A stretch of DNA of 64,000 nucleotides from Lachnospiraceae bacterium (lineage in GTDB: Bacteria > Bacillota > Clostridia > Lachnospirales > Lachnospiraceae): contig JAILRH010000187.1 in the NCBI GenBank assembly GCA_024698345.1, forward strand, positions 443 through 64,442, written 5' to 3'. The translations under genes were made by a program, and so were the position numbers. Of this stretch, positions 1-64,000 are shown one piece after another. Below the pieces are notes generated by a model. It was given only the letters and a program-made list of their open reading frames with translations, did no database searches and was not told the DNA's origin. How positions within the stretch are numbered: the stretch's first letter is position 1; the number at the start of each line of letters is the position of its first letter.

Positions 1-52
1 TGAAGGTTATCCTGGAAGTTCTTCCGCATCAAAGATTTTATTGAAAAGAATA

Positions 53-81
53 TTGATAAATATATTGGTATCTGATATAAT
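53..81 (+). promoter_or_regulatory. sigma-A-type promoter, leader copy A
   Basis: TTGATA (53-58), 17-nt spacer, extended -10 TGaTATAAT (73-81); same architecture recurs at 52302-52330. Confidence 0.6.
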
Positions 82-108
82 ACATATGTATTTATTTTTT
101 TGGTGTTT

Positions 109-216
109 CCTGACATAAGTTAATTGTCAGGGTAGTTTTTTGGTAGACATTATAAGTTTGCCGGTGGTAATTTCATAAGGCATGTATGTTAACAGCTTGA
201 GAAAGCTGTTTTTTTT
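109..216 (+). promoter_or_regulatory. structured 5' leader with three hairpins, the last an intrinsic terminator (copy A)
   Basis: H1 CCTGACA/TGTCAGG 109-131; H2 GGTAGAC/GTTTGCC (two G-U pairs) 142-162; H3 ACAGCTT/AAGCTGT 192-209 plus T-run to 216; then ATGCCC, A-run, GGAGG 230-234, ATG 242. Homologous copy at 52359-52465. Confidence 0.6.
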
Positions 217-241
217 ATGCCCAAAAAAAGGAGGAAGCGCT

Positions 242-409
242 ATGGATAAGATTTTAATTCAAGGTTGCGATCTTGCGGTAGAGGTTGGTGCAAGAGCAAA
301 AGTGTTGGTTAATGGCCAGTGGTTATTAACTAGCAAAGTATTAGAAGTTGTAAGAGCAGGAGCTTATGTTGAGATAACAACAAAGAATCATGTTTATGCA
401 ACTAAGTAG
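242..409 (+). CDS. small hypothetical protein (55 aa)
   Basis: ATG 242 lies 7 nt after GGAGG. The ORF-track start at 182 lies inside the leader terminator, so the start was moved. Confidence 0.5.
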   Translation: MDKILIQGCDLAVEVGARAKVLVNGQWLLTSKVLEVVRAGAYVEITTKNHVYATK

Positions 410-433
410 TCAATCATATCGGCGAGAAAGAAA

Positions 434-471
434 GGAGGAAGGGAGCTGCTAAGCGGCTCCCGATTTTATTT
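434..471 (+). promoter_or_regulatory. SD-hairpin-AUG translation-initiation element (1 of 6)
   Basis: GGAGG 434-438, 2 nt, stem GGGAGCTGC/GCGGCTCCC 441-461 (loop TAA), 10 nt GATTTTATTT, ATG 472. Confidence 0.55.
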
Positions 472-2142
472 ATGAGAATTGAAAAAAGAGAATTAAGAGA
501 ATTTGATTTTTCATTTACTGGATTTACTAATGCAATAGTAAAAACTGCAGAAGCAGTAGAAGAGAACCTGATGTCATACTTTGACAACGATAAACGTATT
601 CAATCGCTTGCCAAGGAGAAGATGGGTAAGGTTGTTAGGTCAGAAAGTGTATTTGTTGGGTTAAAGATAAGTAGATGTTGCGATTCTTTATTTAGCACGC
701 TCCGTTATTTAGCGGCAGCCTGTAAGTATTATAAGAAAGAAGTGATATCATTACTTAATAACGATTTAGATACGCTCAATGGCAGGCTTGCAAAACATGA
801 CATAGAAATAAGTGAATTAGTCGGAAGAGGATTGGAGGCTGATATAGCAAGAAGTAAATCGAAAACAGGTTACACTAAATTATTTTGTGCAGAGATAGTA
901 AAAGATGATGTAATTTACTATCAGTATGGTTCAGATGTTGGAACTAAATCTAAAGCTGTTGAGAGAAGTTGGTGCAGTACGAGTACCGGCGAAGTAGCTC
1001 AGGCAACAGATATAGTTAACCTTGTATGTCTGTGTTTCCTTATTGATGATATTAATAAGGAATTAAAAAAGAGTATATATGAGGATGTAGATTTGTTGAG
1101 TGACTATCTGAGTGTGTATGATATTTATGTATTATACAGGACTTCAAAGCAGGAAGACATATTACCATTTCTTGATTTGCCAATGTTTGGTAGTGATGAT
1201 ATTGCCAAACAGATATTAGGTGAGAAGGCTAGAAACATTAGAATTCTTGATGATAATTATATCAGAATGGTATGTGACAGACATTTTGAGCTTATTCCAC
1301 GAAAAGATACAGTAAGCTTCAAACGGAAGTATGTTGCTGATGATGTAACATTGTTGTACTTCTTAGACAATTATCGGTTTCTGATGAAGATTGACAGAAT
1401 AATTAAGACTTTATGCGTCAGAGCAGAGGCAAGGGAACGAAACTATAAGCATGAGCATACGGTTTCGGGTGATTACGCAAGAAGTTTTCAGACAAAAAAG
1501 AATATTCCAAATGCGACAGTAAAAGCGATGAAAAATTCAAGATTCAATAATTTCTTTGGATTTGTTGAGTTTGATGAGCTTGTCGATTTGAAGAAGATTG
1601 AAGAGATTGAAAAGGAATTTGAAGCTTTCAATCTTTTTTTGTTTGGAGAAAAAGGATTGGTTACTAAGAATGTTGAACTTAGATTCAGACGTCTTGGAAA
1701 TCATAAGGCAGCGGGTTTATATTATCCGTTTTTTAACTGTATCTGTATTGATATTAATAATCCTGGTAGTTTTGTACATGAGTACGGGCACATGCTTGAC
1801 TATACGAATGGCAATGCATCGGAAAAGGCTGAGTTTTACTCGCTTAGAGAATTGTATTGTGATGCAATGAAAAGAGCGGTAAAAGAACAGGATATAAAGC
1901 TTAAGGGTAAATACAATATGGATTACTATTCAACACCTACCGAGGTGTTTGCAAGGTGTTTCGAACTGTATATGTTTTACTGCAGAAAGATGTCAAACAA
2001 TATCTTGAAAGACATCGATGGTTTTGCATATCCAAATGACGAATTGTTTTTGAAACATGTCGATAAGTACTTTACAGCATTCTTTGAGAAATATTCAAAG
2101 AAGGAGAGTATTGGAGGTGAACAGAAATGTGCATCTACATAA
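472..2142 (+). CDS. HExxH zincin-like metallopeptidase-domain protein (556 aa), function unknown
   Basis: Long ORF. C-terminal FVHEYGHMLDY (HExxH) followed by TPTEVFARCFELY, reminiscent of ArdC/SprT-type and polyvalent-protein metallopeptidase modules of mobile elements. Confidence 0.55.
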   Translation: MRIEKRELREFDFSFTGFTNAIVKTAEAVEENLMSYFDNDKRIQSLAKEKMGKVVRSESVFVGLKISRCCDSLFSTLRYLAAACKYYKKEVISLLNNDLDTLNGRLAKHDIEISELVGRGLEADIARSKSKTGYTKLFCAEIVKDDVIYYQYGSDVGTKSKAVERSWCSTSTGEVAQATDIVNLVCLCFLIDDINKELKKSIYEDVDLLSDYLSVYDIYVLYRTSKQEDILPFLDLPMFGSDDIAKQILGEKARNIRILDDNYIRMVCDRHFELIPRKDTVSFKRKYVADDVTLLYFLDNYRFLMKIDRIIKTLCVRAEARERNYKHEHTVSGDYARSFQTKKNIPNATVKAMKNSRFNNFFGFVEFDELVDLKKIEEIEKEFEAFNLFLFGEKGLVTKNVELRFRRLGNHKAAGLYYPFFNCICIDINNPGSFVHEYGHMLDYTNGNASEKAEFYSLRELYCDAMKRAVKEQDIKLKGKYNMDYYSTPTEVFARCFELYMFYCRKMSNNILKDIDGFAYPNDELFLKHVDKYFTAFFEKYSKKESIGGEQKCAST

Positions 2143-2320
2143 TTGATAAAGAAACGAGAGAAACATATTCGTGTATTGATGAAGAAAAAGCCATAAACAC
2201 TGTACGTATATTGGCAGATTCAAAAGAAGAAGCGCAAGAGCAGTTGGAAATAATTGGTGATTTTGACCGATTGTTTGAAAAAGCATTTGAATTCAGGATT
2301 TAAAAAGGAGGACGGTTATT

Positions 2321-2947
2321 ATGTTAAATAACTCATATATACATTGTTTAATGGGAGGCAGTATCAAACTTAATGAGAGCGATATTGTAAAAATTGATGG
2401 TATTAATTTATGTGCGGGAGTAAAGTATGGAGTTCCATATGAATACCGCATTTATAAGTCATTGAGAATAGAAATTAAAAGGGATGGGAGAGATTTTACT
2501 CCTATTTTAGAGAGTGATGCAACCTATGTGGAACTTGAAGGTATCCTGTATAGTATGCCAATGAATAAGGGAAGTGATTTCAGAAATATTGATATTGCTA
2601 ACCAGAGGGTATTGTTTGAAGAAGATGCGGTAATAATTGAAGCACACAACATGGTAAATGATTGGTATATGCCAACATGCTTCAGAGAAAAATTACCGTT
2701 TCAGATCTATAACAAGCAGATATTCCTTAGTGGACATACTAATGCAGCGGCAAGTGTACGGAAAGTTAAAGGTAAGTTCGAAGTGATAGTGCTTGATAAA
2801 TTACAGGAATATGAACTTGAAAAACTTGGATTGCTTGAAAGTGGTAACAAAGTGCAGAAAGAATTACGTGCTTGGTATCCCGAGGTAATGGTTACTGAAA
2901 TTAGAAGGAGGATTGACAATGAATTCAGAAAATACAGTTATGTATAG
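2321..2947 (+). CDS. hypothetical protein (208 aa)
   Basis: ORF with AAGGAGGA 8 nt upstream of ATG 2321; no motif recognised. Confidence 0.6.
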   Translation: MLNNSYIHCLMGGSIKLNESDIVKIDGINLCAGVKYGVPYEYRIYKSLRIEIKRDGRDFTPILESDATYVELEGILYSMPMNKGSDFRNIDIANQRVLFEEDAVIIEAHNMVNDWYMPTCFREKLPFQIYNKQIFLSGHTNAAASVRKVKGKFEVIVLDKLQEYELEKLGLLESGNKVQKELRAWYPEVMVTEIRRRIDNEFRKYSYV

Positions 2948-3983
2948 TTACAAATGTATGCACAGACCTCCTTCACCGGGAGCTGTGCCAAAGGACGGAC
3001 TTGTAGATGTTAAGGATTTTGACATGCGTGATGAAAGTGGTTGTTACGGAGAGGTTGTTTACAATCGTGCTTTATCAAATAAAGAAGTTTGCGATTACGA
3101 ACTGGAGCCTTTGAAGGAAAAACCAAAAAATATGATGTTTATCAATGCTAAAAAGAGTGATGTAGACAATGCCGTTAAGAGAATTATATGTACAAAGGGT
3201 TTCGGTGAAAACTGCGACTGTGACGCATGTAAAGCTTATGATAACGGTGTTAATCCTGATGTGCTGATAATAGATTGTAAGAATGATGAGCTTGGTGTTT
3301 CTGATTTTAGAGATAAGCTTAAGCATTTTTATTTCAAATCTATTAATATGTCGGCAAATAAGGTGTTGCTTATTGATGGTGCTGATGAATTATCAGATAA
3401 AAAGCAGAACGCATTGCTTAAATTTATTGAGGATTATAACGATAAGGCTGTATTGATTGCTATGGCTGGTGAAGAGAAGAGAGTTCTTAAAACCGTCAGA
3501 TCAAGAGTTTTTGTTAAGAGGTATTCAAGTATACTTGCTTATACTGATTTTTGTGAATACTGCAAGGATAAGGCTATTGATAAGGCAAATATTTATTACC
3601 TTCTTACTGATGGTGATGTAAATGAAATCAAGTCAGTTAATAACGTTGAAATCTATTCAAATCTTATATTGGCAGTAGCAGGGAAGAATGTTGCTGATTA
3701 TTTCAATCTCTTACATATATCCAAAGAAAAGGATAAAGAAGTGATTGTTAATGACAGAAGCAGCATTTTGATGTGTTACAGGCTTATAAGAAATGTACTG
3801 CTCGATTGTTTTCTTGGGAAAATGAATAAAGAGCATATTCTTACAGTTGAAGGTACTGTTTGGAAAACAAAAGAACTTGCAAACAAGATTGTTGAGCTTG
3901 ATCTTGAAATTGAGAAGGTTAGGAACACTAACTCGTACAAAGCGAAGGAGTTTCAGAGCTTCTCGATTAACCTTTTTAGTTAA
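2919..3983 (+). CDS. holB: DNA polymerase III delta'-like clamp-loader subunit with about 70-aa N-terminal extension
   Basis: ATG 2919 lies 7 nt after GGAGG. No P-loop. Zinc module CDCDAC. KVLLIDGADELSDKKQNALLKFIEDYN (cf. ANALLKTLEEP). TVRSRVF (cf. TIxSRC sensor motif). Confidence 0.65.
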   Translation: MNSENTVMYSYKCMHRPPSPGAVPKDGLVDVKDFDMRDESGCYGEVVYNRALSNKEVCDYELEPLKEKPKNMMFINAKKSDVDNAVKRIICTKGFGENCDCDACKAYDNGVNPDVLIIDCKNDELGVSDFRDKLKHFYFKSINMSANKVLLIDGADELSDKKQNALLKFIEDYNDKAVLIAMAGEEKRVLKTVRSRVFVKRYSSILAYTDFCEYCKDKAIDKANIYYLLTDGDVNEIKSVNNVEIYSNLILAVAGKNVADYFNLLHISKEKDKEVIVNDRSSILMCYRLIRNVLLDCFLGKMNKEHILTVEGTVWKTKELANKIVELDLEIEKVRNTNSYKAKEFQSFSINLFS

Positions 3984-4021
3984 TTAGTTAGATAGTGTAT
4001 TATTTTTTAAATTTAAAAGAA

Positions 4022-4055
4022 GGAGGAAGATGTTTATATAACATCGATGTGTATT
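4022..4055 (+). promoter_or_regulatory. SD-hairpin-AUG translation-initiation element (2 of 6)
   Basis: GGAGG 4022-4026, 2 nt, stem GATGTT/AACATC 4029-4045 (loop TATAT), 10 nt, ATG 4056. Confidence 0.5.
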
Positions 4056-4385
4056 ATGAAGAAAGGTTTGAAATTATATAATATTTATTTAGAAAAAGAG
4101 GAGGAAGTATTATTTCGTATCGGAAACTATGACAGCAACGGAAACACATATGTACAGATGATTGGAGCAGATGGAGAGCCTTACGGAGATCTTACTGTTA
4201 ATTTTGAAACATTGAATGACGAGAGAAAGGCTTATATTGATACAAATAATAATCCAGGTATCTTGAAGTTCATTGAAGATAACGAGTTGGGTTTTTGGTT
4301 TGGTCTTGAAAAACAGAGTAATTTTTGTACGTATCCTCTTTATTATTTGGATCTTGAGGAAATTAAAAAATATGTTGTTGAATAG
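4056..4385 (+). CDS. small hypothetical protein (about 109 aa)
   Basis: ORF-track start is 4047. ATG 4056 is preferred by analogy with the fixed 10-nt hairpin-to-AUG spacing at five other genes. Confidence 0.6.
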   Translation: MKKGLKLYNIYLEKEEEVLFRIGNYDSNGNTYVQMIGADGEPYGDLTVNFETLNDERKAYIDTNNNPGILKFIEDNELGFWFGLEKQSNFCTYPLYYLDLEEIKKYVVE

Positions 4386-4397
4386 GAGGAAATGCGA

Positions 4398-5744
4398 ATG
4401 TTATACAACGAAGACAGGCCCTTAAGTCTTGATGAGCTTAGAGGGCATGAGATAAATAAACAAATATTTAGAAGTCAGCTGAAAAATCAGAAGTTTGGAC
4501 ATGCCTATCTGTTTGCCGGACACCATGGCTCCGGTAAAACTACGGTGGCTAGAATTTTTGGACGTGCAGCAGTGTGTGAACATCCAACGGAGAATGGTCC
4601 TTGTATGGAGTGCGAAGCCTGTAAGAGATTTGGTTCATCAATTGACTTTGTTGAGATTGATGCAGCATCAAATACGGGTGTAGATGCCATAAGAGATAAG
4701 GTTATCGAAGCTGTTAAGTACAAGCCGGCAGAATTAAAAAAGAAAATAATTCTTATTGATGAGGTTCATATGCTTTCAACTAGTGCATTCAATGCATTGT
4801 TAAAGACAGTAGAAGAACCGCCGGAGAATGTAATTATTTTTCTTTGTACAACCGAGCTTAATAAAGTTCCAAAAACTATTGTTTCAAGGTGTCAGAAATT
4901 CATTTTCGAGGGGATTCCTCAAAATGAAATTGAAGATGGGGTTTTTGATTCGGCAAAAAAGCATGGAATTGATATTGAACCTGACGCAGTAAGGCTTATT
5001 GCTAAGATTGCTGATGGGTCAATGAGAGATGCTCTTTCTTTGTTGGAACAGGCTTCATCAAGCGGCACTGTTACAGAGTCAATGGTTGCTGAAATGACAG
5101 GCTATGGTTCGGCTATAGCAGTAGAGAGTATTCTTGATGGATATGTGAATGCTGATTACGATTTGATGTTTCAAGGTGTTGAAGAGTTCTTAAGAACGAG
5201 CAGTGTTAATACTCTTATTGAAGCTTTGATGGAAAAACTGATTGACAGAATTGTTACACATGATGGTGTCGATTACATTCCTTTAGTAAACGGATTGTCG
5301 GAAATTAAAGGAAAAAATGTTAGTCAGGCAGCAATTAAGGTGGTTTTATATAAGGTTGGCTGTGAGGAGTCTAAAATAGCTGCTCTTGAAAAGAGAGTGA
5401 GCGAACTTGAAGAAGCATTGAAGAACGGAGTTGTTATTAGCAGTGATAGTGCTGAGGTTGTGACAGAAGATGTTCCAAGCAAAGTAGCAAACGAAGGTGT
5501 AAATGACGTTTCTGGGGCAGAAAGTGAAGCCAAGGGAACAAATACACCGGATAAGGATGAACGTAGCGAAGATGAGCTGTTAGAGGCGCTTAATGCTGCG
5601 GGATTTAGTGATGTTACAGTAGCGGAAGAAAATCCTTTTGAGGAACCAGTAGAAGTACCTGTTGTAAAGGAAGAAAAGGTTGTAGAAAAGAAGAAAGAAC
5701 CTGAAACTAAATTTCCGGGTTTTTCTTCACCCTGGGATTGGTAG
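4398..5744 (+). CDS. dnaX: DNA polymerase III gamma/tau subunit
   Basis: Walker A GHHGSGKTT, zinc module CMECEACKRF, Walker B ILIDEVHML, sensor TIVSRCQKF, acidic/Lys-rich C-terminal tail. ATG 4398 is 8 nt from GGAGG; the ORF-track ATG 4392 is only 2 nt away. Confidence 0.9.
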   Translation: MLYNEDRPLSLDELRGHEINKQIFRSQLKNQKFGHAYLFAGHHGSGKTTVARIFGRAAVCEHPTENGPCMECEACKRFGSSIDFVEIDAASNTGVDAIRDKVIEAVKYKPAELKKKIILIDEVHMLSTSAFNALLKTVEEPPENVIIFLCTTELNKVPKTIVSRCQKFIFEGIPQNEIEDGVFDSAKKHGIDIEPDAVRLIAKIADGSMRDALSLLEQASSSGTVTESMVAEMTGYGSAIAVESILDGYVNADYDLMFQGVEEFLRTSSVNTLIEALMEKLIDRIVTHDGVDYIPLVNGLSEIKGKNVSQAAIKVVLYKVGCEESKIAALEKRVSELEEALKNGVVISSDSAEVVTEDVPSKVANEGVNDVSGAESEAKGTNTPDKDERSEDELLEALNAAGFSDVTVAEENPFEEPVEVPVVKEEKVVEKKKEPETKFPGFSSPWDW

Positions 5745-5766
5745 TCTAAAAGGCTACCAGGATAAG

Positions 5767-5952
5767 TTGGCTTTATTGGTTGAAGATGCGGCTTTCCTTA
5801 AGCCTTTGGTTAAAAGATTGCGATACAAACAAGATAAAGAAGGAAATATTCATATTTGTGCACGATACAGATGTGTTGCAGAGATGATTAATCTTTTTGA
5901 TGTTTCAGAAATCGGAATTGACAAAATCGAGGTTGATGAAAGCCTGTTTTGA
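5767..5952 (+). CDS. doubtful small ORF (61 aa, TTG start, no SD)
   Basis: Only an open frame with protein-like composition between dnaX and the next SD-hairpin element. Confidence 0.25.
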   Translation: MALLVEDAAFLKPLVKRLRYKQDKEGNIHICARYRCVAEMINLFDVSEIGIDKIEVDESLF

Positions 5953-5965
5953 TATTTGTAAGAAA

Positions 5966-6003
5966 GGAGGACGGAGATACATTTTGTATCTCCTATATTT
6001 ATT
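5966..6003 (+). promoter_or_regulatory. SD-hairpin-AUG translation-initiation element (3 of 6)
   Basis: GGAGG 5966-5970, 2 nt, stem GGAGATAC/GTATCTCC 5973-5993 (loop ATTTT), 10 nt TATATTTATT, ATG 6004. Confidence 0.55.
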
Positions 6004-6354
6004 ATGAGTTTAATGGATATTATTTTTGGTTTAATGGAAAAAGCAGTGAATGCATATCATCATTCAGTCTATGTCAGAACAGACGTGGGCGGTGCTTACG
6101 AAGTATTCTTCTGGTTTAGCTTAATTGCTTTTGAGTGTATTGGTTTTACATATCTTGATGGATTCAAGAAAAGAGATGAGGTCTGGACCGTAATCATTTG
6201 TGTGTTATGGTGGCCGGCTTTAATTATTGGATTTACATACAGGAAGGCTGTACATGCAGTACATGATGCTTTACTTAAGTATGTTACAAAGCGAAAGAGA
6301 AGAAATGTAAGAAAATACAGAAAGGTAGGAAGCAGAAGTTATGCTGGAGAATAA
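6004..6354 (+). CDS. small membrane protein with basic tail (116 aa)
   Basis: Two to three hydrophobic helices (FFWFSLIAFECIGFTYL, VIICVLWWPALIIGFTY) then KRKRRNVRKYRK. Confidence 0.55.
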   Translation: MSLMDIIFGLMEKAVNAYHHSVYVRTDVGGAYEVFFWFSLIAFECIGFTYLDGFKKRDEVWTVIICVLWWPALIIGFTYRKAVHAVHDALLKYVTKRKRRNVRKYRKVGSRSYAGE

Positions 6355-7393
6355 TTTTTATCAGAGTACACAGAATATAGCGAAGGCGGGTGCTTACTAT
6401 ACAGATCTTGCACATTGTGCAAGACTTTCACAGGCATTTAATTGGCCTGAAGGGGAAGTGTCCGTTTTAGAGCCTAGTGCTGGAGATGGTGCAGCAGTTA
6501 TTGAGATAACAAATAATTGCGACAAGCCTAAAATTTTTGCTGTTGAGCTTCGTACAGAAGCATTCAGAGAGCTGAAAAATAATAGCAATATAACATGTGC
6601 TATAAATTGTGATTTTTTACAGGCGAAAATTTCAAATAATGTGTTTTCGTTTATGTTTGCAAATCCACCATATATAAACGGTATGGACGGAAGAATGGAA
6701 GTAGAGTTTTTACAACGTTCGACAAGATATATCGCGGAGGATGGAATTATAGTGTATGTAGTTCCTTATTCAGTGGCTACCAGTCGTGAATACTTGAGCT
6801 TTTTGCTTAGAAATTACAAAGTGATTCATGCGTTTCGTTTTGATGAAGCAGAGTATGAGAAGTATAAGCAGATAGTATTTATTGCTAGGAAGGTAAAGAA
6901 TGAGGGAATAGAGGAAGAGCTTCAAAGATATATGGCAATGAGAAAAGAAGATTTTCCATTGATTCCGGAGGTTTGGACTGATGAATACGAACTTGTTGAT
7001 GTAGAAGAAAGCCCTGAAAGTAAAATAGTTTACTTTTCGTCAAAGGAATTCAATAGGGAGGAAGCTTTTATTGATTTGTGTGAATGTGAGCCTCAGAAGA
7101 AAAATTTGGATGCCTTGAGTATCAAAGCATTTTCTGCTAATGATATGGGACGTCCACCGGTAATGCCTAATCAGAATGTGTTGTATTTACTTTCGACACT
7201 CGGTTGTGGTTCGGGTATTACTGGATCAGAAGATAATATGGATATTCATTTACAGCGAGGTAATGCAAGAATATGCGAGTATTCATTTGAAGAGGTTAAC
7301 GAAAAGGGTAATGTTGAAGCTGTTACTCAGAGGAGTACTAAAGTATCTGTAACGATATTGGAAAATGACGGGACATTTACAGTGCTTGAATAA
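6341..7393 (+). CDS. N6-adenine DNA methyltransferase (orphan)
   Basis: Motif I VLEPSAGDGA and motif IV FANPPY; no restriction endonuclease gene adjacent. Confidence 0.8.
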   Translation: MLENNFYQSTQNIAKAGAYYTDLAHCARLSQAFNWPEGEVSVLEPSAGDGAAVIEITNNCDKPKIFAVELRTEAFRELKNNSNITCAINCDFLQAKISNNVFSFMFANPPYINGMDGRMEVEFLQRSTRYIAEDGIIVYVVPYSVATSREYLSFLLRNYKVIHAFRFDEAEYEKYKQIVFIARKVKNEGIEEELQRYMAMRKEDFPLIPEVWTDEYELVDVEESPESKIVYFSSKEFNREEAFIDLCECEPQKKNLDALSIKAFSANDMGRPPVMPNQNVLYLLSTLGCGSGITGSEDNMDIHLQRGNARICEYSFEEVNEKGNVEAVTQRSTKVSVTILENDGTFTVLE

Positions 7394-7407
7394 TAAATAT
7401 TAAAGAA

Positions 7408-7447
7408 GGAGGAAAGGAGTCGCATTTTGCGGCTCCTGATTTGTGAA
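7408..7447 (+). promoter_or_regulatory. SD-hairpin-AUG translation-initiation element (4 of 6)
   Basis: GGAGG 7408-7412, 3 nt, stem GGAGTCGC/GCGGCTCC 7416-7436 (loop ATTTT, one G-U), 11 nt, ATG 7448. Confidence 0.55.
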
Positions 7448-10400
7448 ATGGAATTTAGTATAGGGTTTCAGACGATTTCATTAGATTTTGCAGTGGTTGC
7501 GAACGAGAAAGGCTATGTATACTCAATTTTTGACAGATCCGCAATGATGGTAAGAAGCATGGCGGTTCAGGCATCATTCGATTCGGTAGCTATTGAAGGG
7601 AAAACCTATGGTGTTCCAAGAAATTCAGAAGGTGATAGTTACAAGACTAAAAGATACATTGAAAGGTTCGAAAGTGGTAGGGACAGAGTTTCATCAGCGC
7701 TTATAGTCAATGGAGCTATAGGTGAAAAAGTATTTTTGACTGATGATAAAGGTAAATATGATGATTTCTACAACTTTCTTATGAACAACTATACCTTACC
7801 GTTGCTTAAAGAGTGGTCGGGCTATCTTTATGATGGTCTTGTTCGTTCTTATTTTGTAAGTGAATACAGGAATGCTGTTATTGGTGAGAGACTTGAAAGA
7901 GAGATTACTCTTAATGGCAGAAATATTAGACTTGATGAAATGATTCTTGTTGATTGCAGCAGTCTTGATGAGGAATTTCTTAAGCGACAGGTAAGTACGG
8001 GACTTTCAAGTAAGAAGATTTGTATTACCGAGTTACCGGTTAAAAAACTTGAATTTGAAAATCTTGATGAGTATTACCAGAAGTATGGAAAGAATATCGT
8101 AGAAAACTTAGAAAGGGTTATCGATCCTTTGAATGAGATTGATGGCTATTGTCCGTATGTTGCTACAAAGTCGAAAAGACTTTTTCCGGCACAGGCTAAT
8201 GGTGTTAATGCTTATATTAAAAAGTTTGAAACATCAAATGGTGCCATAGCCAATATGGATATGGGTACTGGAAAAACACTGCAGGCGTTAACAACCTTTG
8301 ACGGCTTTTTTAATAAAAAGCAGATGAGTCAGGGGAAGACACTTAAACAGGTGATTGATGAAGATTGCGTTAATTATGTTGGTGCAGTCCTTTGTCCGTC
8401 GCATTTGGTTAGCAAATGGGTAAGTGAGGTCAGTGAATTGCCTAATGCTCACGCAGAAGCAGTTACTTCGTTGGCTCAGCTTATTAAGATTAACGAAAAC
8501 AGAAACTTATACAAAAAGGGAAAGCATATTTTTGTTTTCTCTAAAGATTTTGCAAAACTTGGGGATATGAGGGCGCCAATTCCTACTACGGTAAGTCGTG
8601 TGTTGAGAGCCCCTTATGTTCAGTATTGTGTTGATTGTCATAAGAATACTGGCAATTACAGGTACAGGCAGTTTGGTGACAGAGTATGTAGGCATTGTGG
8701 TGGAAATAATTGGAGAAAATCATTATCAAGAGAGGTGTCGGGTAATGCAGTTCTTTGTCCTCATTGTAATGAGGTTTTAATTAAGAACACAACTAAAAAG
8801 ATTGACAAAAACAGTTATCCGGAGATTCTTACTCCTGTTGATTTTTCAAGTGAAACTTCTGCTAACAGAAAATGTTACAACTGTTTAAATCCTCTTTGGG
8901 GAGCCCAGGTAAAAAATAAAGGAGACGGTTATAAATACAAGTGGAAAAAACTTGGATATTATACCAATAAAAGCCGAAAAGGAACGAGTACAGCTTGGAT
9001 TCTTGACGGTTTTAAGAGTAGCTTCATGTCAGTAAAGAACTTGAAAGAGGATGAAGTGTGGGAATCATCTAATATAGGTGTAAGAAAGTATTCGCCTGCA
9101 AGATATATTCAAAAACACATGAAAAACTTTTTTGACTTTTTTATTGCGGACGAAGCTCATATGTATGAATCATCATCTGCACAGGGACAGGCATTTGCTT
9201 CGCTTGCGAAAGTGTCAAAGAAGACTTTGGCACTTACAGGAACACTGACTAACGGTTATGCAAAAGGCTTGTTTTATCTGTTTTGGAGAATAATACCTCA
9301 GAAAATGGTTGATATGGGGTATGAATTTTATGGCAGAGATGGTGTAGGAAAGTGGAATTACACATATGGTGTTTTAGAGAAGAGAACTGAGTATACGGAA
9401 GAAGAACTTAAATACAATACTTCATCTCGCGGGAAAAAAGACTCTGGGATGTTTAAAGAAAGACCGGGTGTTTCACCGCGGCTTATGAAGGATTTTCTTT
9501 TAGAAGATGTAATTCAGTTACAGATTTCAGACTTGAGTGAGGGGCTGCCTGAACTTAAGGAAGAGATTGTGTCTGTTGAGCCTGAGAAAGAAGTAGTAAG
9601 TAGTCTTAATTCGCTTACGAATACACTTAAGAATTGGGCCAGCAATAATAAATGCCCTGCAATTAATATTGCAGCTTTAAGGTACCAGCTTTTTTATACC
9701 GATCAGCCGTATGACATACCACCAATATTAAGTCCTTTAACGAGGGGGGATATAGTAGCTGCACCGGATAATTATCCTGATTTGGTGGCAAATGGAGGTT
9801 TGTTAAAGAAGGAAATAAAACTTGTTGAAATCGTAAAGAAAGAGCTTGAGGAAGGAAGAAGATGTTATGTGTTTTTGGAAAATACAGGTAAATCGGAATT
9901 TTTCCTCTTAAAACGTATTAAAAAGGTTTTGGAAGAAAATGTTCCTTGTGCTAAGCCTCTCATTATGGAAGCCAATTCAACTTCTGCAAGTAAAAGAGAA
10001 GACTGGATGAAAAATAAGATTGAGAAGGAAAAGTACAATATTGTTATTTCTAACCCAAGACTTGTTGAAACAGGAATCGATTTTGTGTGGAAAGCAAAAA
10101 ACGGTGAGGGTTATAACATTCCAACAATTGTATTTTATCAGGTAGGTTGGTCGCTTGCTACTTTATGGCAGGCATCAAGAAGACACTACCGTTTGATACA
10201 GAAAGAACAGTGTCGTACATATTATATTGTGTGCGAAGGAACTATGCAGCTTGAATGTCTTCAGATGATGGCAGAAAAACAGGTTGCTGTGTCGGCCATT
10301 CAGGGCGGCGAGTTCTCATCAAGAGGACTTTCGTCTATGGCAAAAGGTGTTGACCCAAAGATTGAGCTGGCAAAAAGAATGCTCGCAGGTGAGCATTCAG

Positions 10401-10684
10401 ATGTGGATGATGTAAAGGAAATGTTTAAAAATATTTCCTTGAGTGGAAGCCGGTCATGGGATTGCAAACAGAATTTGTTGATTTCAGATATTACTACTAC
10501 TGTAGTAAAGACGGCAGAAAAACCAAGTTTGTTTGACGAATCTACATGGGGCGATGAATGGTTTGCATCGTTCTTTGGATCTATAAAAGAAGAATTTGAA
10601 AATGAAAAGAGTAAAAGCAAATCAAAGAAAAGAAAGGAGAAGAATAAACTCGAACAGTTAACACTCTTCGATTTATTCGAGTGA
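7448..10684 (+). CDS. SNF2-family helicase with zinc-ribbon insertions
   Basis: Motif I DMGTGKT, motif II FIADEAHMY, motif III LTGTLTNG, motif VI QASRRHYRLIQ. Four CxxC pairs (CVDCHK, CRHCGG, CPHCNE, CYNCLN). The ORF-track TTG 7427 lies inside the hairpin, so ATG 7448 is used. Confidence 0.85.
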   Translation: MEFSIGFQTISLDFAVVANEKGYVYSIFDRSAMMVRSMAVQASFDSVAIEGKTYGVPRNSEGDSYKTKRYIERFESGRDRVSSALIVNGAIGEKVFLTDDKGKYDDFYNFLMNNYTLPLLKEWSGYLYDGLVRSYFVSEYRNAVIGERLEREITLNGRNIRLDEMILVDCSSLDEEFLKRQVSTGLSSKKICITELPVKKLEFENLDEYYQKYGKNIVENLERVIDPLNEIDGYCPYVATKSKRLFPAQANGVNAYIKKFETSNGAIANMDMGTGKTLQALTTFDGFFNKKQMSQGKTLKQVIDEDCVNYVGAVLCPSHLVSKWVSEVSELPNAHAEAVTSLAQLIKINENRNLYKKGKHIFVFSKDFAKLGDMRAPIPTTVSRVLRAPYVQYCVDCHKNTGNYRYRQFGDRVCRHCGGNNWRKSLSREVSGNAVLCPHCNEVLIKNTTKKIDKNSYPEILTPVDFSSETSANRKCYNCLNPLWGAQVKNKGDGYKYKWKKLGYYTNKSRKGTSTAWILDGFKSSFMSVKNLKEDEVWESSNIGVRKYSPARYIQKHMKNFFDFFIADEAHMYESSSAQGQAFASLAKVSKKTLALTGTLTNGYAKGLFYLFWRIIPQKMVDMGYEFYGRDGVGKWNYTYGVLEKRTEYTEEELKYNTSSRGKKDSGMFKERPGVSPRLMKDFLLEDVIQLQISDLSEGLPELKEEIVSVEPEKEVVSSLNSLTNTLKNWASNNKCPAINIAALRYQLFYTDQPYDIPPILSPLTRGDIVAAPDNYPDLVANGGLLKKEIKLVEIVKKELEEGRRCYVFLENTGKSEFFLLKRIKKVLEENVPCAKPLIMEANSTSASKREDWMKNKIEKEKYNIVISNPRLVETGIDFVWKAKNGEGYNIPTIVFYQVGWSLATLWQASRRHYRLIQKEQCRTYYIVCEGTMQLECLQMMAEKQVAVSAIQGGEFSSRGLSSMAKGVDPKIELAKRMLAGEHSDVDDVKEMFKNISLSGSRSWDCKQNLLISDITTTVVKTAEKPSLFDESTWGDEWFASFFGSIKEEFENEKSKSKSKKRKEKNKLEQLTLFDLFE

Positions 10685-11847
10685 TTATTATGAAGATGAA
10701 GATGAATGATATGGTGAATGCAGTTAATAAAGTTTCAGTAACAAAGGCAGATATAACAATGAATTGTAAAGAAGGGGCGGTAATTCTTGCATCAACTGAT
10801 GTTGCATCTGGAATTGAGGTTCAGAGCAGATTTGGTGCAACAGATGTTAAAGAGGAAAAAGTCTTTTATCTCCCATGTTCAATCAAGGAAGGGCTTGTGG
10901 CTCTTTCTTCGGCTGGAGATGAAGTGGCAATTGAGGAACTTACAGGTTCAGTTAAATTTTTAGCAGGACAGGCGGATATTTCGGTTGGTAAGCTTGCAGA
11001 GCAGCCCGCAGGAATTCTTGTGGGTGAACCTTATGCAGCTTATCAGTTTTCCGGTAAAGAGTTTGTTAATGCGATGAATGTGATAAGCAGTGTTGCCAGA
11101 AAAGGCGGAGAAACATTTACATGCTGTTATTGCTTGATTAAAGGCGATACTTTGGAAGTGTTTGGTACTGATGGTAACAGAATGGTTAAGAACAAAATGA
11201 GAGTTTTGCAGCAGCAGATTAGAGATGATAAAGCATTTATTGATTCAACAGTTATTGTTTACGATAAGGATACGCAGAATCTTGGCTTTGCTATAGATCA
11301 TGAAATTTGGAAAAAAATTTCTTCTGCTTGCAGTCCTGAGTTTGTTCAGCTTTACGTTTGTGAAAAGCAGGTAAGACTTTCATGGAAAGACTCAGTTTTT
11401 GTATTGCCATTGTATGACACAGACAAATTAATATCTATAAATGGAGTTTGTGACTCTACATGTGAAGAAAAAGATGGTGATGTAGTGTTCGAACTGAATA
11501 TTGCTGACTTCTATAATGCAGTTAACATTGTATCAGTTGTCAATGAGGACAAGCGTGTATCTCTTAAGGCAAAAGGTAAAAATCTTACAGTTAAGTCATT
11601 GAATGGAAGTGCTAAGCTTGCTATTAATGATGTGGGCGAAGGATTTAGCGGTGATTATAATGTTGATTATTTGAAGGAACATCTTAGTTTTATAAAGTCA
11701 ACGGAAAAAACCGCAGTAAAGGTGGCCACTTCAAACAAATGTATGATTTCGTTAGATGCGTTATTAGATTATACTTATGGGTCTGATAATGGAGAAGTTG
11801 TGCAGCAGGTTGAAGTTGTGCAGGCTATTATGCCAGTAAAAGAATAA
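10681..11847 (+). CDS. dnaN: DNA polymerase III beta sliding clamp-like protein
   Basis: About 385 aa. LASTDVASG (cf. LTGTDLEME), VFGTDGNRMV (cf. VATDGHRLA), YNVDYLKEHL (cf. FNVSYVLDVL), C-terminal AIMPVKE (cf. VVMPMRL). GTG 10681 overlaps the upstream stop (GTGA); alternative ATG at 10690. Confidence 0.75.
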   Translation: MIIMKMKMNDMVNAVNKVSVTKADITMNCKEGAVILASTDVASGIEVQSRFGATDVKEEKVFYLPCSIKEGLVALSSAGDEVAIEELTGSVKFLAGQADISVGKLAEQPAGILVGEPYAAYQFSGKEFVNAMNVISSVARKGGETFTCCYCLIKGDTLEVFGTDGNRMVKNKMRVLQQQIRDDKAFIDSTVIVYDKDTQNLGFAIDHEIWKKISSACSPEFVQLYVCEKQVRLSWKDSVFVLPLYDTDKLISINGVCDSTCEEKDGDVVFELNIADFYNAVNIVSVVNEDKRVSLKAKGKNLTVKSLNGSAKLAINDVGEGFSGDYNVDYLKEHLSFIKSTEKTAVKVATSNKCMISLDALLDYTYGSDNGEVVQQVEVVQAIMPVKE

Positions 11848-11866
11848 GGCTTGTCAAGAAGTTAAT

Positions 11867-11902
11867 ATCACAGTTGTACATATTGTGCAACTGTGATACA
11901 AT
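11867..11902 (+). promoter_or_regulatory. promoter overlapped by 14-bp-arm palindromic operator
   Basis: ATCACAGTTGTACA (11867-11880) TAT TGTGCAACTGTGAT (11884-11897), one T-G mismatch. TTGTAC 11874-11879, 17 nt, TGaTACAAT 11894-11902. Confidence 0.5.
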
Positions 11903-11925
11903 ATAAAAAGAAAGGAGGAAAGCGT

Positions 11926-12351
11926 ATGGCAGAATTTTTTTCGGGACGCTGTGATGCGGAAACAAAAAGACGTTTTAGCGACTTGTTTGACGAAGAAGAG
12001 TTGTCTTTTGGCGATAAAATTAATATAATGCTTGACAGTTATGAAGAGTTGCATAAAAATCATCATCCTGATCCAATAGGTTTGAAAGTGTCTATGAATT
12101 CGATGAAGAGAAGTTTTGAAAATTCACTTCTTCAATTAGATGAAATGGAACGTTTGTATAATACTTTTGCAAATAAACTTTCAGATGTTGCTAATGTATC
12201 GGAGCTTAAGGCTGAGAATAAGGCTATAAAGTCCGAAAATGCAAAACTACGTCAGGAGTGCAATTCGCTTAAAAATGAATTAAAAAAATGTGAAGCAGAA
12301 TATAAAGATGCTGTACGTGCACTGATTTCGCTTGAGCAAAAGATTAAGTGA
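11926..12351 (+). CDS. coiled-coil protein, possible ribbon-helix-helix-like N-terminus
   Basis: ATG 11926 follows AAGGAGGA. The C-terminal two thirds are heptad-like (KAENKAIKSENAKLRQECNSLKNELKKCEAEYK). Confidence 0.55.
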   Translation: MAEFFSGRCDAETKRRFSDLFDEEELSFGDKINIMLDSYEELHKNHHPDPIGLKVSMNSMKRSFENSLLQLDEMERLYNTFANKLSDVANVSELKAENKAIKSENAKLRQECNSLKNELKKCEAEYKDAVRALISLEQKIK

Positions 12352-12372
12352 AACGGTGATTAGATAAAAATT

Positions 12373-12828
12373 ATGAATAAGGTTATTTTAATGGGTCGAT
12401 TAACTAGAGACCCTGAAATTAGATATTCTCAGTCGGGAGATGGCCAGTTGGCAATTGCCAGATATACATTAGCCGTTGACCGCAGATTTAAAAGAGATGG
12501 TGATCAGCAGACAGCAGATTTCATTTCATGTATTGCATTTGGCAAACAGGGAGAATTTGCTGAGAAGTACTTACATCAGGGAACAAAGATGGTTGTCGAG
12601 GGAAGAATCCAGACAGGCAACTATACAAATAAAGAAGGCCAAAAAGTATATACAACAGATGTTGTGGTTGAAAACTCGGAATTTGCAGAGAGTAAAGCTT
12701 CAGCATCGAGTGTTGGAGTAAGTGTAGGTTTTAAGGGACAGACACCTCCGCAGCCAACATCAAATGTTGGTGATGGCTTCATGAATATACCAGATGGTGT
12801 AGAGGACGAAGGATTACCTTTCAATTAA
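12373..12828 (+). CDS. ssb: single-stranded DNA-binding protein
   Basis: MNKVILMGRLTRDPEIRY OB-fold start, Gly/Pro/Gln-rich linker, acidic tail DEGLPFN. Confidence 0.9.
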   Translation: MNKVILMGRLTRDPEIRYSQSGDGQLAIARYTLAVDRRFKRDGDQQTADFISCIAFGKQGEFAEKYLHQGTKMVVEGRIQTGNYTNKEGQKVYTTDVVVENSEFAESKASASSVGVSVGFKGQTPPQPTSNVGDGFMNIPDGVEDEGLPFN

Positions 12829-12834
12829 TAATTA

Positions 12835-12860
12835 GCCTCGCATTTGCGGGGCTTTTTTTT
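12835..12860 (+). terminator. intrinsic terminator after ssb
   Basis: GCCTCGC ATTT GCGGGGC stem-loop followed by T8. Confidence 0.8.
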
Positions 12861-12863
12861 ATG

Positions 12864-12872
12864 TGGTATAAT
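12864..12872 (+). promoter_or_regulatory. candidate extended -10 for cas12a
   Basis: TGgTATAAT immediately after the ssb terminator; -35-like TTGCGG lies in the terminator stem 17 nt upstream. Confidence 0.4.
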
Positions 12873-12921
12873 TTTTGAGAAAATAAGATGTTAAGAAAGA
12901 TAAATATCATTGGAGGTAAGG

Positions 12922-15900
12922 ATGGGGAGTAATCTTGATCTTTTTAGGAATAGAACAATACAAACAAAAACGATTTGTCAAAAATTAATCCCAATGGGTA
13001 AAACGAGGGAAACAATTGAAAAATACAATCTTATGGAAATTGACAGAAAAATAGCAGAAAATAAGGAACTGATGAACAAGCTGTTCAGTCTTATAGCAGG
13101 CAAGCATATAAATGATACACTTGCTAAATGTACTGATTTGAATTTTATTCCAATATTTGAGGGAATTACGGCACTAAATCAAGCAAAAGAGAACAATAGA
13201 GATAATTTGAGAGATTACTATGATACTGTTTTCGAAGCGAGAAAAAGTGTAGCAGAAGAAATTTCATCAAGATTAATAGAGTTGAAGTTTGCGGGAAAAG
13301 ATTTCTTCACTAAGATTATTCCTGATTTCTTGGAAAAATATAATGGTAAAGATAAAAATGAAATGAGTGAACTTGTATCGTTAGTAGTTGAAAATACCGC
13401 AACTGCTGGGTATGTAAAAAAACTCGAGAAAATAGATAATTCAATGGGTGTAAAATTGGTATCTGGGACAGTTGTAAAGAGGGTATTGACGGATAATACA
13501 GATATTTACGAAAAAAATATTGCACATACTAGAAATTTTGACTATGGAGTATTGCAAATTGAAGAATCAACTCAGTTTATGACTTTAGATTGGAAAGATT
13601 ATTCAAATTATATAACAGCTGATGGAATAGCTTTATATAATGCCATTATTGGAAAAATCAACCTTGCACTTAATGAATACTGCCAAAAGAATAAGGAATA
13701 TTCTTTTAATAAGTTGGCTCTTTTACCATTGCAAAAGATGTTGTACGGAGAAAAAACGAGTCTTTTTGAAAAATTGGAAGATTTTAGCTCTGATGATGAA
13801 CTTATAAACGCATATAACTCATTTATAAAAACAGTAAATGATTGTAAAATTGCTGAGAATATCAAAAAGACCATACCTTCTTATGATGAAATTATGATTA
13901 AGACTAACAAAATCAATTATTATTCTAATGTTATTACTGGTCAATGGTCAGCTGTTAATAGAGCCATGAAAGACTTTTTGGAAGATAATGGAATTAAAAA
14001 TGCCGATAAATATATGGAAAAAGGACTTACAGCATCAGAAATAGAAGATGCTTTGGAACATAAGAATATTAAACACACAGATTTTATATCAAATCTTATT
14101 ACAGATTTAGGTCATACTTATGCAGAAATTAAAGAAAATAAGGAATCGCTGAAAAAAGATGATTCCTTAAATTCAGTAATAATAAAAAAAGAATTGGATA
14201 AGTTGCTTTCAGTATTGCAAAACTTAAAGGTATTGGATGTGGATAATGAGATTTTTGATACAGGTTTTGGAATTGAGGTTTCTAAAACAATTGAAGTTTT
14301 GGGATTTGGTGTTCCTCTGTACAATAAAATTAGAAATTATATTACAAGGAAACCTGATCCAAAGAAAAAGTTTTTGACAAAATTTGGTTCAGCAACTATT
14401 GGAACAGGTTTAACAACAAGTGTTGAGGGTTCAAAAAGGGCAACGTTCATAAAAGATGGTGATGCTGTATTTCTTCTCTTATATAACGGCTATGGATGTA
14501 AAGCAAACAATATATCTGTAAGCAACCTTGCTGCGATTATTAATTCCGAACTTAGAGATACTAATAATGGCAATTCATATCAGAAGATGATATATCAGAC
14601 ACCTGGGGATATTAAAAAACAGATTCCAAGAGTGTTCGTTTACAAGTCTGAGGATGAAGAGTTGATTAAAGACTTCAAAGCAAAACTTCATAAAACGGAT
14701 TTATCATTTTTAAATGAAAGATTAATCCCTTATCTTAAAGAAGCCTTCGCAAATCATGAAACTTATAAGAATTATAAATTTAGCTATAAAAACAGTTATG
14801 AGTCATATGATGAATTTTGTGAGCATATGTCAGAACAGGCATATATCCTTGAATGGCAATGGATTGACAAGAAACTAATTGATGACTTGGTTGAAGATGG
14901 CTCTCTTTTGATGTTCAGAGTATGGAATAGATTTATGAAGAAAAAGGACGGGAAAATAAGCAAACATGCTAAAATTATAAACGAGCTTTTCTCTGAGAGA
15001 AACACATCAAATGCAGCAATTAAGCTGTTAAGTGTGTTTGATATTTTCTATCGAGATAAACAGATTGATAATCCTATCGTACATAAGGCTGGTTCTACTC
15101 TTTATAACAAGAGATCGAAGGACGGAGAAGTAATCTCTGATTATTCTTCAATGGTTAAGAATAAAGAAAAAAGAGAAAACGTTTATACTACAACTAAAAA
15201 GTACGATATAATCAAAGATAGAAGATATACTGAAGAGCAATTTGAATTACATATCCATGTTCAACTTGGAAAAGAAGAGAATAAAGAGATCCTTGAAACT
15301 TCAAAACTTATAAACGAAAAAAAGAATACTTTAGTAGTGACAAGAAGTAATGAGCATTTGCTTTATGCAGTAGTGTTTGACGAAAATGATAATATTCTTC
15401 TCAAAAAATCATTAAATACAGTTAAGGGTATGAACTTTAAATCAAAACTTGAAGCAGTAGAGATTCAGAAAAAGGAAAATATGCAGAGCTGGAAGACAGT
15501 TGGCAGTAATCATGCATTAATGGAAGGTTATCTTTCTTTCGCAATAAAGGAAATTGCTGATTTGATTAAGGAATATGATGCAATTCTTGTTTTAGAACAG
15601 AATTCTATTGGTAAAAATCTTCTTAACGAGCGTGTTTATACAAGATTTAAGGAGATGCTTCTTACTAACTTGTCATTGGATATAGATTACGTGAACAATG
15701 ACTTTTATTCATATACGGAAGTTGGGCAAAAGGTTAGTTCTTGGAGAGATTCTGTAACTAATGGAATCTGTATTCAGGTACCATCTGCTTATAAGTATAA
15801 GGACCCGACAACTACTTATTCTCCGGTAAGTATGTATGCAAAAACAACAGCAGAAAAAACTAAAAAACTCAAGCAAATCAAATCATTTAAGTATAATCGA

Positions 15901-16335
15901 GAAAAAGGTTTGTTTGAATTGGTTATTGCAAAAGGAGTAGGGCTTGAGAATAACATTGTATGTGATTCCTTTGGAGCAAGAAGTACTATTGAGAATGATA
16001 TCGCCAAAGAAGTAAACTGCACCATTAAGATTGAAAAATATCTCATTGATGCAGGTATCGAATACAATGATGAAGGGGAAATACTGAAAGAACTTGATAC
16101 TGCAACAAAGACAGATGCAGTTCATAAGGCGATATCTTTATTATTAAAGTGCTTTAATGACGAAGCAGGTGGAAGATATTACATATCGCCTTGTGGAGAA
16201 CACTTTACTTTATATGATACCCCTGAAGTATTATCTGCAATCAACTATTACATACGAAGTCAATACATAAGGAGACAGATTGTAGAAGGTGTAAAAAAAG
16301 TAGACTACAAGAAAATAATTCTACTTGCAGGATAA
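12922..16335 (+). CDS. cas12a: Cas12a (Cpf1)-family type V-A effector with substituted RuvC-I/Nuc residues
   Basis: ATG 12922 lies 5 nt after GGAGG. KTICQKLIPMGKT N-terminus; WED His/Lys/Lys triad region; RuvC-II AILVLEQ. RuvC-I reads LVVTRSNEHLLY instead of IGIDRGERNLLY. A canonical Cas12a-type repeat array follows immediately downstream. Confidence 0.9.
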   Translation: MGSNLDLFRNRTIQTKTICQKLIPMGKTRETIEKYNLMEIDRKIAENKELMNKLFSLIAGKHINDTLAKCTDLNFIPIFEGITALNQAKENNRDNLRDYYDTVFEARKSVAEEISSRLIELKFAGKDFFTKIIPDFLEKYNGKDKNEMSELVSLVVENTATAGYVKKLEKIDNSMGVKLVSGTVVKRVLTDNTDIYEKNIAHTRNFDYGVLQIEESTQFMTLDWKDYSNYITADGIALYNAIIGKINLALNEYCQKNKEYSFNKLALLPLQKMLYGEKTSLFEKLEDFSSDDELINAYNSFIKTVNDCKIAENIKKTIPSYDEIMIKTNKINYYSNVITGQWSAVNRAMKDFLEDNGIKNADKYMEKGLTASEIEDALEHKNIKHTDFISNLITDLGHTYAEIKENKESLKKDDSLNSVIIKKELDKLLSVLQNLKVLDVDNEIFDTGFGIEVSKTIEVLGFGVPLYNKIRNYITRKPDPKKKFLTKFGSATIGTGLTTSVEGSKRATFIKDGDAVFLLLYNGYGCKANNISVSNLAAIINSELRDTNNGNSYQKMIYQTPGDIKKQIPRVFVYKSEDEELIKDFKAKLHKTDLSFLNERLIPYLKEAFANHETYKNYKFSYKNSYESYDEFCEHMSEQAYILEWQWIDKKLIDDLVEDGSLLMFRVWNRFMKKKDGKISKHAKIINELFSERNTSNAAIKLLSVFDIFYRDKQIDNPIVHKAGSTLYNKRSKDGEVISDYSSMVKNKEKRENVYTTTKKYDIIKDRRYTEEQFELHIHVQLGKEENKEILETSKLINEKKNTLVVTRSNEHLLYAVVFDENDNILLKKSLNTVKGMNFKSKLEAVEIQKKENMQSWKTVGSNHALMEGYLSFAIKEIADLIKEYDAILVLEQNSIGKNLLNERVYTRFKEMLLTNLSLDIDYVNNDFYSYTEVGQKVSSWRDSVTNGICIQVPSAYKYKDPTTTYSPVSMYAKTTAEKTKKLKQIKSFKYNREKGLFELVIAKGVGLENNIVCDSFGARSTIENDIAKEVNCTIKIEKYLIDAGIEYNDEGEILKELDTATKTDAVHKAISLLLKCFNDEAGGRYYISPCGEHFTLYDTPEVLSAINYYIRSQYIRRQIVEGVKKVDYKKIILLAG

Positions 16336-16449
16336 ACAATCCTCAGTCTTGATGAGGGAGGAATAGAATTGTATATGTTAAAATGTACAAGTATGAGCTT
16401 TATTGATTATTAGATGATGTAATATTTTGTGCATTTTGACAATATACGA

Positions 16450-16917
16450 GTTAAATTAATAATAAATGTCTACTATACTGTAGATAACTATATTGTTAGG
16501 TATATTGCGTCGTTAAATTAATAATAAATGTCTACTATACTGTAGATAGAGATATGGTTGTGCATAGTATTTCAGTTAAATTAATAATAAATGTCTACTA
16601 TACTGTAGATCTGCTTAGGTCTGTTGCAAATGCAAGAGTTAAATTAATAATAAATGTCTACTATACTGTAGATTTATCCATTGTTAAGTTCTTAATAAAC
16701 TTAAATTAATAATAAATGTCTACTATACTGTAGATTGATAGCAGTTTCCACTGTTTTCTGCGTTGAATTAATAATAAATGTCTACTATACCGTAGATTCG
16801 ATTTGCTTAGACCATCAATAGAGAGTTAAATTAATAATAAATGTCTACTATGGTGTAGATAACTGATAGAGAAAGAGTGAAACAGACTTAAATAAAAATG
16901 TCTATCATAGCATAGTT
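16450..16917 (+). CRISPR. type V-A CRISPR array, 7 spacers
   Basis: 36-nt repeat GTTAAATTAATAATAAATGTCTACTATACTGTAGAT at 16450, 16512, 16575, 16638, 16700, 16762 and 16825, plus a truncated degenerate copy at 16887-16917. Spacers are 26-27 nt. The repeat 3' end forms the Cas12a handle UCUAC-loop-GUAGA-U. Confidence 0.95.
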
Positions 16918-16994
16918 CTCAAATTGATATCGTTTGGCAGAATAATAAAAAATTGCTATTGTGTAGTACGTTTTTTTCAATAATATTTAATGTA

Positions 16995-17154
16995 TTGCCA
17001 TTTTTTGTCATATGTGTTAAACTACAACTGTGTATTAAAAGTTACACGTTTTATTTTTCGTTTGAACAGAATAGGGTATATTATTAAAAGACTGTTTTTC
17101 GATGGTCTTTGTTTTTATGAGCGGAGTCGGAACAAATATGCTGACTCCGCTTTT
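16995..17154 (+). promoter_or_regulatory. promoter plus three-hairpin leader ahead of the T4SS operon (diverged copy C)
   Basis: TTGCCA 16995-17000, 17 nt, TGtTAAACT 17015-17023. Hairpins GTGTA/TACAC 17030-17047 and AAAGAC/GTCTTT 17087-17110. Terminator GCGGAGTC/GACTCCGC 17121-17150 plus TTTT, then ATGCCC box, SD, ATG 17181. Confidence 0.5.
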
Positions 17155-17180
17155 ATGCCCTTATTCAAGGAGGATATTGG

Positions 17181-17648
17181 ATGGATGTAGTTGATTCACC
17201 AAGAGTGGAATTGCTCGCAAAAAATAAGAAAAAGAACAATAAAAACAAGACAAATACAAAAACTAAGAAAGGTGTCTTAGAATATAATTCAAAGAAAAGC
17301 GTAGATGTTAAGAAAGAAATCACAGAGAAGAAAGAGACGAGTAATTCAAGTGGAGGAATTAACTCATTTGATGTTTTAACTCAACAGCCTTCGTCTGATG
17401 TATTTGCTACGCCGAGGGAACACACAGAGGGGTTTCTTGCAAGCGGATACAGTTTGTTTTTTACAACAGGAACAATAATGGCTATTTTATGTATAATGGC
17501 AAGTGGTATTTCGTTTATGTGGAATCATAACAGGAATGCTGGAAAAGAGATAAAACATACGCTTACAAAAATATTATTTTATTCAGGTTTGTTATTCGGC
17601 GCAGTGTCGATAGCAACTTTAGCATATAACATAGGAAAATCATTATAA
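17181..17648 (+). CDS. small 2-TM membrane protein, VirB2/TrbC-pilin-like or Maff2-like (paralogue 1)
   Basis: Lys/Asn-rich N-terminus, then TM, MW, basic loop, TM (ILCIMASGISFMWNHNRNAGKEIKH...LLFGAVSIATLAY). Confidence 0.5.
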   Translation: MDVVDSPRVELLAKNKKKNNKNKTNTKTKKGVLEYNSKKSVDVKKEITEKKETSNSSGGINSFDVLTQQPSSDVFATPREHTEGFLASGYSLFFTTGTIMAILCIMASGISFMWNHNRNAGKEIKHTLTKILFYSGLLFGAVSIATLAYNIGKSL

Positions 17649-17666
17649 TTATTGGAGGTATTACAA

Positions 17667-18047
17667 ATGAAAAAAATGAAATTACTTGCTATGGGAGCTA
17701 TATCATGGTTAGATTATACAATAATCAGAGTTAACAGTGTGTTGGCTGATTATAAGCCAGAAGATATTAAAAATAATAGTGATGGCACTTTTGATCCCGT
17801 TGAAGATGCTATTAAAGGGAAAGGTGCTTCTGCATTTAGTCTTCTTCAGACTATTGGTGTTATTTCTGCCGTATTAACAATTATTGCAGCCGGTTTAGGA
17901 ATTATGTGGTTCCCAAGTGCTAATAAGAAAGATGAGCATAAGTCAAAGCTTGCTATGATTGCTTTTGGTGCAGCTTTAGTGTTTGGTGCAATATCAATTG
18001 TAACTGTTTTCATGGGATTCTTTTCCCCTACAGGAGCGACAAAATAA
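17667..18047 (+). CDS. small 2-TM membrane protein (paralogue 2)
   Basis: ATG 17667 is 8 nt from GGAGG. Signal-like N-terminus, then VLTIIAAGLGIMWFPSANKKDEHKSKLAMIAFGAALVFGAISIV. Confidence 0.5.
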   Translation: MKKMKLLAMGAISWLDYTIIRVNSVLADYKPEDIKNNSDGTFDPVEDAIKGKGASAFSLLQTIGVISAVLTIIAAGLGIMWFPSANKKDEHKSKLAMIAFGAALVFGAISIVTVFMGFFSPTGATK

Positions 18048-18061
18048 GTGAATAATTATTG

Positions 18062-18092
18062 TTTTAAGGTGCGCTTCTAGCGTGCCTTAAAA
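18062..18092 (+). other. 13-bp stem-loop between paralogues 2 and 3
   Basis: TTTTAAGGTGCGC TTCTA GCGTGCCTTAAAA (two G-U pairs). No U-tract, so more likely an mRNA processing/stability element than a terminator. Confidence 0.35.
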
Positions 18093-18109
18093 TCTATATT
18101 GGAGAAAAA

Positions 18110-18433
18110 ATGATGATGAATATAATATATATTATTGCAAAAATCGATAAAAATACAGATCCGTTTACATATTTGAACGATACTAGTATGACTGATAATC
18201 CAACAATCATATCATTGTTGCAGTCAACGTCGGGATTGCTTATGACTATCGGACTTGGTGGAGGTGTGCTGTCGCTGATGTGGTATGCCATAAAAAAATT
18301 ATTAGGTAGTGGTTCTGAAAGAAATGATGCAAAAGATGTGATTACTAATAAAATATTTATGCTCGCAGGAATATCAGGATTTACTTTTTTCTGCGGTGTA
18401 GCAAAGATGGCTGCAGATGCATTAATAAAATAA
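18110..18433 (+). CDS. small 2-TM membrane protein (paralogue 3)
   Basis: LLMTIGLGGGVLSLMWYAIKKLLGSGSERNDAKD...FMLAGISGFTFFCGV; same TM-MW-basic loop-TM layout. Confidence 0.5.
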   Translation: MMMNIIYIIAKIDKNTDPFTYLNDTSMTDNPTIISLLQSTSGLLMTIGLGGGVLSLMWYAIKKLLGSGSERNDAKDVITNKIFMLAGISGFTFFCGVAKMAADALIK

Positions 18434-18451
18434 AGTTAAATGGAGGGGAAT

Positions 18452-18790
18452 ATGGCATTAAGGTTTGATGAAGCGGAAGTACCGCATCAGATGAAAGATG
18501 AGGATATATGGTTTCGATTTTTTACAAAATCGCAGCTTATGGCTTTAGCTCCGGTTGTTGGAATTGATTTTGTGCTTATAAAAATAACGGCGGCTTTTAA
18601 AATACTTCCAGTAGGTGTTACGATAGCTTTTGTTTTTTCGTTGGCTGCATTAGTACTTGTGATGATAAAAATTCCGGAAAATATGTATCTATATGGGATA
18701 GGAAAGCCTCTTTATGTTCCTATCGCTCAATGGTTGCTCAGAAAAGTCGGTAAAAAGAAAATATATACGAAAAATTATAAAGATAAATAA
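18452..18790 (+). CDS. PrgI/VirB3-like small membrane protein
   Basis: ATG 18452 is 5 nt after GGAGG. Hydrophilic N-terminus then two adjacent TM helices. Position upstream of a VirB4-type ATPase is typical of VirB3/PrgI. Confidence 0.45.
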   Translation: MALRFDEAEVPHQMKDEDIWFRFFTKSQLMALAPVVGIDFVLIKITAAFKILPVGVTIAFVFSLAALVLVMIKIPENMYLYGIGKPLYVPIAQWLLRKVGKKKIYTKNYKDK

Positions 18791-18807
18791 AAGGAGTACG
18801 GATTACT

Positions 18808-20046
18808 ATGTTGGAACAGCTTAATGATTATCTCCACATACTTACTGCGATAATTATTGTTATTGGCGCGGTGTTACTTGGAGCTAGTTTTTTCTTTATT
18901 AAAAAGGGAATACGAGTAAAGGCAAAAAATGAAGATGAAAGTGATTACAGTAGCTTCGATAGGGAAGATGCAAGTACATATTTAGAGTTCGATGATATTA
19001 TTGATACTGTTAGTGGAGCAATCATGGTTGTTGTTCCTAACAAACAGTATATTGCAATGCTTTCAACTGTAGGAAGTGAATGGAAATCTGCAAGCAGAGC
19101 AGATAAAATTGCAAGGATTGGTTCTGAGGTTTCAAGAATGTCTATCATAAAGAATCCGATGGAGGTATGGCAGTATGCAAAACCTGTTGATATGTCGGAT
19201 TATATAAAGAAGTATGAAGAGAGAAGAAATTTTATTAATAATCAATACTTGAATGCGAAGGCTGATTATGAGGAATTGAAAGCAAAAGCAGATTTTATAG
19301 ATAACGATAATTTTGAAGTGTTTTATGAAGAAGTAAAGAAAAAGAGAGCTGAAGTTTTCTCTCTTGATTTCCAAAGAAAGAACATTGATGAACAGATTGC
19401 TTATGTGAAAAGGATTACAGGTCCTGGTTCAGAGCCTGAGAAATGTATCTGCTATGTGTTTGAGTGGAATTATGATCCAATTAATTTTACAGACCCGCTT
19501 GAAGAAGACGAGATTTGGAGACAGGCTGCAAAAGAATTGGATAATCTTTGCAAAAAACATATTGATTCATTAGCCGGCAGTGGCGTATATGCAAGACGAA
19601 TGAACAAGGCAGAGATGATAGAAGCAATAAGAAGACAGACTTGTCCTATTACTGCAGACATATATAATATTGATGATATTATTGGTAGCTCATTTAATGA
19701 GATGGTTGTTGAGAGCGACTCTCTTGCGGAAGAACTTGAGTTGAAAAGAAGGGAAGATACTGAGGATTCTGTAGTTGAGGAATTCTCGTTCGATGTTCTT
19801 AAAAAGAAACAAAGATACAATGAATTGCTTAATGACAAGATAAGAATTACCATTCGCTGTACAGACTGTGGTAAAAAAGCGAATATTGATATGACTGATG
19901 AACAGTATGGTCGTTACAGAAGATATCTTTCAGGCGAAGGCTTGATCCAGGATATGCTCTATGATTTGAAAGAAGAGCATAAGGAATTAATTCTTTCAGG
20001 ATTGTGCCAGTCATGTCTTAATGAGGGGGTGAATGGAGTTGACTAG
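18808..20046 (+). CDS. membrane-anchored T4SS-operon protein with C-terminal zinc ribbon
   Basis: N-terminal TM (ILTAIIIVIGAVLLGASFFFI), charged coiled region, CTDCGKK...CQSC. Confidence 0.5.
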   Translation: MLEQLNDYLHILTAIIIVIGAVLLGASFFFIKKGIRVKAKNEDESDYSSFDREDASTYLEFDDIIDTVSGAIMVVVPNKQYIAMLSTVGSEWKSASRADKIARIGSEVSRMSIIKNPMEVWQYAKPVDMSDYIKKYEERRNFINNQYLNAKADYEELKAKADFIDNDNFEVFYEEVKKKRAEVFSLDFQRKNIDEQIAYVKRITGPGSEPEKCICYVFEWNYDPINFTDPLEEDEIWRQAAKELDNLCKKHIDSLAGSGVYARRMNKAEMIEAIRRQTCPITADIYNIDDIIGSSFNEMVVESDSLAEELELKRREDTEDSVVEEFSFDVLKKKQRYNELLNDKIRITIRCTDCGKKANIDMTDEQYGRYRRYLSGEGLIQDMLYDLKEEHKELILSGLCQSCLNEGVNGVD

Positions 20047-22333
20047 AGAAATATATATGTTTATTGCAATGATTTCTATGATCGTATTGTTTAGTGCTGT
20101 CATAATGAAGATTGTTATTGCATTAAAAAAACGAGATTATGAGCAAGAATTGGAAGAGAGCGAAAAGTTTTCCGATGAAGAAATTAGAACATTTAACGAA
20201 GTAGAGCATGATATATTCGACAAGAAAAGAGTTGTTAAGCAGCTTGTAGCTCCTAATGGTATTAATCCAAAACCACTTGGATATCTTATAGTAAATGACG
20301 GTGGTGTTGATGTTTATAAAAGAACATTTACAATCGATCAGCTTCCAAAGAAGATGAGATTTGCAGATACTTGGCCTGCAATAGCAAATTTTGAAGGCTC
20401 AACAGCATCCGTTTTTATTGAACCTCTTACAACAAAAGAGGCATCTAAGCAGCTTGATAACCATGTTGTTGAACTTGATGCCGAAATAATACATGCTGAA
20501 AAGCCTGAGATTCAGGATAGAAACAGGGCGAGAAAACTTCGTTCTCAAAGACGTAAAACAGAAAACTGGGCAGATAAAATTGAAGGTGGAGATGATTCTT
20601 TCTATAGAGTGGGATTTCTCATTACGATTGCTGCAGAGTCTTTGTCAAAATTAAATCTGATGTCTGATACTTTACAAAAAACTGCACAGGAAAAGGGAAT
20701 GCTTCTCTCTTCTTGCTACAGTGTTCAGTCAGAGGCATTTAAGTCAAATATGCCAATGAACAGGATATACAGAGGAAAGCTCAATGCTTCGCCTGTTAAA
20801 TGGCACCTTATGAATAAGGAATCGGTGGCATGTATATATAATCATACTACTGAGAGATTTATGCATGAAAATGGTATTCCACTTGGAAGGAATATGTATA
20901 CAGCAGATCCAGTTACTTTCGACCTTTATCATAAGGGACATAAGAAAGGTTATTCGGTTATATTCTCCGGACCAATGGGTGTTGGAAAATCGACTGTAGT
21001 TAAGAAGATGATGAATGAGTTTATGTCAATGTATGACTACAGATTTGTTGTTATTGATTCGCAGTCCGTTGCTGGAAGGGGTGAGTATGTAAATACCTGT
21101 CTTGCAAACAATGGAACTGTGTTTGAAATTTCTCACCGTTCTAAGAACGTTGCAAACCTGTTTGATGTAAATGAAGAAATTACTGCGGAGGGTAAACGAG
21201 ACCTTAAGCTGAGCGAAAAAATTGAAAGTTTGGCATCTGCTTTTTCTACAATGCTTCAGATACAGACAGCAACCTTTGCTGAAAGCACTTACATTAGAGA
21301 TATTAATATGAAAATGTTGGGTGAGGCTTATACTGTGCTAGGTATTTATGATGGAAAGCCTGATTCGCTTTATGAAGAAGGAAAAGTATCTTCAAAGGGA
21401 GAAATTGTTGCAGGTAAGGTAAGAAAAGAAATGCCGACAATATCTTCATTCTACAAGCAGCTTCTTATTGGAATGAAAAATGAAACTAATGAGAAGAAAA
21501 AGGAAGTATACGATATTATGCTCTCGGGATATGCGAGATTTGTCAGAGGTGTTTACTATTCTCAGGACAAGCTTGATTTCTTAACAAAGGAAGAGTTTTA
21601 TAAACTTCCGGAAAAAGAAATCAATAAGAAGAAATATCGTTACAGACTTGTAGATGGAGTAGAAGAGTTGGTTATTGGTGTTGAGGGACAATCATCTTAC
21701 TTTGACGGACAGTCAAACGTATCGATTGACAAGAAATGTCCTTGTACCGTATTTGATATATCTGCACTTCCAAAAGAAGAGCAGAAGATGGCCAGGGGGT
21801 TACTTTCTCCATATATTGAAGAAAACTTTGTTAAAACAAATAATGAAGATATTACAAAAGCTGAAAAGCTCGTACTTGTATATGATGAAGCTTACGAACA
21901 GTATAATGTTGGATTGGCTTCAAGAAAACAGTGTTCAGGATTGTCGAGAACATGTAGAAAGAAGAATGTTGGTTTGTGGTGGATTACACAGGCTTGCGCC
22001 GATTATGATGTAGATGATGATTTAAGAGCAATCTTTAAATTGTCAGATATGAAATTTATCTTCCAGCAGTCAAGCATGGATGATGAATTCTTAAAATCAG
22101 CACTAACGCTTACTGATAATCAGAGAAAGAGACTATATGTTATTAATGGTTCAAAGAGTGCTGACGGACAGACTTATTCTAAACCGGGACAGGTGTGTTT
22201 GATAGATGGTGCAGCTGTATGTTTCCTACAAGTAGAAATTATGCCTGAAACAGAAGGTTTTATTGTAGAAACAGATATGAGAAAGTTAGCTAAGAAGTAT
22301 GGAAAGGATGCGATGTGGTGGAATCAGGAATGA
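20033..22333 (+). CDS. virB4: VirB4/TcpF/PrgJ-type conjugation ATPase
   Basis: 766 aa, N-terminal TM, Walker A FSGPMGVGKST, Walker B LVLVYDEAY, in an operon with other T4SS parts. Confidence 0.8.
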   Translation: MELTREIYMFIAMISMIVLFSAVIMKIVIALKKRDYEQELEESEKFSDEEIRTFNEVEHDIFDKKRVVKQLVAPNGINPKPLGYLIVNDGGVDVYKRTFTIDQLPKKMRFADTWPAIANFEGSTASVFIEPLTTKEASKQLDNHVVELDAEIIHAEKPEIQDRNRARKLRSQRRKTENWADKIEGGDDSFYRVGFLITIAAESLSKLNLMSDTLQKTAQEKGMLLSSCYSVQSEAFKSNMPMNRIYRGKLNASPVKWHLMNKESVACIYNHTTERFMHENGIPLGRNMYTADPVTFDLYHKGHKKGYSVIFSGPMGVGKSTVVKKMMNEFMSMYDYRFVVIDSQSVAGRGEYVNTCLANNGTVFEISHRSKNVANLFDVNEEITAEGKRDLKLSEKIESLASAFSTMLQIQTATFAESTYIRDINMKMLGEAYTVLGIYDGKPDSLYEEGKVSSKGEIVAGKVRKEMPTISSFYKQLLIGMKNETNEKKKEVYDIMLSGYARFVRGVYYSQDKLDFLTKEEFYKLPEKEINKKKYRYRLVDGVEELVIGVEGQSSYFDGQSNVSIDKKCPCTVFDISALPKEEQKMARGLLSPYIEENFVKTNNEDITKAEKLVLVYDEAYEQYNVGLASRKQCSGLSRTCRKKNVGLWWITQACADYDVDDDLRAIFKLSDMKFIFQQSSMDDEFLKSALTLTDNQRKRLYVINGSKSADGQTYSKPGQVCLIDGAAVCFLQVEIMPETEGFIVETDMRKLAKKYGKDAMWWNQE

Positions 22334-25170
22334 TGAAAAAAACATCTATATTAGTTTTTCTGATTATGACTATTATGAGTGTATTTGTGGGGATTGCTCA
22401 GCCGACTACTGTTCATGCCGGAGGTTGGATAGATCATAACGACGGAATATATAATCAAGCCGAACAAGACAGTAAAGAAAAGGAAAAAGAATATAAGTAT
22501 ACTGATGAGTTTGGGAAAAAGGATGACAAAGATAATAAGCCGGGAATGCTTGAAAAGTTACTAGGTGAGTTTTTTTTCGGCGTTGCAAACAAGTTCAATA
22601 AATTGTTTGAGTCTTTTAATCTTGATATTGATTCATTGGTTCTTGGTAGAGTTAAGGCGGGATTTAATGACGTCAATCTTCTTGCTTTTGAACTATCGCC
22701 CGGAAACCCGTTTGGTCTGGTAGGTTCCATTGTATTTACTACACTAAGAAGTGCCGCTTTTTTGATTGTTGCCACATATGTTCTTTTTGTTTTTGTAAAA
22801 GGAGCTATAAGTAATACCGCAAATTCAAGGGAAAAGATAAAAGATGAACTCGTTAGCACTATGTTAATGTTTTTTGTATTGACACTTGCTCCTTATGTCC
22901 TTGATGTATGTATCTATGTAAGAGATGTTATCCTAGTGTTTTTAAAAGATTCACTGTCTGAGGCAGCAGGAAGTAGCGGTCTTGAAATTTATGATTGTTT
23001 TTCTGCTTCTTATGAAGCTAGTGGACACGGAATTATTCCAGCAGCATTGTGTTTAGGAACAGCAGTTTTGACAATATGTTTTATATACAGTTATGGAAGT
23101 ATAGCATTAACAAACCTCTTGCTGTTTATTTCTCTTCCAGCCATTGTGTGCTTTGGAGCTGAAAAGAGGAAGAAGACATTGGGGAATTGGACATCAATGT
23201 GGGTTGCAAACCTTGCAGTTCCTTGTTTTGACTATATCCTATTAATGGTAATAGTAATGATACCGGTTGTTAGCGGGTACAATTTAAAGAGTGCTATTGT
23301 CCAACTTGTTCTTGCTAGTTTAATTCTTAAGGCAAGACAGATTGTTCTTTCAATCTTGGATCTTCATACTACAGCAAATTTAAGAGGTGTTGGCGGACTT
23401 ATGGGAGTTATGGCAGCTGGAAGACTTCTTGGCAATGCTGTTGGCCTTGTTAAAAGTGCAGGAGAGAGTTTCAAAGAAGCACATGAAGCAAAAAAGGATG
23501 CAGAACTTGAAGAAGATCTCGCTAATGAAGAAAATGATGTTGCAAAAGACCTTGATTCAGAGGACGCAGTAAGGGATAGTAATCAGACTGACGCACCAGA
23601 ACATGATTCTATGGATGAAGATGCTGATGAAGAGGCAAATCTTAATGACGAAGATGAAAATATTGGTGATGAATCTGTGGAAACAGACGGTGATGAAAGA
23701 AATAGGGACAAAATGGACTCTGATGAGCATGATGAATTTAGAGATGGTGATGTAGATAACAGCTCTGATGAGGAAGGCGAAGAAAAGCAGGCAGATGATA
23801 GTTTGGATGAGAAGTCTAGAACTGACCGCTCTGGTGCTAAAGAGTCAGATGATTTAGATGATGGAGATTCAAGAGATAATCCAAATGATAAGCTTGAGGA
23901 TTTGCAAAGAGCGAATGATGAATTAAACGAAAAGAATAATAGACTTGAGGATGGTATCCAAAGGGATAACAAGGAAATTGCTAGAAATGATGCAAATATC
24001 GAGAGGTTAGAGGCAGATAATAAGAGAGCCCAGGAACAACTTGACAGACTTAATGATGAAGGTCAGGGACAAAGTGAGCAGGCAAGAAAACTTCAGGAAC
24101 GTATAGATGGTAATAATTCTGAGATAGGTAGGCTGAAAGGAAGAAACAGTGCTCTTGCCAGTGATATTTCAGCTAGAAGCAGTGAAAAAGTTAATAATCT
24201 TTCCGCTATCAGAGCAAATAATGAGCAGATACAGCAGATTAGAAATGAAGCTGCACCAATGCAGAATTATGGCAGAAAATGGATGAATGCTTACAATGAA
24301 AAAAATGCAACTCCTGAACAAAAGAGACTTCATGATATTGCTATGAAGCGAGCAAATGTACATAACTTTGATTCGCCTCAGTTTGATGGTATGCTTTCGC
24401 ATCAGGAAAAAGCAGAGTTTTATAGACAACGTGCTAGAAACAAAGCTGCAGAAGGGGTTGGAAAGATTGTTGCTGGTAGTGGCGGAATGATAGTAGGTGG
24501 TGCCGGAGGTATGGCTGCATCTACATTTCTTGGCCCTGAGTATCAGCTGATGATGGCAGCAGGCGGCTCGGGACTTGGAGGTGATCTTGGTACATTTGTA
24601 GGTGGTACAGTCGGAGAAAGAGCTTTTGATGCCGGACAAATAATAAGAGATAGGGTGCCTGGAGCTGTGACAGTATTAATGAATAATGAAAACAGCGGCT
24701 TTGGAACCAATAATAATCAAAGTTCTAATACAAATGCAAATCAGCCAACAAGACGTGTGTTTGAAGTTTCAAACGGTGCTAGAAATAAAGATGCTCAGAA
24801 CTCAAGAGAATTCCCTGCACTTGATAGTGTACCAATATCAAAACCGGAATCAGTAGAGGTTTTTGACAATAAAGAAGGTGAATTTATGATAAGAATGAAA
24901 GAAACTCATGACAGGTTGGAAGAAATGAATAACAGAGCGAACCAGACATTACAATATGCTGAGCTTGATGGTGAGAGACAGAATGTTGCAATTAACGGTA
25001 TTATAAGCAAATATATGACTGCTGTTTCGCTTAATGATATGACTAAAGAAGAAGTGCCTACACGTATCAAAGAAGAGTACAGAAGGGGCTATGATGACAT
25101 GAGTCCTGAAAGCAAGGCAAAGATAGACGCATTTATTGATAAAGTTACTAAAGAATGGGAGAGTAGATAA
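22330..25170 (+). CDS. polytopic VirB6/TcpH-like membrane protein with long acidic and coiled-coil C-terminal half
   Basis: ATG 22330 overlaps the upstream stop (ATGA). Signal peptide, at least 6 hydrophobic helices (residues about 130-380), a D/E-rich stretch of roughly 150 aa, then heptad-like NDELNEKNNRLEDGIQRDNKEIARNDANIERLEADNKRAQEQL. Confidence 0.5.
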   Translation: MMKKTSILVFLIMTIMSVFVGIAQPTTVHAGGWIDHNDGIYNQAEQDSKEKEKEYKYTDEFGKKDDKDNKPGMLEKLLGEFFFGVANKFNKLFESFNLDIDSLVLGRVKAGFNDVNLLAFELSPGNPFGLVGSIVFTTLRSAAFLIVATYVLFVFVKGAISNTANSREKIKDELVSTMLMFFVLTLAPYVLDVCIYVRDVILVFLKDSLSEAAGSSGLEIYDCFSASYEASGHGIIPAALCLGTAVLTICFIYSYGSIALTNLLLFISLPAIVCFGAEKRKKTLGNWTSMWVANLAVPCFDYILLMVIVMIPVVSGYNLKSAIVQLVLASLILKARQIVLSILDLHTTANLRGVGGLMGVMAAGRLLGNAVGLVKSAGESFKEAHEAKKDAELEEDLANEENDVAKDLDSEDAVRDSNQTDAPEHDSMDEDADEEANLNDEDENIGDESVETDGDERNRDKMDSDEHDEFRDGDVDNSSDEEGEEKQADDSLDEKSRTDRSGAKESDDLDDGDSRDNPNDKLEDLQRANDELNEKNNRLEDGIQRDNKEIARNDANIERLEADNKRAQEQLDRLNDEGQGQSEQARKLQERIDGNNSEIGRLKGRNSALASDISARSSEKVNNLSAIRANNEQIQQIRNEAAPMQNYGRKWMNAYNEKNATPEQKRLHDIAMKRANVHNFDSPQFDGMLSHQEKAEFYRQRARNKAAEGVGKIVAGSGGMIVGGAGGMAASTFLGPEYQLMMAAGGSGLGGDLGTFVGGTVGERAFDAGQIIRDRVPGAVTVLMNNENSGFGTNNNQSSNTNANQPTRRVFEVSNGARNKDAQNSREFPALDSVPISKPESVEVFDNKEGEFMIRMKETHDRLEEMNNRANQTLQYAELDGERQNVAINGIISKYMTAVSLNDMTKEEVPTRIKEEYRRGYDDMSPESKAKIDAFIDKVTKEWESR

Positions 25171-25176
25171 ATAATT

Positions 25177-27288
25177 ATGCAGAAAGCAAAGAAGACTATA
25201 ATAATAACAATTTCATTATCTATGCTGCTTGTGGTTATAGTTGTTTCGCTGTTTTCTGCAATTTTATCTCCACTTTATGCGATCAAAGACTTTTTCACAG
25301 AAAACGGTACACAGTCTGTTAAGCTGGTGGGTGGAAAGAAAGAAATCGGAAGTAAAGTATTAAAGCACAAGGACTTAATCGAAAAATATGCCAATAAATA
25401 TGGGATTACGGAATATGTTCCGCTAATTGCGGCAATTATGATGCAAGAAGCTCCACCAGAGGGAGATGGTGTTAATGTAATGCAGGTAAATGCAGGTGCG
25501 TCTAGTGTAGAAGATTCTATTGATAAAGGTGTTTCAATAATTAAATCATTGATTACTGAAGCGGGGGTTACTTCGCCTACGGATATGGCTAACATATATA
25601 TTGCGGTGCAGTCTTACAACTTTGGCTCTGGTTATATTAAATATGCAAAGGAAGCAGGGGGATGGAGCAAAGAAAATGCTTTGGCATTCCAAAAATATCA
25701 ATCCGGTGGAAAAATGAGAGATAAAAGCACAGATTCCTTGTATCAGAATGCGGGACCTTATGCGTACGGAGATGCGTATTATGTTGAACATGTAATGCAG
25801 TATTATAGTGTTGATGAATCTTTGTTTGCCACGCAAAAGGTTAATTCTATAGAGAACGCAGCTTTTTCTATTGAATCAATGTACAGCTTTGTATCAAGTA
25901 ATATGGAGCTTTCTAAAGAGCAGAAAGAAAAATTCAAAAATGGTGGTATAGCATATAAGCAGTTCAAACATATCATCGATGTATATCAGGAACAGTTTGA
26001 TGGACTTTCTACGTTTACTATTGAAGCAGAGAAGTTGTATAAAATATATGATAATAAAGGAAAATTGATTGAAACAAAGGTTGTTGCTGAGCCAATGGCA
26101 GTAGGGGATAGAGAATATTTTAAAAAATATTTAGTTCCTTGGCAATATGTTTTATATATGTACTTGTCATCTGATGTGGCAGAGGTTTATAATCATGAAG
26201 ACGGTGACAGTGAAGAAGGGGATTTTCATTTTGGTTTTACAAGAAATAAATTTATTGATGATATTTATAAATCATATTCATTTATCCCATATTATGAAAC
26301 TAAAATTGAAAAAATTGTATCATCAGAGCATGGTAAGTATACATGGAGTGAATTAGGACAGCTTAACTGTGAAGAAAGCTATTATGAGGTGGCGACTCCA
26401 GAGAATGTTTTGGGAGATAAGTACAAAGATAAAAAGGTTGTTTGTACAGTTAGGACTCCTGTTTCAAAATTATCTTCTGCAGAAACAATGTATGGTGATC
26501 TATACTTTGATTACACGAGACAACCATGTATGATAACTGGTTATGATTTTGGTGAGAAAATAGAAAATATTGGTAGTAATCTTGTGACTGAGAATAATAT
26601 TGGCTATAACAGAGATTTCATGATGGTGTTTATGGAAGAGGCAAACTTTAGTGGTGCATGTCAGGATTTCATAGACCAGATTAACAAATATAGTGAGGCA
26701 GCAGGACCTATTGGAACCGGAGGAAACAGAATAGGAGCGAATGGTAGCTCTGATGGTAGCTCAAATAACTCTGATAATGGCAAAGATAGTTTTCCTGAAG
26801 GACTTAATTATACAGATGGAGAGGTTGATTTAACAGATTCGAAGTATATAACTCATGTTGAAAATGGTGTTAAAGTCTATGGACTTGAAAATATTAAACT
26901 TACTGACATAACATCTTATGCTGTTACTTGGGTAGGTTTTCCATATGTTTATGGAGCGACTGATCCAAACAGAGATGGAGCAATGGACTGTAGTGCTTTT
27001 GTTATGAAAGTTATAAAAGAAACAAGAGGGGTGCAACTAGATAGAACATCTCGAGCACAATTTGCGGATAACGTGCATTTAAAGAATGTGACCAAACCGC
27101 AGGCTGGAGATTTAGTATTTTGGAAGAAAAATGATGTTGTAAACCATGTCGGTATTTACCTTGGAAATGAAATGGTTGTTGCAGAGTCTTGGGAACCTGC
27201 GTGGCCAAGAGGTGGATGCAAGATACATCCAATGTATTATTCAAGTAATGATGGACAGGTTTTTGCTGGGTTTAAGAGATTGAAGTAA
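25177..27288 (+). CDS. bifunctional cell-wall hydrolase (lysozyme-like/transglycosylase N-domain + NlpC/P60 C-domain)
   Basis: N-terminal TM; IMMQEAPP...VMQV lysozyme-like Glu motif. C-terminal GFPYVYGATDPNRDGAMDCSAFV ... NHVGIYLG (P60 Cys/His). Confidence 0.75.
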   Translation: MQKAKKTIIITISLSMLLVVIVVSLFSAILSPLYAIKDFFTENGTQSVKLVGGKKEIGSKVLKHKDLIEKYANKYGITEYVPLIAAIMMQEAPPEGDGVNVMQVNAGASSVEDSIDKGVSIIKSLITEAGVTSPTDMANIYIAVQSYNFGSGYIKYAKEAGGWSKENALAFQKYQSGGKMRDKSTDSLYQNAGPYAYGDAYYVEHVMQYYSVDESLFATQKVNSIENAAFSIESMYSFVSSNMELSKEQKEKFKNGGIAYKQFKHIIDVYQEQFDGLSTFTIEAEKLYKIYDNKGKLIETKVVAEPMAVGDREYFKKYLVPWQYVLYMYLSSDVAEVYNHEDGDSEEGDFHFGFTRNKFIDDIYKSYSFIPYYETKIEKIVSSEHGKYTWSELGQLNCEESYYEVATPENVLGDKYKDKKVVCTVRTPVSKLSSAETMYGDLYFDYTRQPCMITGYDFGEKIENIGSNLVTENNIGYNRDFMMVFMEEANFSGACQDFIDQINKYSEAAGPIGTGGNRIGANGSSDGSSNNSDNGKDSFPEGLNYTDGEVDLTDSKYITHVENGVKVYGLENIKLTDITSYAVTWVGFPYVYGATDPNRDGAMDCSAFVMKVIKETRGVQLDRTSRAQFADNVHLKNVTKPQAGDLVFWKKNDVVNHVGIYLGNEMVVAESWEPAWPRGGCKIHPMYYSSNDGQVFAGFKRLK

Positions 27289-27306
27289 TTGGAGGTTTTT
27301 ACATTT

Positions 27307-28137
27307 ATGAGAAAAGAAAAATACGTTGCAATATCAGTAATTTTACTATTTGCAATGGGGGTTACTGCAGTTAACACAAATATGTTTTATATTGGAAAAG
27401 TTACAGCTCAGGAAATAGAAGAATCGGAAGAAGATACTTATGAGTATGGAACGTTTGACGCAAGTGTATACGAAAATTATGATCCTTCGCTCGAAGATCC
27501 AGAATATGACGGTGGAAGTGACATAGGAGTAGAAGAATATGTGGGAGACAATTTTGAGGTTGAATCTTATGGACCAGACACTCCTATTTCGGTTGAGGAA
27601 GATAATCTTAACAGTAAAGAGTATCTCTCACAGATTATAAGCGAATGTGTAGAGGCCGTTGCATATGTGAAGAACGGCAGAGAATATAGTCCTTATCTAA
27701 TGAAATATGTCGGTGGCACTGACAAGGAGATAAAGGCAGCTAGTAGTAAAGATGATATAGCAGGTCTTGATGAAAAAGGATTTGTTATGTGGGCTTTAAA
27801 AAGAGTTACGGGTAAGACATTAGATGAAGCAAAAGACCCGGTTTCATATCTAAAAAATCATCCTGAATCAGAAATAGAAGCCAAAGATGTTAGGATTGGT
27901 GATATTGTTTTTGATGATGATGGTGTTTCTATGGGGATTATAGCAGGTTTTCGTGAGAAAAGACCGGTGGTTGCTATATGTAACAACTATCCAATGAGAA
28001 ACTTTAGGGAAACAGGGTGTGTACATTTAACATTGCTTAAAAATGCAGCAGGCAATAGATGTATATATGGTACTCCAGCGATGGAGTTTGACCATATAAT
28101 AAGGCCTGATGTAGAGTGGATAGAAGAGGATATATAA
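27307..28137 (+). CDS. NlpC/P60-like protein lacking the catalytic Cys and His
   Basis: GLDEKGFVMWALKRVTG aligns with MDCSAFVMKVIKETRG (Cys->Glu). GDIVFDDDGVSMGIIAG aligns with GDLVFW..VNHVGIYLG (His->Ser). Confidence 0.5.
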   Translation: MRKEKYVAISVILLFAMGVTAVNTNMFYIGKVTAQEIEESEEDTYEYGTFDASVYENYDPSLEDPEYDGGSDIGVEEYVGDNFEVESYGPDTPISVEEDNLNSKEYLSQIISECVEAVAYVKNGREYSPYLMKYVGGTDKEIKAASSKDDIAGLDEKGFVMWALKRVTGKTLDEAKDPVSYLKNHPESEIEAKDVRIGDIVFDDDGVSMGIIAGFREKRPVVAICNNYPMRNFRETGCVHLTLLKNAAGNRCIYGTPAMEFDHIIRPDVEWIEEDI

Positions 28138-28139
28138 TT

Positions 28140-28838
28140 ATGGGAAAGAAAATAGCAAAAATAGCAGTTGTAACTTGTTTAATTTTGGTTGTTGGTGTGG
28201 TTTTTGTAATGGGGCAGATTAATAAGGCCAAGGAAAAGAAAGAAGTTAAAAACAGTAAAGAAACAGAAACAAAAATAGGCTTTGATGAGTATCCATCAGT
28301 GGAGATTAATGAGGATACAGATGGGGAATACAATGAAATTCCAGAGGTCGAATTCAGATATGAGGATTCACTAGGGGTGATTAAAAGCAGTTTAGCACAG
28401 TCTCATTATTATTATTCTGACGTTGGAGCTGCATCAGATGATTTGGCGGATCACTTGTTGTATGGTTATATGGAGTTATTAGCATCTGGAAATTACAGTG
28501 AATTGTATAATAGGACACCTATGGAAGAAGCTTATGATGAAGGAAGATATACATATTATTGTGATCAGTTAAAATTCCACGATTTTATTAATGAGTGGGA
28601 GAATGCCTATGGAGATACAGAAGGTGAATGGTATATGACGATTGACCATGTTCATGAATCTAGAGATATAACAGTGTTTGATATGACTGTTGGGAAGGTA
28701 AAAGATGATAAATATATAAATCTAAACTATTTGTCCGTTTCAGGATACTATGAAGGTGGTGAATATCATTACATCCTTGGAGATGTATGGGAAGGACGTT
28801 TGTTTGGGAATGTTCAATTGGCAAGATATATTAAATAA
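28140..28838 (+). CDS. membrane-anchored exported protein, unknown function
   Basis: ATG 28140 follows AGAGGA. N-terminal TM IAVVTCLILVVGVVFVMG, then a Tyr/Asp/Glu-rich domain. Confidence 0.5.
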   Translation: MGKKIAKIAVVTCLILVVGVVFVMGQINKAKEKKEVKNSKETETKIGFDEYPSVEINEDTDGEYNEIPEVEFRYEDSLGVIKSSLAQSHYYYSDVGAASDDLADHLLYGYMELLASGNYSELYNRTPMEEAYDEGRYTYYCDQLKFHDFINEWENAYGDTEGEWYMTIDHVHESRDITVFDMTVGKVKDDKYINLNYLSVSGYYEGGEYHYILGDVWEGRLFGNVQLARYIK

Positions 28839-28866
28839 ATAAGTAACTTATAAAATGAGTTTTATG

Positions 28867-28896
28867 TACAAATGTGACAAAATTTGTACATTTGTA
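28867..28896 (+). promoter_or_regulatory. inverted repeat (candidate operator) upstream of the 29004 operon
   Basis: TACAAATGT (28867-28875), 12 nt, ACATTTGTA (28888-28896); each arm adjoins a TGTACA palindrome. Confidence 0.35.
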
Positions 28897-29003
28897 TAGA
28901 AAATAGCAAAAAAGCAAGAATAGACATTTTAATTTTGTGAAAAATGTGTTAAAATTTCATTTAGTTTCGGAAAAAACTATAAATAAAACAGGAGGATAGA
29001 GCA

Positions 29004-31781
29004 ATGATTAGAGTTCTTTTTAGTTTTGGTGATAAAACTATAAAGGATGCGATTGAAGATGCTCTTATCCGCAAGAACGTTCAGTTTGAGAGTGTTGTTG
29101 CGGAATCCAAGCTTGAGTTTTTCAAGATAATAACTCAAAGCGAGGATATTGATTGTGCAGTTATAATGGAAGGCTGCGCAGATGAGTCTAGTTGGACGAG
29201 TAGGGAATTATCTCGATTAGCAGATGGACGAGATGTCAACATCGTTCCAATTCTTACAGAAGAGCATGAGGAAGGTAGTGATTACCTTCAAGAACTGTAC
29301 GCATCCGGTATTATGTCAGCGCTGATTGGGGGCGTTAGACCATCAGAGGTAGCGGAGATGATTGTTAATCCGCGTGAGAGGAAGGATGCGAAGAGATATT
29401 ATGGATTAAGTCCATACAGTTGCATCAATAATAAGGGGATTGAGAAAAAAAGGGTAGACAGAATGCTTGCATACATCACAGGGGTTGACGAGCCTAAGCA
29501 GATGGCAGAAAGGTTCGACGATGTGTGTTTTGAGCTTAATAGAGAGCAAATAGAATTTGTTCTTAAAAGGTGCAATGCAAATATCAAAAATGCTCTTAAA
29601 TATTCTAACATTTACACCAATCTTAACAGTAAAAAAACTAAATATAGAGATATTATTGAAGTTCCAGAATTCAAACATGAATGCTCGGAGTCTATTAATG
29701 TTGTGTACGGATTCGATAATGATGGTCTAGTCGATAAACTAGAGGAGTTGATTACCTCTAATGGAAGAACCGTTAAGAGTGATAAAAGATACACCAAAAA
29801 GGGTATCCTTAATATGCTATCTCAGGATCCAACTATTAATACCGTTATTGTGGTAGAGAACCTTGAACGTCAGGGAGCATATAAGGTTGAAGAATTAATC
29901 GACATCAAAGAAGAGTACGGAGTTAATCTTATCGTATTCTTGACGGAGGATAAGGTTGGAAGTGAGTATATCAACAAGTTGTACTGTGCCGGTATCTATA
30001 CGGCTACTCCGGGACAGAGAAGATTTGATTACATATATGACCTGGTCATTAATGGCAGGACAAGGCAACAAGCTAGAGAATGTTATGGGTTAGACTTCGG
30101 AGGCAAATGCGGAACAAAATTACCAGTTAAATACAAAAAAAGTATTGTGCAATTTTTAGAACTTAAAGATGGTGACTTTTACAACCGCGTTTCGTTCCTG
30201 TCAAGATTAATTAAAGACGAAGAAGTTAAGGACGTATTGGATTATCTTCCGGCAGAACTAAAGGAAAAAGTTGATGATACGGAAATCTTCTTATCAGAAC
30301 AAGAAAAAAAGAAAAGACACAAAAAAAGAGAAAAAGAGGCTAAAAAAACTCAAAAAAGCAAAAAGAATTCTGTAGTAGAAGAATCTGTTAGGGAAGAAGT
30401 TGTTGCAGAAGAATCTGTACATGCAGAAGAAACTCTTAAAACAGCAAAACCATTCATATCTGATTTTAAAAGTGATTCCGTTGTTGATGATAGTACAGCA
30501 GAAGATGTTGTGACAGAAAAGGTGGATATAAGTGATGGTAATGCTGCGAGCGATGAGTTCGAAGGTATTATTCTTCCAGATAGCATGAAAGATCTCATAG
30601 AAAATAACGAAAAGGCAGATGATACAGAAAAGGAATCTTCAATAAAAGAAAGCGATATTAAAGAATTAGTTACAGAGACTAATTCCAGTCCTCAAGAAGA
30701 AGCTACTAAAAATGTAACGGAAGCAGTAGAAGAGCCTATGGTTGAGGTAAAAGCGGATGATAGCTCTGATTATAAAGAAGAAAAAATTATTGCTAAACCT
30801 CAAAAGGTTCAAAGTGCAGAACCTAAACAAAATAAAAAGCCTAAAGTAAGCAAAAAAACAAAGTTAAAAGCTCCAAGTGTTGATTTGGCAAGTGTTGCGA
30901 ATAAGATTACGCATATAAATAAGAAGATTTTGATATCAAGCATAGTAGCTGTATTATTACTTGTAGTCGGTATTGGATTCTTCAGTAGACGAGCAAAGGT
31001 AGGAGAGCCTGAGAGTCTATATGCTGGTGAGAATGTTGTAATGCAGGGTGTAGGTGCTGAAGACTTGGCAGAAGGCGAAGAAGGAAGGCTTGGAGAGATT
31101 GACTTGGCAGCAGAGGAGACCACAGAAGAAGAACTGGCTGTAATTGAGTCAGTGGATATGACAGAAGAACAGACGGAAGAACTGACAGAGGAATTGACTG
31201 AGGAGCAAACTACTGAAGAAACAACTACTCAGGTAGAAACTACAAGTCGTATTAAGAAAAAGAAGAAAAAGAAAGTTGAACAAACAACTAATAATAATGA
31301 AATCTCAACCGTTGCCCCAACAACAAGAACTGAAAAGCAGACAAAGAAAAAAGAAAAAGCAACAAAGCCTAAAAAAGAAAAAACAACTAAGCCAAAAGTT
31401 GTAAACACAGTTCCTAAGCAAAGTGAAAACACAGGTGGTTTGGACAGAAGCAGTGTCAACTTAATTAAAAACACTATAATGAGTAACTTCTTAGGCTCGT
31501 ACAACGGAAACATGGAAAATCTTGCTAGATATATGGCTAATAACGGAAATTCTGATGCACAAGGATGTATTAATAGGCTATGTCAGAATACAACTTTAAA
31601 GGTCAGTGGTAATATTGCAACTGTAACTGCGAATTCGGATAATTCTGAAGATATACTTGCGGCCGCTTCGAAATTGGCTGACTCTCTAGCTGGTTCAGGA
31701 ACATATGGAGTCGGTATTTGTGTTCATGAACAGAATGGTAAGTATAAAATAACAGCAGCAATAGCTGTTCAGATGAATTAG
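29004..31781 (+). CDS. 925-aa single-pass membrane protein with two N-terminal receiver-like repeats and long K/E/T-rich low-complexity tracts
   Basis: Internal repeat IRVLFSFGDKTIKDAIEDAL...YLQELYASGIMSA versus INVVYGFDNDGLVDKLEELI...YINKLYCAGIYTA. TM ILISSIVAVLLLVVGIGFF. TEEQTEELTEELTEEQTTEETTT and KKKKKK tracts. Confidence 0.5.
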   Translation: MIRVLFSFGDKTIKDAIEDALIRKNVQFESVVAESKLEFFKIITQSEDIDCAVIMEGCADESSWTSRELSRLADGRDVNIVPILTEEHEEGSDYLQELYASGIMSALIGGVRPSEVAEMIVNPRERKDAKRYYGLSPYSCINNKGIEKKRVDRMLAYITGVDEPKQMAERFDDVCFELNREQIEFVLKRCNANIKNALKYSNIYTNLNSKKTKYRDIIEVPEFKHECSESINVVYGFDNDGLVDKLEELITSNGRTVKSDKRYTKKGILNMLSQDPTINTVIVVENLERQGAYKVEELIDIKEEYGVNLIVFLTEDKVGSEYINKLYCAGIYTATPGQRRFDYIYDLVINGRTRQQARECYGLDFGGKCGTKLPVKYKKSIVQFLELKDGDFYNRVSFLSRLIKDEEVKDVLDYLPAELKEKVDDTEIFLSEQEKKKRHKKREKEAKKTQKSKKNSVVEESVREEVVAEESVHAEETLKTAKPFISDFKSDSVVDDSTAEDVVTEKVDISDGNAASDEFEGIILPDSMKDLIENNEKADDTEKESSIKESDIKELVTETNSSPQEEATKNVTEAVEEPMVEVKADDSSDYKEEKIIAKPQKVQSAEPKQNKKPKVSKKTKLKAPSVDLASVANKITHINKKILISSIVAVLLLVVGIGFFSRRAKVGEPESLYAGENVVMQGVGAEDLAEGEEGRLGEIDLAAEETTEEELAVIESVDMTEEQTEELTEELTEEQTTEETTTQVETTSRIKKKKKKKVEQTTNNNEISTVAPTTRTEKQTKKKEKATKPKKEKTTKPKVVNTVPKQSENTGGLDRSSVNLIKNTIMSNFLGSYNGNMENLARYMANNGNSDAQGCINRLCQNTTLKVSGNIATVTANSDNSEDILAAASKLADSLAGSGTYGVGICVHEQNGKYKITAAIAVQMN

Positions 31782-31790
31782 GAGGAAATA

Positions 31791-33587
31791 ATGAAGAAAT
31801 TTATTAAAGGTACCGTATTATCAATAATGATTGGAATATTATCATTAACAGGGACAAGTATAGCAAAAGCAGAAGTAAATGTGTATTTTAATGTTGAACA
31901 AGGAATGTGTGCGTATGTAGCCCCAACAGGAACACCTCGTTGGGATAATGGTAGTATGTACCATGAGGTTTCATGGGGCGATACTGAACATGTAGGTAAA
32001 GTTACTCCAGAATTTATAACTAACAGAAATCTTCACTGTTTTGAAGGAGTAAAATTAGGTCATGTTTGCTACGAAGTAAATGAATCAGATCCGTATCAAT
32101 GTATAGTTTATTACCATATTCGAGTTCACAATCAAGCTACGGGTTTCGTATTTGATACAGACCAAACACTTTCAGATCAGTACATATATTTATATGAGGG
32201 CAGTAAAGTTACATTGAACTGCACAACGTTACCGTTCAATAAAGACGTGCAGGAAGATGGTAATATAGAACACATGAATGCAATTCAAGGTATTGTTATT
32301 ACAAATAATAAAAATAGTGAGGTTGCAACTGCTGTGGGAAGAAGACCATCATGGAGAGCACCGTCTTATTTAGATATTGATGCAAAAAAAGAAGGAGACA
32401 CAGAGTTTACAATTAATTCTGCAGGAAGTGCAGTTCCAACAGGAATTACAAAAGGTTCATATTTTAAAGGATTTACCGTTCATGTTCGAAAAAAGCCTGA
32501 GATAAATATAGAGGGAACAAAAGTTATATCTCTAAATAAAACTGTTGAAAATGCAGCTAAAGCATCTATTACATGTAGTGGCACACCAATATGTACATGG
32601 ACTTCATCTAATACAGATATTCTTGAGGTAGTTGGAAGTGGTGAAAATGCTAAATTCATATCAAAAGGAAAAGAAGGCAAGGTAAAAATCACCTGTACAG
32701 TAAAAGATGAAGTTGCATTATATAATCCTTCAGTAAAACCAGTTAGCAAAACTATTGAGGTAGAAGTAAAAAATGCAAATATTGAATTGTCTGGTATAAG
32801 GAATGGTGACACATTCATATTCCCTAAAGACAGAAATACTGTTGAAATACCAGTAAGCGAAGTGGAAGGAAGCACAATTAACTGGACCTCTTCGCTTGAT
32901 AATGTTGCGAACGTTGACTTTGTAAACGGTAAATTGGTATTAACCAAAAAAGGTGTCGGTACTACCGAAATAGTTGGTATATCTAGCACCGGAAATATTT
33001 ATAAATTCAAGGTACATGTCGAATTTGTTCCTGAAACTCCAAAAATTACGAACGTTAAAGCTTCATACGGAACAGTTGTTTTCAATTTCGAGGGAACTTT
33101 ATACGACTGTTATGAGTTGGAGTGTGGTACAAGCTCAAATGATTTTAAACTGGTAGCAAGTACAAAGAATAAGTTTGCTAGTATAAATTTAGATTCTGGA
33201 ACTTATTTTGCAAGGATAAGATCATGTAAAGAAATCGAGAATAAGAATGTTTATAGCAATTATTCAGAAATCGTGACTTTTACAGTTAGTAAAGATGGAG
33301 ATGTAGTAGTTGTAAACGGAGTTGGTAAGACAAAGATTGTAAAAGCAAAAAGAATAGGTAAGAAAGTCACTTTAAAGCTCAAAAAAGTTAAAAATGCTAA
33401 AGGATACCAAATTAAATACTCTTTCTCAAAAAAATTCAAGAAATCAAAAAAAGTATTTGTTAAGAAAGCAAATTCTAAAATCAAGATCAAGAAAGCGAAA
33501 AAAGTATTTATTAGGGCAAGAGCTTATAAAGTTATAAACGGAAAAAAGAAGTATGGTAAGTGGTCTAAGGTAAAAATAGCTAAATAA
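31791..33587 (+). CDS. secreted Ig-like (Big_2-type) repeat protein with C-terminal Lys-rich FN3-like module
   Basis: Signal peptide; repeated beta-rich modules. C-terminal KGYQIKYSFSKKFKKSKK...FIRARAYKVINGKKKYGKWSKVKIAK. Confidence 0.6.
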   Translation: MKKFIKGTVLSIMIGILSLTGTSIAKAEVNVYFNVEQGMCAYVAPTGTPRWDNGSMYHEVSWGDTEHVGKVTPEFITNRNLHCFEGVKLGHVCYEVNESDPYQCIVYYHIRVHNQATGFVFDTDQTLSDQYIYLYEGSKVTLNCTTLPFNKDVQEDGNIEHMNAIQGIVITNNKNSEVATAVGRRPSWRAPSYLDIDAKKEGDTEFTINSAGSAVPTGITKGSYFKGFTVHVRKKPEINIEGTKVISLNKTVENAAKASITCSGTPICTWTSSNTDILEVVGSGENAKFISKGKEGKVKITCTVKDEVALYNPSVKPVSKTIEVEVKNANIELSGIRNGDTFIFPKDRNTVEIPVSEVEGSTINWTSSLDNVANVDFVNGKLVLTKKGVGTTEIVGISSTGNIYKFKVHVEFVPETPKITNVKASYGTVVFNFEGTLYDCYELECGTSSNDFKLVASTKNKFASINLDSGTYFARIRSCKEIENKNVYSNYSEIVTFTVSKDGDVVVVNGVGKTKIVKAKRIGKKVTLKLKKVKNAKGYQIKYSFSKKFKKSKKVFVKKANSKIKIKKAKKVFIRARAYKVINGKKKYGKWSKVKIAK

Positions 33588-33875
33588 GAGAGGCTTTATA
33601 ATCAAAAAGAATATTTTTGAAAAATAGAAGTGTTTAAGGTGGATGGATTAAAGAAATTAGGCTTTCGGATATATAATACTTGCAAAAAAATCAAGAAAGC
33701 TAAGAAAAAATATTCAGGAAGACTACTGGTACTTTTAAATATTTGCGTCAAAGAAAACTTAATATTTAAAAGTTATGTACAAAAAACAATAAGAGTAGTC
33801 AATGGAGTAAAGTTAAAAAGACTGTGATTAAATAAGAAATATTCACAAGTTTTATAAAAACAGGAGGTTATTATT

Positions 33876-35801
33876 ATGAGAAAAGGTTTAAAGTTTATGG
33901 GGTTAATAGCTGCAAGTTTAATTTCCGCAGCATGTGTGTTTGGTGAAGTGAAAGCAGCCTATAATTTTGATGTGTATGTTGGGGCTGAAACATCTTGGAC
34001 CCATTATGCGTATACTTATGGAATGCCTTACTATATAAGTGGTGATAAGTGTGCCAGTATTGGTGGGTCAGGAACAACAACTACCACTTTTTATGGAAAG
34101 AGTGTCGGGATAGGTCTGTACGGGGCTAATTATGCGAGCGGTGGTTATGCTGCACCTAGTGAATTCTTAATATGCGTACATACATTGCCAACTGGAATAT
34201 CGTTAGACAGCGGATGGTTCTCAAAAGATAAGCAGGATATATATATGTATATTGGAGATGAAGCAAAATATAGCTATGTTGTATATCCTAATACTGGTGC
34301 AAGAGATTGTGATAAGGCTATTCAAAGGCTTCTAAATAAAGGATATGATTATAATGTTATTTCGGTTTCGAATAATAATAATATGGTTATCGCCAAAGGA
34401 AAGCAAGAAGGTGATACTAGGATTATAAATTATACGGCGGAACTACCAGAGAAGGATACGAAATCTGTGGAAGTTGAGGTGCACGTGAGAAAGAAACCGG
34501 TAGTCAGTTTATCTGCTTCTTCGTTAGTTCTTGCTACTGGTATCGAAGAACCGGAAATAATAACGGCAGCATTGACTAATGAATCAACTTTTAGTAAATA
34601 TGAAACTACTTTAAAGTGGGAAACAAACAGCTCTGATTTAGCAATAATTGGAGATTCTACTGGAAAAAGTGTTTCATTGAAAGCAGCGAAAGCAGGACAA
34701 TATAAATTATATTGTTATGCTATGGATGAAGTAACAGCTCATACTGGACATAGAAATGTGCTAGGAGTATGTAATGTAACAGTAGTTGATGATTATGCAA
34801 AGATAAGTACAGATAAAGGAGTTGATTTAAATAATAAGACTCAAAGATTAACTGAAAGAGGATTAAAAGTTAAAGTAGAAACAAGCAGTTATAGCACAGT
34901 AAAGTCAGTTGAGTATGATACGTCTATTGTAAAGTGTGTTGGAAATGATGATGATACATATACATTTACAAGAAAACAGCCGGGAAAGACAAAGATAACT
35001 TTTACAACTAAATATGGTGTTCAGGGTTCTTTCTATTTAGAAAATTATGCTGATAGCCCAAAATTCGACAAGCTTCAATTTGATACAAATACGATTACTT
35101 GGGAAGAATCTTACGGAGCAGTTTTATATAAATTATACAGGTCCGAAGATGAAGAATCGGGATATGAGTATATTGGCACAACAATTGATTGTTCCTATAG
35201 TGACAGTACGATAAAGAATGATACATATTATTATTATAAAGTTATTGCAATACCTTATAATACGGAATATGCGTCTTCAGCATCTGCTTGTACAACAGTT
35301 TATGTAAAAAAGCCAGCTGCTCAGCCAACACAGAATAATAGCTCTGACAATAATAATAAAACATCCGCAAACGGTGGCAACGTAAAGGGTAATACTGATA
35401 GTGGTAATAGCAATAACAATCTTAGTAAGAGTGGTACTGCTGTAAATACTGCTAAAAAGTCGCAAAATGTCGTTGTTATAGATACTAAATTAAAAGAAAA
35501 GGGTGTCTCTGTAAAGAACGGAAAATTAAAGAAAGCTAAGTTTAAGTTCAAAAGAAGCAAGAACAAGAAAAAAATAACTGTTACGGCAAAGAAGCAGAAA
35601 GCTGCTGTTGGTTTTGAGTTTGCGATTTCTACTAATAAGAAATTCAAGACATCTTATGCTACATATTCTGTTTCAAAAAATAAATATACATTTAAGAAAT
35701 TGAATAAAACAAAGAAGTATTTCTTGCGTGTTAGAGCATTTAAAGTGGTAAATGGAAAATTTGCCTATGGTAAATGGAGTAAAGTGGTAAGAGCTAAATA
35801 G
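33876..35801 (+). CDS. paralogous secreted Ig-like/FN3 protein with the same C-terminal Lys-rich module
   Basis: Signal peptide; YKLYRSEDEESGYEYIGTT...YYYYKVIAIP (FN3-like). C-terminal GFEFAISTNKKFK...YFLRVRAFKVVNGKFAYGKWSKVVRAK. Confidence 0.6.
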   Translation: MRKGLKFMGLIAASLISAACVFGEVKAAYNFDVYVGAETSWTHYAYTYGMPYYISGDKCASIGGSGTTTTTFYGKSVGIGLYGANYASGGYAAPSEFLICVHTLPTGISLDSGWFSKDKQDIYMYIGDEAKYSYVVYPNTGARDCDKAIQRLLNKGYDYNVISVSNNNNMVIAKGKQEGDTRIINYTAELPEKDTKSVEVEVHVRKKPVVSLSASSLVLATGIEEPEIITAALTNESTFSKYETTLKWETNSSDLAIIGDSTGKSVSLKAAKAGQYKLYCYAMDEVTAHTGHRNVLGVCNVTVVDDYAKISTDKGVDLNNKTQRLTERGLKVKVETSSYSTVKSVEYDTSIVKCVGNDDDTYTFTRKQPGKTKITFTTKYGVQGSFYLENYADSPKFDKLQFDTNTITWEESYGAVLYKLYRSEDEESGYEYIGTTIDCSYSDSTIKNDTYYYYKVIAIPYNTEYASSASACTTVYVKKPAAQPTQNNSSDNNNKTSANGGNVKGNTDSGNSNNNLSKSGTAVNTAKKSQNVVVIDTKLKEKGVSVKNGKLKKAKFKFKRSKNKKKITVTAKKQKAAVGFEFAISTNKKFKTSYATYSVSKNKYTFKKLNKTKKYFLRVRAFKVVNGKFAYGKWSKVVRAK

Positions 35802-35820
35802 CGTGAATAGGGGGTTTATT

Positions 35821-36747
35821 ATGAATTTTAATTCTAAAAGAAAAGGGATTATAGATTTCTTTTCACGCTGTTCAGACTGTGATGAAGCATTAGAAGAAAG
35901 TATACATTTTCTTTCGGGAAGATATGATGTTGATATTTCTGTGTTTACGTACAATCGTGACAATGAACTGGCACTTTATGTTTCGACACTAAAAAATGAA
36001 GACAGTAAGGCTTTTGTTCTCAAAAGTATAAATGAAGGGAGTTCAGAGAAACGAGAAAAAGTTGTAAAGGCTGATAATAAGTACATAGAATTCTTCAATA
36101 AGAGGAAAGGAACACTTTTGCTTGAATACTTTTCAGGCAAAAGACTTCCTGATAATTTAATTGAAGAACTTCAATTATTATCATTAACAACTTTTCTTAA
36201 CAATGAAACTTCACGTGCTTTAAGTGTTGATCCGGTAAGTGGAGCAAATTTGATGTTAAGCAAAGACATTAAAGAACTAAAAAATGGTTATCTAGGAATT
36301 ATAAAGATACCATATACACTAAAGTTAGCAAAAAATCTTTTAACTGTTGCAATTATAGCTAAAAGGTATGCAGATAAAGTGTATCGTGAAGGTGATTATA
36401 TTTGTTATTATTCCACTAAAGGTAAGATTGATGTTAGAGAATTGTCAGGTAAAATAGAAGCAGATATCAGAAAAAATATTTCTGATATCTCTGTGAAAAT
36501 AATGTTTGTTGAGATATCAAAGGATTCATTGAATGTATTAAGGGAAAAGATTGAAAAGGCAGATGATGGTGTTACATATCTGAGTGTTTTTTCCAATGAA
36601 ACAATAGATTCATTTGAGGAAAGTATTGAAAAGGAGGAAAGCCAGAAAGGCAAAGAAAAAAAGGTTGAAGATAAGCATTCTTTGGGTGTTATCGATTCAG
36701 TGGTTCAAAATCCTACAGGAATTAATGATCTTTTTTCTGCTTGGTAA
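35821..36747 (+). CDS. hypothetical cytoplasmic protein (308 aa)
   Basis: ATG 35821 follows AGGGGG; no secure motif. Confidence 0.55.
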   Translation: MNFNSKRKGIIDFFSRCSDCDEALEESIHFLSGRYDVDISVFTYNRDNELALYVSTLKNEDSKAFVLKSINEGSSEKREKVVKADNKYIEFFNKRKGTLLLEYFSGKRLPDNLIEELQLLSLTTFLNNETSRALSVDPVSGANLMLSKDIKELKNGYLGIIKIPYTLKLAKNLLTVAIIAKRYADKVYREGDYICYYSTKGKIDVRELSGKIEADIRKNISDISVKIMFVEISKDSLNVLREKIEKADDGVTYLSVFSNETIDSFEESIEKEESQKGKEKKVEDKHSLGVIDSVVQNPTGINDLFSAW

Positions 36748-36753
36748 GAAGTT

Positions 36754-37137
36754 ATGAGAAAAATCGTAATGATTATGATGTTGTTACTGGCCACAGTTTT
36801 TCTTTGTTCATGTAGCAACAGTGAAGATATATATAAAACGGTAAAGGAGCATAATGAGAATAGTTATAATTCTCTTTGGGACGAAAATGAAGAACTCGAA
36901 GGATTGTCTCAAAAAGAAAGAGGTCATTATTATGCAATGAAGGTTTTAACACCTTCAAAAACAATCTTTTTCGTTTTAGGTGGTTTAAGTATATTGGTTG
37001 GAATATTCCTATTTGCCATTTTTAAGAAAGAAAAGATGATTCGAAGAAAAGCTGTAATGGTGTTTATGATAGGAATACCGGTTACGTTGTTTGTCTTTTT
37101 CATGCTAATACTTGGGACGGCAGCATTAACTGAATAA
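36754..37137 (+). CDS. small membrane lipoprotein candidate
   Basis: MRKIVMIMMLLLATVFLCSCSN lipobox-like signal plus two C-terminal TM helices. Confidence 0.5.
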   Translation: MRKIVMIMMLLLATVFLCSCSNSEDIYKTVKEHNENSYNSLWDENEELEGLSQKERGHYYAMKVLTPSKTIFFVLGGLSILVGIFLFAIFKKEKMIRRKAVMVFMIGIPVTLFVFFMLILGTAALTE

Positions 37138-37161
37138 AAACAGGAGGTTATTATTAAAATT

Positions 37162-38106
37162 ATGGATTATAGAAGTGTTGATTTGGATAAAATGTCGCAA
37201 AATATTAAGGATAAATATTTTGTTAACTCTGGTTCAATGTTTATTGAGAAGAGTAAAGAAAAAATAAAGTTAGAAGATTTCAAGGAAGCCCTTGCAAATA
37301 AGACGTCTATGAAAATTCGATTTACTTCCGTTTTAGGAGGCAAATTAACTATGACTTGCTCTGCATATAAAGTTCAGTGTGATGTGTCTGAATGGCAAGG
37401 TAATACAGCATATATTGTAAAAAGAGACGTCGAGGTTTTGGTTACTGATATTGATGAAACTGAAAACATTGTCACGGTTTCTATTAAAGAAGCCCAAAAA
37501 AAAGTTGCTGAGCAACGTAGACAATATGCAAGTGAAATTGATGCAGAAATCGATGAAAGAATAAAAAAAGGTGAAACTGTTGTTCTTCCAGCGAAGATTG
37601 TTAAAATTGTATGCAATGGAAAGTTTTCATTTGCGATTCTGCAGATTCTTGGTTCCAAAGTAATAGGTAGAATATTAGCCAAAGATTGGGCTCCTAATTA
37701 TGTTTCAAATTTAAAAGAAGTTTGTCATGTTGGTGAATGGTATGATGTAGAAGTAGTATCAAGAAGGCAGAATTCCGGATATGACAATTACTGGGACTGT
37801 TCAAGAGTGTCAATAGCGGAAGACCCTTGGAAGACACAGAATTTTGATGAACGATTCAAAAAAGGTGATTTGCTCAGTGTAAAATGCGTAAGCATTGATA
37901 AGTCGGAAACATGGTTTTGGGGTGAATGTGAAGATGTTAAGGGAATACAATTATTCTGCGATATGCCACAGAAGTTTAAGATACAAATTGGCCAAGTGTA
38001 TCCTTGTATGGTAAAGCATGTCGATAGTTCTCAAAGGATGTTCAAGGTTGTTCCTATTAATATTGGTCCTGATAAAGCTACATCTTCAGATAGTTGCGAT
38101 AGATAA
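37162..38106 (+). CDS. hypothetical protein, possible S1/OB-fold repeats
   Basis: Repeated G-x-hydrophobic-x-V motifs (GEWYDVEVVS, GDLLSVKCVS, GQVYPCMVKHV); weak. Confidence 0.4.
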   Translation: MDYRSVDLDKMSQNIKDKYFVNSGSMFIEKSKEKIKLEDFKEALANKTSMKIRFTSVLGGKLTMTCSAYKVQCDVSEWQGNTAYIVKRDVEVLVTDIDETENIVTVSIKEAQKKVAEQRRQYASEIDAEIDERIKKGETVVLPAKIVKIVCNGKFSFAILQILGSKVIGRILAKDWAPNYVSNLKEVCHVGEWYDVEVVSRRQNSGYDNYWDCSRVSIAEDPWKTQNFDERFKKGDLLSVKCVSIDKSETWFWGECEDVKGIQLFCDMPQKFKIQIGQVYPCMVKHVDSSQRMFKVVPINIGPDKATSSDSCDR

Positions 38107-38126
38107 AAGGAGGGTATTAAGAAACT

Positions 38127-39170
38127 ATGAATACAAACGAAAAACAAAACGATGTAATAAGAAAGTTGTTCGATTATGCTACAGGTTACAATTATGACGG
38201 CCAGATAGTAAAAAGAACAATTTATACAGATAAATATGAAGCAAAAAATATTGAAAGATTATTCTGCAGTTCCGAAAATTCTTCTTCTCCTTCCGTTTTA
38301 TCAGAAAGCGACAAGAACCTGTTGTCATTGCTTGCTAATATAGATGTGTTTACACTTGCGATAGCAGAGCAGTTAAAAGTGCTGTATTGTTCAAAGATCA
38401 CAGGATATGTTATTTCGCAGGATATGGAAGCGGCAGTTAAAAGATTGATGAGTCATGGGCTACTATGTTGTACGGAACTTATCTCTCCTGTAATTAGAGA
38501 ACAGAAGCCTAAGAGATATTATAGGCTTTCTTCTTTCGGAAAAGCATGTGTTAACTACTGGGATAGAGAGATAAAAGATGTCGGGCTTAAAGAGGTTGGA
38601 AATCCGGATGTTATCTTATCTCATTGTGCAGCTGCTTATGTCACTTTGGCTTTAGTTGCGAAAGATTTTGAGTTTTTGCCGGAGAAGAATGTGAGTTGTG
38701 GTCCGCCGATTGGAGTTGACCATTTCAGTTCGGTAATGTATAATAAAAAAGGCGAGAATGGTACAAAGTTGTTAATACAGCCATTATATTTTACTCATAG
38801 AACGAAAAAAGAAACAAAAGCTCAATATGAAATGAGGGTTTCAAGAATCTGTGAGAAAGTGCTGACTGCAGTGAATAACGCAAGGTTAGAACGCAGATTT
38901 GGTACTACAAAAATAATATGTGTGGCTAACAACTTTGAGGATATACAGACATTCATTCGCGAATTGTATTTTCTTTGTGAACAGAATAATGGATCAAGTT
39001 TCGACGATGTATTAGATTGCGTATTCTTTACTTCGCCTAGTGTGATTAATCAGTATAAGACTATTGATAAGAGCTGTTTTAGTTACACCTCATATGATAA
39101 CATCAATGAAACAGGGAAAATGACAAATGCTCCGTTTATGAGGTGGATTAGTGATAATACAATTCAATAA
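38127..39170 (+). CDS. hypothetical protein, possible winged-helix replication-relaxation-family member
   Basis: LLSLLANIDVFTLAIAEQL...AVKRLMSHGLL...RYYRLSSFGKA resembles the wHTH pattern of that family; weak. Confidence 0.35.
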   Translation: MNTNEKQNDVIRKLFDYATGYNYDGQIVKRTIYTDKYEAKNIERLFCSSENSSSPSVLSESDKNLLSLLANIDVFTLAIAEQLKVLYCSKITGYVISQDMEAAVKRLMSHGLLCCTELISPVIREQKPKRYYRLSSFGKACVNYWDREIKDVGLKEVGNPDVILSHCAAAYVTLALVAKDFEFLPEKNVSCGPPIGVDHFSSVMYNKKGENGTKLLIQPLYFTHRTKKETKAQYEMRVSRICEKVLTAVNNARLERRFGTTKIICVANNFEDIQTFIRELYFLCEQNNGSSFDDVLDCVFFTSPSVINQYKTIDKSCFSYTSYDNINETGKMTNAPFMRWISDNTIQ

Positions 39171-39183
39171 AGTTAGTTAGTTG

Positions 39184-39216
39184 ATCGGGAAAGTTTAGTG
39201 CTTTCCCGATATTTTT
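39184..39216 (+). terminator. intrinsic terminator
   Basis: ATCGGGAAAG / CTTTCCCGAT 10-bp stem followed by ATTTTT. Confidence 0.75.
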
Positions 39217-39235
39217 AATTTATAAGGAGGGTTAT

Positions 39236-40759
39236 ATGAAATCAGTTAAAAGCTTAGGGATTGTGTTTGTCGCACTGGCAATATTTACTATTTGTGGCGG
39301 TACTAAGGTTGATGCAGCAAAAATCAAAATTAGTAAAAAGAGTGTCACTATGTCAGTTGGACAAACACGAAAAGTTAAATTGAAAGGCGCAAAGAAAAAT
39401 AAAGTATTATGGCGTTCAACTAAAAAGAAAGTCGCCACTGTTAAAAAGGGAGCGATTAAGGCTAAAAAAGTTGGTAATACCGTAATAATAGCTAAGTATC
39501 AAAAGAAATTATATAGATGCAGGGTAAGTGTTGTGGATATAAACCAAAAAAAAGAACAGAAAACTGCAGAAGCACCGACTTATTATGATACTGGGGTGAA
39601 AGAAAGAGAAAGTCAGAAGATTGTAAAAAGAGAGGAGCAGACAACTGCTAAGGAAGAAACAACTACAAAGGCTCCAACTGATTATACAAAATTGGAAACT
39701 AAATGTGGTGATGTAAGTGTTAGTATTGGTAATAATATACTGACTTTATCAGGAAACGGACAAATGCAGGACGTTTTTGCTGATGATATTCCATGGAATG
39801 GATACAAGTATGATAAGGTAGTTGTTCAGGAGGGAGTATCTTACATTGGCAAAAATGCATTTGCAAATCAAAACATATCATCACTTGAGATAAAAGGTAA
39901 TGTTACTATAGGTGCATACGCTTTTGAAAAATGTACAAATCTGGCAAAGTTAAGTATTGAAGGAAATGCTATATTAGGAAAAGGGGCATTCAAAGGTTGC
40001 GAAAAATTATCCAATATAAGTCTTGGAAAGACAACAACTATTGGGGCATACGCTTTTGATGGTTGTGCTTTAGCTTTAGTAAAACTTCCAGATACCGTTA
40101 AAGAGATAGGTGCATTTGCATTTAATGGTTGCGATATTGTGGAATTAACAATCCCAGTTTCAGCAAGCATTGATCTTAACAGTTTCAGCACTAAATCACT
40201 GTCTAAATTAACTGTAACAAAAGGGGATGGAAACGCATGGGATTATACGCCAAATGTTTCAAAAAATACACCATGGCATAATACAGAAGTAGATTTGGAT
40301 GTTATTATTAATGCTGATGTTAATTACATTGGTGAAAGAATGTTTTACGATTGTGTCAAAATCAATTCGCTTACTACTTCAACAAGTATGAACGTTGAAG
40401 GGTCCTCTTTTGCAGGCACAAATAATATACCAAGGATAACAATCAAAAAAGGTTCTGTGGGAATTGCAACATATACGAACATTAATTCAGTATATTATCC
40501 GTGGAACAGAGAGGCTACAGCGAGAAAGACAGTTACTCTTGATAATTCAATTAGTGAGATTCCTGAATATATGTTCAGTCAGTCTAATTCTTATTTGATT
40601 GTATCTTTCAGTAGTAATGTCACAAATATATGTAGTAATGCTTTTGCTGAAAGTAAAGCATCAATTTTCTTTAGCGGAAGTGAAGAAGAGTTTAATTCTA
40701 TTACAAAAGAAGCTGACTGGGATAACGGAGCGGCAGTGAATTTATATTATACAAATTAG
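39236..40759 (+). CDS. surface protein: Big_2 domain + BspA-type leucine-rich repeats
   Basis: Signal peptide; KISKKSVTMSVGQTRKVKL...VATVKKGAIKAKKVGNTVIIA (Big_2). Repeats IGKNAFANQNISSLEI, IGAYAFEKCTNLAKLSI, LGKGAFKGCEKLSNISL, IGAYAFDGC. Confidence 0.65.
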   Translation: MKSVKSLGIVFVALAIFTICGGTKVDAAKIKISKKSVTMSVGQTRKVKLKGAKKNKVLWRSTKKKVATVKKGAIKAKKVGNTVIIAKYQKKLYRCRVSVVDINQKKEQKTAEAPTYYDTGVKERESQKIVKREEQTTAKEETTTKAPTDYTKLETKCGDVSVSIGNNILTLSGNGQMQDVFADDIPWNGYKYDKVVVQEGVSYIGKNAFANQNISSLEIKGNVTIGAYAFEKCTNLAKLSIEGNAILGKGAFKGCEKLSNISLGKTTTIGAYAFDGCALALVKLPDTVKEIGAFAFNGCDIVELTIPVSASIDLNSFSTKSLSKLTVTKGDGNAWDYTPNVSKNTPWHNTEVDLDVIINADVNYIGERMFYDCVKINSLTTSTSMNVEGSSFAGTNNIPRITIKKGSVGIATYTNINSVYYPWNREATARKTVTLDNSISEIPEYMFSQSNSYLIVSFSSNVTNICSNAFAESKASIFFSGSEEEFNSITKEADWDNGAAVNLYYTN

Positions 40760-40772
40760 GAGAGTATAAGAA

Positions 40773-41549
40773 ATGCAAAACGAAACTAGAGAAAAAATTA
40801 AATCGTTGAAAACTGCAAGTACATGTTTAACAGTACTCATTATTGTATGTGTGGTAATTGTATCAATTTGCGTTATACAGGCAAATCAATTAAAAGAGGA
40901 ACAGCCAGAAGTTCTTCCTGATGGGCGTTTATCTCATTCAATTTTTGAACTGCAGAATAATGAGTATAATGCTGATAATGATATGCCTATATTTTATTAC
41001 ATTAATAACGGACATTATTCTTATGATATGTATGCAGATGTACAGAAAGCGGACGTTAACGATTCATCATTCTTTGCGATTGATTCAGACGTGACGTTAG
41101 GTGTTACAACATGCGAAAATGCAGATGATTCATTAGAAGTTCTGAAACGTGATATAGAAGAAGGTTTTTCAGTTAAAGATGTAGAAGTAGTCCAGGAGAC
41201 AGAAGGCTATGCTAACGGGTGGGTTGCTAAGTTTTATTTGTTTGTTGGCAAATCTGGAAATGCTGATGTAAACGGTGCAGCTTACGTTGCACAGACAGAA
41301 GAAGGTTCTTTTGTTGTTTCAGCAGTAGGATTAAAGGATTTTGAATGGTTGCAGGAATGTGCAAGAGCAACTTATGATACTGTTCATGTAACTGCAGAAT
41401 GGATCGATAATAACGTTGAAGAAACTTCGCAAATGTTTATTTCAGAGGAAGAGTCTTCTGAAGAAATATCAGAGAATGTAAACACAGAAAATACAACAGA
41501 GGAGATAATTCAAGATACTAATACAGATGATGTAGAAGGGGGAAATTAA
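40773..41549 (+). CDS. membrane-anchored protein with acidic tail
   Basis: TM CLTVLIIVCVVIVSICVI and a C-terminal E/S/T-rich tail. Confidence 0.5.
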   Translation: MQNETREKIKSLKTASTCLTVLIIVCVVIVSICVIQANQLKEEQPEVLPDGRLSHSIFELQNNEYNADNDMPIFYYINNGHYSYDMYADVQKADVNDSSFFAIDSDVTLGVTTCENADDSLEVLKRDIEEGFSVKDVEVVQETEGYANGWVAKFYLFVGKSGNADVNGAAYVAQTEEGSFVVSAVGLKDFEWLQECARATYDTVHVTAEWIDNNVEETSQMFISEEESSEEISENVNTENTTEEIIQDTNTDDVEGGN

Positions 41550-41552
41550 TCC

Positions 41553-44500
41553 ATGTTTAAAAACAAGAAATTTATCGGCCGAAGAATTGTGGCTGCTGTA
41601 GTAGCATTGTCACTTATTGCTTCGGGTATTGGTTTAAGAGCTTATGCAAATGACAAATCAGAAGTTGGCTCTAAGGGTAGTTTGACTTCCTATCAGTATA
41701 TTACAGGATTGCAAAACTTATCAGATAACTTTGGGAATCATTCAATCCAGAAATTAAAGATGGATGTTGCTGGACAGTCGGATGATTTAGCTGCTTTTTG
41801 TATTGCTCCCGGTGTAAAGATTAATACAGAAAAAAGTAATCCATATACTGCAACATCAAACACTTGTGGTTATGCCACAAGATACTATAAAGCAGCATTA
41901 TCTTATAGATTAGAGCATACAAAAGAAGAAGCTGATATACATAGAATAGCAGCTCAGTTATGGTGTTGGCAGATTTATAAGGCGCACGAAAAAAACAAAG
42001 GTAAAGCCATTACTGCGAATGATGTCATAAATGCAACAAGCGGATTTAAGAGCGACTTTATTGCTATATTGAGTGATAGTAGCTTGCAACACAATGTAAG
42101 AAATTTTGATTTGGTTTCCGCTTCACGGGCTGAAAATATATATAATGATTCACTTCAGTATATTGTTAAAGAAGGTTCAGAAAAGAAGCATACTCAAATT
42201 GATTTGTTAAAGTGGACTTGTCCTTCCGCACAGACTGTTATTACAGGGAAAAAAGTAAAGGACAGAAGTGTTAAGTTGCAGGTTAAGAAAACAGGTTCTG
42301 CTTTAGGAAAAGAAGCATTTCTTGCCGGATGTAAATACAAGGTATATGCGGATGCCGACTGTACAGATCCAGTAAAAGCATATAAATCAAAAGAAGATGC
42401 TGTAATGACTATTAAAGCTGATGGAACATCAAATGTTGTTACATTACCGGCAGCTTCGGACAAGGAATTTGCTTACTATGTAAAAGAGGAGGCGGCTAAT
42501 GAAGGTACTGTAAAAAATAGTACGCCTTATCCTGCAAAATTTGCTGTTGGATTGTCAGAAAATGATGTTGTTGTATTAAACACTAAGAATAACGAAAAAA
42601 ACTTCAGACTGGATATCCATAAAAAAGGTGATGATGGAGTGAATCTTTCAGGGGTGACTTTTGCTGTAAAAGAAAAGAAAAATGGAAATTGGGAACAGAT
42701 TGATTCCAAAACAACAGGTAGTGATGGAAAGTTAAGCTTTGGACCATATTACTATTCCAAAGAAAATCATGGTGAGTTTATGGTTGTTGAAACTGCATGC
42801 ACCAACACGGCTTATATTAAAACAAATTGGTCAAAAGTAATAAAGTTGGCTGATCAGAATGCGGAAAGTAAAACATATACTTACGACGTTATTAATCCGA
42901 GAAACAGTATAGATTTAATTATTAACAAACTTGATTCCAGCACAGGGGCGATGATTCCGGAAGATACAGGCTTTTTACTTTGTGAGATTACTACTGATCT
43001 ATGGAATAAGTATCATAATAATCTTGGCAGTGCGGTTTCTGAATCGGTTAGTACAATTGATGGAGTAAGACAGTCTGATGGAACTTATCTCTTCAAGGGT
43101 GCTAAGCCTAATACACGATATATTATTGACGAATACAGTAGACCAAATGGATGGCTTAGAGGTTCTGAAATTGTAGAAGCAAAAGTAGTTAGCGGTGATT
43201 GTTCTATAGTAAAAGATTATTTAGAATTAAATGCCCCATTATACAGTGGAACTGGTTTTCAGGATAGAGCTGATTATTATATTCCAATTATAACAGGAAA
43301 CACAAGTGGAAGTTCAATTGTAATTGATGTATTTGATGATGAAGCTGCAGTTTCACTAAAATGTTATAAAGAAGATACGGAAACAGGCAAAAAAGCACAA
43401 GGAGATGCCAATTTCTCAAATGCTGTGTTTGGTGTGTATGATGTTGCTGATGACAGTTTAGTTACAACAATAACTACTCGCAGTAATGGAGAAGGTGAAT
43501 CAGAGGTTAAGTTAAACGCAAAGACAAATTATTATGTTAAGGAAATCGTTGCACCTAAAGGTTATAAACCAAATCCAGAAAAGCATTATGTTGATGAAAC
43601 ATGGAATGGTTATTATGGCTACCAAAAGTTGAATGAAGAGCGTAAAGTAGTTGTTAAGGATGATGTAATCAAGGGTTCTGTTGAGGCTTATAAATATACT
43701 GTAAATCCAAAAACAGGACAACAGGAACCGGTCTCTGGTGTTGAGTTTGGTTTATATTTATGCAGTTCCCTTACTGGTTGGAACGACCTTAACTATATAG
43801 AATATGATTATTCAAAATACACGCCAATAACAACTTTTAAGACTGGTTCAGATGGATTAGGTTTATCAAGCGAAATACCTTACGGTCAGTATGTTTTAGT
43901 TGAATTGTCACATCCTGCCAACTTGTTAAATGCTGAACCTGTAGTTATAGATATAGATGATTCTTTTGAATTTAAAAGAGATCCTGTCTATGTTGAAGTT
44001 CTTGACCCTGAGTTTGAAGCCAAACTTGAAATTGTAAAGAAAGATGCTGATACTGGTGAAATAATTAAAAAAGAGGGGAATACTTTTAAAATCTTAAATC
44101 TTGACACTAATGAATATGTTAAGATGGGTGTACTTGAAATTACTAAAGGTAGTTTTGAGGATGGAGATTACGAAACAGAGCTTGTTTACACTTCTATGTT
44201 TACCACTAATAAAGATGGAAAAGTTCTTTTGCCAGATACTTTATTGCATGGTAATTATCAAATAGAAGAGGTTGAGGCATGTCCTGGATACAAATTGAAT
44301 AAAACTCCGTTAAAAGTTGAAATTTCAGACAGCCAGAAATATGAAATTGATCCTGATACTCTTAATCCGGTTATTTCAGTTACATTCGAAAATGAAGCTA
44401 TTACCGGTGTGGTTGATATTACCAAGAGGGGTGAAGCTGTATCCGGATTCGAAGATAATGAATTTGTTTACAAGAATGCAAGTCTTGCTGGAGCTATGTT

Positions 44501-46373
44501 TGATGTATATGCAGCGGAGGATATATATTCGGTAAGCAATGATACAATTATTAAATATCAAAAGGACGAGTTGGTAAAAACTGTTACTACCGGTGATGAT
44601 GGTGTTGCCAGAGCTGATAAATTGATTCCAGCGACATACTATGTTCGTGAGCATACTGCACCGTTAGGTTTCACAAGAAGTGATGAGCAGAAAGATATTG
44701 AAATAGTAGAAGGCTCTAAAGATACTCTTCAACAGGAAGTAACATTTACAAATGAACGTCAGAAAACTGATCTATCAGTATTGAAAGAAGATGTGGAAAC
44801 TAAGTTGCCTCTAAAAGATGCAGTCTTTGGTGTTTATGTGTCAGAAGATATCAAAAATAATGCAGGAGAAGTAGTGGTTCCAAAAGATACTTTGATTGAA
44901 CAGATAACATCTGATGAATATGGTATTGCAAAACTTACTAAAGATTATCCTGTTAATGCACAGCTTACTGTCAAAGAATTAGTACCGCCGAAAGGTTATA
45001 CAACATCAAGAGAGACTATTTCCATAATAATAGAGCCGCAAAATGATGATGTAAAAACAATAACAAACAGATATGTAATTGGTGACAAGCCTAAAGAGGT
45101 GTCAGTTACTAAATATGATATTACAACACAAAAAGAATCTCCTGGTAATAAACTTAAAGTGTCATATATAGATGAAGATGGAAAAGAAATAATAGTAGAT
45201 TCTTGGACTTCAGGGGATACTGAGCATATCATTAAATACATAGAGGTCAACAAATCATATACTTTGACTGAAACAAAACCAGCGGATGGTTATTGTACTG
45301 CAGCTGCCATTAACTTTACGGTTAAAGATGATGATACTGTAGATGCTGTTAAAATGTATAATGATGTTACGAAACTTAAAATTAGTAAGACGGATATTAC
45401 CACTGGTGAATTGGTTGTTGGTGCAAGACTCCAAATAATCAACTCAAACGGTGAGATTGTACAGGATTTCATAACAACAAATAATCCTGATGATGGATAT
45501 TTTGAAAGACTTCCAATGGGTACATATATTTTGAAAGAGATATATGCTCCAGAGGAAGATGGTTACATTAAGGCACAGGATATTAAATTTGAAATCAAAG
45601 ATACTAATGAAATTCAAAAAGTAGAAATGAAAGATGATTATACTAAGGTTAAGTTCTTTAAGAAGGATTCTACTTCAAATGATAATGTTAAGGGGGCTGT
45701 CCTTACTCTTAAAGATGATTTAGGTAATGTGGTGGAAACATGGGAAACTGATGGTTCTGAACATGTTATTAATTATATTAAACCTGGTAAATATATCTTG
45801 TCTGAAAATTTTGATGAAACACCTTTTGGTTATTTAACGGCCGAAGATCTTGAAATTGAAATTCTTCCTACAGGAGAAGTTCAGGAGTTTACAATGCTTG
45901 ATGATAGAGTTATCGGACAGATTTTCCTAACTAAATTGGACAAGAAGGATGATACTCCACTTAAAGGTGCTGTGTTCGAGGTAAGAGATTCAGAAACAGA
46001 TGAACTAGTTTGTAAAATGGTTACTGATGAAAGTGGTACCGCTGCATCCGGGTTAATTACAGTAGGTAAGTATAAAGATGGTGAATGTATTGGAATGAAA
46101 AAATTTATTGTTTCTGAGGTAAAAGCTCCAAGAGGATACATTCTTCCAGAAAACAAGCAATATAAAGTTGAATTTGAGTATGTTGACGGTGCTGATAATA
46201 TATTAATGTATAATGTTGGTAAGGTATATAATGTACACAAAGATTCTATATTTGCGAAAACAGGTGATGGCTTCCATCCAGTAATAATGTTTATTTTAGC
46301 TGGTCTTGTTGTTGCTCTTACTGGTGCGAGTACAATATATTCGACAAATAAACGTAAAAAGAAACAGGCATAG
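41553..46373 (+). CDS. 1606-aa cell-wall adhesin with many Cna-B/SpaA-type repeats and C-terminal sorting signal
   Basis: Signal peptide. Recurrent GAVFGVYD, GVTFAVKEKKNG, GAMFDVYAAEDIY, GARLQIINSNGE, GAVFEVRDSETDE modules with APKGY/PPKGY/APRGY. C-terminus is FAKTGDG, then a hydrophobic helix, then KRKKKQA. Confidence 0.8.
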   Translation: MFKNKKFIGRRIVAAVVALSLIASGIGLRAYANDKSEVGSKGSLTSYQYITGLQNLSDNFGNHSIQKLKMDVAGQSDDLAAFCIAPGVKINTEKSNPYTATSNTCGYATRYYKAALSYRLEHTKEEADIHRIAAQLWCWQIYKAHEKNKGKAITANDVINATSGFKSDFIAILSDSSLQHNVRNFDLVSASRAENIYNDSLQYIVKEGSEKKHTQIDLLKWTCPSAQTVITGKKVKDRSVKLQVKKTGSALGKEAFLAGCKYKVYADADCTDPVKAYKSKEDAVMTIKADGTSNVVTLPAASDKEFAYYVKEEAANEGTVKNSTPYPAKFAVGLSENDVVVLNTKNNEKNFRLDIHKKGDDGVNLSGVTFAVKEKKNGNWEQIDSKTTGSDGKLSFGPYYYSKENHGEFMVVETACTNTAYIKTNWSKVIKLADQNAESKTYTYDVINPRNSIDLIINKLDSSTGAMIPEDTGFLLCEITTDLWNKYHNNLGSAVSESVSTIDGVRQSDGTYLFKGAKPNTRYIIDEYSRPNGWLRGSEIVEAKVVSGDCSIVKDYLELNAPLYSGTGFQDRADYYIPIITGNTSGSSIVIDVFDDEAAVSLKCYKEDTETGKKAQGDANFSNAVFGVYDVADDSLVTTITTRSNGEGESEVKLNAKTNYYVKEIVAPKGYKPNPEKHYVDETWNGYYGYQKLNEERKVVVKDDVIKGSVEAYKYTVNPKTGQQEPVSGVEFGLYLCSSLTGWNDLNYIEYDYSKYTPITTFKTGSDGLGLSSEIPYGQYVLVELSHPANLLNAEPVVIDIDDSFEFKRDPVYVEVLDPEFEAKLEIVKKDADTGEIIKKEGNTFKILNLDTNEYVKMGVLEITKGSFEDGDYETELVYTSMFTTNKDGKVLLPDTLLHGNYQIEEVEACPGYKLNKTPLKVEISDSQKYEIDPDTLNPVISVTFENEAITGVVDITKRGEAVSGFEDNEFVYKNASLAGAMFDVYAAEDIYSVSNDTIIKYQKDELVKTVTTGDDGVARADKLIPATYYVREHTAPLGFTRSDEQKDIEIVEGSKDTLQQEVTFTNERQKTDLSVLKEDVETKLPLKDAVFGVYVSEDIKNNAGEVVVPKDTLIEQITSDEYGIAKLTKDYPVNAQLTVKELVPPKGYTTSRETISIIIEPQNDDVKTITNRYVIGDKPKEVSVTKYDITTQKESPGNKLKVSYIDEDGKEIIVDSWTSGDTEHIIKYIEVNKSYTLTETKPADGYCTAAAINFTVKDDDTVDAVKMYNDVTKLKISKTDITTGELVVGARLQIINSNGEIVQDFITTNNPDDGYFERLPMGTYILKEIYAPEEDGYIKAQDIKFEIKDTNEIQKVEMKDDYTKVKFFKKDSTSNDNVKGAVLTLKDDLGNVVETWETDGSEHVINYIKPGKYILSENFDETPFGYLTAEDLEIEILPTGEVQEFTMLDDRVIGQIFLTKLDKKDDTPLKGAVFEVRDSETDELVCKMVTDESGTAASGLITVGKYKDGECIGMKKFIVSEVKAPRGYILPENKQYKVEFEYVDGADNILMYNVGKVYNVHKDSIFAKTGDGFHPVIMFILAGLVVALTGASTIYSTNKRKKKQA

Positions 46374-46390
46374 TAAAATAAATTGATTTA

Positions 46391-46427
46391 TAGGTAGTTT
46401 GAGTTTCTCGAACTACCTATTTTTTTT
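46391..46427 (+). terminator. intrinsic terminator after the adhesin gene
   Basis: TAGGTAGTTTGAG / CTCGAACTACCTA 13-bp stem (one G-U) followed by T8. Confidence 0.8.
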
Positions 46428-46441
46428 GATAAAAGAAAAAG

Positions 46442-46568
46442 CTGATAACATTTTTAAACTTTTTTTGGAGGAACTCTTTCTATAAGCCTTATAAATACGG
46501 CAATCAATGTTATACACCCTGATAACATTTGTTAAAAACTATTGCCTCTTATGTGCTACTGTGCTACT
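46442..46568 (+). repeat. direct repeats in the intergenic region
   Basis: CTGATAACATTT at 46442-46453 and 46519-46530; tandem GTGCTACT GTGCTACT at 46553-46568. Confidence 0.6.
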
Positions 46569-46617
46569 GTATGTTTAACAACAAAAGTTATTCACATTAA
46601 AAGAAAGAGGTGTTAAA

Positions 46618-47055
46618 ATGGGAAGAGAATTTGAAAAAATAGTGAAAGAAATATACGATTATTGTTTGAACACAAAGGGATTTCAGTTCCAGTATTGTGA
46701 TAAGCCAAAAATCGAAAGGATTTTCTCTTTAGAAAAGTTTGTTACTATATGTAACGGTGATGGTGAAGAATGTGAATTTGTTTTCGACGATGGTAAGGAC
46801 GCACCAAACTTATATGATGGTTCAAATGTGCTGACATTGTATGTAGATGATTTTATGGCAGAGCAGGATGCTTGCGACAAAAGACTTAGAGGGGAAGGAG
46901 AGGTTAGTGTTATCACTTGGGAAACACCTTATCTGCTTAATAAAATATTGACATCAAATGTAAGCTTTGTTCGTATATATTGTAATTATTACTCAATTTA
47001 TATTGGGATTGAAACATTGATGGACTGTTTTAGTGATAGTGATTTATTGAACTAG
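46618..47055 (+). CDS. hypothetical protein (145 aa)
   Basis: ORF with AGAGG SD; no motif. Confidence 0.55.
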   Translation: MGREFEKIVKEIYDYCLNTKGFQFQYCDKPKIERIFSLEKFVTICNGDGEECEFVFDDGKDAPNLYDGSNVLTLYVDDFMAEQDACDKRLRGEGEVSVITWETPYLLNKILTSNVSFVRIYCNYYSIYIGIETLMDCFSDSDLLN

Positions 47056-47087
47056 ACGCAGTAGTTTAAATTATTGGGAGGTATATT

Positions 47088-47951
47088 ATGAGAAATTTAT
47101 TAAAGAAAGTATTAATCACATTTGCATTTGCTATAGTAATTCAGGGGGTAACTAATGTAAATGTTGATGCAGCAGAAGTTAAAAAAGTTACAAGGTTAAC
47201 TGTGCATAATGGAGATAATAAGAATCTGCTTTTACAGTGGAGAAAGCAGGAAGGTGCAGGTTATGTTATTTATAGATCAGAGAAGAAAAAAACTGGTTAC
47301 AAAAAAGCAGGCACTTTAAAAAACAGTTATTGGGCTGATGTTGATTACGAGTACGTTCAGTGGGTTGATACAAAGGTCAAAAAGAATCATAAATATTATT
47401 ATAAAGTTAAAGCATACCAGTATATAGATGGTAATAAAGTACACGGTGACTTTTCTAAAGTAAAAGGTTCTACGGTTAAAGCAACTTCTAAAGTGTCGCT
47501 TTGTTATGATGCGCTGCCGATTATTAACAAAGAACGCTCAAAAGAAGGATTGAGGCGTGTTTTATGGGATTTTAAGGCTGATAATGGTGCTATTGTTAGA
47601 GCAAAAGAAATTTCAAAAGAATTTGATCACACAAGACCTAATGGTAAGGATTGTTTAAGTGCATACAAAGGGGCTAATACATGTAGTGAAAATATCGGTT
47701 ATGGATATATTTCTGTAAAATCATGTATCTATGCCTGGTTAAATTCAGTAGGCCATCGTGGTTGGATTTTATGTGGATATACAGAGGATATCGTTGCTGG
47801 AAAATATGGCTTAATGTATGGGAAAAATTATGATAAGTCGCTTGAGCCGGGAGAAGTTCTTCCGGGTGATGTTTGTGGTATTAGTGTTACTACTTATAAA
47901 TCATATTATGACTATGTATTTACTAAAATAGTTGATAATTTATATAGCTAA
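47088..47951 (+). CDS. secreted FN3-like + CAP/SCP (YkwD-like) domain protein
   Basis: Signal peptide; WRKQEGAGYVIYRSEKKKTGYKK...HKYYYKVKAYQYIDGNKVHGDFSKV. CAP-like INKERSKEGLRRVLWD...FDHTRPNG...SENIGYGY...AWLNSVGHRGWIL. Confidence 0.6.
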   Translation: MRNLLKKVLITFAFAIVIQGVTNVNVDAAEVKKVTRLTVHNGDNKNLLLQWRKQEGAGYVIYRSEKKKTGYKKAGTLKNSYWADVDYEYVQWVDTKVKKNHKYYYKVKAYQYIDGNKVHGDFSKVKGSTVKATSKVSLCYDALPIINKERSKEGLRRVLWDFKADNGAIVRAKEISKEFDHTRPNGKDCLSAYKGANTCSENIGYGYISVKSCIYAWLNSVGHRGWILCGYTEDIVAGKYGLMYGKNYDKSLEPGEVLPGDVCGISVTTYKSYYDYVFTKIVDNLYS

Positions 47952-47962
47952 TTGGAGGTCTT

Positions 47963-48196
47963 ATGAATGATTTCTTAAGGTTTTTTAATGAAAAAGTATC
48001 ATTTTATCCAATGGAGTTAGAAATAAGTCGTTCTTCTAGTTCTGAGTGGTCTATTACTATAAGTCAAAGGTTGTTAGGGCCTGAAGTACGTGATAAACAA
48101 ATAATAAAGGTTTGTTCCGAGGATATGGAGTTGTGCTTTGCTAAGGCTCATGTGCAGCTGAAAGAATGGTTACTGACAAATTGTGGAGGTTACTAA
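47963..48196 (+). CDS. hypothetical protein (77 aa)
   Basis: ORF with GGAGG SD. Confidence 0.5.
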   Translation: MNDFLRFFNEKVSFYPMELEISRSSSSEWSITISQRLLGPEVRDKQIIKVCSEDMELCFAKAHVQLKEWLLTNCGGY

Positions 48197-48198
48197 GG

Positions 48199-48630
48199 AT
48201 GTACGAATATGAAAATCAGGAGTTTAGTTCAATAAGGTTGTTAGCAGCATATGTTGGGATACATGAGAAAACACTTACCGCAAGACTTAGAAGAGGAATG
48301 AGTATTAAGGAGGCTTGTGAAAATAAAGATTTAAGATGTCATTATTTACAACAGGGTTTGGAAGAAAACTCTATAGCTCAAATCTGCAGGGATAATAACA
48401 AAGATATAGATTTAGTAAGAAATAGGCTAAAATATGGATATTCAATAAACGAGGCATTGAATAAACCTAAAAAAATATCGAGACAAGGCAAGCCAATACT
48501 GGTGAACGGAGTTTTATATAATTCTTTAGCGGAAGCATTGAGAGTACTTGATTTGGTGGGAAAAGAAAGTACGATACGTTCAAGATTAAGAATTGGATGG
48601 AGTATAAATGATGCTTTTATGAAATGGTGA
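48199..48630 (+). CDS. small protein made of three tandem HTH-like repeats
   Basis: ATG 48199 follows TGGAGG. The three repeats end RLRRGMSIKEAC, RLKYGYSINEAL and RLRIGWSINDAF, each preceded by a helix (AAYVGIHEKTLTA, AQICRDNNKDIDLVRN, AEALRVLDLVGKESTIRS). Confidence 0.55.
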   Translation: MYEYENQEFSSIRLLAAYVGIHEKTLTARLRRGMSIKEACENKDLRCHYLQQGLEENSIAQICRDNNKDIDLVRNRLKYGYSINEALNKPKKISRQGKPILVNGVLYNSLAEALRVLDLVGKESTIRSRLRIGWSINDAFMKW

Positions 48631-48692
48631 CTATTTTTTAGATACAAATAACTCATGGATAGAAATTAATTTAGTTAATAAGAGGTTTGATT

Positions 48693-49229
48693 ATGTTTGA
48701 AAAAGTGATTAAAAAAATTATTATTGGAGGGCATGGAATGGGCGCAAGTCGTGAATGCATGAAAATAGTAAAGGAAGTGAAAGAAAGTGTAGTTTATCTT
48801 TCGGCGGTTCCAAATGCAAAAGAATATTATAACAAGTATCCGGATTTAGATTTTGACAATACTTTTGTGTGCAAAGATAATGATCGGGAATTTAACGTAG
48901 AAAACGAAACGAAATATTTCCTGACAGCAATCAGAGATCAATTCAATCGATATCTTTTCCCTTTGGCGGAAAATGCAGCTTTTACTTTTAACAGTAAGAA
49001 CTCAGTGGCAATAGCAAGAGCTGGACAAGTCTTGTTAATTTATGATGATGGTGCATGGAAATATCAGGAAGATAAGTTTTTGAACTTTTGGAAATTAACG
49101 CACTCTTCTAATGATTGTATTATTACGATAGTGGATGAAAAAGAATTATTCGACTGCGAACTTTCACCGGAGATGAAAAGGGATATCGCAAAATATTGGG
49201 ATATTCAGTATTTGGAAGAAAATCAATGA
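48693..49229 (+). CDS. hypothetical protein
   Basis: ORF; start uncertain (ATG 48693 after AGAGG, or the internal ATG after TTGGAGGG). Confidence 0.5.
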   Translation: MFEKVIKKIIIGGHGMGASRECMKIVKEVKESVVYLSAVPNAKEYYNKYPDLDFDNTFVCKDNDREFNVENETKYFLTAIRDQFNRYLFPLAENAAFTFNSKNSVAIARAGQVLLIYDDGAWKYQEDKFLNFWKLTHSSNDCIITIVDEKELFDCELSPEMKRDIAKYWDIQYLEENQ

Positions 49230-49248
49230 TTTAAAGGGGGTAAGATAT

Positions 49249-49536
49249 ATGTTTATACGATTTATGAATGAAAAAATGGCAGTTAATGCAGATAATTTTG
49301 ATTATATTAGAATCCGCGAAGATTCAGAATGGAGTGACGAATATAAAGTTGAACTGGTTAGAGTAACTGCCGAAATTAGCTCAAGCGGTGGTTCTATTGA
49401 TATTGGTTCAATTTCATCAGAAGATGAAGCAGTCTTGACAATCAAATCTTTTAAGGAAAAGAAAGAAGCGACATCTTTTTACGATAGACTCCAATATGCA
49501 TGGATCAACAAATTGGATATTTTTGAGGTGGAATAG
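49249..49536 (+). CDS. hypothetical protein (95 aa)
   Basis: ORF with AGGGGG SD. Confidence 0.5.
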   Translation: MFIRFMNEKMAVNADNFDYIRIREDSEWSDEYKVELVRVTAEISSSGGSIDIGSISSEDEAVLTIKSFKEKKEATSFYDRLQYAWINKLDIFEVE

Positions 49537-49572
49537 AAAACTACAATAGATTTTTTAAAAGGAGCATAGGAA

Positions 49573-49761
49573 ATGAAGAAAATAGTTGAATTTGAAATAG
49601 ACGAAATACCGCCTTGTTGTTCTAGCGAAAATTATATATGTCCTTTTGCTTATGATGGAATATGGGAGCATTGTTCATTGCAGTTTCGCAATAATAAAGA
49701 GTACGGCATTGAAATTCAGACAGATGATAATGAAGCATATAAAACGTGTCCGCTTAAATGA
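49573..49761 (+). CDS. small Cys-rich hypothetical protein (62 aa)
   Basis: ORF with AAGGAG SD; CC..C...C...C pattern. Confidence 0.45.
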   Translation: MKKIVEFEIDEIPPCCSSENYICPFAYDGIWEHCSLQFRNNKEYGIEIQTDDNEAYKTCPLK

Positions 49762-49880
49762 TAGAACTTAAACAATAGAAGAAGTAAAAGATATTAAAAG
49801 AACGGTGGTTAAGGTTGAACAATACTCCAAAAATGTATCGTTCAACTGATTTGAAAAAACAATGTTAAGGAGGTAGAAGG

Positions 49881-50258
49881 ATGACAAAGGAAGAAGAAGC
49901 GATTATTTTGTTATCCGAAAATATAAATACATCTAATTATCGAAATGGTGCAGAACTAGAAGAAGCACTATTTATAATTGCAAACGCTATCAGGCATCAA
50001 GTTGAAAGGCCAAAACTTCCTGCATTAGGAATTGGAAGAGTTGCAGTTACTCCTGCAATATTAGAAGGAAAGGGTTGTATTTTGTTAAATGAACAAGAAC
50101 AACCTAAAATAGGCGAGTTGGTTCAGACAAAAGAAGAGTGGTATAAAAACCCATTGATTAGAATAGATTTTTTGAATAATGATGGTGTTGATGTTTTAAT
50201 TCGAGAATTAAATGAATTAAAGCTTATGATTGAATTGGAAAGAAGATTTGATGATTAG
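49881..50258 (+). CDS. hypothetical protein (125 aa)
   Basis: ORF with AAGGAGG SD. Confidence 0.5.
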   Translation: MTKEEEAIILLSENINTSNYRNGAELEEALFIIANAIRHQVERPKLPALGIGRVAVTPAILEGKGCILLNEQEQPKIGELVQTKEEWYKNPLIRIDFLNNDGVDVLIRELNELKLMIELERRFDD

Positions 50259-50322
50259 GTGGTTAGTTACATGTAAATACAATTGTTATAGTGTTATATG
50301 ACATAAAGGTGGTGCTTGGTAA

Positions 50323-50517
50323 ATGATTGACATTTGTGAAGTCCAAAAAGAACGGGGTTCAAATAGGTTTGGTACTTGCAAACAGTGTGGTATAAATACT
50401 CAGCAGGACAAGGGAATGAAGAGAATAAGATTTATGAATGTTTCTGTTTGCCTTTGTGATAAATGTTACAGCAATTTTTACCCACATTGCAGAGCAGATG
50501 TGAGGAAGGTGGAATAA
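50323..50517 (+). CDS. small zinc-ribbon-like protein (64 aa)
   Basis: CKQCG ... CLCDKC Cys pairs. Confidence 0.45.
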   Translation: MIDICEVQKERGSNRFGTCKQCGINTQQDKGMKRIRFMNVSVCLCDKCYSNFYPHCRADVRKVE

Positions 50518-50520
50518 ACA

Positions 50521-50860
50521 ATGACAAGAGAAGACGCAATTAAAGATATTAAAGAGCATGTAAAATTGGACGGTAATGGACGCATAGTACTTGTGGGAGA
50601 GATTTCCCCAATCACTATTGATATGGCAATCAACGCACTTGGGGAACAAAAACACGAATTACAATATCGAGTTGGAAAAGAAATAAAACCGAGTAGATGT
50701 TGTACTTGTGATAGTGAGGATTGTGCTGATTGCAATGATGATTTTAATAGATGTCCAACTTTGTGATAATGTATTAGATGATGATTTTGGTAGCGAGCCA
50801 AATTATTGTCCTGATTGTGGGCAAAAGTTAATATGGAAAACGATAGGTGTTTTTCATTAA
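50521..50860 (+). pseudogene. Cys-rich ORF whose C-terminal zinc ribbon is split by a +1 frameshift
   Basis: Frame 0 ends ...NRCPTL* at 50766. Skipping one T of the TTT at 50760-50762 gives ...NRCPTCDNVLDDDFGSEPNYCPDCGQKLIWKTIGVFH* (stop 50858-50860), i.e. CPxC-x16-CPxC. Confidence 0.5.
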
Positions 50861-50901
50861 GTGGTTATAAAGAATGTGTTAATAATAGACCCATTCTATA
50901 G

Positions 50902-51534
50902 TTGAAAAAGTCTAGAGCTTTAGATTTGTTCAAGAGAAAGGAGGAAGTAGCAATTTATTATTGCTGCGATTGTAATATGAAAAGACCAGGAAATTATGTT
51001 GATGATGGATTAAGAATAGGGGTAGATGAGCTTACTATCATATTTGGCAGTGCGTCTGTTAGGCGAAATATATTTGAAGATGTTAATAATAACGTCCAAT
51101 TGGAAGATGTTGCAAATAAATATAATATGACGGTAGATATTGCAAAGAAAAAATATTTCTCTGCATATATGAGATGTCGAGAGTTTATGATGTATAAGGA
51201 TAATCCTACTTCTGTTAGATATTTGAAGGCAGTGCGCAAAATAGATAGGCGAATTGCAAATCGATTGTTGAGAGCAGGCATTTATGATATGAATGTTTTC
51301 AGTCGTCGCAAAATTGAAGATGTTATTTCACAGTATGATGATGTGGGATTATCTGTAAAAACTATATATGATACTTGTCAAAAATTAAATATCAGTACTA
51401 TGTATAATAATTCGAATGTTGACAATGGTGATGTAGTGGAAAATGTAATATCTAAATTAGTGGCACGGTATGGGATTGATGCTGTTAAAAAGGCTGTTAA
51501 TGAATATCAACCCAATAATGCTATTAATCTATGA
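50902..51534 (+). CDS. hypothetical protein with RNA polymerase alpha-CTD-like helix-hairpin-helix segment
   Basis: IDRRIANRLLRAGIYDMNVFSRRKIEDVISQYDDVGLSVKTIYDTCQKLNI resembles LSVRSANCLKNAGI...L...NFGKKSLEEI..L. Start uncertain (TTG in the track; an SD sits at 50937-50943). Confidence 0.4.
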   Translation: MKKSRALDLFKRKEEVAIYYCCDCNMKRPGNYVDDGLRIGVDELTIIFGSASVRRNIFEDVNNNVQLEDVANKYNMTVDIAKKKYFSAYMRCREFMMYKDNPTSVRYLKAVRKIDRRIANRLLRAGIYDMNVFSRRKIEDVISQYDDVGLSVKTIYDTCQKLNISTMYNNSNVDNGDVVENVISKLVARYGIDAVKKAVNEYQPNNAINL

Positions 51535-51552
51535 TTAGAAAAAGGAGAAATT

Positions 51553-51927
51553 ATGGATAAAATACAATATATAGATCAGTTGATTTATCTTTTATGTAAG
51601 AAATACGGTGGGACATTCAATATGTCGATTGATAAAGGTGTTTTGACATTAGTAAATAGTGAATCGGTAAATGATATATTTTTTAAGGTGACACTATATT
51701 CTGATGAATCTTTTGGTGAAGTCAAAACATGGACTAGTTGTAATAACGTCAATCACTCAGATCTAGTATCTTTGGTAAACAAGCATGATAGTTTGGTAAT
51801 GTACCAAGATACCGGTAAGATAGGAACAAGTGCAATACTGCCTGAGATTTCTTCTCCAGACGTATGTTTTAAATTAATAAACGATATGTTAAAAGAACTG
51901 CATTGTTGTTGTGTTCATACAGCTTAA
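51553..51927 (+). CDS. hypothetical protein (124 aa)
   Basis: ORF with AAGGAG SD. Confidence 0.5.
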   Translation: MDKIQYIDQLIYLLCKKYGGTFNMSIDKGVLTLVNSESVNDIFFKVTLYSDESFGEVKTWTSCNNVNHSDLVSLVNKHDSLVMYQDTGKIGTSAILPEISSPDVCFKLINDMLKELHCCCVHTA

Positions 51928-51990
51928 TTGATTAATACGTTTATGCATTCTAAAAGAGTGTGAAAGTATTTATTGTCAGAGGAGGTAACT

Positions 51991-52278
51991 ATGAGGTTAA
52001 TTGCACTAAAAAATCAGTTACAAATAGAGGGCTTGTTAAATGTTCACGTTGGTTCTGGCATTAAGAAATATGTGCTAGGGGAAAGTGTATATTCTAATAA
52101 TGTTTGGGAAAACATGATAAATGTTTTTGGGATTTATCAAGGAAATGATGGAAGATTCTGCTTTTTTATTACAGATTCCGAGCGCGGTATTCCAGAATAT
52201 TCTGCGGTATTTGCAACAGAGGAAGAGGCTTGCGATGCACTTAGTTTCTGTCAAGAAATCGTTGGCACGATTTCTTGA
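51991..52278 (+). CDS. hypothetical protein (95 aa)
   Basis: ATG 51991 follows AGAGGAGG; the track start TTG 51973 was rejected. Confidence 0.5.
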   Translation: MRLIALKNQLQIEGLLNVHVGSGIKKYVLGESVYSNNVWENMINVFGIYQGNDGRFCFFITDSERGIPEYSAVFATEEEACDALSFCQEIVGTIS

Positions 52279-52284
52279 CAGAAA
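52245..52284 (+). other. perfect 17-bp stem-loop spanning the stop codon of the preceding gene
   Basis: TTTCTGTCAAGAAATCG (52245-52261) TTGGCA CGATTTCTTGACAGAAA (52268-52284); no U-tract. Confidence 0.6.
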
Positions 52285-52301
52285 CGGCCAAGCAAATGCT
52301 A

Positions 52302-52330
52302 TTGAAAAAAATATATATATTTGATATAAT
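52302..52330 (+). promoter_or_regulatory. sigma-A-type promoter, leader copy B
   Basis: TTGAAA 52302-52307, 17 nt, TGaTATAAT 52322-52330. Confidence 0.6.
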
Positions 52331-52358
52331 ACTATTGTATTTATTTTTTTTGGTGTTT

Positions 52359-52465
52359 CCTAGCATAAGATAATTGCTAGGGTGGTATTTTGACAGATAT
52401 GATAAGTCTGTCGGTAGTTTTTATATAAGCATAATTACAAGCAGCTTTTATAAGCTGTTTTTTTT
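52359..52465 (+). promoter_or_regulatory. structured 5' leader with three hairpins ending in a terminator (copy B)
   Basis: H1 CCTAGCA/TGCTAGG 52359-52381; H2 GACAGA(T)/(G)TCTGTC 52392-52412; H3 CAGCTT/AAGCTG 52440-52459 plus T-run to 52465; then ATGCC, A-run, SD, ATG 52493. Confidence 0.6.
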
Positions 52466-52492
52466 ATGCCAAAAAAGAAGGGAGGAAGCTAT

Positions 52493-53299
52493 ATGATCAT
52501 TATCTATGGCAATGAACCATACTGTATTGACAAACATGTTACAAAACTAAAAGAACAGTATGATTCAAAGGTTTTCGATGAAATAAATGAATCGGAAATC
52601 ACTACATTTTTATGTAGTATTAGTTTTTTTGAAACTAAACCAAAGGCTGCTGTATACAACTTAATTGACAAAAAAGATGTTACCAAATTAAAACCGATTA
52701 CCGGCTTAAATGTGATTGTGTACTATTATGGTGCGTGCGCAGAGATAAAAAAGTTTGCAGAGAAAAATGAGGTCGAAGTATTTCTTTATGAAAAGTATAA
52801 TATGAGGCAATTATACAAATTTATCAATAATCGTATAAAAGCGGATGAACAGACAATAGGTTTGTTTGTTGAGCGAATAGGTTATCTTAATGATAAAGAT
52901 GTTAGTTTGTATGATATTGTTACTAACTGTGAAATATTAAGCTCGTTAGAAGATGTAAGCAAATCAGCGATTGCATCATTATATGGTGAAACTGTTGAAA
53001 GTAAAGTTTTTGCTATTGCAGGCATGTTGGAAAAAAATAATTCTTTAGCTCTAAGTTATGCTAGTAATTGTCCTGCAGGAGAAGAACTTGCATACCTGGG
53101 TGCGCTCCAACGCTACTATAGAGTTGGCTGGAAAAAGAATTATTTACATGATGTCGGAAACGGATATAAAGTTAATCCGGAGAGGGCTAAAACCTGTTTA
53201 AATATATTGAACTCAAGGTGGGATGATATAGTAAACGGTAAATTGACTGCAAAACTGGCTTTAGTTTGTGCTATCAAGGAGGTGTTGGCTCTTGGTTAG
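52493..53299 (+). CDS. holA: DNA polymerase III delta-like clamp-loader subunit
   Basis: MIIIYGNEPYCIDKH (cf. YLLLGNDPLLLQES); FAIAGMLEKNNSLALSY...GEELAYLGALQRYYR (cf. delta domain III F.L.DA...G....AL..L..L...GE.P..LL..L.R). Shorter than E. coli delta. Confidence 0.55.
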   Translation: MIIIYGNEPYCIDKHVTKLKEQYDSKVFDEINESEITTFLCSISFFETKPKAAVYNLIDKKDVTKLKPITGLNVIVYYYGACAEIKKFAEKNEVEVFLYEKYNMRQLYKFINNRIKADEQTIGLFVERIGYLNDKDVSLYDIVTNCEILSSLEDVSKSAIASLYGETVESKVFAIAGMLEKNNSLALSYASNCPAGEELAYLGALQRYYRVGWKKNYLHDVGNGYKVNPERAKTCLNILNSRWDDIVNGKLTAKLALVCAIKEVLALG

Positions 53300-53357
53300 G
53301 TATTATCTTGATAATAGCATTGTTAAGGATGAATTTAAAAAAATGCGTGAAAAGAAA

Positions 53358-53385
53358 ATCGATAAGCAGAGTCCTGCTTATCGAT
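53358..53385 (+). terminator. 12-bp stem-loop, probable terminator with interrupted U-tract
   Basis: ATCGATAAGCAG AGTC CTGCTTATCGAT followed by TTAGTCTTTTTA. Confidence 0.45.
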
Positions 53386-53573
53386 TTAGTCTTTTTATGG
53401 CATCAGAAAATCCAACAGATTTCTCATTAGAGGAGCTGTTGGATTTTTATTATCACTGTCCCTGACTATAGCTCGCAGTATATGCGTCTTGAATTTGTAG
53501 AATTATCAAAGAAACTTAATAAAGCAGATTCAGCAATTTCAAGACAGGTTTGGTTTTAGAAAAGGAGGAAGAT

Positions 53574-54257
53574 ATGGGTGATATATTAGATATCCATATT
53601 GATTTATCAAAATGTGATGAGGCTAAGGTTAGTTTTTTGGAAGGAGAGCTTTATAGTTCAAAAATAGTTGATTACAATACTTTAGCTAAGTTTATTAACA
53701 AAATATCAAAGACTGAAACAAAAATAGGTTATTCGATTCCCAACAATTGTGTTTCTTTAATTAATGAAAACGATAACGTAGAAGTTACCGTTTACAAAGA
53801 AGCATGTATACTTCCTGTTGTTATGTATGACGGTTCGGCGTATTTAGTGCCTTATCCTAAATTGATATTCAACATTAGCATAAATTTAGAAGATAGGGTG
53901 ATGAATAGCTGTAAATGTTTTGCAATCAAAGATTCTGCCGATCCTTATGATTTGGATGAGGAATTGTATCTGTTTCCGTATTCAAATGTGGGTGGTAATG
54001 GTGATGTTTGTTTTGGTAGCAATGCGACCAATGATTTACAAGGCTCGATACGAGAGATTGTTGGATATTTGTTGGATTTGTTTTATAGTGCACCATATAA
54101 CGGCGACTACTACAATATGTCTAGAACAGGATATCTTATTGGTTCTTTGCCTGAGCTTTTTAAAAAGCTGAATGGGCACGAGTCATTTGATGATAAGATG
54201 CTAGTATCTACTAATAAACAAATCGGTGAAGTGTTTGATATTAAAAACTTATATTAA
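53574..54257 (+). CDS. prokaryotic E2-like (UBC-fold) protein candidate
   Basis: ATG 53574 follows AAGGAGGA. LFPYSNVGGNGDVCFGS resembles the E2 HPN-x-C active-site loop (Cys codon 54009-54011). Operon partner of JAB and E1-like genes. Confidence 0.5.
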   Translation: MGDILDIHIDLSKCDEAKVSFLEGELYSSKIVDYNTLAKFINKISKTETKIGYSIPNNCVSLINENDNVEVTVYKEACILPVVMYDGSAYLVPYPKLIFNISINLEDRVMNSCKCFAIKDSADPYDLDEELYLFPYSNVGGNGDVCFGSNATNDLQGSIREIVGYLLDLFYSAPYNGDYYNMSRTGYLIGSLPELFKKLNGHESFDDKMLVSTNKQIGEVFDIKNLY

Positions 54258-54273
54258 ATTATAAAAATAAAAA

Positions 54274-54306
54274 GGAGGAAGATGCTATTTAGCATCGATA
54301 TGAATT
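54274..54306 (+). promoter_or_regulatory. SD-hairpin-AUG translation-initiation element (5 of 6)
   Basis: GGAGG 54274-54278, 2 nt, stem GATGCT/AGCATC 54281-54296 (loop ATTT), 10 nt, ATG 54307. Confidence 0.5.
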
Positions 54307-56109
54307 ATGAGTGAAATGAATGAAGTATTTGATTTTGGTGGAATGTTTGGATTTGATACAGATAATGTTCCTACAGCAAAAAAACCAGAAAAGAAGAAAG
54401 AAGCTAACAAAACAGAGAAAAAAGAAAAAAAGAGCTCTAAGACTGCTAAGAAAGAAGAAGAAAAGTTTTCTTTGCCTGTTACTGTTTATTGTGAATGGGG
54501 TGAAGAAATTGTCATTGAGGGTGCATCTGATGAAAGTATTACTTTAAGTGCACTGTCAAAGAAAGTTACTAAATTTCCTTGTGAAGTGGTACATAAAAAT
54601 GATTTCTTTGTTGCTGTTCCCAAAAGTTCTTCAATAGAAAATTTGGAAAATGTAGAGGGAGATGTTCTTATTATGGGACAGTTAATTAAAGTTTCTAAAG
54701 GAACGCTCGAAGATACAATCAAAGAATTGCTTGCTGAGTATCCTGAATTGGAAGAGGTTAAATGTTACAAGTCGGGAAAATCCTATCGTTTAAAACACGA
54801 TACTAGTGCAACAGCTGCTTGGAATGTGAAACTCCCAGTTGGTACAAAGGTAGGTTTATTAGGAACTGATTATATGGTAATGGATGGTGACGAAAATACT
54901 GAGTATACTTTGAAGGAAATCGCTACAAAGTACGTCGAAAAGTGTCCTTGGCTCAAATCTTTGGACTTGTGTTGGAAAGTAATTGATAAGGGATCAGATA
55001 AATATGCAATTGCATATTTAGTAGAAAATAAATCTACTGAAAAACTTATTGTAAAGCTTCCATGTGATATACGCTTTATACATGATGCAGGACCTTTAAG
55101 TGGTGGTTTAACGTCAGATATGTTTGGCGGGAAAGAATATGTAGAAACAAATGAAATATTAAAAGTAGTATCCAAATATTTCCCTGGTATATATCAGGAG
55201 AAGAATACTAATATCACTTATGTGGCAGAAGTAAATACCGTATGCGTGGTGCATATGGGACGAGCAAAAGGTTGTGTACTTGAAGTATCGACCTATGCCG
55301 GAAAGTTCAAAATAGATGAAGATGGTTTGGAGTATAAAAGATTGATTAAGAAGATTCCTCAGGGGTTTTTGTATGATATCATAAATTATTTCAAATCCAT
55401 GATGCCTAATGAAGCTATTGTACAAATTGCTTATGATAAAGAACGAGATAAATATAGAATTATCTATCCTGAAGCTAAAGTAATGCGGGCAAGAGTGGAA
55501 TGGGATGATACAGATATGCTTTTATCATTAAACAAAAATGAGGCGGTTGTGTGTGAAATTCATTCGCATAACAGTATGCCGGCTTTCTTCAGTCTTGTTG
55601 ATGATTACGATGAAGTGTCGCCTTTAATATACGGTGTCATAGGTAAGCTTGATTGTAAATATCCATCTATGGCTTTTAGGGCTGGGTTTAACAATAAGTT
55701 TGAGCAACTGGATGTTTTTGATATTTTTGAATTAGAAGATTTTGGGAATGTTTTTAAAAATACATCAGGAGCACTGTGTACTGTGCTTTGTTCCAACAAG
55801 AATCATAAATTAATATTCAATACTAAACAAGGTGCATTTTATTTAATACATGGGCCATTTGAATTGAGAGACGGAACTATTGAGTGGGCTCATAGCAGTT
55901 ATCTTGGCGAGAATATGATGGCTATAGATTTTTATAATTTATATAGTGAGTATTTTGTGCCAGATAACAGAGAATGTGTATCCATAATCGAAGTATTGAA
56001 AAAAGATGTATCTTTAAACGGTAAGTCCAAAGAAGATATCATAAGTGATTATTATGAAGAGAACTATGTATTGACTTCTGAAAATCATTCAAATACATAT
56101 TTCGTTTAA
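54307..56109 (+). CDS. JAB/JAMM metalloprotease-domain protein with long N-terminal region (600 aa)
   Basis: Exact JAMM signature EIHSHNSMPAFFSLVDD (H-x-H-x7-S-xx-D; His codons 55561-55569, Asp 55600-55602). Lys-rich N-terminus; two possible beta-grasp-like segments. Confidence 0.7.
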   Translation: MSEMNEVFDFGGMFGFDTDNVPTAKKPEKKKEANKTEKKEKKSSKTAKKEEEKFSLPVTVYCEWGEEIVIEGASDESITLSALSKKVTKFPCEVVHKNDFFVAVPKSSSIENLENVEGDVLIMGQLIKVSKGTLEDTIKELLAEYPELEEVKCYKSGKSYRLKHDTSATAAWNVKLPVGTKVGLLGTDYMVMDGDENTEYTLKEIATKYVEKCPWLKSLDLCWKVIDKGSDKYAIAYLVENKSTEKLIVKLPCDIRFIHDAGPLSGGLTSDMFGGKEYVETNEILKVVSKYFPGIYQEKNTNITYVAEVNTVCVVHMGRAKGCVLEVSTYAGKFKIDEDGLEYKRLIKKIPQGFLYDIINYFKSMMPNEAIVQIAYDKERDKYRIIYPEAKVMRARVEWDDTDMLLSLNKNEAVVCEIHSHNSMPAFFSLVDDYDEVSPLIYGVIGKLDCKYPSMAFRAGFNNKFEQLDVFDIFELEDFGNVFKNTSGALCTVLCSNKNHKLIFNTKQGAFYLIHGPFELRDGTIEWAHSSYLGENMMAIDFYNLYSEYFVPDNRECVSIIEVLKKDVSLNGKSKEDIISDYYEENYVLTSENHSNTYFV

Positions 56110-56115
56110 TAGAAA

Positions 56116-56154
56116 GGAGGATGAGAGCTGCGTTTTGCGGCTCTCTATATTTAT
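56116..56154 (+). promoter_or_regulatory. SD-hairpin-AUG translation-initiation element (6 of 6)
   Basis: GGAGG 56116-56120, 2 nt, stem GAGAGCTGC/GCGGCTCTC 56123-56145 (loop GTTTT, one G-U), 9 nt, ATG 56155. Confidence 0.55.
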
Positions 56155-56901
56155 ATGAATAAAATGATTAATGGAAAAACCAAGAGTGAAATAATGAAAG
56201 AACTAGCAGCGCCTTTTAATAGTTCTGATATACAGCCAACACATGATGGTTTTCAATGTGTTTCTATCCAAAAAATATTGGATAGGCTTGATCAAGTTAT
56301 TGGTTGTCTGAATTATAGTATAGAAACTATAGCAACGGAGATTACTGATAGAGTAATATATAAAACTGTCAGAATTACAATATATTATGATGATGGTAGT
56401 ATTTGTTGTTGTAAAGATGGTGATGGCGGTTCAATGTTCATTTTTCAAAAAACTGGGGAAGAAAATGATGAAAAGGATGTTAAAACACCTGGTAATACTA
56501 ACGCATCTGCTTGTAGTGAAGCTATAAAGCAAGCTGCAAGAAAATTAAGAATTGGAGTTGATGTGTATAACAATAATTGTTTAATCGGTGATGCTATGGG
56601 CGATAGAGAAATTCTCCCTGGAAGAAAAGTGACGGGGCAGGTTGAGGAGTTTAAGATAAGCTTTCTGTCCGATTTCACGAGGTGTGGTGGCGCATATCAA
56701 GCAAAGGTCAAGACGCAAGATGGAGAAGCTTGTACGCTTCATATTTGGCATGAAGATATTGAGCGATTGCGTAATATGGGGCTTCTAGGCGATTTGGCTG
56801 AACGTGCAAAAACTTTATCAAAAGCAAAGTTGAGAGGCGTCTACAAGATTTATGAAGATAGATATCCACAAATCATTTTTAAGGAGGTTGCACATGAATG
56901 A
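56155..56901 (+). CDS. Rad52/Sak-type single-strand annealing protein candidate
   Basis: ELAAPFNSSDIQPT...CVSIQKILDRLDQVIGCLNYS and ASACSEAIKQAARKLRIGVDVYN match my recollection of Rad52_Rad22-family bacterial/phage SSAPs (L..PF....I..R...Y.....V..RLN.V.G...W; A.SDALKR.A..FGIG..LY). Confidence 0.45.
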   Translation: MNKMINGKTKSEIMKELAAPFNSSDIQPTHDGFQCVSIQKILDRLDQVIGCLNYSIETIATEITDRVIYKTVRITIYYDDGSICCCKDGDGGSMFIFQKTGEENDEKDVKTPGNTNASACSEAIKQAARKLRIGVDVYNNNCLIGDAMGDREILPGRKVTGQVEEFKISFLSDFTRCGGAYQAKVKTQDGEACTLHIWHEDIERLRNMGLLGDLAERAKTLSKAKLRGVYKIYEDRYPQIIFKEVAHE

Positions 56902-57247
56902 TAGTATTGAATTAAAACATGCTATAAATGAAGTGTGTTATTATACAAAAAAACTGTATGAATTAAAAAATGACATGCAGTTAGGTGTCATTCCTGATGA
57001 AGAATACATTGAAACAATAGTTTCAAACTTGGATGATGCTGAAAGTAGACGATTATCACTTTTAACTGACAGCGATAATAAGAGTAATTCATTTACCGAC
57101 AATATAATATTCAAAGATAATGGTGAACTTATTGACGGAGTGGTTGTTGGACCTGTTAATGGAGCTTTGGATTTTGTTGCTGAACAGTCTGCAAGTGATG
57201 ATTTATATATGCGAGAGATGGCAGCTTTTGTTGCCATCTCATTATGA
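56894..57247 (+). CDS. hypothetical protein (117 aa)
   Basis: ATG 56894 follows AAGGAGG and overlaps the upstream stop. Confidence 0.5.
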   Translation: MNDSIELKHAINEVCYYTKKLYELKNDMQLGVIPDEEYIETIVSNLDDAESRRLSLLTDSDNKSNSFTDNIIFKDNGELIDGVVVGPVNGALDFVAEQSASDDLYMREMAAFVAISL

Positions 57248-58311
57248 TTGACTTTAAACTGTACCCTATATTGTTCACAAAAAGGACTTTAGGGTGCAGT
57301 TCTTTTGATTGTGATGGCTATTCATGTTCTAATGTTGCATCGGCGGCCAGACTAAAAGTTATCAATACTGTTTTGCAAAGGCTGTTAAAAAATAATTATT
57401 ATAACAGTCGAACTCGCAAATCAATATTTAAAGACATTGTTCTTAAGAATGGTGTATTAAAAATCAATCACGTAACTGCTTCTAGTTTAAATAAAAAAAG
57501 CCCTGAAGATGCTATTGAGCTTTACAATTTTGATGTTATTAATAATTTCTTTTTTAACACATACAATAGGAAATCATATTGGAAAAATACTATTGATGAT
57601 GGAGAAGATATTGTTGTGGCATCATATGAGTTATATATGTCGCTAAATGCATTATGCGAATGTGGAAAATACCAGTTTCTTTTGTCAGGTATTGATTTGT
57701 TAATGATGGATGGTGATATATATCAGCATGTTTTAGATGATGATTGGGATTCCTTTTGTAATGAAATAGTAGAGTACAGTATCGATAATTCCAAACAAAA
57801 TATATCAACAGATGAATGTCTAGAATTTCTACAGAGTGATATTCAATTATATGATACGTTTTGTGATTTGCATAAGGAAATGAGCTCAAGCAATATAATT
57901 TCATTTGCTTATGAAGGGATTATTCCGTATATGATAGCTAATTATCAATCTTTCAATGATACATTGTACATTTACGAGACATATGAATGTGAAATCATAA
58001 ATGATTACAAAGAGTTTAAATTATCGTTGTTAGACAATTTAAATGATGAATTAATTGATAGAGCTGATTATCTTATATCGTTACACCCTTCTAAGTTTGC
58101 TTTTTTTCACGAATTATTGAATTATGACTATGGAGAATGTGACATTGCCAATTACGAATATATGCCATTAATGCTTGGTTTGTATATGGTGGAAGTAGAC
58201 GAAGTTATGAGAAGGCTTAATGATAAATATAGTTTTTCAAGGCAACAACCTGAATTAGTTGACGGTTCTTGTTTTTATGAAAGAAAAAGGAGGAACTACA
58301 AAAATGATTAA
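57244..58311 (+). CDS. hypothetical Tyr/Asp/Cys-rich protein (355 aa)
   Basis: ORF overlapping its neighbours by a few nt (translational coupling). Confidence 0.55.
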   Translation: MIDFKLYPILFTKRTLGCSSFDCDGYSCSNVASAARLKVINTVLQRLLKNNYYNSRTRKSIFKDIVLKNGVLKINHVTASSLNKKSPEDAIELYNFDVINNFFFNTYNRKSYWKNTIDDGEDIVVASYELYMSLNALCECGKYQFLLSGIDLLMMDGDIYQHVLDDDWDSFCNEIVEYSIDNSKQNISTDECLEFLQSDIQLYDTFCDLHKEMSSSNIISFAYEGIIPYMIANYQSFNDTLYIYETYECEIINDYKEFKLSLLDNLNDELIDRADYLISLHPSKFAFFHELLNYDYGECDIANYEYMPLMLGLYMVEVDEVMRRLNDKYSFSRQQPELVDGSCFYERKRRNYKND

Positions 58312-59032
58312 TTATAATATTGTTTGTGTAGGATGTGGAGGAACTGGTAGCGCTTTTTTACAAAAATTAGCTCGCTATCAGGCATCCAGTAAAGAAATAA
58401 TAAATGTTGCCGTTATTGATGGTGATATAGTAGAACAGAAGAACTTAATACGTCAGAATTTTTTCTCTGGCGATATTAGAAAGAAAAAGGCAAATTGCAT
58501 TATCGATCTTGCGTCTTGTTCTTATGGTGTCAATTGGTTTTCATACCCGGACTATCTTGTTGATTCAAAACAAATTGCTGAGATATTTAATTCAATGGTA
58601 TCAAATAACAATATGAATATAAATATGCTAGTAGGGTGTGTTGATAACCATAATGCTAGAAGAGTGATGGAGTCCTGGTTCGAAAAACAAAATAATTGTT
58701 TTTATATTGATTCTGCCAATGACGAATATGATGGTGAAGTTATTGTATCATGCATGGCTAATTCACAGGAAGTTTCTCCTAGGAGAAGTTTTTATTTTCC
58801 TGATGTGCTTACTGATGAAACACCATCTGTGGTTGAATTAAGCTGCGAGCAAAGAAATATTTCATCGCCACAACATCAGACAACCAATGACATGGCCGGT
58901 AATATTATTTTATCGGTAGTATCTCAAATTATAAATAGAAATGTTCCTACAGGAATGATTCTATTTGATTCTAAAGAGTTTATCTGTAAAAGATTGGCTT
59001 TTTCCGATGGAAAGTTGGTGGTTGATCCATGA
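58304..59032 (+). CDS. ThiF/MoeB/E1-like adenylyltransferase
   Basis: ATG 58304 follows AAGGAGGA. Rossmann VCVGCGGTGS, DGDIVEQKNLIRQNF (Arg finger), GCVDNHNARR. Confidence 0.75.
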   Translation: MINYNIVCVGCGGTGSAFLQKLARYQASSKEIINVAVIDGDIVEQKNLIRQNFFSGDIRKKKANCIIDLASCSYGVNWFSYPDYLVDSKQIAEIFNSMVSNNNMNINMLVGCVDNHNARRVMESWFEKQNNCFYIDSANDEYDGEVIVSCMANSQEVSPRRSFYFPDVLTDETPSVVELSCEQRNISSPQHQTTNDMAGNIILSVVSQIINRNVPTGMILFDSKEFICKRLAFSDGKLVVDP

Positions 59033-59883
59033 TGAGCATTGATGAAAAAATCCAAAAACTTAAACAGGTGCTGACATGTATAAAAGATAGAGATATTGGA
59101 GAGGAATGTGATTGTATTAATGATGACTACTATATTTCTGAAAATAAGAGCGTTGCATTTAAATACAAGTTTGTTGTTTATTTATTAAACTACTTAGAAA
59201 TATTTCCATTTAAACTGAATTATGAAACAGAATGTATGTTTGATGAATACTATATGCATGCTAAATTTGATTCATTAATTTCTGACCTGTTTAAAAATCT
59301 TATAGCTTGGAAATTGGCTGATATTGGTCAGGATGTTTATGATTGTGTAACAAGTTATCTCGATACTAATAGCATTAAGAAGTTTGATTTTTCTACCTTG
59401 CATTCAGTATTAAATGATAAAAGTAATGCTGATTATACAATCGCCGTTGGTATAAAAAAGATAATTAGTGAAGAAATTGGCTACTATTTTGGTTCAACGA
59501 GCGATGAAGTGGAAAAGCTTTTTGCTAGAACCGGAGATTATTATATAAATGGAGATTATGGAGAATTTTTTGCGTGCAATATTTATGCGTGCCATAAATA
59601 TAAAGAAATGGTAGAAAAAGGATATATTGATGAAAGTTTTCTTATGCTGGAGTATCCAGTTTATTATTATCCTTATGATATGTCGCCTGTATGGAATAAA
59701 GATATGGGTATAGGCGGATATATGACGGGTTATTCGGACAACTTCATGAGCCATGTCTTGAGTCATGAATATGTATCTGTTAAATTTCTACTGTCTTTAT
59801 TGTACGTTGAATTAGTATACAGAAAGCATTATTTACAAGATGAAGTGAAATATTACAAGCAAGGAGATTTTTCTTATAAGTAA
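59029..59883 (+). CDS. hypothetical Tyr-rich protein (284 aa)
   Basis: ATGA overlap with the E1-like gene. Confidence 0.55.
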   Translation: MMSIDEKIQKLKQVLTCIKDRDIGEECDCINDDYYISENKSVAFKYKFVVYLLNYLEIFPFKLNYETECMFDEYYMHAKFDSLISDLFKNLIAWKLADIGQDVYDCVTSYLDTNSIKKFDFSTLHSVLNDKSNADYTIAVGIKKIISEEIGYYFGSTSDEVEKLFARTGDYYINGDYGEFFACNIYACHKYKEMVEKGYIDESFLMLEYPVYYYPYDMSPVWNKDMGIGGYMTGYSDNFMSHVLSHEYVSVKFLLSLLYVELVYRKHYLQDEVKYYKQGDFSYK

Positions 59884-60013
59884 TTTTAGATATTTTCAAT
59901 AATATATGTTACAATATCCTTACCAGGAAGGATTTCTCTTTTGAGATAAATAGAGAAGTCTTTCTTGGCTCCTCTAAGCTGGAATTATTATTACTAGTAT
60001 GGGAGGAGTCATA

Positions 60014-60262
60014 ATGAATATAACCGATTTACCTGCCGATTCGAAGGGTATTCCTTTTTCAAAACCTACTTTTTTTCTACCAATGAGGGAATACACAAAG
60101 ATAGTATCTGAGATAAATAATCTATATAAAGCTCGTTATAAAGGAAAGCGTATATGTACCCATATTTCATTTGGGATAGATGGAAATTCATATATTTATT
60201 GGTTCGAAAATCATGGATTCAATGAATATAATATTTATCTTAGAGTTTTTGATATGCACTAG
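60014..60262 (+). CDS. hypothetical protein (82 aa)
   Basis: ATG 60014 follows GGGAGGAG. Own promoter TGtTACAAT near 59908-59916, and a small hairpin+U leader at 59916-59942. Confidence 0.5.
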   Translation: MNITDLPADSKGIPFSKPTFFLPMREYTKIVSEINNLYKARYKGKRICTHISFGIDGNSYIYWFENHGFNEYNIYLRVFDMH

Positions 60263-60274
60263 GGAGGTGTTTTT

Positions 60275-60499
60275 ATGAAAGAGTTTGTACTAAAATTAGA
60301 AAATATATCTGATTCTTATTATGATTTTGTTGTTGCAGTATTAACTTATGTAAAGAAAAAAAGTGTACGCTATGATAAGGTGAATGATTATTTGGAAAAT
60401 AATCCCAATGCACTAACATCTGATGTGTTAGCTTTTATTTCTGAACAGGATGATTTTTACGAAGATGCTGCTTATGTAGAGCAACAACGTGTAGTTTGA
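60275..60499 (+). CDS. hypothetical acidic protein (74 aa)
   Basis: ORF with GGGAGG SD. Confidence 0.5.
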   Translation: MKEFVLKLENISDSYYDFVVAVLTYVKKKSVRYDKVNDYLENNPNALTSDVLAFISEQDDFYEDAAYVEQQRVV

Positions 60500-60504
60500 T
60501 TACT

Positions 60505-60537
60505 AAGGAGAATCTTTCGAGATTCTCCTTTTTTTTT
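60505..60537 (+). terminator. intrinsic terminator
   Basis: AAGGAGAATC TTTCGA GATTCTCCTT followed by a T-run. Confidence 0.8.
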
Positions 60538-60884
60538 ATGGAATTTAGGAACTAAATTGGGTATAATTATTTACGAAAAAAATTTTTACTTATAAATTCA
60601 TACTAATTAGTTTTAAAAAAACGAAGTGTGCATCAAACTATTTGTGTGATTTATTTTTTGCTATATAGCACATCACATACTATATATGTATTCGTTAAAG
60701 CGGTATTTCGCGAATAGTTGAATTTTTGATAGGTGTATACCTATCAAATTAGTACGCATACTGTCAATATGTACTTAGCTCTACTATTAGTACTTAAAAG
60801 AACTTACTTGTTGATATTTATTTAAATTTAATCAATATAATATTATAAAATGTAGTTGTATATGCCAGCATAGATGGTATAATA

Positions 60885-60972
60885 GTTATGTCGCCAACTT
60901 TAGCATCAACCCGCGAGAGTTCTTGGCGATATCTTGAAGACACCTTTAGGCTGAAGGTGTCTCTTTTCTTTT
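60885..60972 (+). ncRNA. candidate small RNA (about 80-90 nt)
   Basis: Promoter TTGTAT 60856-60861, 16 nt, TGgTATAAT 60875-60883. Hairpin TCGCCAA/TTGGCGA (60891-60929). Terminator AGACACCTT/AAGGTGTCT 60938-60962 plus CTTTTCTTTT. No ORF or SD. Confidence 0.4.
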
Positions 60973-61049
60973 CAGTTTCTATTATTTAGAAAAATCTCCA
61001 TAAACTCCTTCTTGGTTCCAGAATTACAATTCTACGATATAAATAACAA

Positions 61050-61195
61050 TTGATATGTGCTTAATTTTCGTCTATAATATACTTATACATTAGATCGTGT
61101 GTGCCTCAATTTTAACTCGGTTAATGTATTGATATTTTTATTTATTAACAGAACAACATTTTTATTTTATCGCACTAGCACAGGTGCGATTTTTT
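61050..61195 (+). promoter_or_regulatory. promoter plus leader with terminator-like attenuator ahead of the 61222 gene
   Basis: TTGATA 61050-61055, 17 nt, TATAAT 61073-61078. ATCGCAC/GTGCGAT hairpin 61169-61190 plus T5, 10 nt before AAGGAG. Confidence 0.5.
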
Positions 61196-61221
61196 GTTGT
61201 TATAAAGGAGATTATGTAAAT

Positions 61222-63360
61222 ATGAATGATGTAAACTTAGCCAGTTTGTGCTTCGATCGCATTATAGCAAACAAAGAAAAGTTAATAAAAAATGAGTCTA
61301 TGCTACGGGAGTTAAAGGAGCAATACGTGGCTCATTTGATTGAAAGAGGTGTTTCAAAAGAGAACGTATATGACGCATTATTAATTAATGGTCTTGCTGA
61401 TGGTACGGAGGAACCGCTTTCTTATGTCGAAAAATTGTATATCGATAGCAACGATATTACATGTGTTGAATACTATAATCGATTTGATTATAGCAATACT
61501 TTCTGCAGAATATGTCCTTTTTCTAAAATTGACAATAATCAATTTGGGGAATATGAAAGGAAACTACTTCTTTTTTCTTTGTATAAAGAAGAAAATGCAA
61601 ATATTGTTGCAGAATTTGAAAAAGAAGGCCCGATTTTTAACTATATAGCTACAGATGAGTTATTCCTTAATAATAAGTATATTCAACCTTTATTTACTCT
61701 CCCCTTCAATCGACTATTTTTCGATAATGTTATAATGAAGAAAATTGAAGATAATGAGTTTATTGAATTAATAACTCGCAAATATGGTGACATGTATGCG
61801 GCCAGAGCTTATGCATTGCAACAGATTACTTGTTTACGTATGGAAGTAGCAATGGCAGCAAGAACACCGCTTAGCAAAAATGTTGCAACAAAATATGCTC
61901 GCGAGATTCACGACGTGTTTGGCCGAAGTATTGTATTTCCACCTGCAGGTTTGATGGTCACTCGGAAGAAGAAGAAAGATATTAAGCAGGAAAGTTTTGA
62001 ACAAATAATAAATGATACTACTAATACTGCTCTCTCTTCCAATGAACAGGAAACTGTCGAACCTGAGGTAACTAAGGAAGAATCATTAAAAGCTGTTGAA
62101 CAAACAATTAATGATATTTCTGAGCAGAAAGAACCTGATCCGATAGAAACTGTTGAGCCGAAAGAATATGACGATGAATATGCCGACTCTATTATAGAAG
62201 AAAACATTTCAGAGCTGTGGGAAAATTCTGAACCTACTGATAATACTACTGATAATAATGACGACAATGCATTCATTCCGCCAGGAAGTGAAACAGTGGA
62301 AAAACAAAATTCCTCTTCACTCACTTCAGAACCAAAAGATAAATCAGATTGTGAAGATAATTCAAATGAGGACAATAATGAAAAATCTTCTAAAGTTGAA
62401 GATGAACTTTATACTCCATTCCAATTAATTAATAAGGATAATTTGGCATTAAACAAAAATGTTATCAATTTAGGTGCCGACAAAACATTCTATCAGGAAT
62501 TTGAAAATGGCTTATTGAATGATGAGTATATGGTTTGTGAATTGATTGGAACCAACTCTCTACTACTACTGTTTTACGTGCAAAGTGTAAAAAAACACTT
62601 TATAGTTCCTTTATCAGATAATGCTTTGATAGAGCAGCTGATTCCATATTTTAAGAGAAAGAAATTTTCTATTTATACAAGCACTCCATGGATGTTGATA
62701 TTTGCATTAAGTAGTAAGAAGAAAGTTGTTCCTAGGGGTGTTCGTTCAATATACTGTTTATACGAAATGCTTTATCCGGAGCAAAAAATGTACTCTCTCA
62801 GAAAAATTATAGAAGAATCATTAAACATAAAATTATCTTCAAACGATAATATATTATTACAGTCAATGATGAAATACAAACAATGTTACGATATTTTACT
62901 CAAGCAATGTCAGGAGCAGTCATTGGAAAATGAACTGTCAAGAAGAGAACTATCTAATGTTGCTTTGGGAATATCCATGAATAGAGGAAGTGTTGCCGGT
63001 GGAAGTTACCTTCTTTTATGTGATAAATCCGGAAAAATAAATATTGTCAATGATGTTATTGAAAAGAAATTCCCTGAATGTAAGTATTTTTCTTTATCTA
63101 TTGAGGCTTATGAACATGACGGAAATATATCCGAACAACTATCTAATACAATTCTTGATGGTTGTATTGCTGAATATGTTGAAAATGGCAAATATAAGAC
63201 TTGTCCCTTATATGTGATTGGCCGAGATAACAATTCACTGCAGCTCTACTCTTCTTCCGACGAAGAGTACAATTATGTATTTGAAAATATGGTTGTTTTA
63301 GCAAAAAAGTTTAGCAAAATGAATAACGCAGGGGCTAAAGTTATGGTTAAATCACTTTGA
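61222..63360 (+). CDS. hypothetical protein (712 aa) with central acidic/Ser-Thr-Asn-rich linker
   Basis: ATG 61222 follows AAGGAG. The track start 61099 lies in the leader and its first 41 codons are hydrophobic noise. Confidence 0.6.
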   Translation: MNDVNLASLCFDRIIANKEKLIKNESMLRELKEQYVAHLIERGVSKENVYDALLINGLADGTEEPLSYVEKLYIDSNDITCVEYYNRFDYSNTFCRICPFSKIDNNQFGEYERKLLLFSLYKEENANIVAEFEKEGPIFNYIATDELFLNNKYIQPLFTLPFNRLFFDNVIMKKIEDNEFIELITRKYGDMYAARAYALQQITCLRMEVAMAARTPLSKNVATKYAREIHDVFGRSIVFPPAGLMVTRKKKKDIKQESFEQIINDTTNTALSSNEQETVEPEVTKEESLKAVEQTINDISEQKEPDPIETVEPKEYDDEYADSIIEENISELWENSEPTDNTTDNNDDNAFIPPGSETVEKQNSSSLTSEPKDKSDCEDNSNEDNNEKSSKVEDELYTPFQLINKDNLALNKNVINLGADKTFYQEFENGLLNDEYMVCELIGTNSLLLLFYVQSVKKHFIVPLSDNALIEQLIPYFKRKKFSIYTSTPWMLIFALSSKKKVVPRGVRSIYCLYEMLYPEQKMYSLRKIIEESLNIKLSSNDNILLQSMMKYKQCYDILLKQCQEQSLENELSRRELSNVALGISMNRGSVAGGSYLLLCDKSGKINIVNDVIEKKFPECKYFSLSIEAYEHDGNISEQLSNTILDGCIAEYVENGKYKTCPLYVIGRDNNSLQLYSSSDEEYNYVFENMVVLAKKFSKMNNAGAKVMVKSL

Positions 63361-63407
63361 TTGCTAGTAATTGAATAAAATTTAAAGCTTTGTAAGGAGT
63401 AATATAT

Positions 63408-64000
63408 ATGATTGGATGCAGAAAAGAAGATATAGTCAAAGAATTTGAGAGATTTGGATTTGTTAATGATGGTAATTTAGGTGTGGTAAATTTAGATGTT
63501 GGTGTATATTTTCCATATGCTAATCAGGACGATATAATAATTCAATTTGCCTTATTAGATTCTCAAATATTGGAGGATAATGTTGATTCGTGCCTAAGTC
63601 GATTTTTATATGATGACATTCAATGTAATCACAGATATCCCAACGAATATTATATTACCGCTTCGAAACGAAAAGGGAGAAAGGTTTGTAAAACAGGTTA
63701 TCCCATTATCAAACCTATATGTGAATTAAATGGTTCTAAATGGCTTGCAATAAGTGTTTATCCACGGCAGGTAAAACAGAAACACATATACTGTTATCCT
63801 GTTAGTATTGATTTATCCAAGGATAGATGTGTAACCGGAGTTGGAATTCGTATAAATATTGAGAAACCTAGGGTCGATATGTTAACATATGACAATATTA
63901 ATGAGCCTCATAAGCACGAATTTTTCCATGGAGAACTACTAGAAGATGATTGGAGAGAGGGGCGTATAGAACTATGCTCAGGCGATATATATGAAAACGA
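63408..64000 (+). CDS. hypothetical protein, 3'-truncated by the window end
   Basis: ATG 63408 is 8 nt after TAAGGAG. The frame stays open to nt 64000 (MIGCRKEDIVKEFERFGF...). Absent from the ORF track because no stop is reached. Confidence 0.55.
   Translation, partial: MIGCRKEDIVKEFERFGFVNDGNLGVVNLDVGVYFPYANQDDIIIQFALLDSQILEDNVDSCLSRFLYDDIQCNHRYPNEYYITASKRKGRKVCKTGYPIIKPICELNGSKWLAISVYPRQVKQKHIYCYPVSIDLSKDRCVTGVGIRINIEKPRVDMLTYDNINEPHKHEFFHGELLEDDWREGRIELCSGDIYEN

What the first reader, a model, noticed from the sequence alone, without database searches (positions are those of the whole stretch)
16336..16917. Orphan type V-A array: 7 spacers, decay toward the distal end, no adaptation genes anywhere in 64 kb
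Seen: there are seven 36-nt repeats plus a truncated eighth, with 26-27 nt spacers. Substitutions accumulate away from cas12a. Repeat 5 has G1C. Repeat 6 has A4G and T30C. Repeat 7 has A28G/C29G. Repeat 8 lacks about 4-5 nt and carries several changes. All changes in repeats 6-7 fall in the 5' tail or the hairpin loop, so the handle stem UCUAC/GUAGA is preserved. The loop (UAUACU, 6 nt) is longer than the 4-5 nt loops I recall for characterised Cas12a handles. No cas1, cas2 or cas4 is present; the flanking genes are ssb upstream and the T4SS operon downstream. A possible array promoter TTGACA (16436-16441), 17 nt, ATAATA (16459-16464) would start transcription inside repeat 1 and still leave an intact handle. 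Inference: the array is maintained for expression rather than acquisition, or it borrows host adaptation in trans. What the seven spacers match is the key to function. By eye I found no match longer than 11 nt inside this window.
Basis: partly seen in the sequence, partly recalled or inferred. Interest (0 to 1): 0.65.

Follow-up and report, generated by a model that had tools for sequence, protein, structure and literature searches.

The report
Guide array of nuclease-dead plasmid Cas12a
The repeat array is real and belongs to an adjacent Cas12a gene that has lost its DNA-cutting residues. The pair sits on a conjugative element of gut or rumen Clostridia and most likely binds rival plasmids rather than cutting them, which would be a natural "dCas12a".

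Summary
There are seven 36-nt type V-A repeats at 16450-16860, a degenerate eighth at 16887-16917, and 26-27 nt spacers. Repeat decay runs away from cas12a, the handle stem is kept, and the loop is 6 nt. No cas1, cas2 or cas4 was found among 62 ORFs.

The adjacent Cas12a homologue (12922-16335) lacks the RuvC-I aspartate (IGIDRGE becomes VVTRSNE), the Nuc-domain arginine and the RuvC-III DANGAY motif. It keeps the crRNA-processing His/Lys/Lys.

It belongs to a small clade of six sequence clusters. All share these losses and all have an array directly downstream. None has adaptation genes within 10 kb. Members sit on conjugative plasmids or elements assigned to Lachnospiraceae or Eubacterium.

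The gene is under purifying selection (dN/dS 0.08). The handle hairpin shows compensatory changes.

Backbones that are 98% identical carry entirely different spacers. The leader shares a TTGTGCA motif, at the same spacing, with a canonical V-A locus that has cas4-cas1-cas2. This favours acquisition in trans over a frozen array.

Only two protospacers were found, both imperfect and both with a TTTC PAM, and both on related elements. One lies in the rival's own cas12a-like gene.

Best reading: nuclease-free, crRNA-guided interference between plasmids. This is a new variant of a known kind.

The parts
12834..12853 (+). Intrinsic terminator of the upstream ssb gene. It marks the upstream boundary of the cas12a-array unit.
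   Evidence: 8-bp stem with 6 G-C pairs, followed by TTTTTTTT.
12864..12872 (+). Extended -10 promoter-like box, TGGTATAAT, upstream of the cas12a-like gene.
   Evidence: Read directly from the sequence. The consensus scan did not list it because there is no -35 match. This is an inference.
12922..16335 (+). cas12a-like gene of 1137 aa, starting at an ATG preceded by a GGAGG ribosome-binding site. The RuvC-I Asp is replaced by Thr (VVTRSNEH). The RuvC-II Glu is kept. RuvC-III DANGAY is replaced by PEVLSAINY. The Nuc Arg is replaced by Phe. The WED RNase His/Lys/Lys are kept.
   Evidence: TIGR04330 scores 326.9 bits against a cutoff of 300. PDB Cas12a chains hit at 2e-52. Alignments are. dN/dS against L002 is 0.079.
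16336..16449 (+). Leader of 114 nt. It holds a conserved hairpin motif at 16341-16357, TTGTGCA at 16427-16433, and TTGACA at 16436-16441 paired with AATAAT at 16458-16463.
   Evidence: No + strand terminator lies between the cas12a stop codon and repeat 1.
16450..16886 (+). Seven 36-nt repeats and seven spacers. The predicted mature handle is the last 21 nt of each repeat, AAUGUCUACUAUACUGUAGAU.
16736..16761 (+). Spacer 5, TGATAGCAGTTTCCACTGTTTTCTGC. It is antisense to a cas12a-like coding sequence and reads in frame as AENSGNCY.
   Evidence: It matches L002 at 21/26 with TTTC, L040 at 19/26 with TTTT, L004 at 19/26 with TTTT and L028 at 18/26 with TTTC. The window's own gene at 14557-14582 matches at only 15/26 with CTTC.
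16887..16917 (+). Degenerate terminal repeat of 31 nt.
17119..17152 (+). Terminator-like hairpin followed by UUUUAU, downstream of the array and before the first T4SS pilin gene.
   Evidence: -21.2 kcal/mol, z-score -3.84.
29418..29443 (-). Protospacer-like site in the 925-aa ORF at 29004-31781. It matches spacer 6 of the related element L002, with a 5' TTTC.
   Evidence: 23/26 identical, with 21 contiguous PAM-distal matches and the mismatches at positions 2, 3 and 5. A hit with 3 or fewer mismatches appeared in 1 of 40 shuffled spacer sets.

Best explanation
The array is the guide locus of a self-contained two-part module: a cas12a-like gene and its array. The module is carried as cargo on a conjugative element.

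Proposed mechanism:
1. The module is transcribed from its own promoter through the gene and into the array.
2. The retained WED RNase site cuts the transcript 4 nt upstream of each hairpin. This yields crRNAs with a 21-nt handle.
3. The effector lacks the RuvC-I Asp, the Nuc Arg and the RuvC-III motif. It therefore binds T-rich-PAM DNA without cutting it. It interferes by occupancy, blocking transcription, replication or establishment of the target.
4. The targets are competing conjugative plasmids of the same community, including the rival's own cas12a-like gene.
5. New spacers are inserted at the leader end by the Cas4-Cas1-Cas2 of a host type V-A system acting in trans.

Shown by the tools: the array, homology to Cas12a, the residue losses, purifying selection, handle conservation, absence of adaptation genes, and spacer turnover among near-identical backbones.

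Inferred: loss of DNase activity, the binding-only mechanism, adaptation in trans, and plasmid targets.
For: - Cas12a homology.
- RuvC-I Asp is replaced by Thr or Gly in all six clade representatives. The RuvC-III motif and the Nuc Arg are lost, while the WED His/Lys/Lys are kept.
- The clade is cleanly separated from canonical Cas12a: 709-783 bits against 292 or fewer.
- Every clade locus has an array 114-243 nt downstream of the gene.
- None of the clade loci examined (L001-L004, L028-L031, L037, L040-L043) lists Cas1, Cas2 or Cas4 in the DNA held, up to 10 kb on each side.
- dN/dS is 0.079 for the window against L002 and 0.25 for L030 against L037.
- The handle helix is 95.8% paired, with 2 pairs changed on both sides. 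In L040 only the mature handle is conserved among 19 otherwise divergent repeats.
- Spacer sets differ completely between backbones that are 98% identical.
- The leader motif is shared with a canonical cas4-cas1-cas2 locus at identical spacing.
- Two cross-element protospacers carry a TTTC PAM.
- The module is absent from syntenic relatives L039 and L032, so it is cargo.
- The context is a plasmid or conjugative element: T4SS genes in the window, and Rep3, ParA and TraG in L040.
Against: - No biochemical data exist.
- The RuvC-II Glu and a Glu at the RuvC-III position are kept in all members. Some residual or altered catalysis cannot be excluded.
- Only 2 of about 51 spacers have any candidate target, and both matches are imperfect (3 and 5 mismatches). 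Shuffle support is modest, at about 0.03-0.05.
- None of the 7 window spacers has a match in PLSDB, INPHARED or IMG/VR.
- In both candidate targets the crRNA would pair with the coding (non-template) strand inside an ORF. From my memory of engineered dCas12a CRISPRi, this is the weaker orientation for blocking elongation.
- No host genome is known, so a compatible host V-A adaptation module has not been shown.
- The AlphaFold model was too poor to inspect the active site: pLDDT 62.6.
Confidence: 0.55

Rival explanations
1. Ordinary type V-A interference. The protein is still a DNA nuclease, using a rearranged active site. The locus is then a normal Cas12a effector module that has simply lost cas4-cas1-cas2.
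For: TIGR04330 scores above its cutoff. NCBI names clade members plain Cas12a/Cpf1. The RuvC-II Glu and an acidic residue at the RuvC-III position are conserved.
Against: The RuvC-I Asp is Thr or Gly in all six clusters, and no conserved acidic residue lies nearby. The Nuc Arg is F, Y or N. The DANGAY motif is gone. From established knowledge, single Asp-to-Ala changes at this RuvC-I position abolish DNA cleavage in As, Fn and Lb Cas12a.
Confidence: 0.1
2. Anti-CRISPR by mimicry. The dead Cas12a and its repeat-rich transcript soak up the crRNAs of the host's active type V-A system, or compete with that system. This protects the plasmid from host immunity. The spacers would be incidental.
For: The handle is close to canonical V-A handles, and the leader is like that of a canonical gut V-A locus. 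Precedents exist: repeat-mimicking RNA anti-CRISPRs on mobile elements (PMC10651486), and a phage-encoded RuvC-inactive Cas9 next to an SNF2 helicase (PMC10910872). An SNF2 gene lies at 7427-10684 in the window.
Against: A decoy needs neither spacer turnover at a conserved leader nor purifying selection over the whole 1137-aa protein, including the PAM-interacting and REC regions. The SNF2 gene is also present in relatives that lack the module. Two spacers have PAM-flanked matches on rival elements.
Confidence: 0.13
3. Guide donor. The array mainly supplies crRNAs to a host-encoded, catalytically active Cas12a, which then cleaves rival elements. The plasmid protein would serve only as the processing RNase.
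For: The WED RNase residues are kept. The handle stem is identical to canonical UCUAC/GUAGA. From established knowledge, Cas12a orthologues tolerate different loops.
Against: This needs a host Cas12a, which is not shown. The large REC and PI regions are conserved under purifying selection, which processing alone would not require. L030 has a covaried stem, CCUAC/GUAGG, which argues for co-evolution with its own protein.
Confidence: 0.1
4. Decaying relic. A V-A locus captured by a mobile element is on its way to loss, with no present function.
For: Distal repeats are degenerate. Catalytic residues are lost. Adaptation genes are absent.
Against: All reading frames are intact. dN/dS is 0.08 at dS 1.2. 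The same residue pattern is kept across six clusters down to below 50% identity. The handle is conserved with compensatory changes. Spacers turn over.
Confidence: 0.04
5. A domesticated RNA-guided regulator of the element's own genes or of host genes, in the manner of TldR or Cas12m.
For: An effector predicted to lack DNase activity, with a short array, sits between the SSB/methylase/SNF2 gene block and the T4SS operon.
Against: No spacer has a PAM-plus-seed match or more than 18/26-27 identity anywhere in the 64 kb. Spacer content differs between near-identical backbones, which a fixed regulatory circuit would not tolerate. Host targets could not be tested.
Confidence: 0.08

Closest known systems
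Canonical type V-A CRISPR-Cas (Cas12a/Cpf1; for example LbCas12a, Lb2Cas12a, FnCas12a, AsCas12a)
   Same: The protein is homologous over its whole length: TIGR04330 above cutoff, and PDB 8h9d at 2e-52. It has a 36-nt repeat with a 3' UCUAC-loop-GUAGA handle. No tracrRNA-like element was looked for or seen. The WED RNase residues are kept. The array lies downstream of the gene with the leader between them. The leader motif is shared. Both candidate protospacers carry a T-rich 5' PAM.
   Different: The RuvC-I Asp, the Nuc Arg and the RuvC-III motif are lost. The protein is about 100-150 aa shorter. There is no cas4-cas1-cas2. The loop is 4-8 nt and varies freely, even within one array. The module is carried on conjugative elements. 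An Arg stands in place of what I recall, from memory, as the PAM-contacting Lys.
Type IV-A3 CRISPR-Cas on conjugative plasmids (Benz et al., bioRxiv 10.1101/2023.06.23.546257)
   Same: It is plasmid-borne, has no adaptation module and has no nuclease. Its spacers are updated in trans by a host system. Interference is by crRNA-guided repression, and it is used in conflicts between plasmids. This is the closest functional analogue.
   Different: Type IV-A3 is an unrelated class 1 multi-subunit effector with a DinG helicase. The effector here is a single Cas12a-derived protein with no dedicated helicase partner. The function here is inferred, not demonstrated.
Cas12 subtypes and variants that act without DNA cleavage: V-M (Cas12m), V-C (Cas12c) and the V-B3 variant Cas12b3
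   Same: They are single type V effectors that do not cleave target DNA and interfere by binding. Cas12b3 is described as sitting on an Actinomyces conjugative plasmid with a mini-array (PMC12669027; PMC11013384).
   Different: They belong to different Cas12 lineages. The parts of the 2025 classification paper that I searched do not mention an inactivated V-A variant. In Cas12c, RuvC is kept for crRNA processing, whereas here the separate WED RNase site is kept.
RNA anti-CRISPRs (Racrs) and solitary repeat units on mobile elements (PMC10651486)
   Same: V-A-like repeats are carried by a mobile element.
   Different: Here there is a full multi-spacer array with a leader and its own effector gene. 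No solitary repeats occur elsewhere in the window.
Type V-K (Cas12k) CRISPR-associated transposons
   Same: [quoted passage not shown]
   Different: No Tn7-like families (TnsB, TnsC, TniQ) appear among the Pfam hits of the window. Cas12k is a different lineage and needs a tracrRNA.

Membership tests
Type V-A (Cas12a) CRISPR-Cas | The effector is homologous to Cas12a/Cpf1 over its full length. | tested here: met
   TIGR04330 scores 326.9 bits against a cutoff of 300. There are 26 PDB Cas12a chains at E values of 3e-36 or better. PADLOC Cas12a models hit at 1.6e-115.
Type V-A (Cas12a) CRISPR-Cas | A single RuvC nuclease site with the Asp-Glu-Asp catalytic triad. | tested here: not met
   The pattern is T-E-E in the window protein and T/G-E-E in all six clade representatives. 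Of 144 Cas12a-like representatives, 102 show D-E-D.
Type V-A (Cas12a) CRISPR-Cas | A Nuc-domain arginine (QxRNS) needed for target-strand cleavage. The residue assignment is from memory of AsCas12a R1226. | tested here: not met
   The residue is F, F, F, N, Y and Y in the clade. It is R in 114 of 144 representatives.
Type V-A (Cas12a) CRISPR-Cas | Self-processing of pre-crRNA by WED-domain His/Lys/Lys, with no tracrRNA. | tested here: inconclusive
   The residues are conserved in the alignment: IVHKAG, NKR and IKDRRY. Conservation within arrays stops exactly at the expected cut site, 4 nt 5' of the stem. Processing itself was not tested.
Type V-A (Cas12a) CRISPR-Cas | A 36-nt repeat ending in the UCUAC-loop-GUAGA hairpin, placed 5' of each spacer. 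| tested here: met
Type V-A (Cas12a) CRISPR-Cas | A T-rich 5' PAM (TTTV). | tested here: inconclusive
   Both candidate protospacers are preceded by TTTC. There are only two, and both are imperfect.
Type V-A (Cas12a) CRISPR-Cas | A cas4-cas1-cas2 adaptation module in the locus. | tested here: not met
   None was found among the 62 ORFs of the window. None is listed within 10 kb of any clade locus. A positive control was detected in L024.
Plasmid-borne nuclease-free CRISPR interference (type IV-A3-like role) | Carried on a conjugative plasmid or element. | tested here: met
   The window has VirB2-like pilins, a VirB4-like ATPase and a lysozyme/NlpC-P60 hydrolase. L040 has Rep3, ParA and TraG on an element of about 80.25 kb recovered repeatedly.
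Plasmid-borne nuclease-free CRISPR interference (type IV-A3-like role) | Spacers acquired in trans by a host adaptation machinery. | tested here: inconclusive
   Spacers turn over between backbones that are 98% identical. The leader motif is shared with an adaptation-competent V-A locus. No host and no acquisition event were observed.
Plasmid-borne nuclease-free CRISPR interference (type IV-A3-like role) | Spacers predominantly target other plasmids. | tested here: inconclusive
   2 of about 51 spacers match related conjugative elements. There were no phage hits. Most spacers have no match anywhere.
Plasmid-borne nuclease-free CRISPR interference (type IV-A3-like role) | Target repression without cleavage. 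| not testable with these tools
   This needs binding, cleavage and reporter assays.
RNA anti-CRISPR (Racr) / solitary repeat units | Isolated repeat units without spacer arrays or a cognate cas gene. | tested here: not met
   All 7 handle motifs lie within one array next to the effector gene.

The most novel reading that the evidence does not exclude
A lineage of Cas12a has been converted into a natural dCas12a. It travels as a two-part cassette (gene plus array) on conjugative plasmids of gut and rumen Clostridia. It refreshes its guides by borrowing host V-A Cas4-Cas1-Cas2. It uses them for nuclease-free warfare between plasmids, including guides aimed at the rival's own dCas12a gene, which would be CRISPR against CRISPR. 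This would be a class 2 counterpart of type IV systems. It would also be a ready-made natural CRISPRi effector that processes its own arrays.
Probability: 0.4. Interest if true: 0.8.

Novelty: new variant of a known kind. Interest (0 to 1): 0.7.

Why it matters
Cas12a is among the best-studied and most widely used CRISPR nucleases. In the literature I could search, I found no description of a natural RuvC-inactivated branch that keeps its array, its crRNA-processing site and strong purifying selection.

If the mechanism holds, three things follow:
- Binding-only interference between plasmids, so far shown for type IV and a few small Cas12 types, would extend to the V-A lineage.
- There would be a second likely case of a plasmid array updated in trans by a host system.
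- It would provide natural, evolution-tuned dCas12a scaffolds for multiplexed gene repression.

There is also an annotation issue. These proteins are currently labelled plain 'Cas12a/Cpf1'. In addition, 42 of the 144 Cas12a-like representatives nearest this clade lack the RuvC-I Asp. Surveys that count Cas12a genes as nucleases may therefore overestimate cutting systems.

Tried and rejected
- **Spacer searches, window.** The 7 window spacers gave no match in PLSDB plasmids or INPHARED phages at E up to 10. Exact 20-mers of all 7 were absent from IMG/VR. So was the 21-mer shared by L002 spacer 6 and the window.
- **Spacer searches, relatives.** The 44 spacers from relatives gave only one chance 23-nt hit in PLSDB, at E = 2. 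That hit shows the method can report short matches. They gave nothing in phages.
- **Genome and metagenome scans.** The genome-contig scan returned only the L002 contig again. The metagenome-contig scan returned only canonical Cas12a at 24-37% identity.
- **The targeted ORF.** The 925-aa ORF hit by the L002 spacer has no homologue in the 5.8-billion-protein index and no Pfam family. More versions of that target could therefore not be collected.
- **The window's source.** The window protein is not on record in the contig index, so its sample and host are unknown.
- **Structure.** The AlphaFold2 model was poor, with pLDDT 62.6 and pTM 0.39. I did not use it or run a fold search.
- **Other databases.** Rfam has no family for the region. 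tblastn against plasmids found only two canonical Butyrivibrio Cas12a genes, and none in phages.
- **Self-regulation.** I rejected this idea. The best self-matches are 18/26-27, there is no TTTV-plus-seed site, and the longest exact match is 12 nt.
- **The weak-hit excess.** An apparent excess of hits at 17/22 or better is not real. There were 43 real hits against 43.6 in shuffles.
Full report
**1. Observation**

Seven identical-length 36-nt repeats (GTTAAATTAATAATAAATGTCTACTATACTGTAGAT) start at 16450, 16512, 16575, 16638, 16700, 16762 and 16825. A degenerate 31-nt eighth copy lies at 16887-16917. The spacers are 26-27 nt.

Repeats 1-4 are identical. Repeat 5 has G1C. Repeat 6 has A4G and T30C. 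Repeat 7 has A28G/C29G. Repeat 8 is shortened and carries several changes. None of the changes in repeats 5-7 touches the stem. The repeat folds as GUCUAC/GUAGAU around the 6-nt loop UAUACU. The motif TCTAC-N(3-8)-GTAGA occurs 7 times in 64 kb, all here, against 0.15 expected.

No Cas1, Cas2 or Cas4 family is hit by any of the 62 + strand ORFs of at least 60 aa (PADLOC, Pfam). The same Pfam search finds Cas4, Cas1 and Cas2 in a canonical locus used as a control. The window covers 64,000 of a contig reported as 64,675 bp.

**2. The transcription unit**

The pieces appear in this order:
- ssb (12373-12828) ends in a clear terminator at 12834-12853.
- A perfect extended -10 box, TGGTATAAT, follows at 12864-12872 (read).
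- The cas12a-like gene most likely starts at ATG 12922, behind a GGAGG ribosome-binding site. This is not the TTG at 12910 or the ATG at 12994 chosen by a gene caller. The upstream codons encode the conserved TKTICQKLIP strand.
- The gene ends at 16335.
- A 114-nt leader without a + strand terminator follows, and then the array.
- A strong hairpin with a U-run closes the unit at 17119-17152, at -21.2 kcal/mol and z -3.84.
- The first VirB2/TrbC-type pilin gene follows at 17181.

A start 6-8 nt downstream of it lies at 16469-16471, at the first bases of the stem. The AAUG tail of handle 1 would then be lost.

**3. The effector is a Cas12a that has lost its nuclease residues**

The protein is a Cas12a homologue. 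TIGR04330 scores 326.9 bits against a cutoff of 300, and Lb2Cas12a (8h9d) hits at 2e-52. Both phmmer and MAFFT alignments place VVTRSNEHLLY against the canonical IGIDRGERNLLY. The RuvC-I aspartate is therefore a threonine.

The other catalytic features are as follows:
- The RuvC-II glutamate is kept (ILVLEQN).
- The RuvC-III DADANGAYN motif is replaced by PEVLSAINY, with a Glu at the Asp position.
- The Nuc-domain arginine of QxRNS is Phe.
- The WED-domain His and two Lys used by Cas12a to cut pre-crRNA are present (IVHKAG, NKR and IKDRRY).

My assignment of these positions to As, Fn and Lb residue numbers is from memory. The alignments themselves are tool results.

**4. A small clade, always with an array and never with adaptation genes**

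The word-index search found only two close relatives: P0002 at 84% identity and P0003 at 56%. The exhaustive profile search added P0008, P0009 and P0010 at 709-783 bits. The score then falls to 292 bits or fewer for canonical Cas12a. All six share T or G at RuvC-I, Glu at RuvC-II, the lost RuvC-III motif, a non-Arg Nuc residue and an intact WED His.

Every locus has an array 114-243 nt after the stop codon:

| Locus | Record | Array |
|---|---|---|
| L002 | Lachnospiraceae MAG, 206-kb contig | 11 repeats |
| L004 | – | cut by the contig end |
| L028 | – | cut by the contig end |
| L029 | – | 8 repeats |
| L030, L042, L037 | – | 5, 4 and 2 repeats |
| L040 | – | 19 units |

No Cas1, Cas2 or Cas4 Pfam family is listed within 10 kb of any of them. 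NCBI labels members as 'type V CRISPR-associated protein Cas12a/Cpf1' from Eubacterium sp..

L030 and L042 share the window's gene order: a clamp-loader-like gene, the DUF6094 methyltransferase, SSB, SNF2, a roughly 390-aa gene, the module, and then the T4SS. In relatives L039 and L032 the roughly 390-aa gene is followed directly by the T4SS genes or by small ORFs. The gene-plus-array pair is therefore accessory cargo.

Elsewhere the module sits next to resolvases (L002 and L029) or between TraG and Rep3/ParA. The latter is on an element of about 80.25 kb recovered at the same length from several samples (L040).

**5. The module is under selection**

dN/dS is 0.079 between the window and L002, at dS 1.2. 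It is 0.25 between L030 and L037.

Across 12 distinct handles the six-pair helix is 95.8% paired. Two pairs are changed on both sides: U-A to C-G, and A-U to G-C. The loop varies freely from 4 to 8 nt.

L040 is the clearest case. Its 19 repeats differ from one another in the 5' half and in the loop. The stem is invariant, however, and the 3-4 nt before it (AAU, then G, U or A) are 80-100% conserved. That is exactly the extent of a mature Cas12a handle.

**6. Spacer dynamics**

L030 and L042 are 98.2-98.9% identical in flanking DNA, and L037 is 96-98.5% identical to L030. Yet their arrays hold 4, 3 and 1 spacers with none shared. All end in the same terminal repeat and tail. L004 and L040 encode proteins at least 90% identical (the same 90% cluster) and also differ at the leader end.

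In the window the four leader-proximal repeats are identical and the distal ones decay. This is the pattern of leader-end acquisition, not of a frozen guide set.

The last 25 nt of the leader are conserved through the clade. They carry TTGTGCA at -23..-17 from repeat 1. A canonical human-gut V-A locus with the order cas12a-cas4-cas1-cas2-leader-array has the same motif at the same spacing. I infer that a host V-A adaptation module can use this leader in trans. No host has been identified.

**7. Targets**

This is the weakest part of the case.
- No window spacer matches the window beyond 18/26-27, or 12 nt exactly. None has a TTTV-plus-seed site.
- Neither PLSDB, INPHARED nor IMG/VR contains a match.
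- Among 561 kb of related loci and 51 spacers, two hits stand out.

*First hit.* L002 spacer 6 matches the window at 29418-29443 on the - strand, with 23/26 identical. Of these, 21 are contiguous PAM-distal matches. The site is preceded by TTTC and lies inside the 925-aa ORF of the T4SS region.

*Second hit.* Window spacer 5 matches the cas12a-like gene of L002 with 21/26 identical, a perfect 8-nt PAM-proximal stretch and TTTC. At the homologous site it matches L040 at 19/26 (TTTT, with an 11-nt perfect PAM-proximal run), L004 at 19/26 (TTTT) and L028 at 18/26 (TTTC). The window's own gene matches at only 15/26, with CTTC.

The reverse complement of spacer 5 reads in frame as AENSGNCY. This lies between IENSRNCY of P0002 and NNGNSY of the window protein. 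Two of the five mismatches to L002 are synonymous third-position changes. The spacer therefore looks copied from the cas12a-like gene of an unsampled relative.

The shuffle controls are only moderately supportive. A hit with 3 or fewer mismatches appears in 1 of 40 shuffled sets. Two or more hits with 5 or fewer mismatches and TTTV appear in 2 of 40 sets. The count of weaker hits equals chance. In both cases the crRNA would pair with the coding strand.

**8. Mechanism and rivals**

My preferred reading (confidence about 0.55) is nuclease-free, crRNA-guided binding by a plasmid-borne natural dCas12a. It would be directed mainly at competing conjugative elements, with guides renewed in trans.

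The rivals, with my estimates:
- A still-active nuclease with a rearranged site (about 0.10). The conserved Glu residues are the only support.
- An anti-CRISPR decoy against a host V-A system (about 0.13). Precedents exist, but spacer turnover and whole-protein constraint argue against it.
- A guide donor for a host Cas12a (about 0.10).
- A self or host regulator (about 0.08). There are no self-targets, and the spacers vary between near-identical backbones.
- A decaying relic (about 0.04). Selection argues against it.

**9. Comparison with what is known**

Absence of adaptation genes is usual for plasmid CRISPR-Cas: 36% have them, against 88% on chromosomes. Use of host machinery in trans is the accepted explanation (PMC9071438). 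It has been demonstrated for type IV-A3, which also represses rather than cuts and serves plasmid competition (10.1101/2023.06.23.546257).

The 2025 classification notes that RuvC inactivation arose repeatedly in type V. It lists V-C, V-M, V-O, V-P and the V-B3 variant on an Actinomyces conjugative plasmid with a mini-array (PMC12669027). The passages I searched name no inactivated V-A variant. Four further literature searches found none either. This does not prove that none has been published.

I therefore file the locus as follows. It works like type IV-A3 or Cas12m. By descent it belongs to the Cas12a family. It fails the V-A defining features of an active RuvC triad and an adaptation module. 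It is a new variant of a known kind.

**10. Caveats**

- All functional statements rest on sequence.
- The window's host and sample are unknown.
- The structure model was unusable.
- Only part of the large relatives' contigs could be read.
- The target evidence rests on two imperfect matches.

Noticed in passing
proteins P0005, P0011, P0014, P0015, P0033 and others: Among the 144 Cas12a-like cluster representatives (at least 1050 aa) nearest this clade, 42 lack the DED triad, nearly all through loss of the RuvC-I Asp. The most frequent replacements are Asn (14) and Thr (9), followed by Lys, Ser, His, Cys, Ile, Arg, Val and Gly. Natural RuvC-I loss in Cas12a-like proteins may be much more common than this one clade suggests.
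   Followed up: partly
window 16341-16357; also L002, L004, L029, L030 and L040 just after the cas12a-like stop codon: A short motif sits 5-20 nt after the stop codon. In the window it is the hairpin CCTCAGTCTTGATGAGG, and its core GTCTTAATG is conserved across the clade. Its function is unknown. It is not a + strand terminator.
   Followed up: no
L040 13504-14645: This is a 19-unit array in which every repeat differs in its 5' half and its loop (6-8 nt), while the stem and the preceding AAU are invariant. Three 'spacers' are only 12-15 nt long. It looks like an old guide cluster held together only by selection on the handle.
   Followed up: partly
window 12922-16335 and clade proteins: All six clade members have Arg in the LPK/IPR motif where 94 of 144 Cas12a-like proteins have Lys. 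From memory, this is the PAM-contacting Lys (As K607 / Lb K595), whose Lys-to-Arg change alters PAM preference in engineered variants. PAM specificity may therefore differ from TTTV.
   Followed up: no
window 2913-12828: The genes upstream of the module resemble plasmid leading-region or anti-restriction genes as I recall them. There is a DarA_C domain fused to a clamp-loader delta'-like ATPase (2913-3983) and a DnaX-like clamp-loader ATPase (4392-5744). These are followed by a DUF6094 methyltransferase (6341-7393), an SNF2 helicase (7427-10684) and SSB. The SNF2 neighbour recalls the phage RuvC-inactive Cas9 plus SNF2 pair described in PMC10910872. Here, though, SNF2 is also present in relatives without the module.
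   Followed up: partly
window about 53550-59000: A ubiquitin-like conjugation module is present. It comprises Prok-E2_D (53550-54257), a Prok-JAB domain in 54307-56109, and a ThiF/E1 hit among the ORF set. There are also PADLOC E1-E2 and mad2 hits.
   Followed up: no
L039 5867-7301 and L032 2567-7644: These syntenic relatives lack the cas12a-array module at the same position. In L039 the roughly 390-aa gene is followed by the T4SS genes after 274 nt. In L032 several small ORFs fill the gap. They are useful 'empty sites' for defining the cargo boundaries.
   Followed up: partly
window 29004-31781: This 925-aa ORF in the T4SS region is the one carrying the protospacer-like site. It has no Pfam family and no homologue other than itself in the 5.8-billion-protein word-index search.
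   Followed up: partly
window 1-64000: All 62 retained ORFs are on the + strand, and GC skew is positive throughout (0.14-0.36). No switch appears anywhere in the window.
   Followed up: no

Follow-up and report, generated by a model that had tools for sequence, protein, structure and literature searches.

Conjugation through a C-terminal glycine, and its reversal by a JAB peptidase, are carried out in type II CBASS by Cap2 and Cap3. In eukaryotes, ubiquitin precursors are made as tandem repeats or fusions and are cut after the terminal glycine before activation, and ubiquitin and SUMO control PCNA and Rad52. The class closest to the locus described here is PRTRC, or 'class 6d' (PMC1779556; TIGR03735-03738), which like our cassette is plasmid- or ICE-borne and a computational prediction only. 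A 2006 paper (PMC1779556) already listed operons of this class from Gram-positive bacteria, and a literature search found no functional paper on any member.

The window, by which we mean the whole 64,000-nucleotide stretch of Lachnospiraceae DNA that was analysed, carries a variant of such a cassette. We consider it probable that this is a mobile-element module for conjugating a ubiquitin-like protein (Ubl), of the PRTRC/'class 6d' lineage, in which one pro-protein would contain both the Ubl and its own JAMM peptidase, and the Ubl would act in the element's DNA transactions.

The E2-like, JAB and E1-like enzymes

An initial annotation had proposed an E2-like/JAB/E1-like triad linked to a Rad52-like gene on a conjugative element. 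All of the features it quoted were present where it had placed them, on the + strand, and the analysis supports its reading of the cassette as largely right, though too narrow. The first gene (53574..54257, + strand) encodes a 227-aa protein containing LFPYSNVGGNGDVCFGS, which matches the Prok-E2_D family (Pfam PF14460) with 38.6 bits (gathering cut-off 25). The E2-like loop that had been seen in this protein was borne out: the predicted catalytic Cys146 (codon 54009-54011) was invariant in 59/59 homologues, within the conserved family motif [YF]-P135-x-x-N138-V139-x6-C146-x-G148. The His reported as conserved after the E2 Cys in class 6d is absent from this family, and a search of the PDB by sequence with the family profile gave no match.

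The compact adenylation domain reported at 58304..59032 (+ strand) is likewise a genuine ThiF-fold, E1-like enzyme of 242 aa, containing VCVGCGGTGS, NLIRQNF and GCVDNHNARR and scoring 55.8 bits with Pfam ThiF. Its ATP site and predicted thioester Cys181 (codon 58844-58846) are conserved, with G10xGG13xG15, D39, R50-Q51, K62, D114, R119, D136 and S180-C181 invariant in 31-80 homologues. Searched against the PDB, the family profile gave ubiquitin E1 Uba1, MccB, UBA6, UBA5 and SUMO E1 as its best matches (E ∼1e-11); it matches E1s for ubiquitin, SUMO, NEDD8 and UFM1.

The 600-aa JAB protein (54307-56109) contains EIHSHNSMPAFFSLVDD. Its JAMM/MPN+ metallopeptidase domain (residues 326-478; 55282..55740, + strand) carries the motif H419-S-H421...S429..D432 (55561-55602), the exact JAMM motif noted initially, and E369, H419, S420, H421, S429 and D432 were all invariant in 112 relatives. 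Pfam Prok-JAB scored 23.3 bits, just under its cut-off of 25. The best Foldseek matches of the domain were Rpn11, AMSH/Sst2, archaeal JAMM1 and the bacterial Ubl-deubiquitinase 8tyx_B (all probability 1.00), and the fold resembles deubiquitinases in complex with ubiquitin or a Ubl. Most relatives stop near residue 478 and lack the extra C-terminal domain of the window protein (residues 479-600; 55741..56109, + strand), which is modelled with a beta-rich segment at 491-534 (moderate confidence) and has a weak DpnD/PcfM-like Pfam match at 557-596 (E = 0.0015, below cut-off).

The E2, JAB and ThiF matches to Pfam and NCBIfam are far above chance, and the best NCBIfam models were PRTRC_B (E = 1e-6), PRTRC_A (3e-13, on the JAMM domain) and PRTRC_ThiF (2e-25); the triad is real and PRTRC-related. 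The genes are, as first described, closely spaced or overlapping on one strand. Gaps of 49 nt (E2-JAB) and 45 nt (JAB to the single-strand annealing protein, SSAP) are followed by overlaps of 8 nt (56894/56901, SSAP and 117-aa genes), 4 nt (57244/57247, 117-aa and 355-aa genes), 8 nt (58304/58311, 355-aa and ThiF genes) and 4 nt (59029/59032, ThiF and 284-aa genes). GGAGG ribosome-binding sites lie 5' of the cassette gene starts, that of the E2-like gene included.

The long JAB family comprises 607 representative clusters at E ≤ 1e-30. The initial description of a 'Firmicutes-plasmid version' was too narrow, since the window holds one member of a family of ∼600 clusters at 50% identity. At the loci with enough flanking sequence (n = 33), the ThiF gene was found in 33/33, the E2 gene in 32/33 and a Rad52-like gene in 29/33; the four genes E2, JAB, ThiF and SSAP are found together, with their order shuffled between loci. 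Conserved co-occurrence, which had been put forward as a check, was seen for the three enzymes in dozens of independent loci. Neither a non-UBC fold without co-occurrence nor an inactive JAMM site in orthologues, the outcomes that had been named as contrary to the initial reading, was found.

A putative Ubl array fused to the peptidase

The JAB protein begins with an acidic/aromatic 'phi-F-G' peptide, after which comes a disordered, Lys-rich linker (together residues 1-52; 54307..54462, + strand), with pLDDT below 50 over residues 1-34. An N-terminal [LMVIFW][SDNT][LFI]F motif was found in 74/150 relatives, where shuffles predict 8, and a Q-x-[SDNT]-phi-[FL] motif in 30/150 (1.1 expected); the window's own copy is degenerate.

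Between this region and the peptidase lie four tandem Ubl-like repeats (residues 53-110, 112-168, 170-243 and 244-322; 54463..55272, + strand). Two weak Ubl-like starts had been suspected here; the Ubl likeness is now strengthened, whilst the number becomes four, the repeats being homologous to one another in hhalign comparisons (probability 91-97%, E 1e-6 to 1e-11). Each is modelled as a small alpha+beta domain of beta-hairpin, helix and beta-hairpin (pLDDT 70-96). The last repeat ends G-R-A-K-Gly322 (Gly322 codon 55270-55272). Like the catalytic residues, Gly322 is shared by 112/112 relatives, and position 321 is occupied by K or R in 109/112; the family motif at the repeat/peptidase boundary reads S-G-[KTR]-K-G. 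We predict Gly322 to be the site of processing and conjugation. The Ubl tail is Lys-Gly rather than the Gly-Gly that had been looked for. Canonical PRTRC_C/Prok_Ub proteins end in G-T-K-G or G-D-K-G, and a second clostridial architecture has ...A-Q-[SK]-K-G directly N-terminal to its JAB domain.

The absence of a free small Ubl ending in Gly-Gly, noted at the outset, was upheld more broadly: a same-strand search up to 9 kb from the JAB gene turned up no small ORF with a terminal Gly, and the clostridial loci held no plausible free small ORF with a Gly end. At delta-proteobacterial and Myxococcales loci, free 62-aa proteins with C-terminal A-G-T-K-G are encoded 5' of E2-JAB-ThiF, and these match the JAB repeat profiles along their full length. 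The D2 repeat profile matched them with 88.6% probability (E 2.6e-6) and the D3 profile with 67.7%, in an alignment that reaches the terminal KG, the link passing through three intermediate sequences of low diversity (probabilities 68-89%). Searches with the repeats gave no match among Pfam, NCBIfam and PDB sequence families, Prok_Ub included, and a direct profile comparison with Prok_Ub was not significant; whole-chain Foldseek on the N-terminal region returned only low-probability POTRA-array matches. From sequence comparison, the apparently missing Ubl appears to be fused to the JAB peptidase, although the assignment is not settled.

A non-conjugating cassette would have ThiF performing sulfur-carrier or peptide-adenylation chemistry (ThiS/MoaD/MccB-like), the JAB domain acting as a RadC-like nucleic-acid enzyme and the repeats forming a DNA- or protein-binding array. 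The ThiF protein does also match ThiF/MoeB/MccB models, DNA binding by the Lys-rich linker is conceivable, no library search returned a Ubl for the repeats, which show weak POTRA-like fold matches, and RadC-type JAB domains of mobile elements have been suggested to target nucleic acids (PMC5512222). However, 32/33 loci encode an E2-family protein, whose Cys is invariant, the JAB protein matches PRTRC_A and deubiquitinases and not RadC, and the invariant Gly lies in a G-x-K-G tail common to Prok_Ub proteins. With Pfam and NCBIfam also finding no rhodanese, sulfurtransferase or cofactor-biosynthesis gene in the cassette, we regard this explanation as very improbable.

The Rad52-like protein and the surrounding element

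The 248-aa SSAP (56155..56901, + strand) had been likened to Rad52/Sak. On its own the resemblance is weak (Pfam Rad52_Rad22 E = 0.16), but it holds at family level, where 24/28 members match Rad52_Rad22 (best 1.9e-16). Human RAD52 was the sole PDB match of the family profile (E = 0.035), and NCBI labels the Butyrivibrio pNP144 orthologue Rad52/Rad22. With a Rad52-like gene in 29/33 loci, the 'embedded SSAP' belongs to the near-obligate core of the clostridial systems and is no accident of this locus.

The SSAP has a small conserved partner of 117 aa (56894..57247, + strand), which had no library match, shares 42% identity with a syntenic protein of locus L001 and is linked by hhalign (probability 81%, E 1.2e-5) to a 150-160-aa family in 12 window-type loci; in L019, the sole locus checked for adjacency, that family's gene lies directly 3' of the SSAP gene. 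The two remaining proteins are fast-evolving. The 355-aa protein (57244..58311, + strand) is syntenic with a 313-aa ORF in L001-L003 to which BLASTP sees no similarity, and a seeded HMM gave no match outside those loci; library searches with the protein found nothing either. The 284-aa protein (59029..59883, + strand) is 24% identical to its syntenic L001 counterpart, with no homologues elsewhere and no library matches.

Directly 5' of the cassette is a HolA-like (DNA polymerase III delta/clamp-loader) gene (52466..53299, + strand; NCBIfam holA E = 1.3e-9, below cut-off), homologues of which adjoin the cassette in L001, L007, L009, L013-L019 and L022. Other DNA-transaction genes in the window encode DnaX, delta'-like, SSB, SNF2 and a DUF6094 methyltransferase. 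Related loci have UvrD, pol III delta, SSB, ArdC, an SMC-like ATPase, Ku plus ligase and DnaN near the cassette, the frequent neighbours being SSB, clamp or clamp-loader genes, helicases and an orphan methyltransferase. The designation of the DNA as a conjugative element is plausible: the window holds a VirB4-like ATPase (below Pfam cut-off), a lysozyme+NlpC/P60 protein, a 9x SpaA adhesin and an LPD1 domain, although neither a relaxase nor an oriT was located. A Cas12a CRISPR locus lies on the same element, and phage records include long JAB proteins as well as a 'PRTRC system protein A'.

These surroundings bear on two other roles. The cassette could be an anti-phage defence of the Bil or type II CBASS kind riding on a plasmid, with the Ubl put on phage proteins upon infection. 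It has the same E1, E2, JAB and Ubl enzyme logic, multi-beta-grasp Ubls occur in Bil/Bub operons (PMC11601603), 8tyx_B was the top structural match of the JAB domain's first model, and the Cas12a locus and phage records fit as well. We nevertheless consider defence unlikely, as PADLOC found nothing for the E2, JAB, SSAP or uncharacterized proteins and gave ThiF only generic Rossmann similarity to CBASS E1-E2 models, no CD-NTase or effector gene was found in the cassette by Pfam or NCBIfam searches, and the genes conserved beside the cassette are of replication, recombination and anti-restriction type, not defence genes, with Rad52 linkage in 29/33 loci. Alternatively, the cassette could act against the host, placing the Ubl array on host defence or repair proteins, or stripping host conjugates with the JAB peptidase, so shielding incoming DNA. 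Neighbours characteristic of the early or establishment regions of conjugative elements (SSB, ArdC, the orphan DUF6094 methyltransferase, SNF2 helicase and the polyvalent-protein LPD1 domain) and the addiction-like or protection roles on which Iyer et al. 2006 (PMC1779556) speculated make this possible. It is still a rather doubtful reading: without a located oriT or relaxase a leading-region position is unproven, no likeness to known anti-defence proteins was found in the libraries searched, and in most loci the E2 and SSAP genes lie no more than 50 nt apart, which favours an element-encoded partner over a host target.

Proposed pathway and comparison with known systems

For a conjugation module serving the element itself, we infer from sequence that the JAMM domain would cut after Gly322 (Gly322-Cys323), in cis or in trans; the structure model lends this step no support, the tail around Gly322 being of low confidence and not docked in the peptidase. 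The ∼36 kDa product would comprise the N-terminal motif, Lys-rich linker and four Ubl repeats, ending ...K-G-COOH. The E1 would adenylate the terminal Gly, hold the array as a thioester on Cys181 and hand it to Cys146 of the E2, which would attach it to lysines of target proteins, and the freed JAMM peptidase could undo the modification. The most likely setting, and the least certain step, would be the element's own DNA transactions, with transferred DNA being established, replicated or recombined. The Rad52-like protein, SSB and clamp-associated proteins are candidate targets, although genomic proximity is no proof that the SSAP acts as a substrate or partner. The Rad52 linkage hints at control of recombination or replication by bacterial mobile DNA through protein tagging.

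Judged by its sequence, the cassette is a variant of the computationally predicted '6d'/PRTRC class and not a strict PRTRC member. PRTRC_B, PRTRC_A and PRTRC_ThiF are the top models for its enzymes, and the E2-then-JAB adjacency and G-x-K-G tail are common to both, but all three scores fall under the equivalog cut-offs (PRTRC_ThiF 89.5 bits against 144.75). The PRTRC Ubl is a free 68-70-aa protein, whereas here a four-repeat array is fused to the JAB protein, in which the N-terminal part of PRTRC_A (JAB-N) is unmatched; ParB and PRTRC_C/E/F are lacking, with a Rad52-type SSAP as core gene instead.

Bil (BilABCD)/Bub likewise has separate E1, E2, JAB-type peptidase and Ubl components, and the Bil deubiquitinase structure 8tyx_B resembles the window JAB fold. 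No PADLOC model matches the window E2 or JAB, however, the window Ubl is joined to the peptidase, and the cassette sits among replication and recombination genes of conjugative elements rather than in defence islands. The E1/E2/JAB chemistry is also that of type II CBASS, but Cap2 is an E1-E2 fusion, whereas this locus encodes E1 and E2 separately and lacks a CD-NTase, and Cap2 models match only the ThiF Rossmann segment, weakly.

By analogy with eukaryotic ubiquitin precursors, the window Ubl would be made as a tandem-repeat or fusion precursor, though one fused to the processing peptidase itself. Because only the last repeat has the conserved Gly, a single array would be released, not monomers. 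The physical linkage of the cassette to a Rad52-family protein and to clamp or clamp-loader genes may likewise parallel eukaryotic control by ubiquitin and SUMO.

Organization and distribution of the cassette

The seven cassette genes (53574-59883) lie on the + strand of a 64.7-kb contig from a Lachnospiraceae MAG. The window covers nearly all of this contig, its long ORFs all run on the + strand, and its G+C content is ~33%. The cassette genes have GGAGG ribosome-binding sites; most overlap the next gene by 4 or 8 nt, and two junctions are short gaps. All motifs quoted in the initial annotation were found at their positions in a sequence check, and the 600-aa JAB protein (54307-56109) is identical to the product of NCBI locus tag K6G88_11170. 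In the cassette region 11 terminator-like hairpins were observed, where 3.5 were expected. Hairpins before the E2 gene (53356-53387), between the JAB and Rad52-like genes (56123-56145) and past the small ORFs that follow the cassette (60505-60530) suggest a transcription unit of ~53.4-60.5 kb, with possible internal attenuation. An Rfam scan of the window returned no RNA family, and a blastn search of the cassette against plasmid and phage collections gave no match.

A word-indexed protein search found 6 JAB relatives, and a repeat with their alignment added none. For the JAB family, an exhaustive profile search gave 4982 representative clusters at E ≤ 1e-3, of which 607 reached E ≤ 1e-30; nearly all of the best 150 were full-length, at 500-620 aa. 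The loci compared with locally built profiles were metagenome loci, the B. hungatei plasmid pNP144 and 80 loci from species-representative genomes (7-sequence alignment). The cassette is present in the cultured Butyrivibrio hungatei MB2003 (pNP144), Clostridium leptum DSM 753 and Flintibacter muris DSM 110149. Co-occurrence was counted over the 33 loci whose flanks extend at least 7 kb upstream and at least 8.5 kb downstream: ThiF was present in all 33, E2 in 32 and the Rad52-like gene in 29. Two of the four loci lacking the annealing protein (SSAP) are delta-proteobacterial and Myxococcales loci with a free Ubl. The cassette is a real and well-conserved system.

Two clostridial architectures were distinguished. 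The window type has the order [SSAP]-E2-longJAB-[SSAP-small protein]-ThiF, and a HolA-like gene is often close by. In the commoner type the order is JAB-ThiF-(3-6 kb)-E2-SSAP, at most 50 nt separate E2 from SSAP, and ...A-Q-[SK]-K-G stands immediately N-terminal to the JAB domain; the region preceding this KG has weak links to Ubls (probability 5-15%). Recurrent neighbours include a DUF6094 DNA-methyltransferase-like protein (49 loci), SSB (26 loci) and an SMC_N/AAA_23 ATPase of ~600 aa located 3' of the Rad52-like gene (33 loci). A DnaN-like clamp - MoxR AAA+ - VWA gene set precedes the JAB gene in at least 15 loci (in the range L031-L078 of the related loci), and UvrD, pol III delta, ArdC and SNF2 helicases also occur. 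In C. leptum DSM 753 (locus L038, 6899-8673), Ku and an ATP-dependent DNA ligase precede the JAB gene.

A BFVD search with the JAB model retrieved long JAB proteins of 392-560 aa in uncultured Caudovirales, aligned well past the JAB domain, and Acinetobacter phage vB_AbaM_ME3 has a protein annotated 'PRTRC system protein A'. Related modules are thus also present in phages or phage-like elements.

The enzymes and the fused repeats

The JAB domain occupies residues 326-478, in the C-terminal half of the 600-aa protein (+ strand), and its best NCBIfam model is PRTRC_A (E = 3e-13). The score of 49.6 bits is below the equivalog cut-off of 101.8, and the alignment covers only model positions 72-190 of 192, on residues 347-467. 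The JAB-N alpha+beta domain, with its conserved Arg and Trp, was unmatched in the protein, where the repeat array takes up the N-terminal part. The JAMM zinc site, E369 and H419-S-H421-x7-S429-x2-D432, is invariant in 112 relatives. An AlphaFold model of the full-length protein from the 112-sequence alignment (mean pLDDT 77.8) was matched by Foldseek to Rpn11, AMSH/Sst2 and archaeal JAMM1, each with probability 1.00; a first model, from the 7-sequence alignment, also matched the bacterial Ubl-deubiquitinase 8tyx_B with probability 1.00. As judged from its sequence and predicted structure, the domain is of the deubiquitinase type and not of the RadC type. At its C-terminus the window protein carries an additional domain of ~120 aa (55741-56109), missing from most relatives, with a weak match to the DpnD/PcfM-like family seen on conjugative elements.

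The E2-like protein (53574-54257, + strand) matches Pfam Prok-E2_D (PF14460) at 38.6 bits, over a gathering cut-off of 25, and its best NCBIfam model is PRTRC_B, at 28.2 bits and below the equivalog cut-off of 131.45. Cys146 is invariant in 59 of 59 homologues, inside the motif [YF]-P-x-x-N-V-x6-C-x-G. Among these 59, a conserved His C-terminal to the Cys is absent and Asn176 and Asp178 are conserved instead. A search of the PDB with the E2 family profile gave no match. The E1-like protein, with a ThiF fold (58304-59032, + strand), matches Pfam ThiF (PF00899) at 55.8 bits and, as best NCBIfam model, PRTRC_ThiF at 89.5 bits, below the equivalog cut-off of 144.75. Its family profile matched in the PDB the E1s for ubiquitin, UFM1, SUMO and NEDD8, as well as UBA6 and MccB, at E ~1e-11. 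The family invariants are the G10xGG13xG15 nucleotide loop, the Arg-finger residue R50, the Mg-binding D114 and a Ser180-Cys181 pair, of which Cys181 is the putative catalytic, thioester-forming residue.

Residues 1-52 of the JAB protein are predicted to be disordered, comprising an acidic/aromatic peptide and a Lys-rich linker, and are followed by four small alpha+beta domains (residues 53-322; pLDDT 70-96 in the AlphaFold model). The initial annotation had pointed, as a weak possibility, to two Ubl-like starts upstream of the JAB domain; these belong to two of the four domains. The four are mutually homologous (hhalign of sub-alignments, probability 91-97%, E 1e-6 to 1e-11). Repeat 4 ends in S-G-[KTR]-K-G, which is followed by a variable linker and the JAB domain. 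Gly322 is kept in 112 of 112 relatives, an invariance equal to that of the zinc ligands, and Lys321 is K or R in 109 of 112.

Free Ubls of canonical systems end similarly: canonical PRTRC_C proteins are Pfam Prok_Ub members (59-66 bits) with the tails ...V-G-T-K-G and ...F-G-D-K-G. Three delta-proteobacterial or Myxococcales loci found via the JAB motif, with the order small protein ... E2 - JAB - ThiF, encode free 62-aa proteins with the tail ...A-G-T-K-G. The profiles of repeats 1-4 all align to these proteins in the same register, with hhalign probabilities of 88.6% (E 2.6e-6) for repeat 3 and 67.7% (E 4.9e-5) for repeat 4, the latter alignment running through the terminal K-G. The 62-aa proteins are themselves linked weakly to Prok_Ub by hhalign (probability 39.9%, E 3e-4) and have no PF14454 match. 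Searches of the repeats against PF14454 (Prok_Ub), Pfam, NCBIfam and PDB sequences matched no family, with nothing credible for repeat 4 (domain D3), and hhalign against a Prok_Ub profile made only of 78-97% identical sequences was not significant. In favour of beta-grasp modifiers are the secondary-structure pattern of the repeats, the invariant terminal Gly and the profile links to the free 62-aa proteins; against them is the lack of a direct match to Prok_Ub or to solved Ubls.

The initial annotation reported no free small Ubl, and an ORF search bears this out: a ~70-aa Gly-ending ORF is absent from the window and likewise from the clostridial loci. The functional equivalent of the free Ubl appears to be fused to the JAB protein, with a G-x-K-G tail and the invariant Gly322. 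That the repeats are Ubl-like, with a putatively conjugatable C-terminal Gly, is well supported by context and motif and moderately by sequence. A non-conjugating system, of sulfur-carrier or RadC-like type, is unlikely in view of the invariant E2 Cys, the deubiquitinase-type JAB domain and the G-x-K-G tail.

The acidic/aromatic N-terminal peptide (54307-54360) is conserved across the JAB family, as in QMDLF, QMSLF and DLFSMFGI, and the motif is clearly non-random, being about 9 to 27 times as frequent as in shuffled sequences. The beta-clamp-binding consensus is QL[SD]LF, which a subset of the family N-termini resembles. The window copy is degenerate and the Q-type motif shows no preference for loci encoding their own DnaN, and for these reasons clamp binding was retained only as a lead.

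The element and a proposed pathway

The SSAP of the window (56155-56901) taken alone gives a sub-threshold match to Pfam Rad52_Rad22 (PF04098; E = 0.16). Within its family, for which the window protein was a seed of the local model, 24 of 28 members match PF04098 (best 1.9e-16), and in the PDB human RAD52 is the sole match to the family profile (E = 0.035). The pNP144 orthologue is named Rad52/Rad22 by NCBI. The adjoining 117-aa protein (56894-57247, + strand) belongs to a family present in 12 window-type loci, whose member in the related locus L019 is likewise encoded immediately 3' of the SSAP gene. For the 355-aa and 284-aa proteins, no relatives were detected beyond the three closest loci (L001-L003), and hhalign found no relationship between the two.

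The element encodes its own clamp-loader-like set, namely an RFC/delta'-like AAA+ protein (2913-3983), DnaX (4392-5744) and a HolA-like delta subunit (52466-53299), as well as an SSB (12373-12828), all on the + strand; a DnaN-like clamp was not found in the window. A DUF6094 methyltransferase-like gene (6341-7393) lies directly upstream of a gene for a 1085-aa SNF2/ResIII helicase (7427-10684), both on the + strand. The two families are common E1/E2/JAB neighbours in related loci and are here ~45 kb from the cassette. A 556-aa protein (472-2142, + strand) has a C-terminal LPD1 (large polyvalent-protein-associated) domain, a hallmark of proteins delivered early by phages and conjugative elements (PMC5512222). 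The window also holds a plasmid-borne type V-A CRISPR locus (12910-16915), consisting of a Cas12a/Cpf1-like ORF (12910-16335, + strand) with Pfam RuvC_1, Cpf1 REC2 and PI domains and an array (16450-16915) of 7-8 repeats of ~36 nt (GTTAAATTAATAATAAATGTCTACTATACTGTAGAT) spaced 62-63 nt apart. The large window ORFs that were scanned included neither cas1 nor cas2. The region 20033-46373 contains putative Gram-positive transfer/adhesion genes, encoding a VirB4-like ATPase (sub-threshold AAA_10 match), a lysozyme-like and NlpC/P60 hydrolase, a BspA-type LRR protein and a 1606-aa protein that contains nine SpaA domains. Among several large ORFs lacking Pfam matches, neither a relaxase nor a coupling protein could be recognised.

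The presence and conservation of the E1, E2, JAMM peptidase and repeat array, the junction Gly and the gene linkage are established. An E1 requires a free C-terminal carboxylate, and JAMM peptidases cleave Ubls directly behind their last Gly, so that a pro-Ubl freed by its own peptidase is the simplest reading. The JAMM domain would cut after Gly322, the freed Ubl would be activated on Cys181 of the E1, handed to Cys146 of the E2 and coupled to lysines, and the freed JAB protein would act as the eraser of the modification. The Lys-rich linker is a possible self-acceptor or DNA-binding element. The fused Ubl would supply the missing modifier, and self-cleavage after Lys-Gly322 is a sharp biochemical prediction.

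The neighbouring genes suggest a role in the element's DNA transactions, with Rad52, SSB or clamp-associated proteins as candidate targets. In some respects the context is equally compatible with an anti-defence or establishment role directed against host proteins. For a role in DNA transactions, we can offer a fuller scheme, which as a whole we consider improbable: in conjugative elements of gut Clostridia, a self-processing poly-Ubl would tag the recombination-replication machinery of the element or host and so control the establishment or recombination of incoming DNA, with the N-terminal peptide serving as a tether that may bind the clamp. Candidate targets of such poly-Ubl tagging are the Rad52-like annealing protein, SSB, the sliding clamp and the clamp loader. 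If true, this would be a bacterial counterpart of the control of PCNA and Rad52 by ubiquitin and SUMO. In hundreds of clostridial mobile elements, the pathway is linked with replication genes and a Rad52-type recombinase. If its target is the DNA-transaction machinery, protein tagging would control horizontal gene transfer in the gut microbiome, an evolutionary parallel to the modification of PCNA and Rad52 in eukaryotes.

Comparison with known systems

To our knowledge, bacterial Ubl conjugation has so far been demonstrated only for anti-phage systems (type II CBASS and Bil). The E1 and E2 of the window cassette are separate genes, whereas those of CBASS are fused, and the cassette contains neither a CD-NTase nor a dedicated effector gene. 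PADLOC gave weak E1-E2 Rossmann matches for ThiF only and nothing for the other six cassette proteins, and PHROGs yielded nothing useful for the cassette proteins. A Bil/CBASS-like role in anti-phage defence is disfavoured by this near lack of PADLOC matches and by the gene neighbourhood.

Among systems described so far, the nearest is the 'fourth operon type' of Iyer, Burroughs and Aravind (2006; Table 1, row 6d; PMC1779556), which combines a Ubl ending in Gly, a JAB protein with JAB-N, an E1, an E2 without the HPN His and a helical protein that evolves fast. Its E2 has an absolutely conserved His C-terminal to the Cys. The operon type was found in proteobacteria, Bacillus cereus/thuringiensis, cyanobacteria and Bacteroides, in part on mobile elements (PMC1779556). 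The NCBI PRTRC models correspond to this class. The window cassette is like it in having a Prok-E2_D E2 with the conserved Cys, and in that PRTRC models are the best for all three enzymes. However, the E2, JAB and ThiF proteins each fall under the equivalog cut-off, JAB-N and the conserved post-Cys His of the E2 are missing, and there is no free Prok_Ub/PRTRC_C protein. The ParB, PRTRC_E and PRTRC_F models, which have matches in the canonical PRTRC loci L011 and L012, had none among the scanned cassette and flanking proteins. In the literature we found neither an experimental paper on PRTRC nor any account of a Ubl-JAB fusion or the Rad52 linkage, an earlier mention in work of the Aravind group being possible.

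The window cassette would work like the PRTRC/6d class but, given these missed cut-offs and absent components, is not a strict member of it, and is a variant of a kind so far only predicted. The plasmid-borne PRTRC or 6d class was predicted in 2006, and the window variant occurs in cultured hosts, where experiments are cheap.
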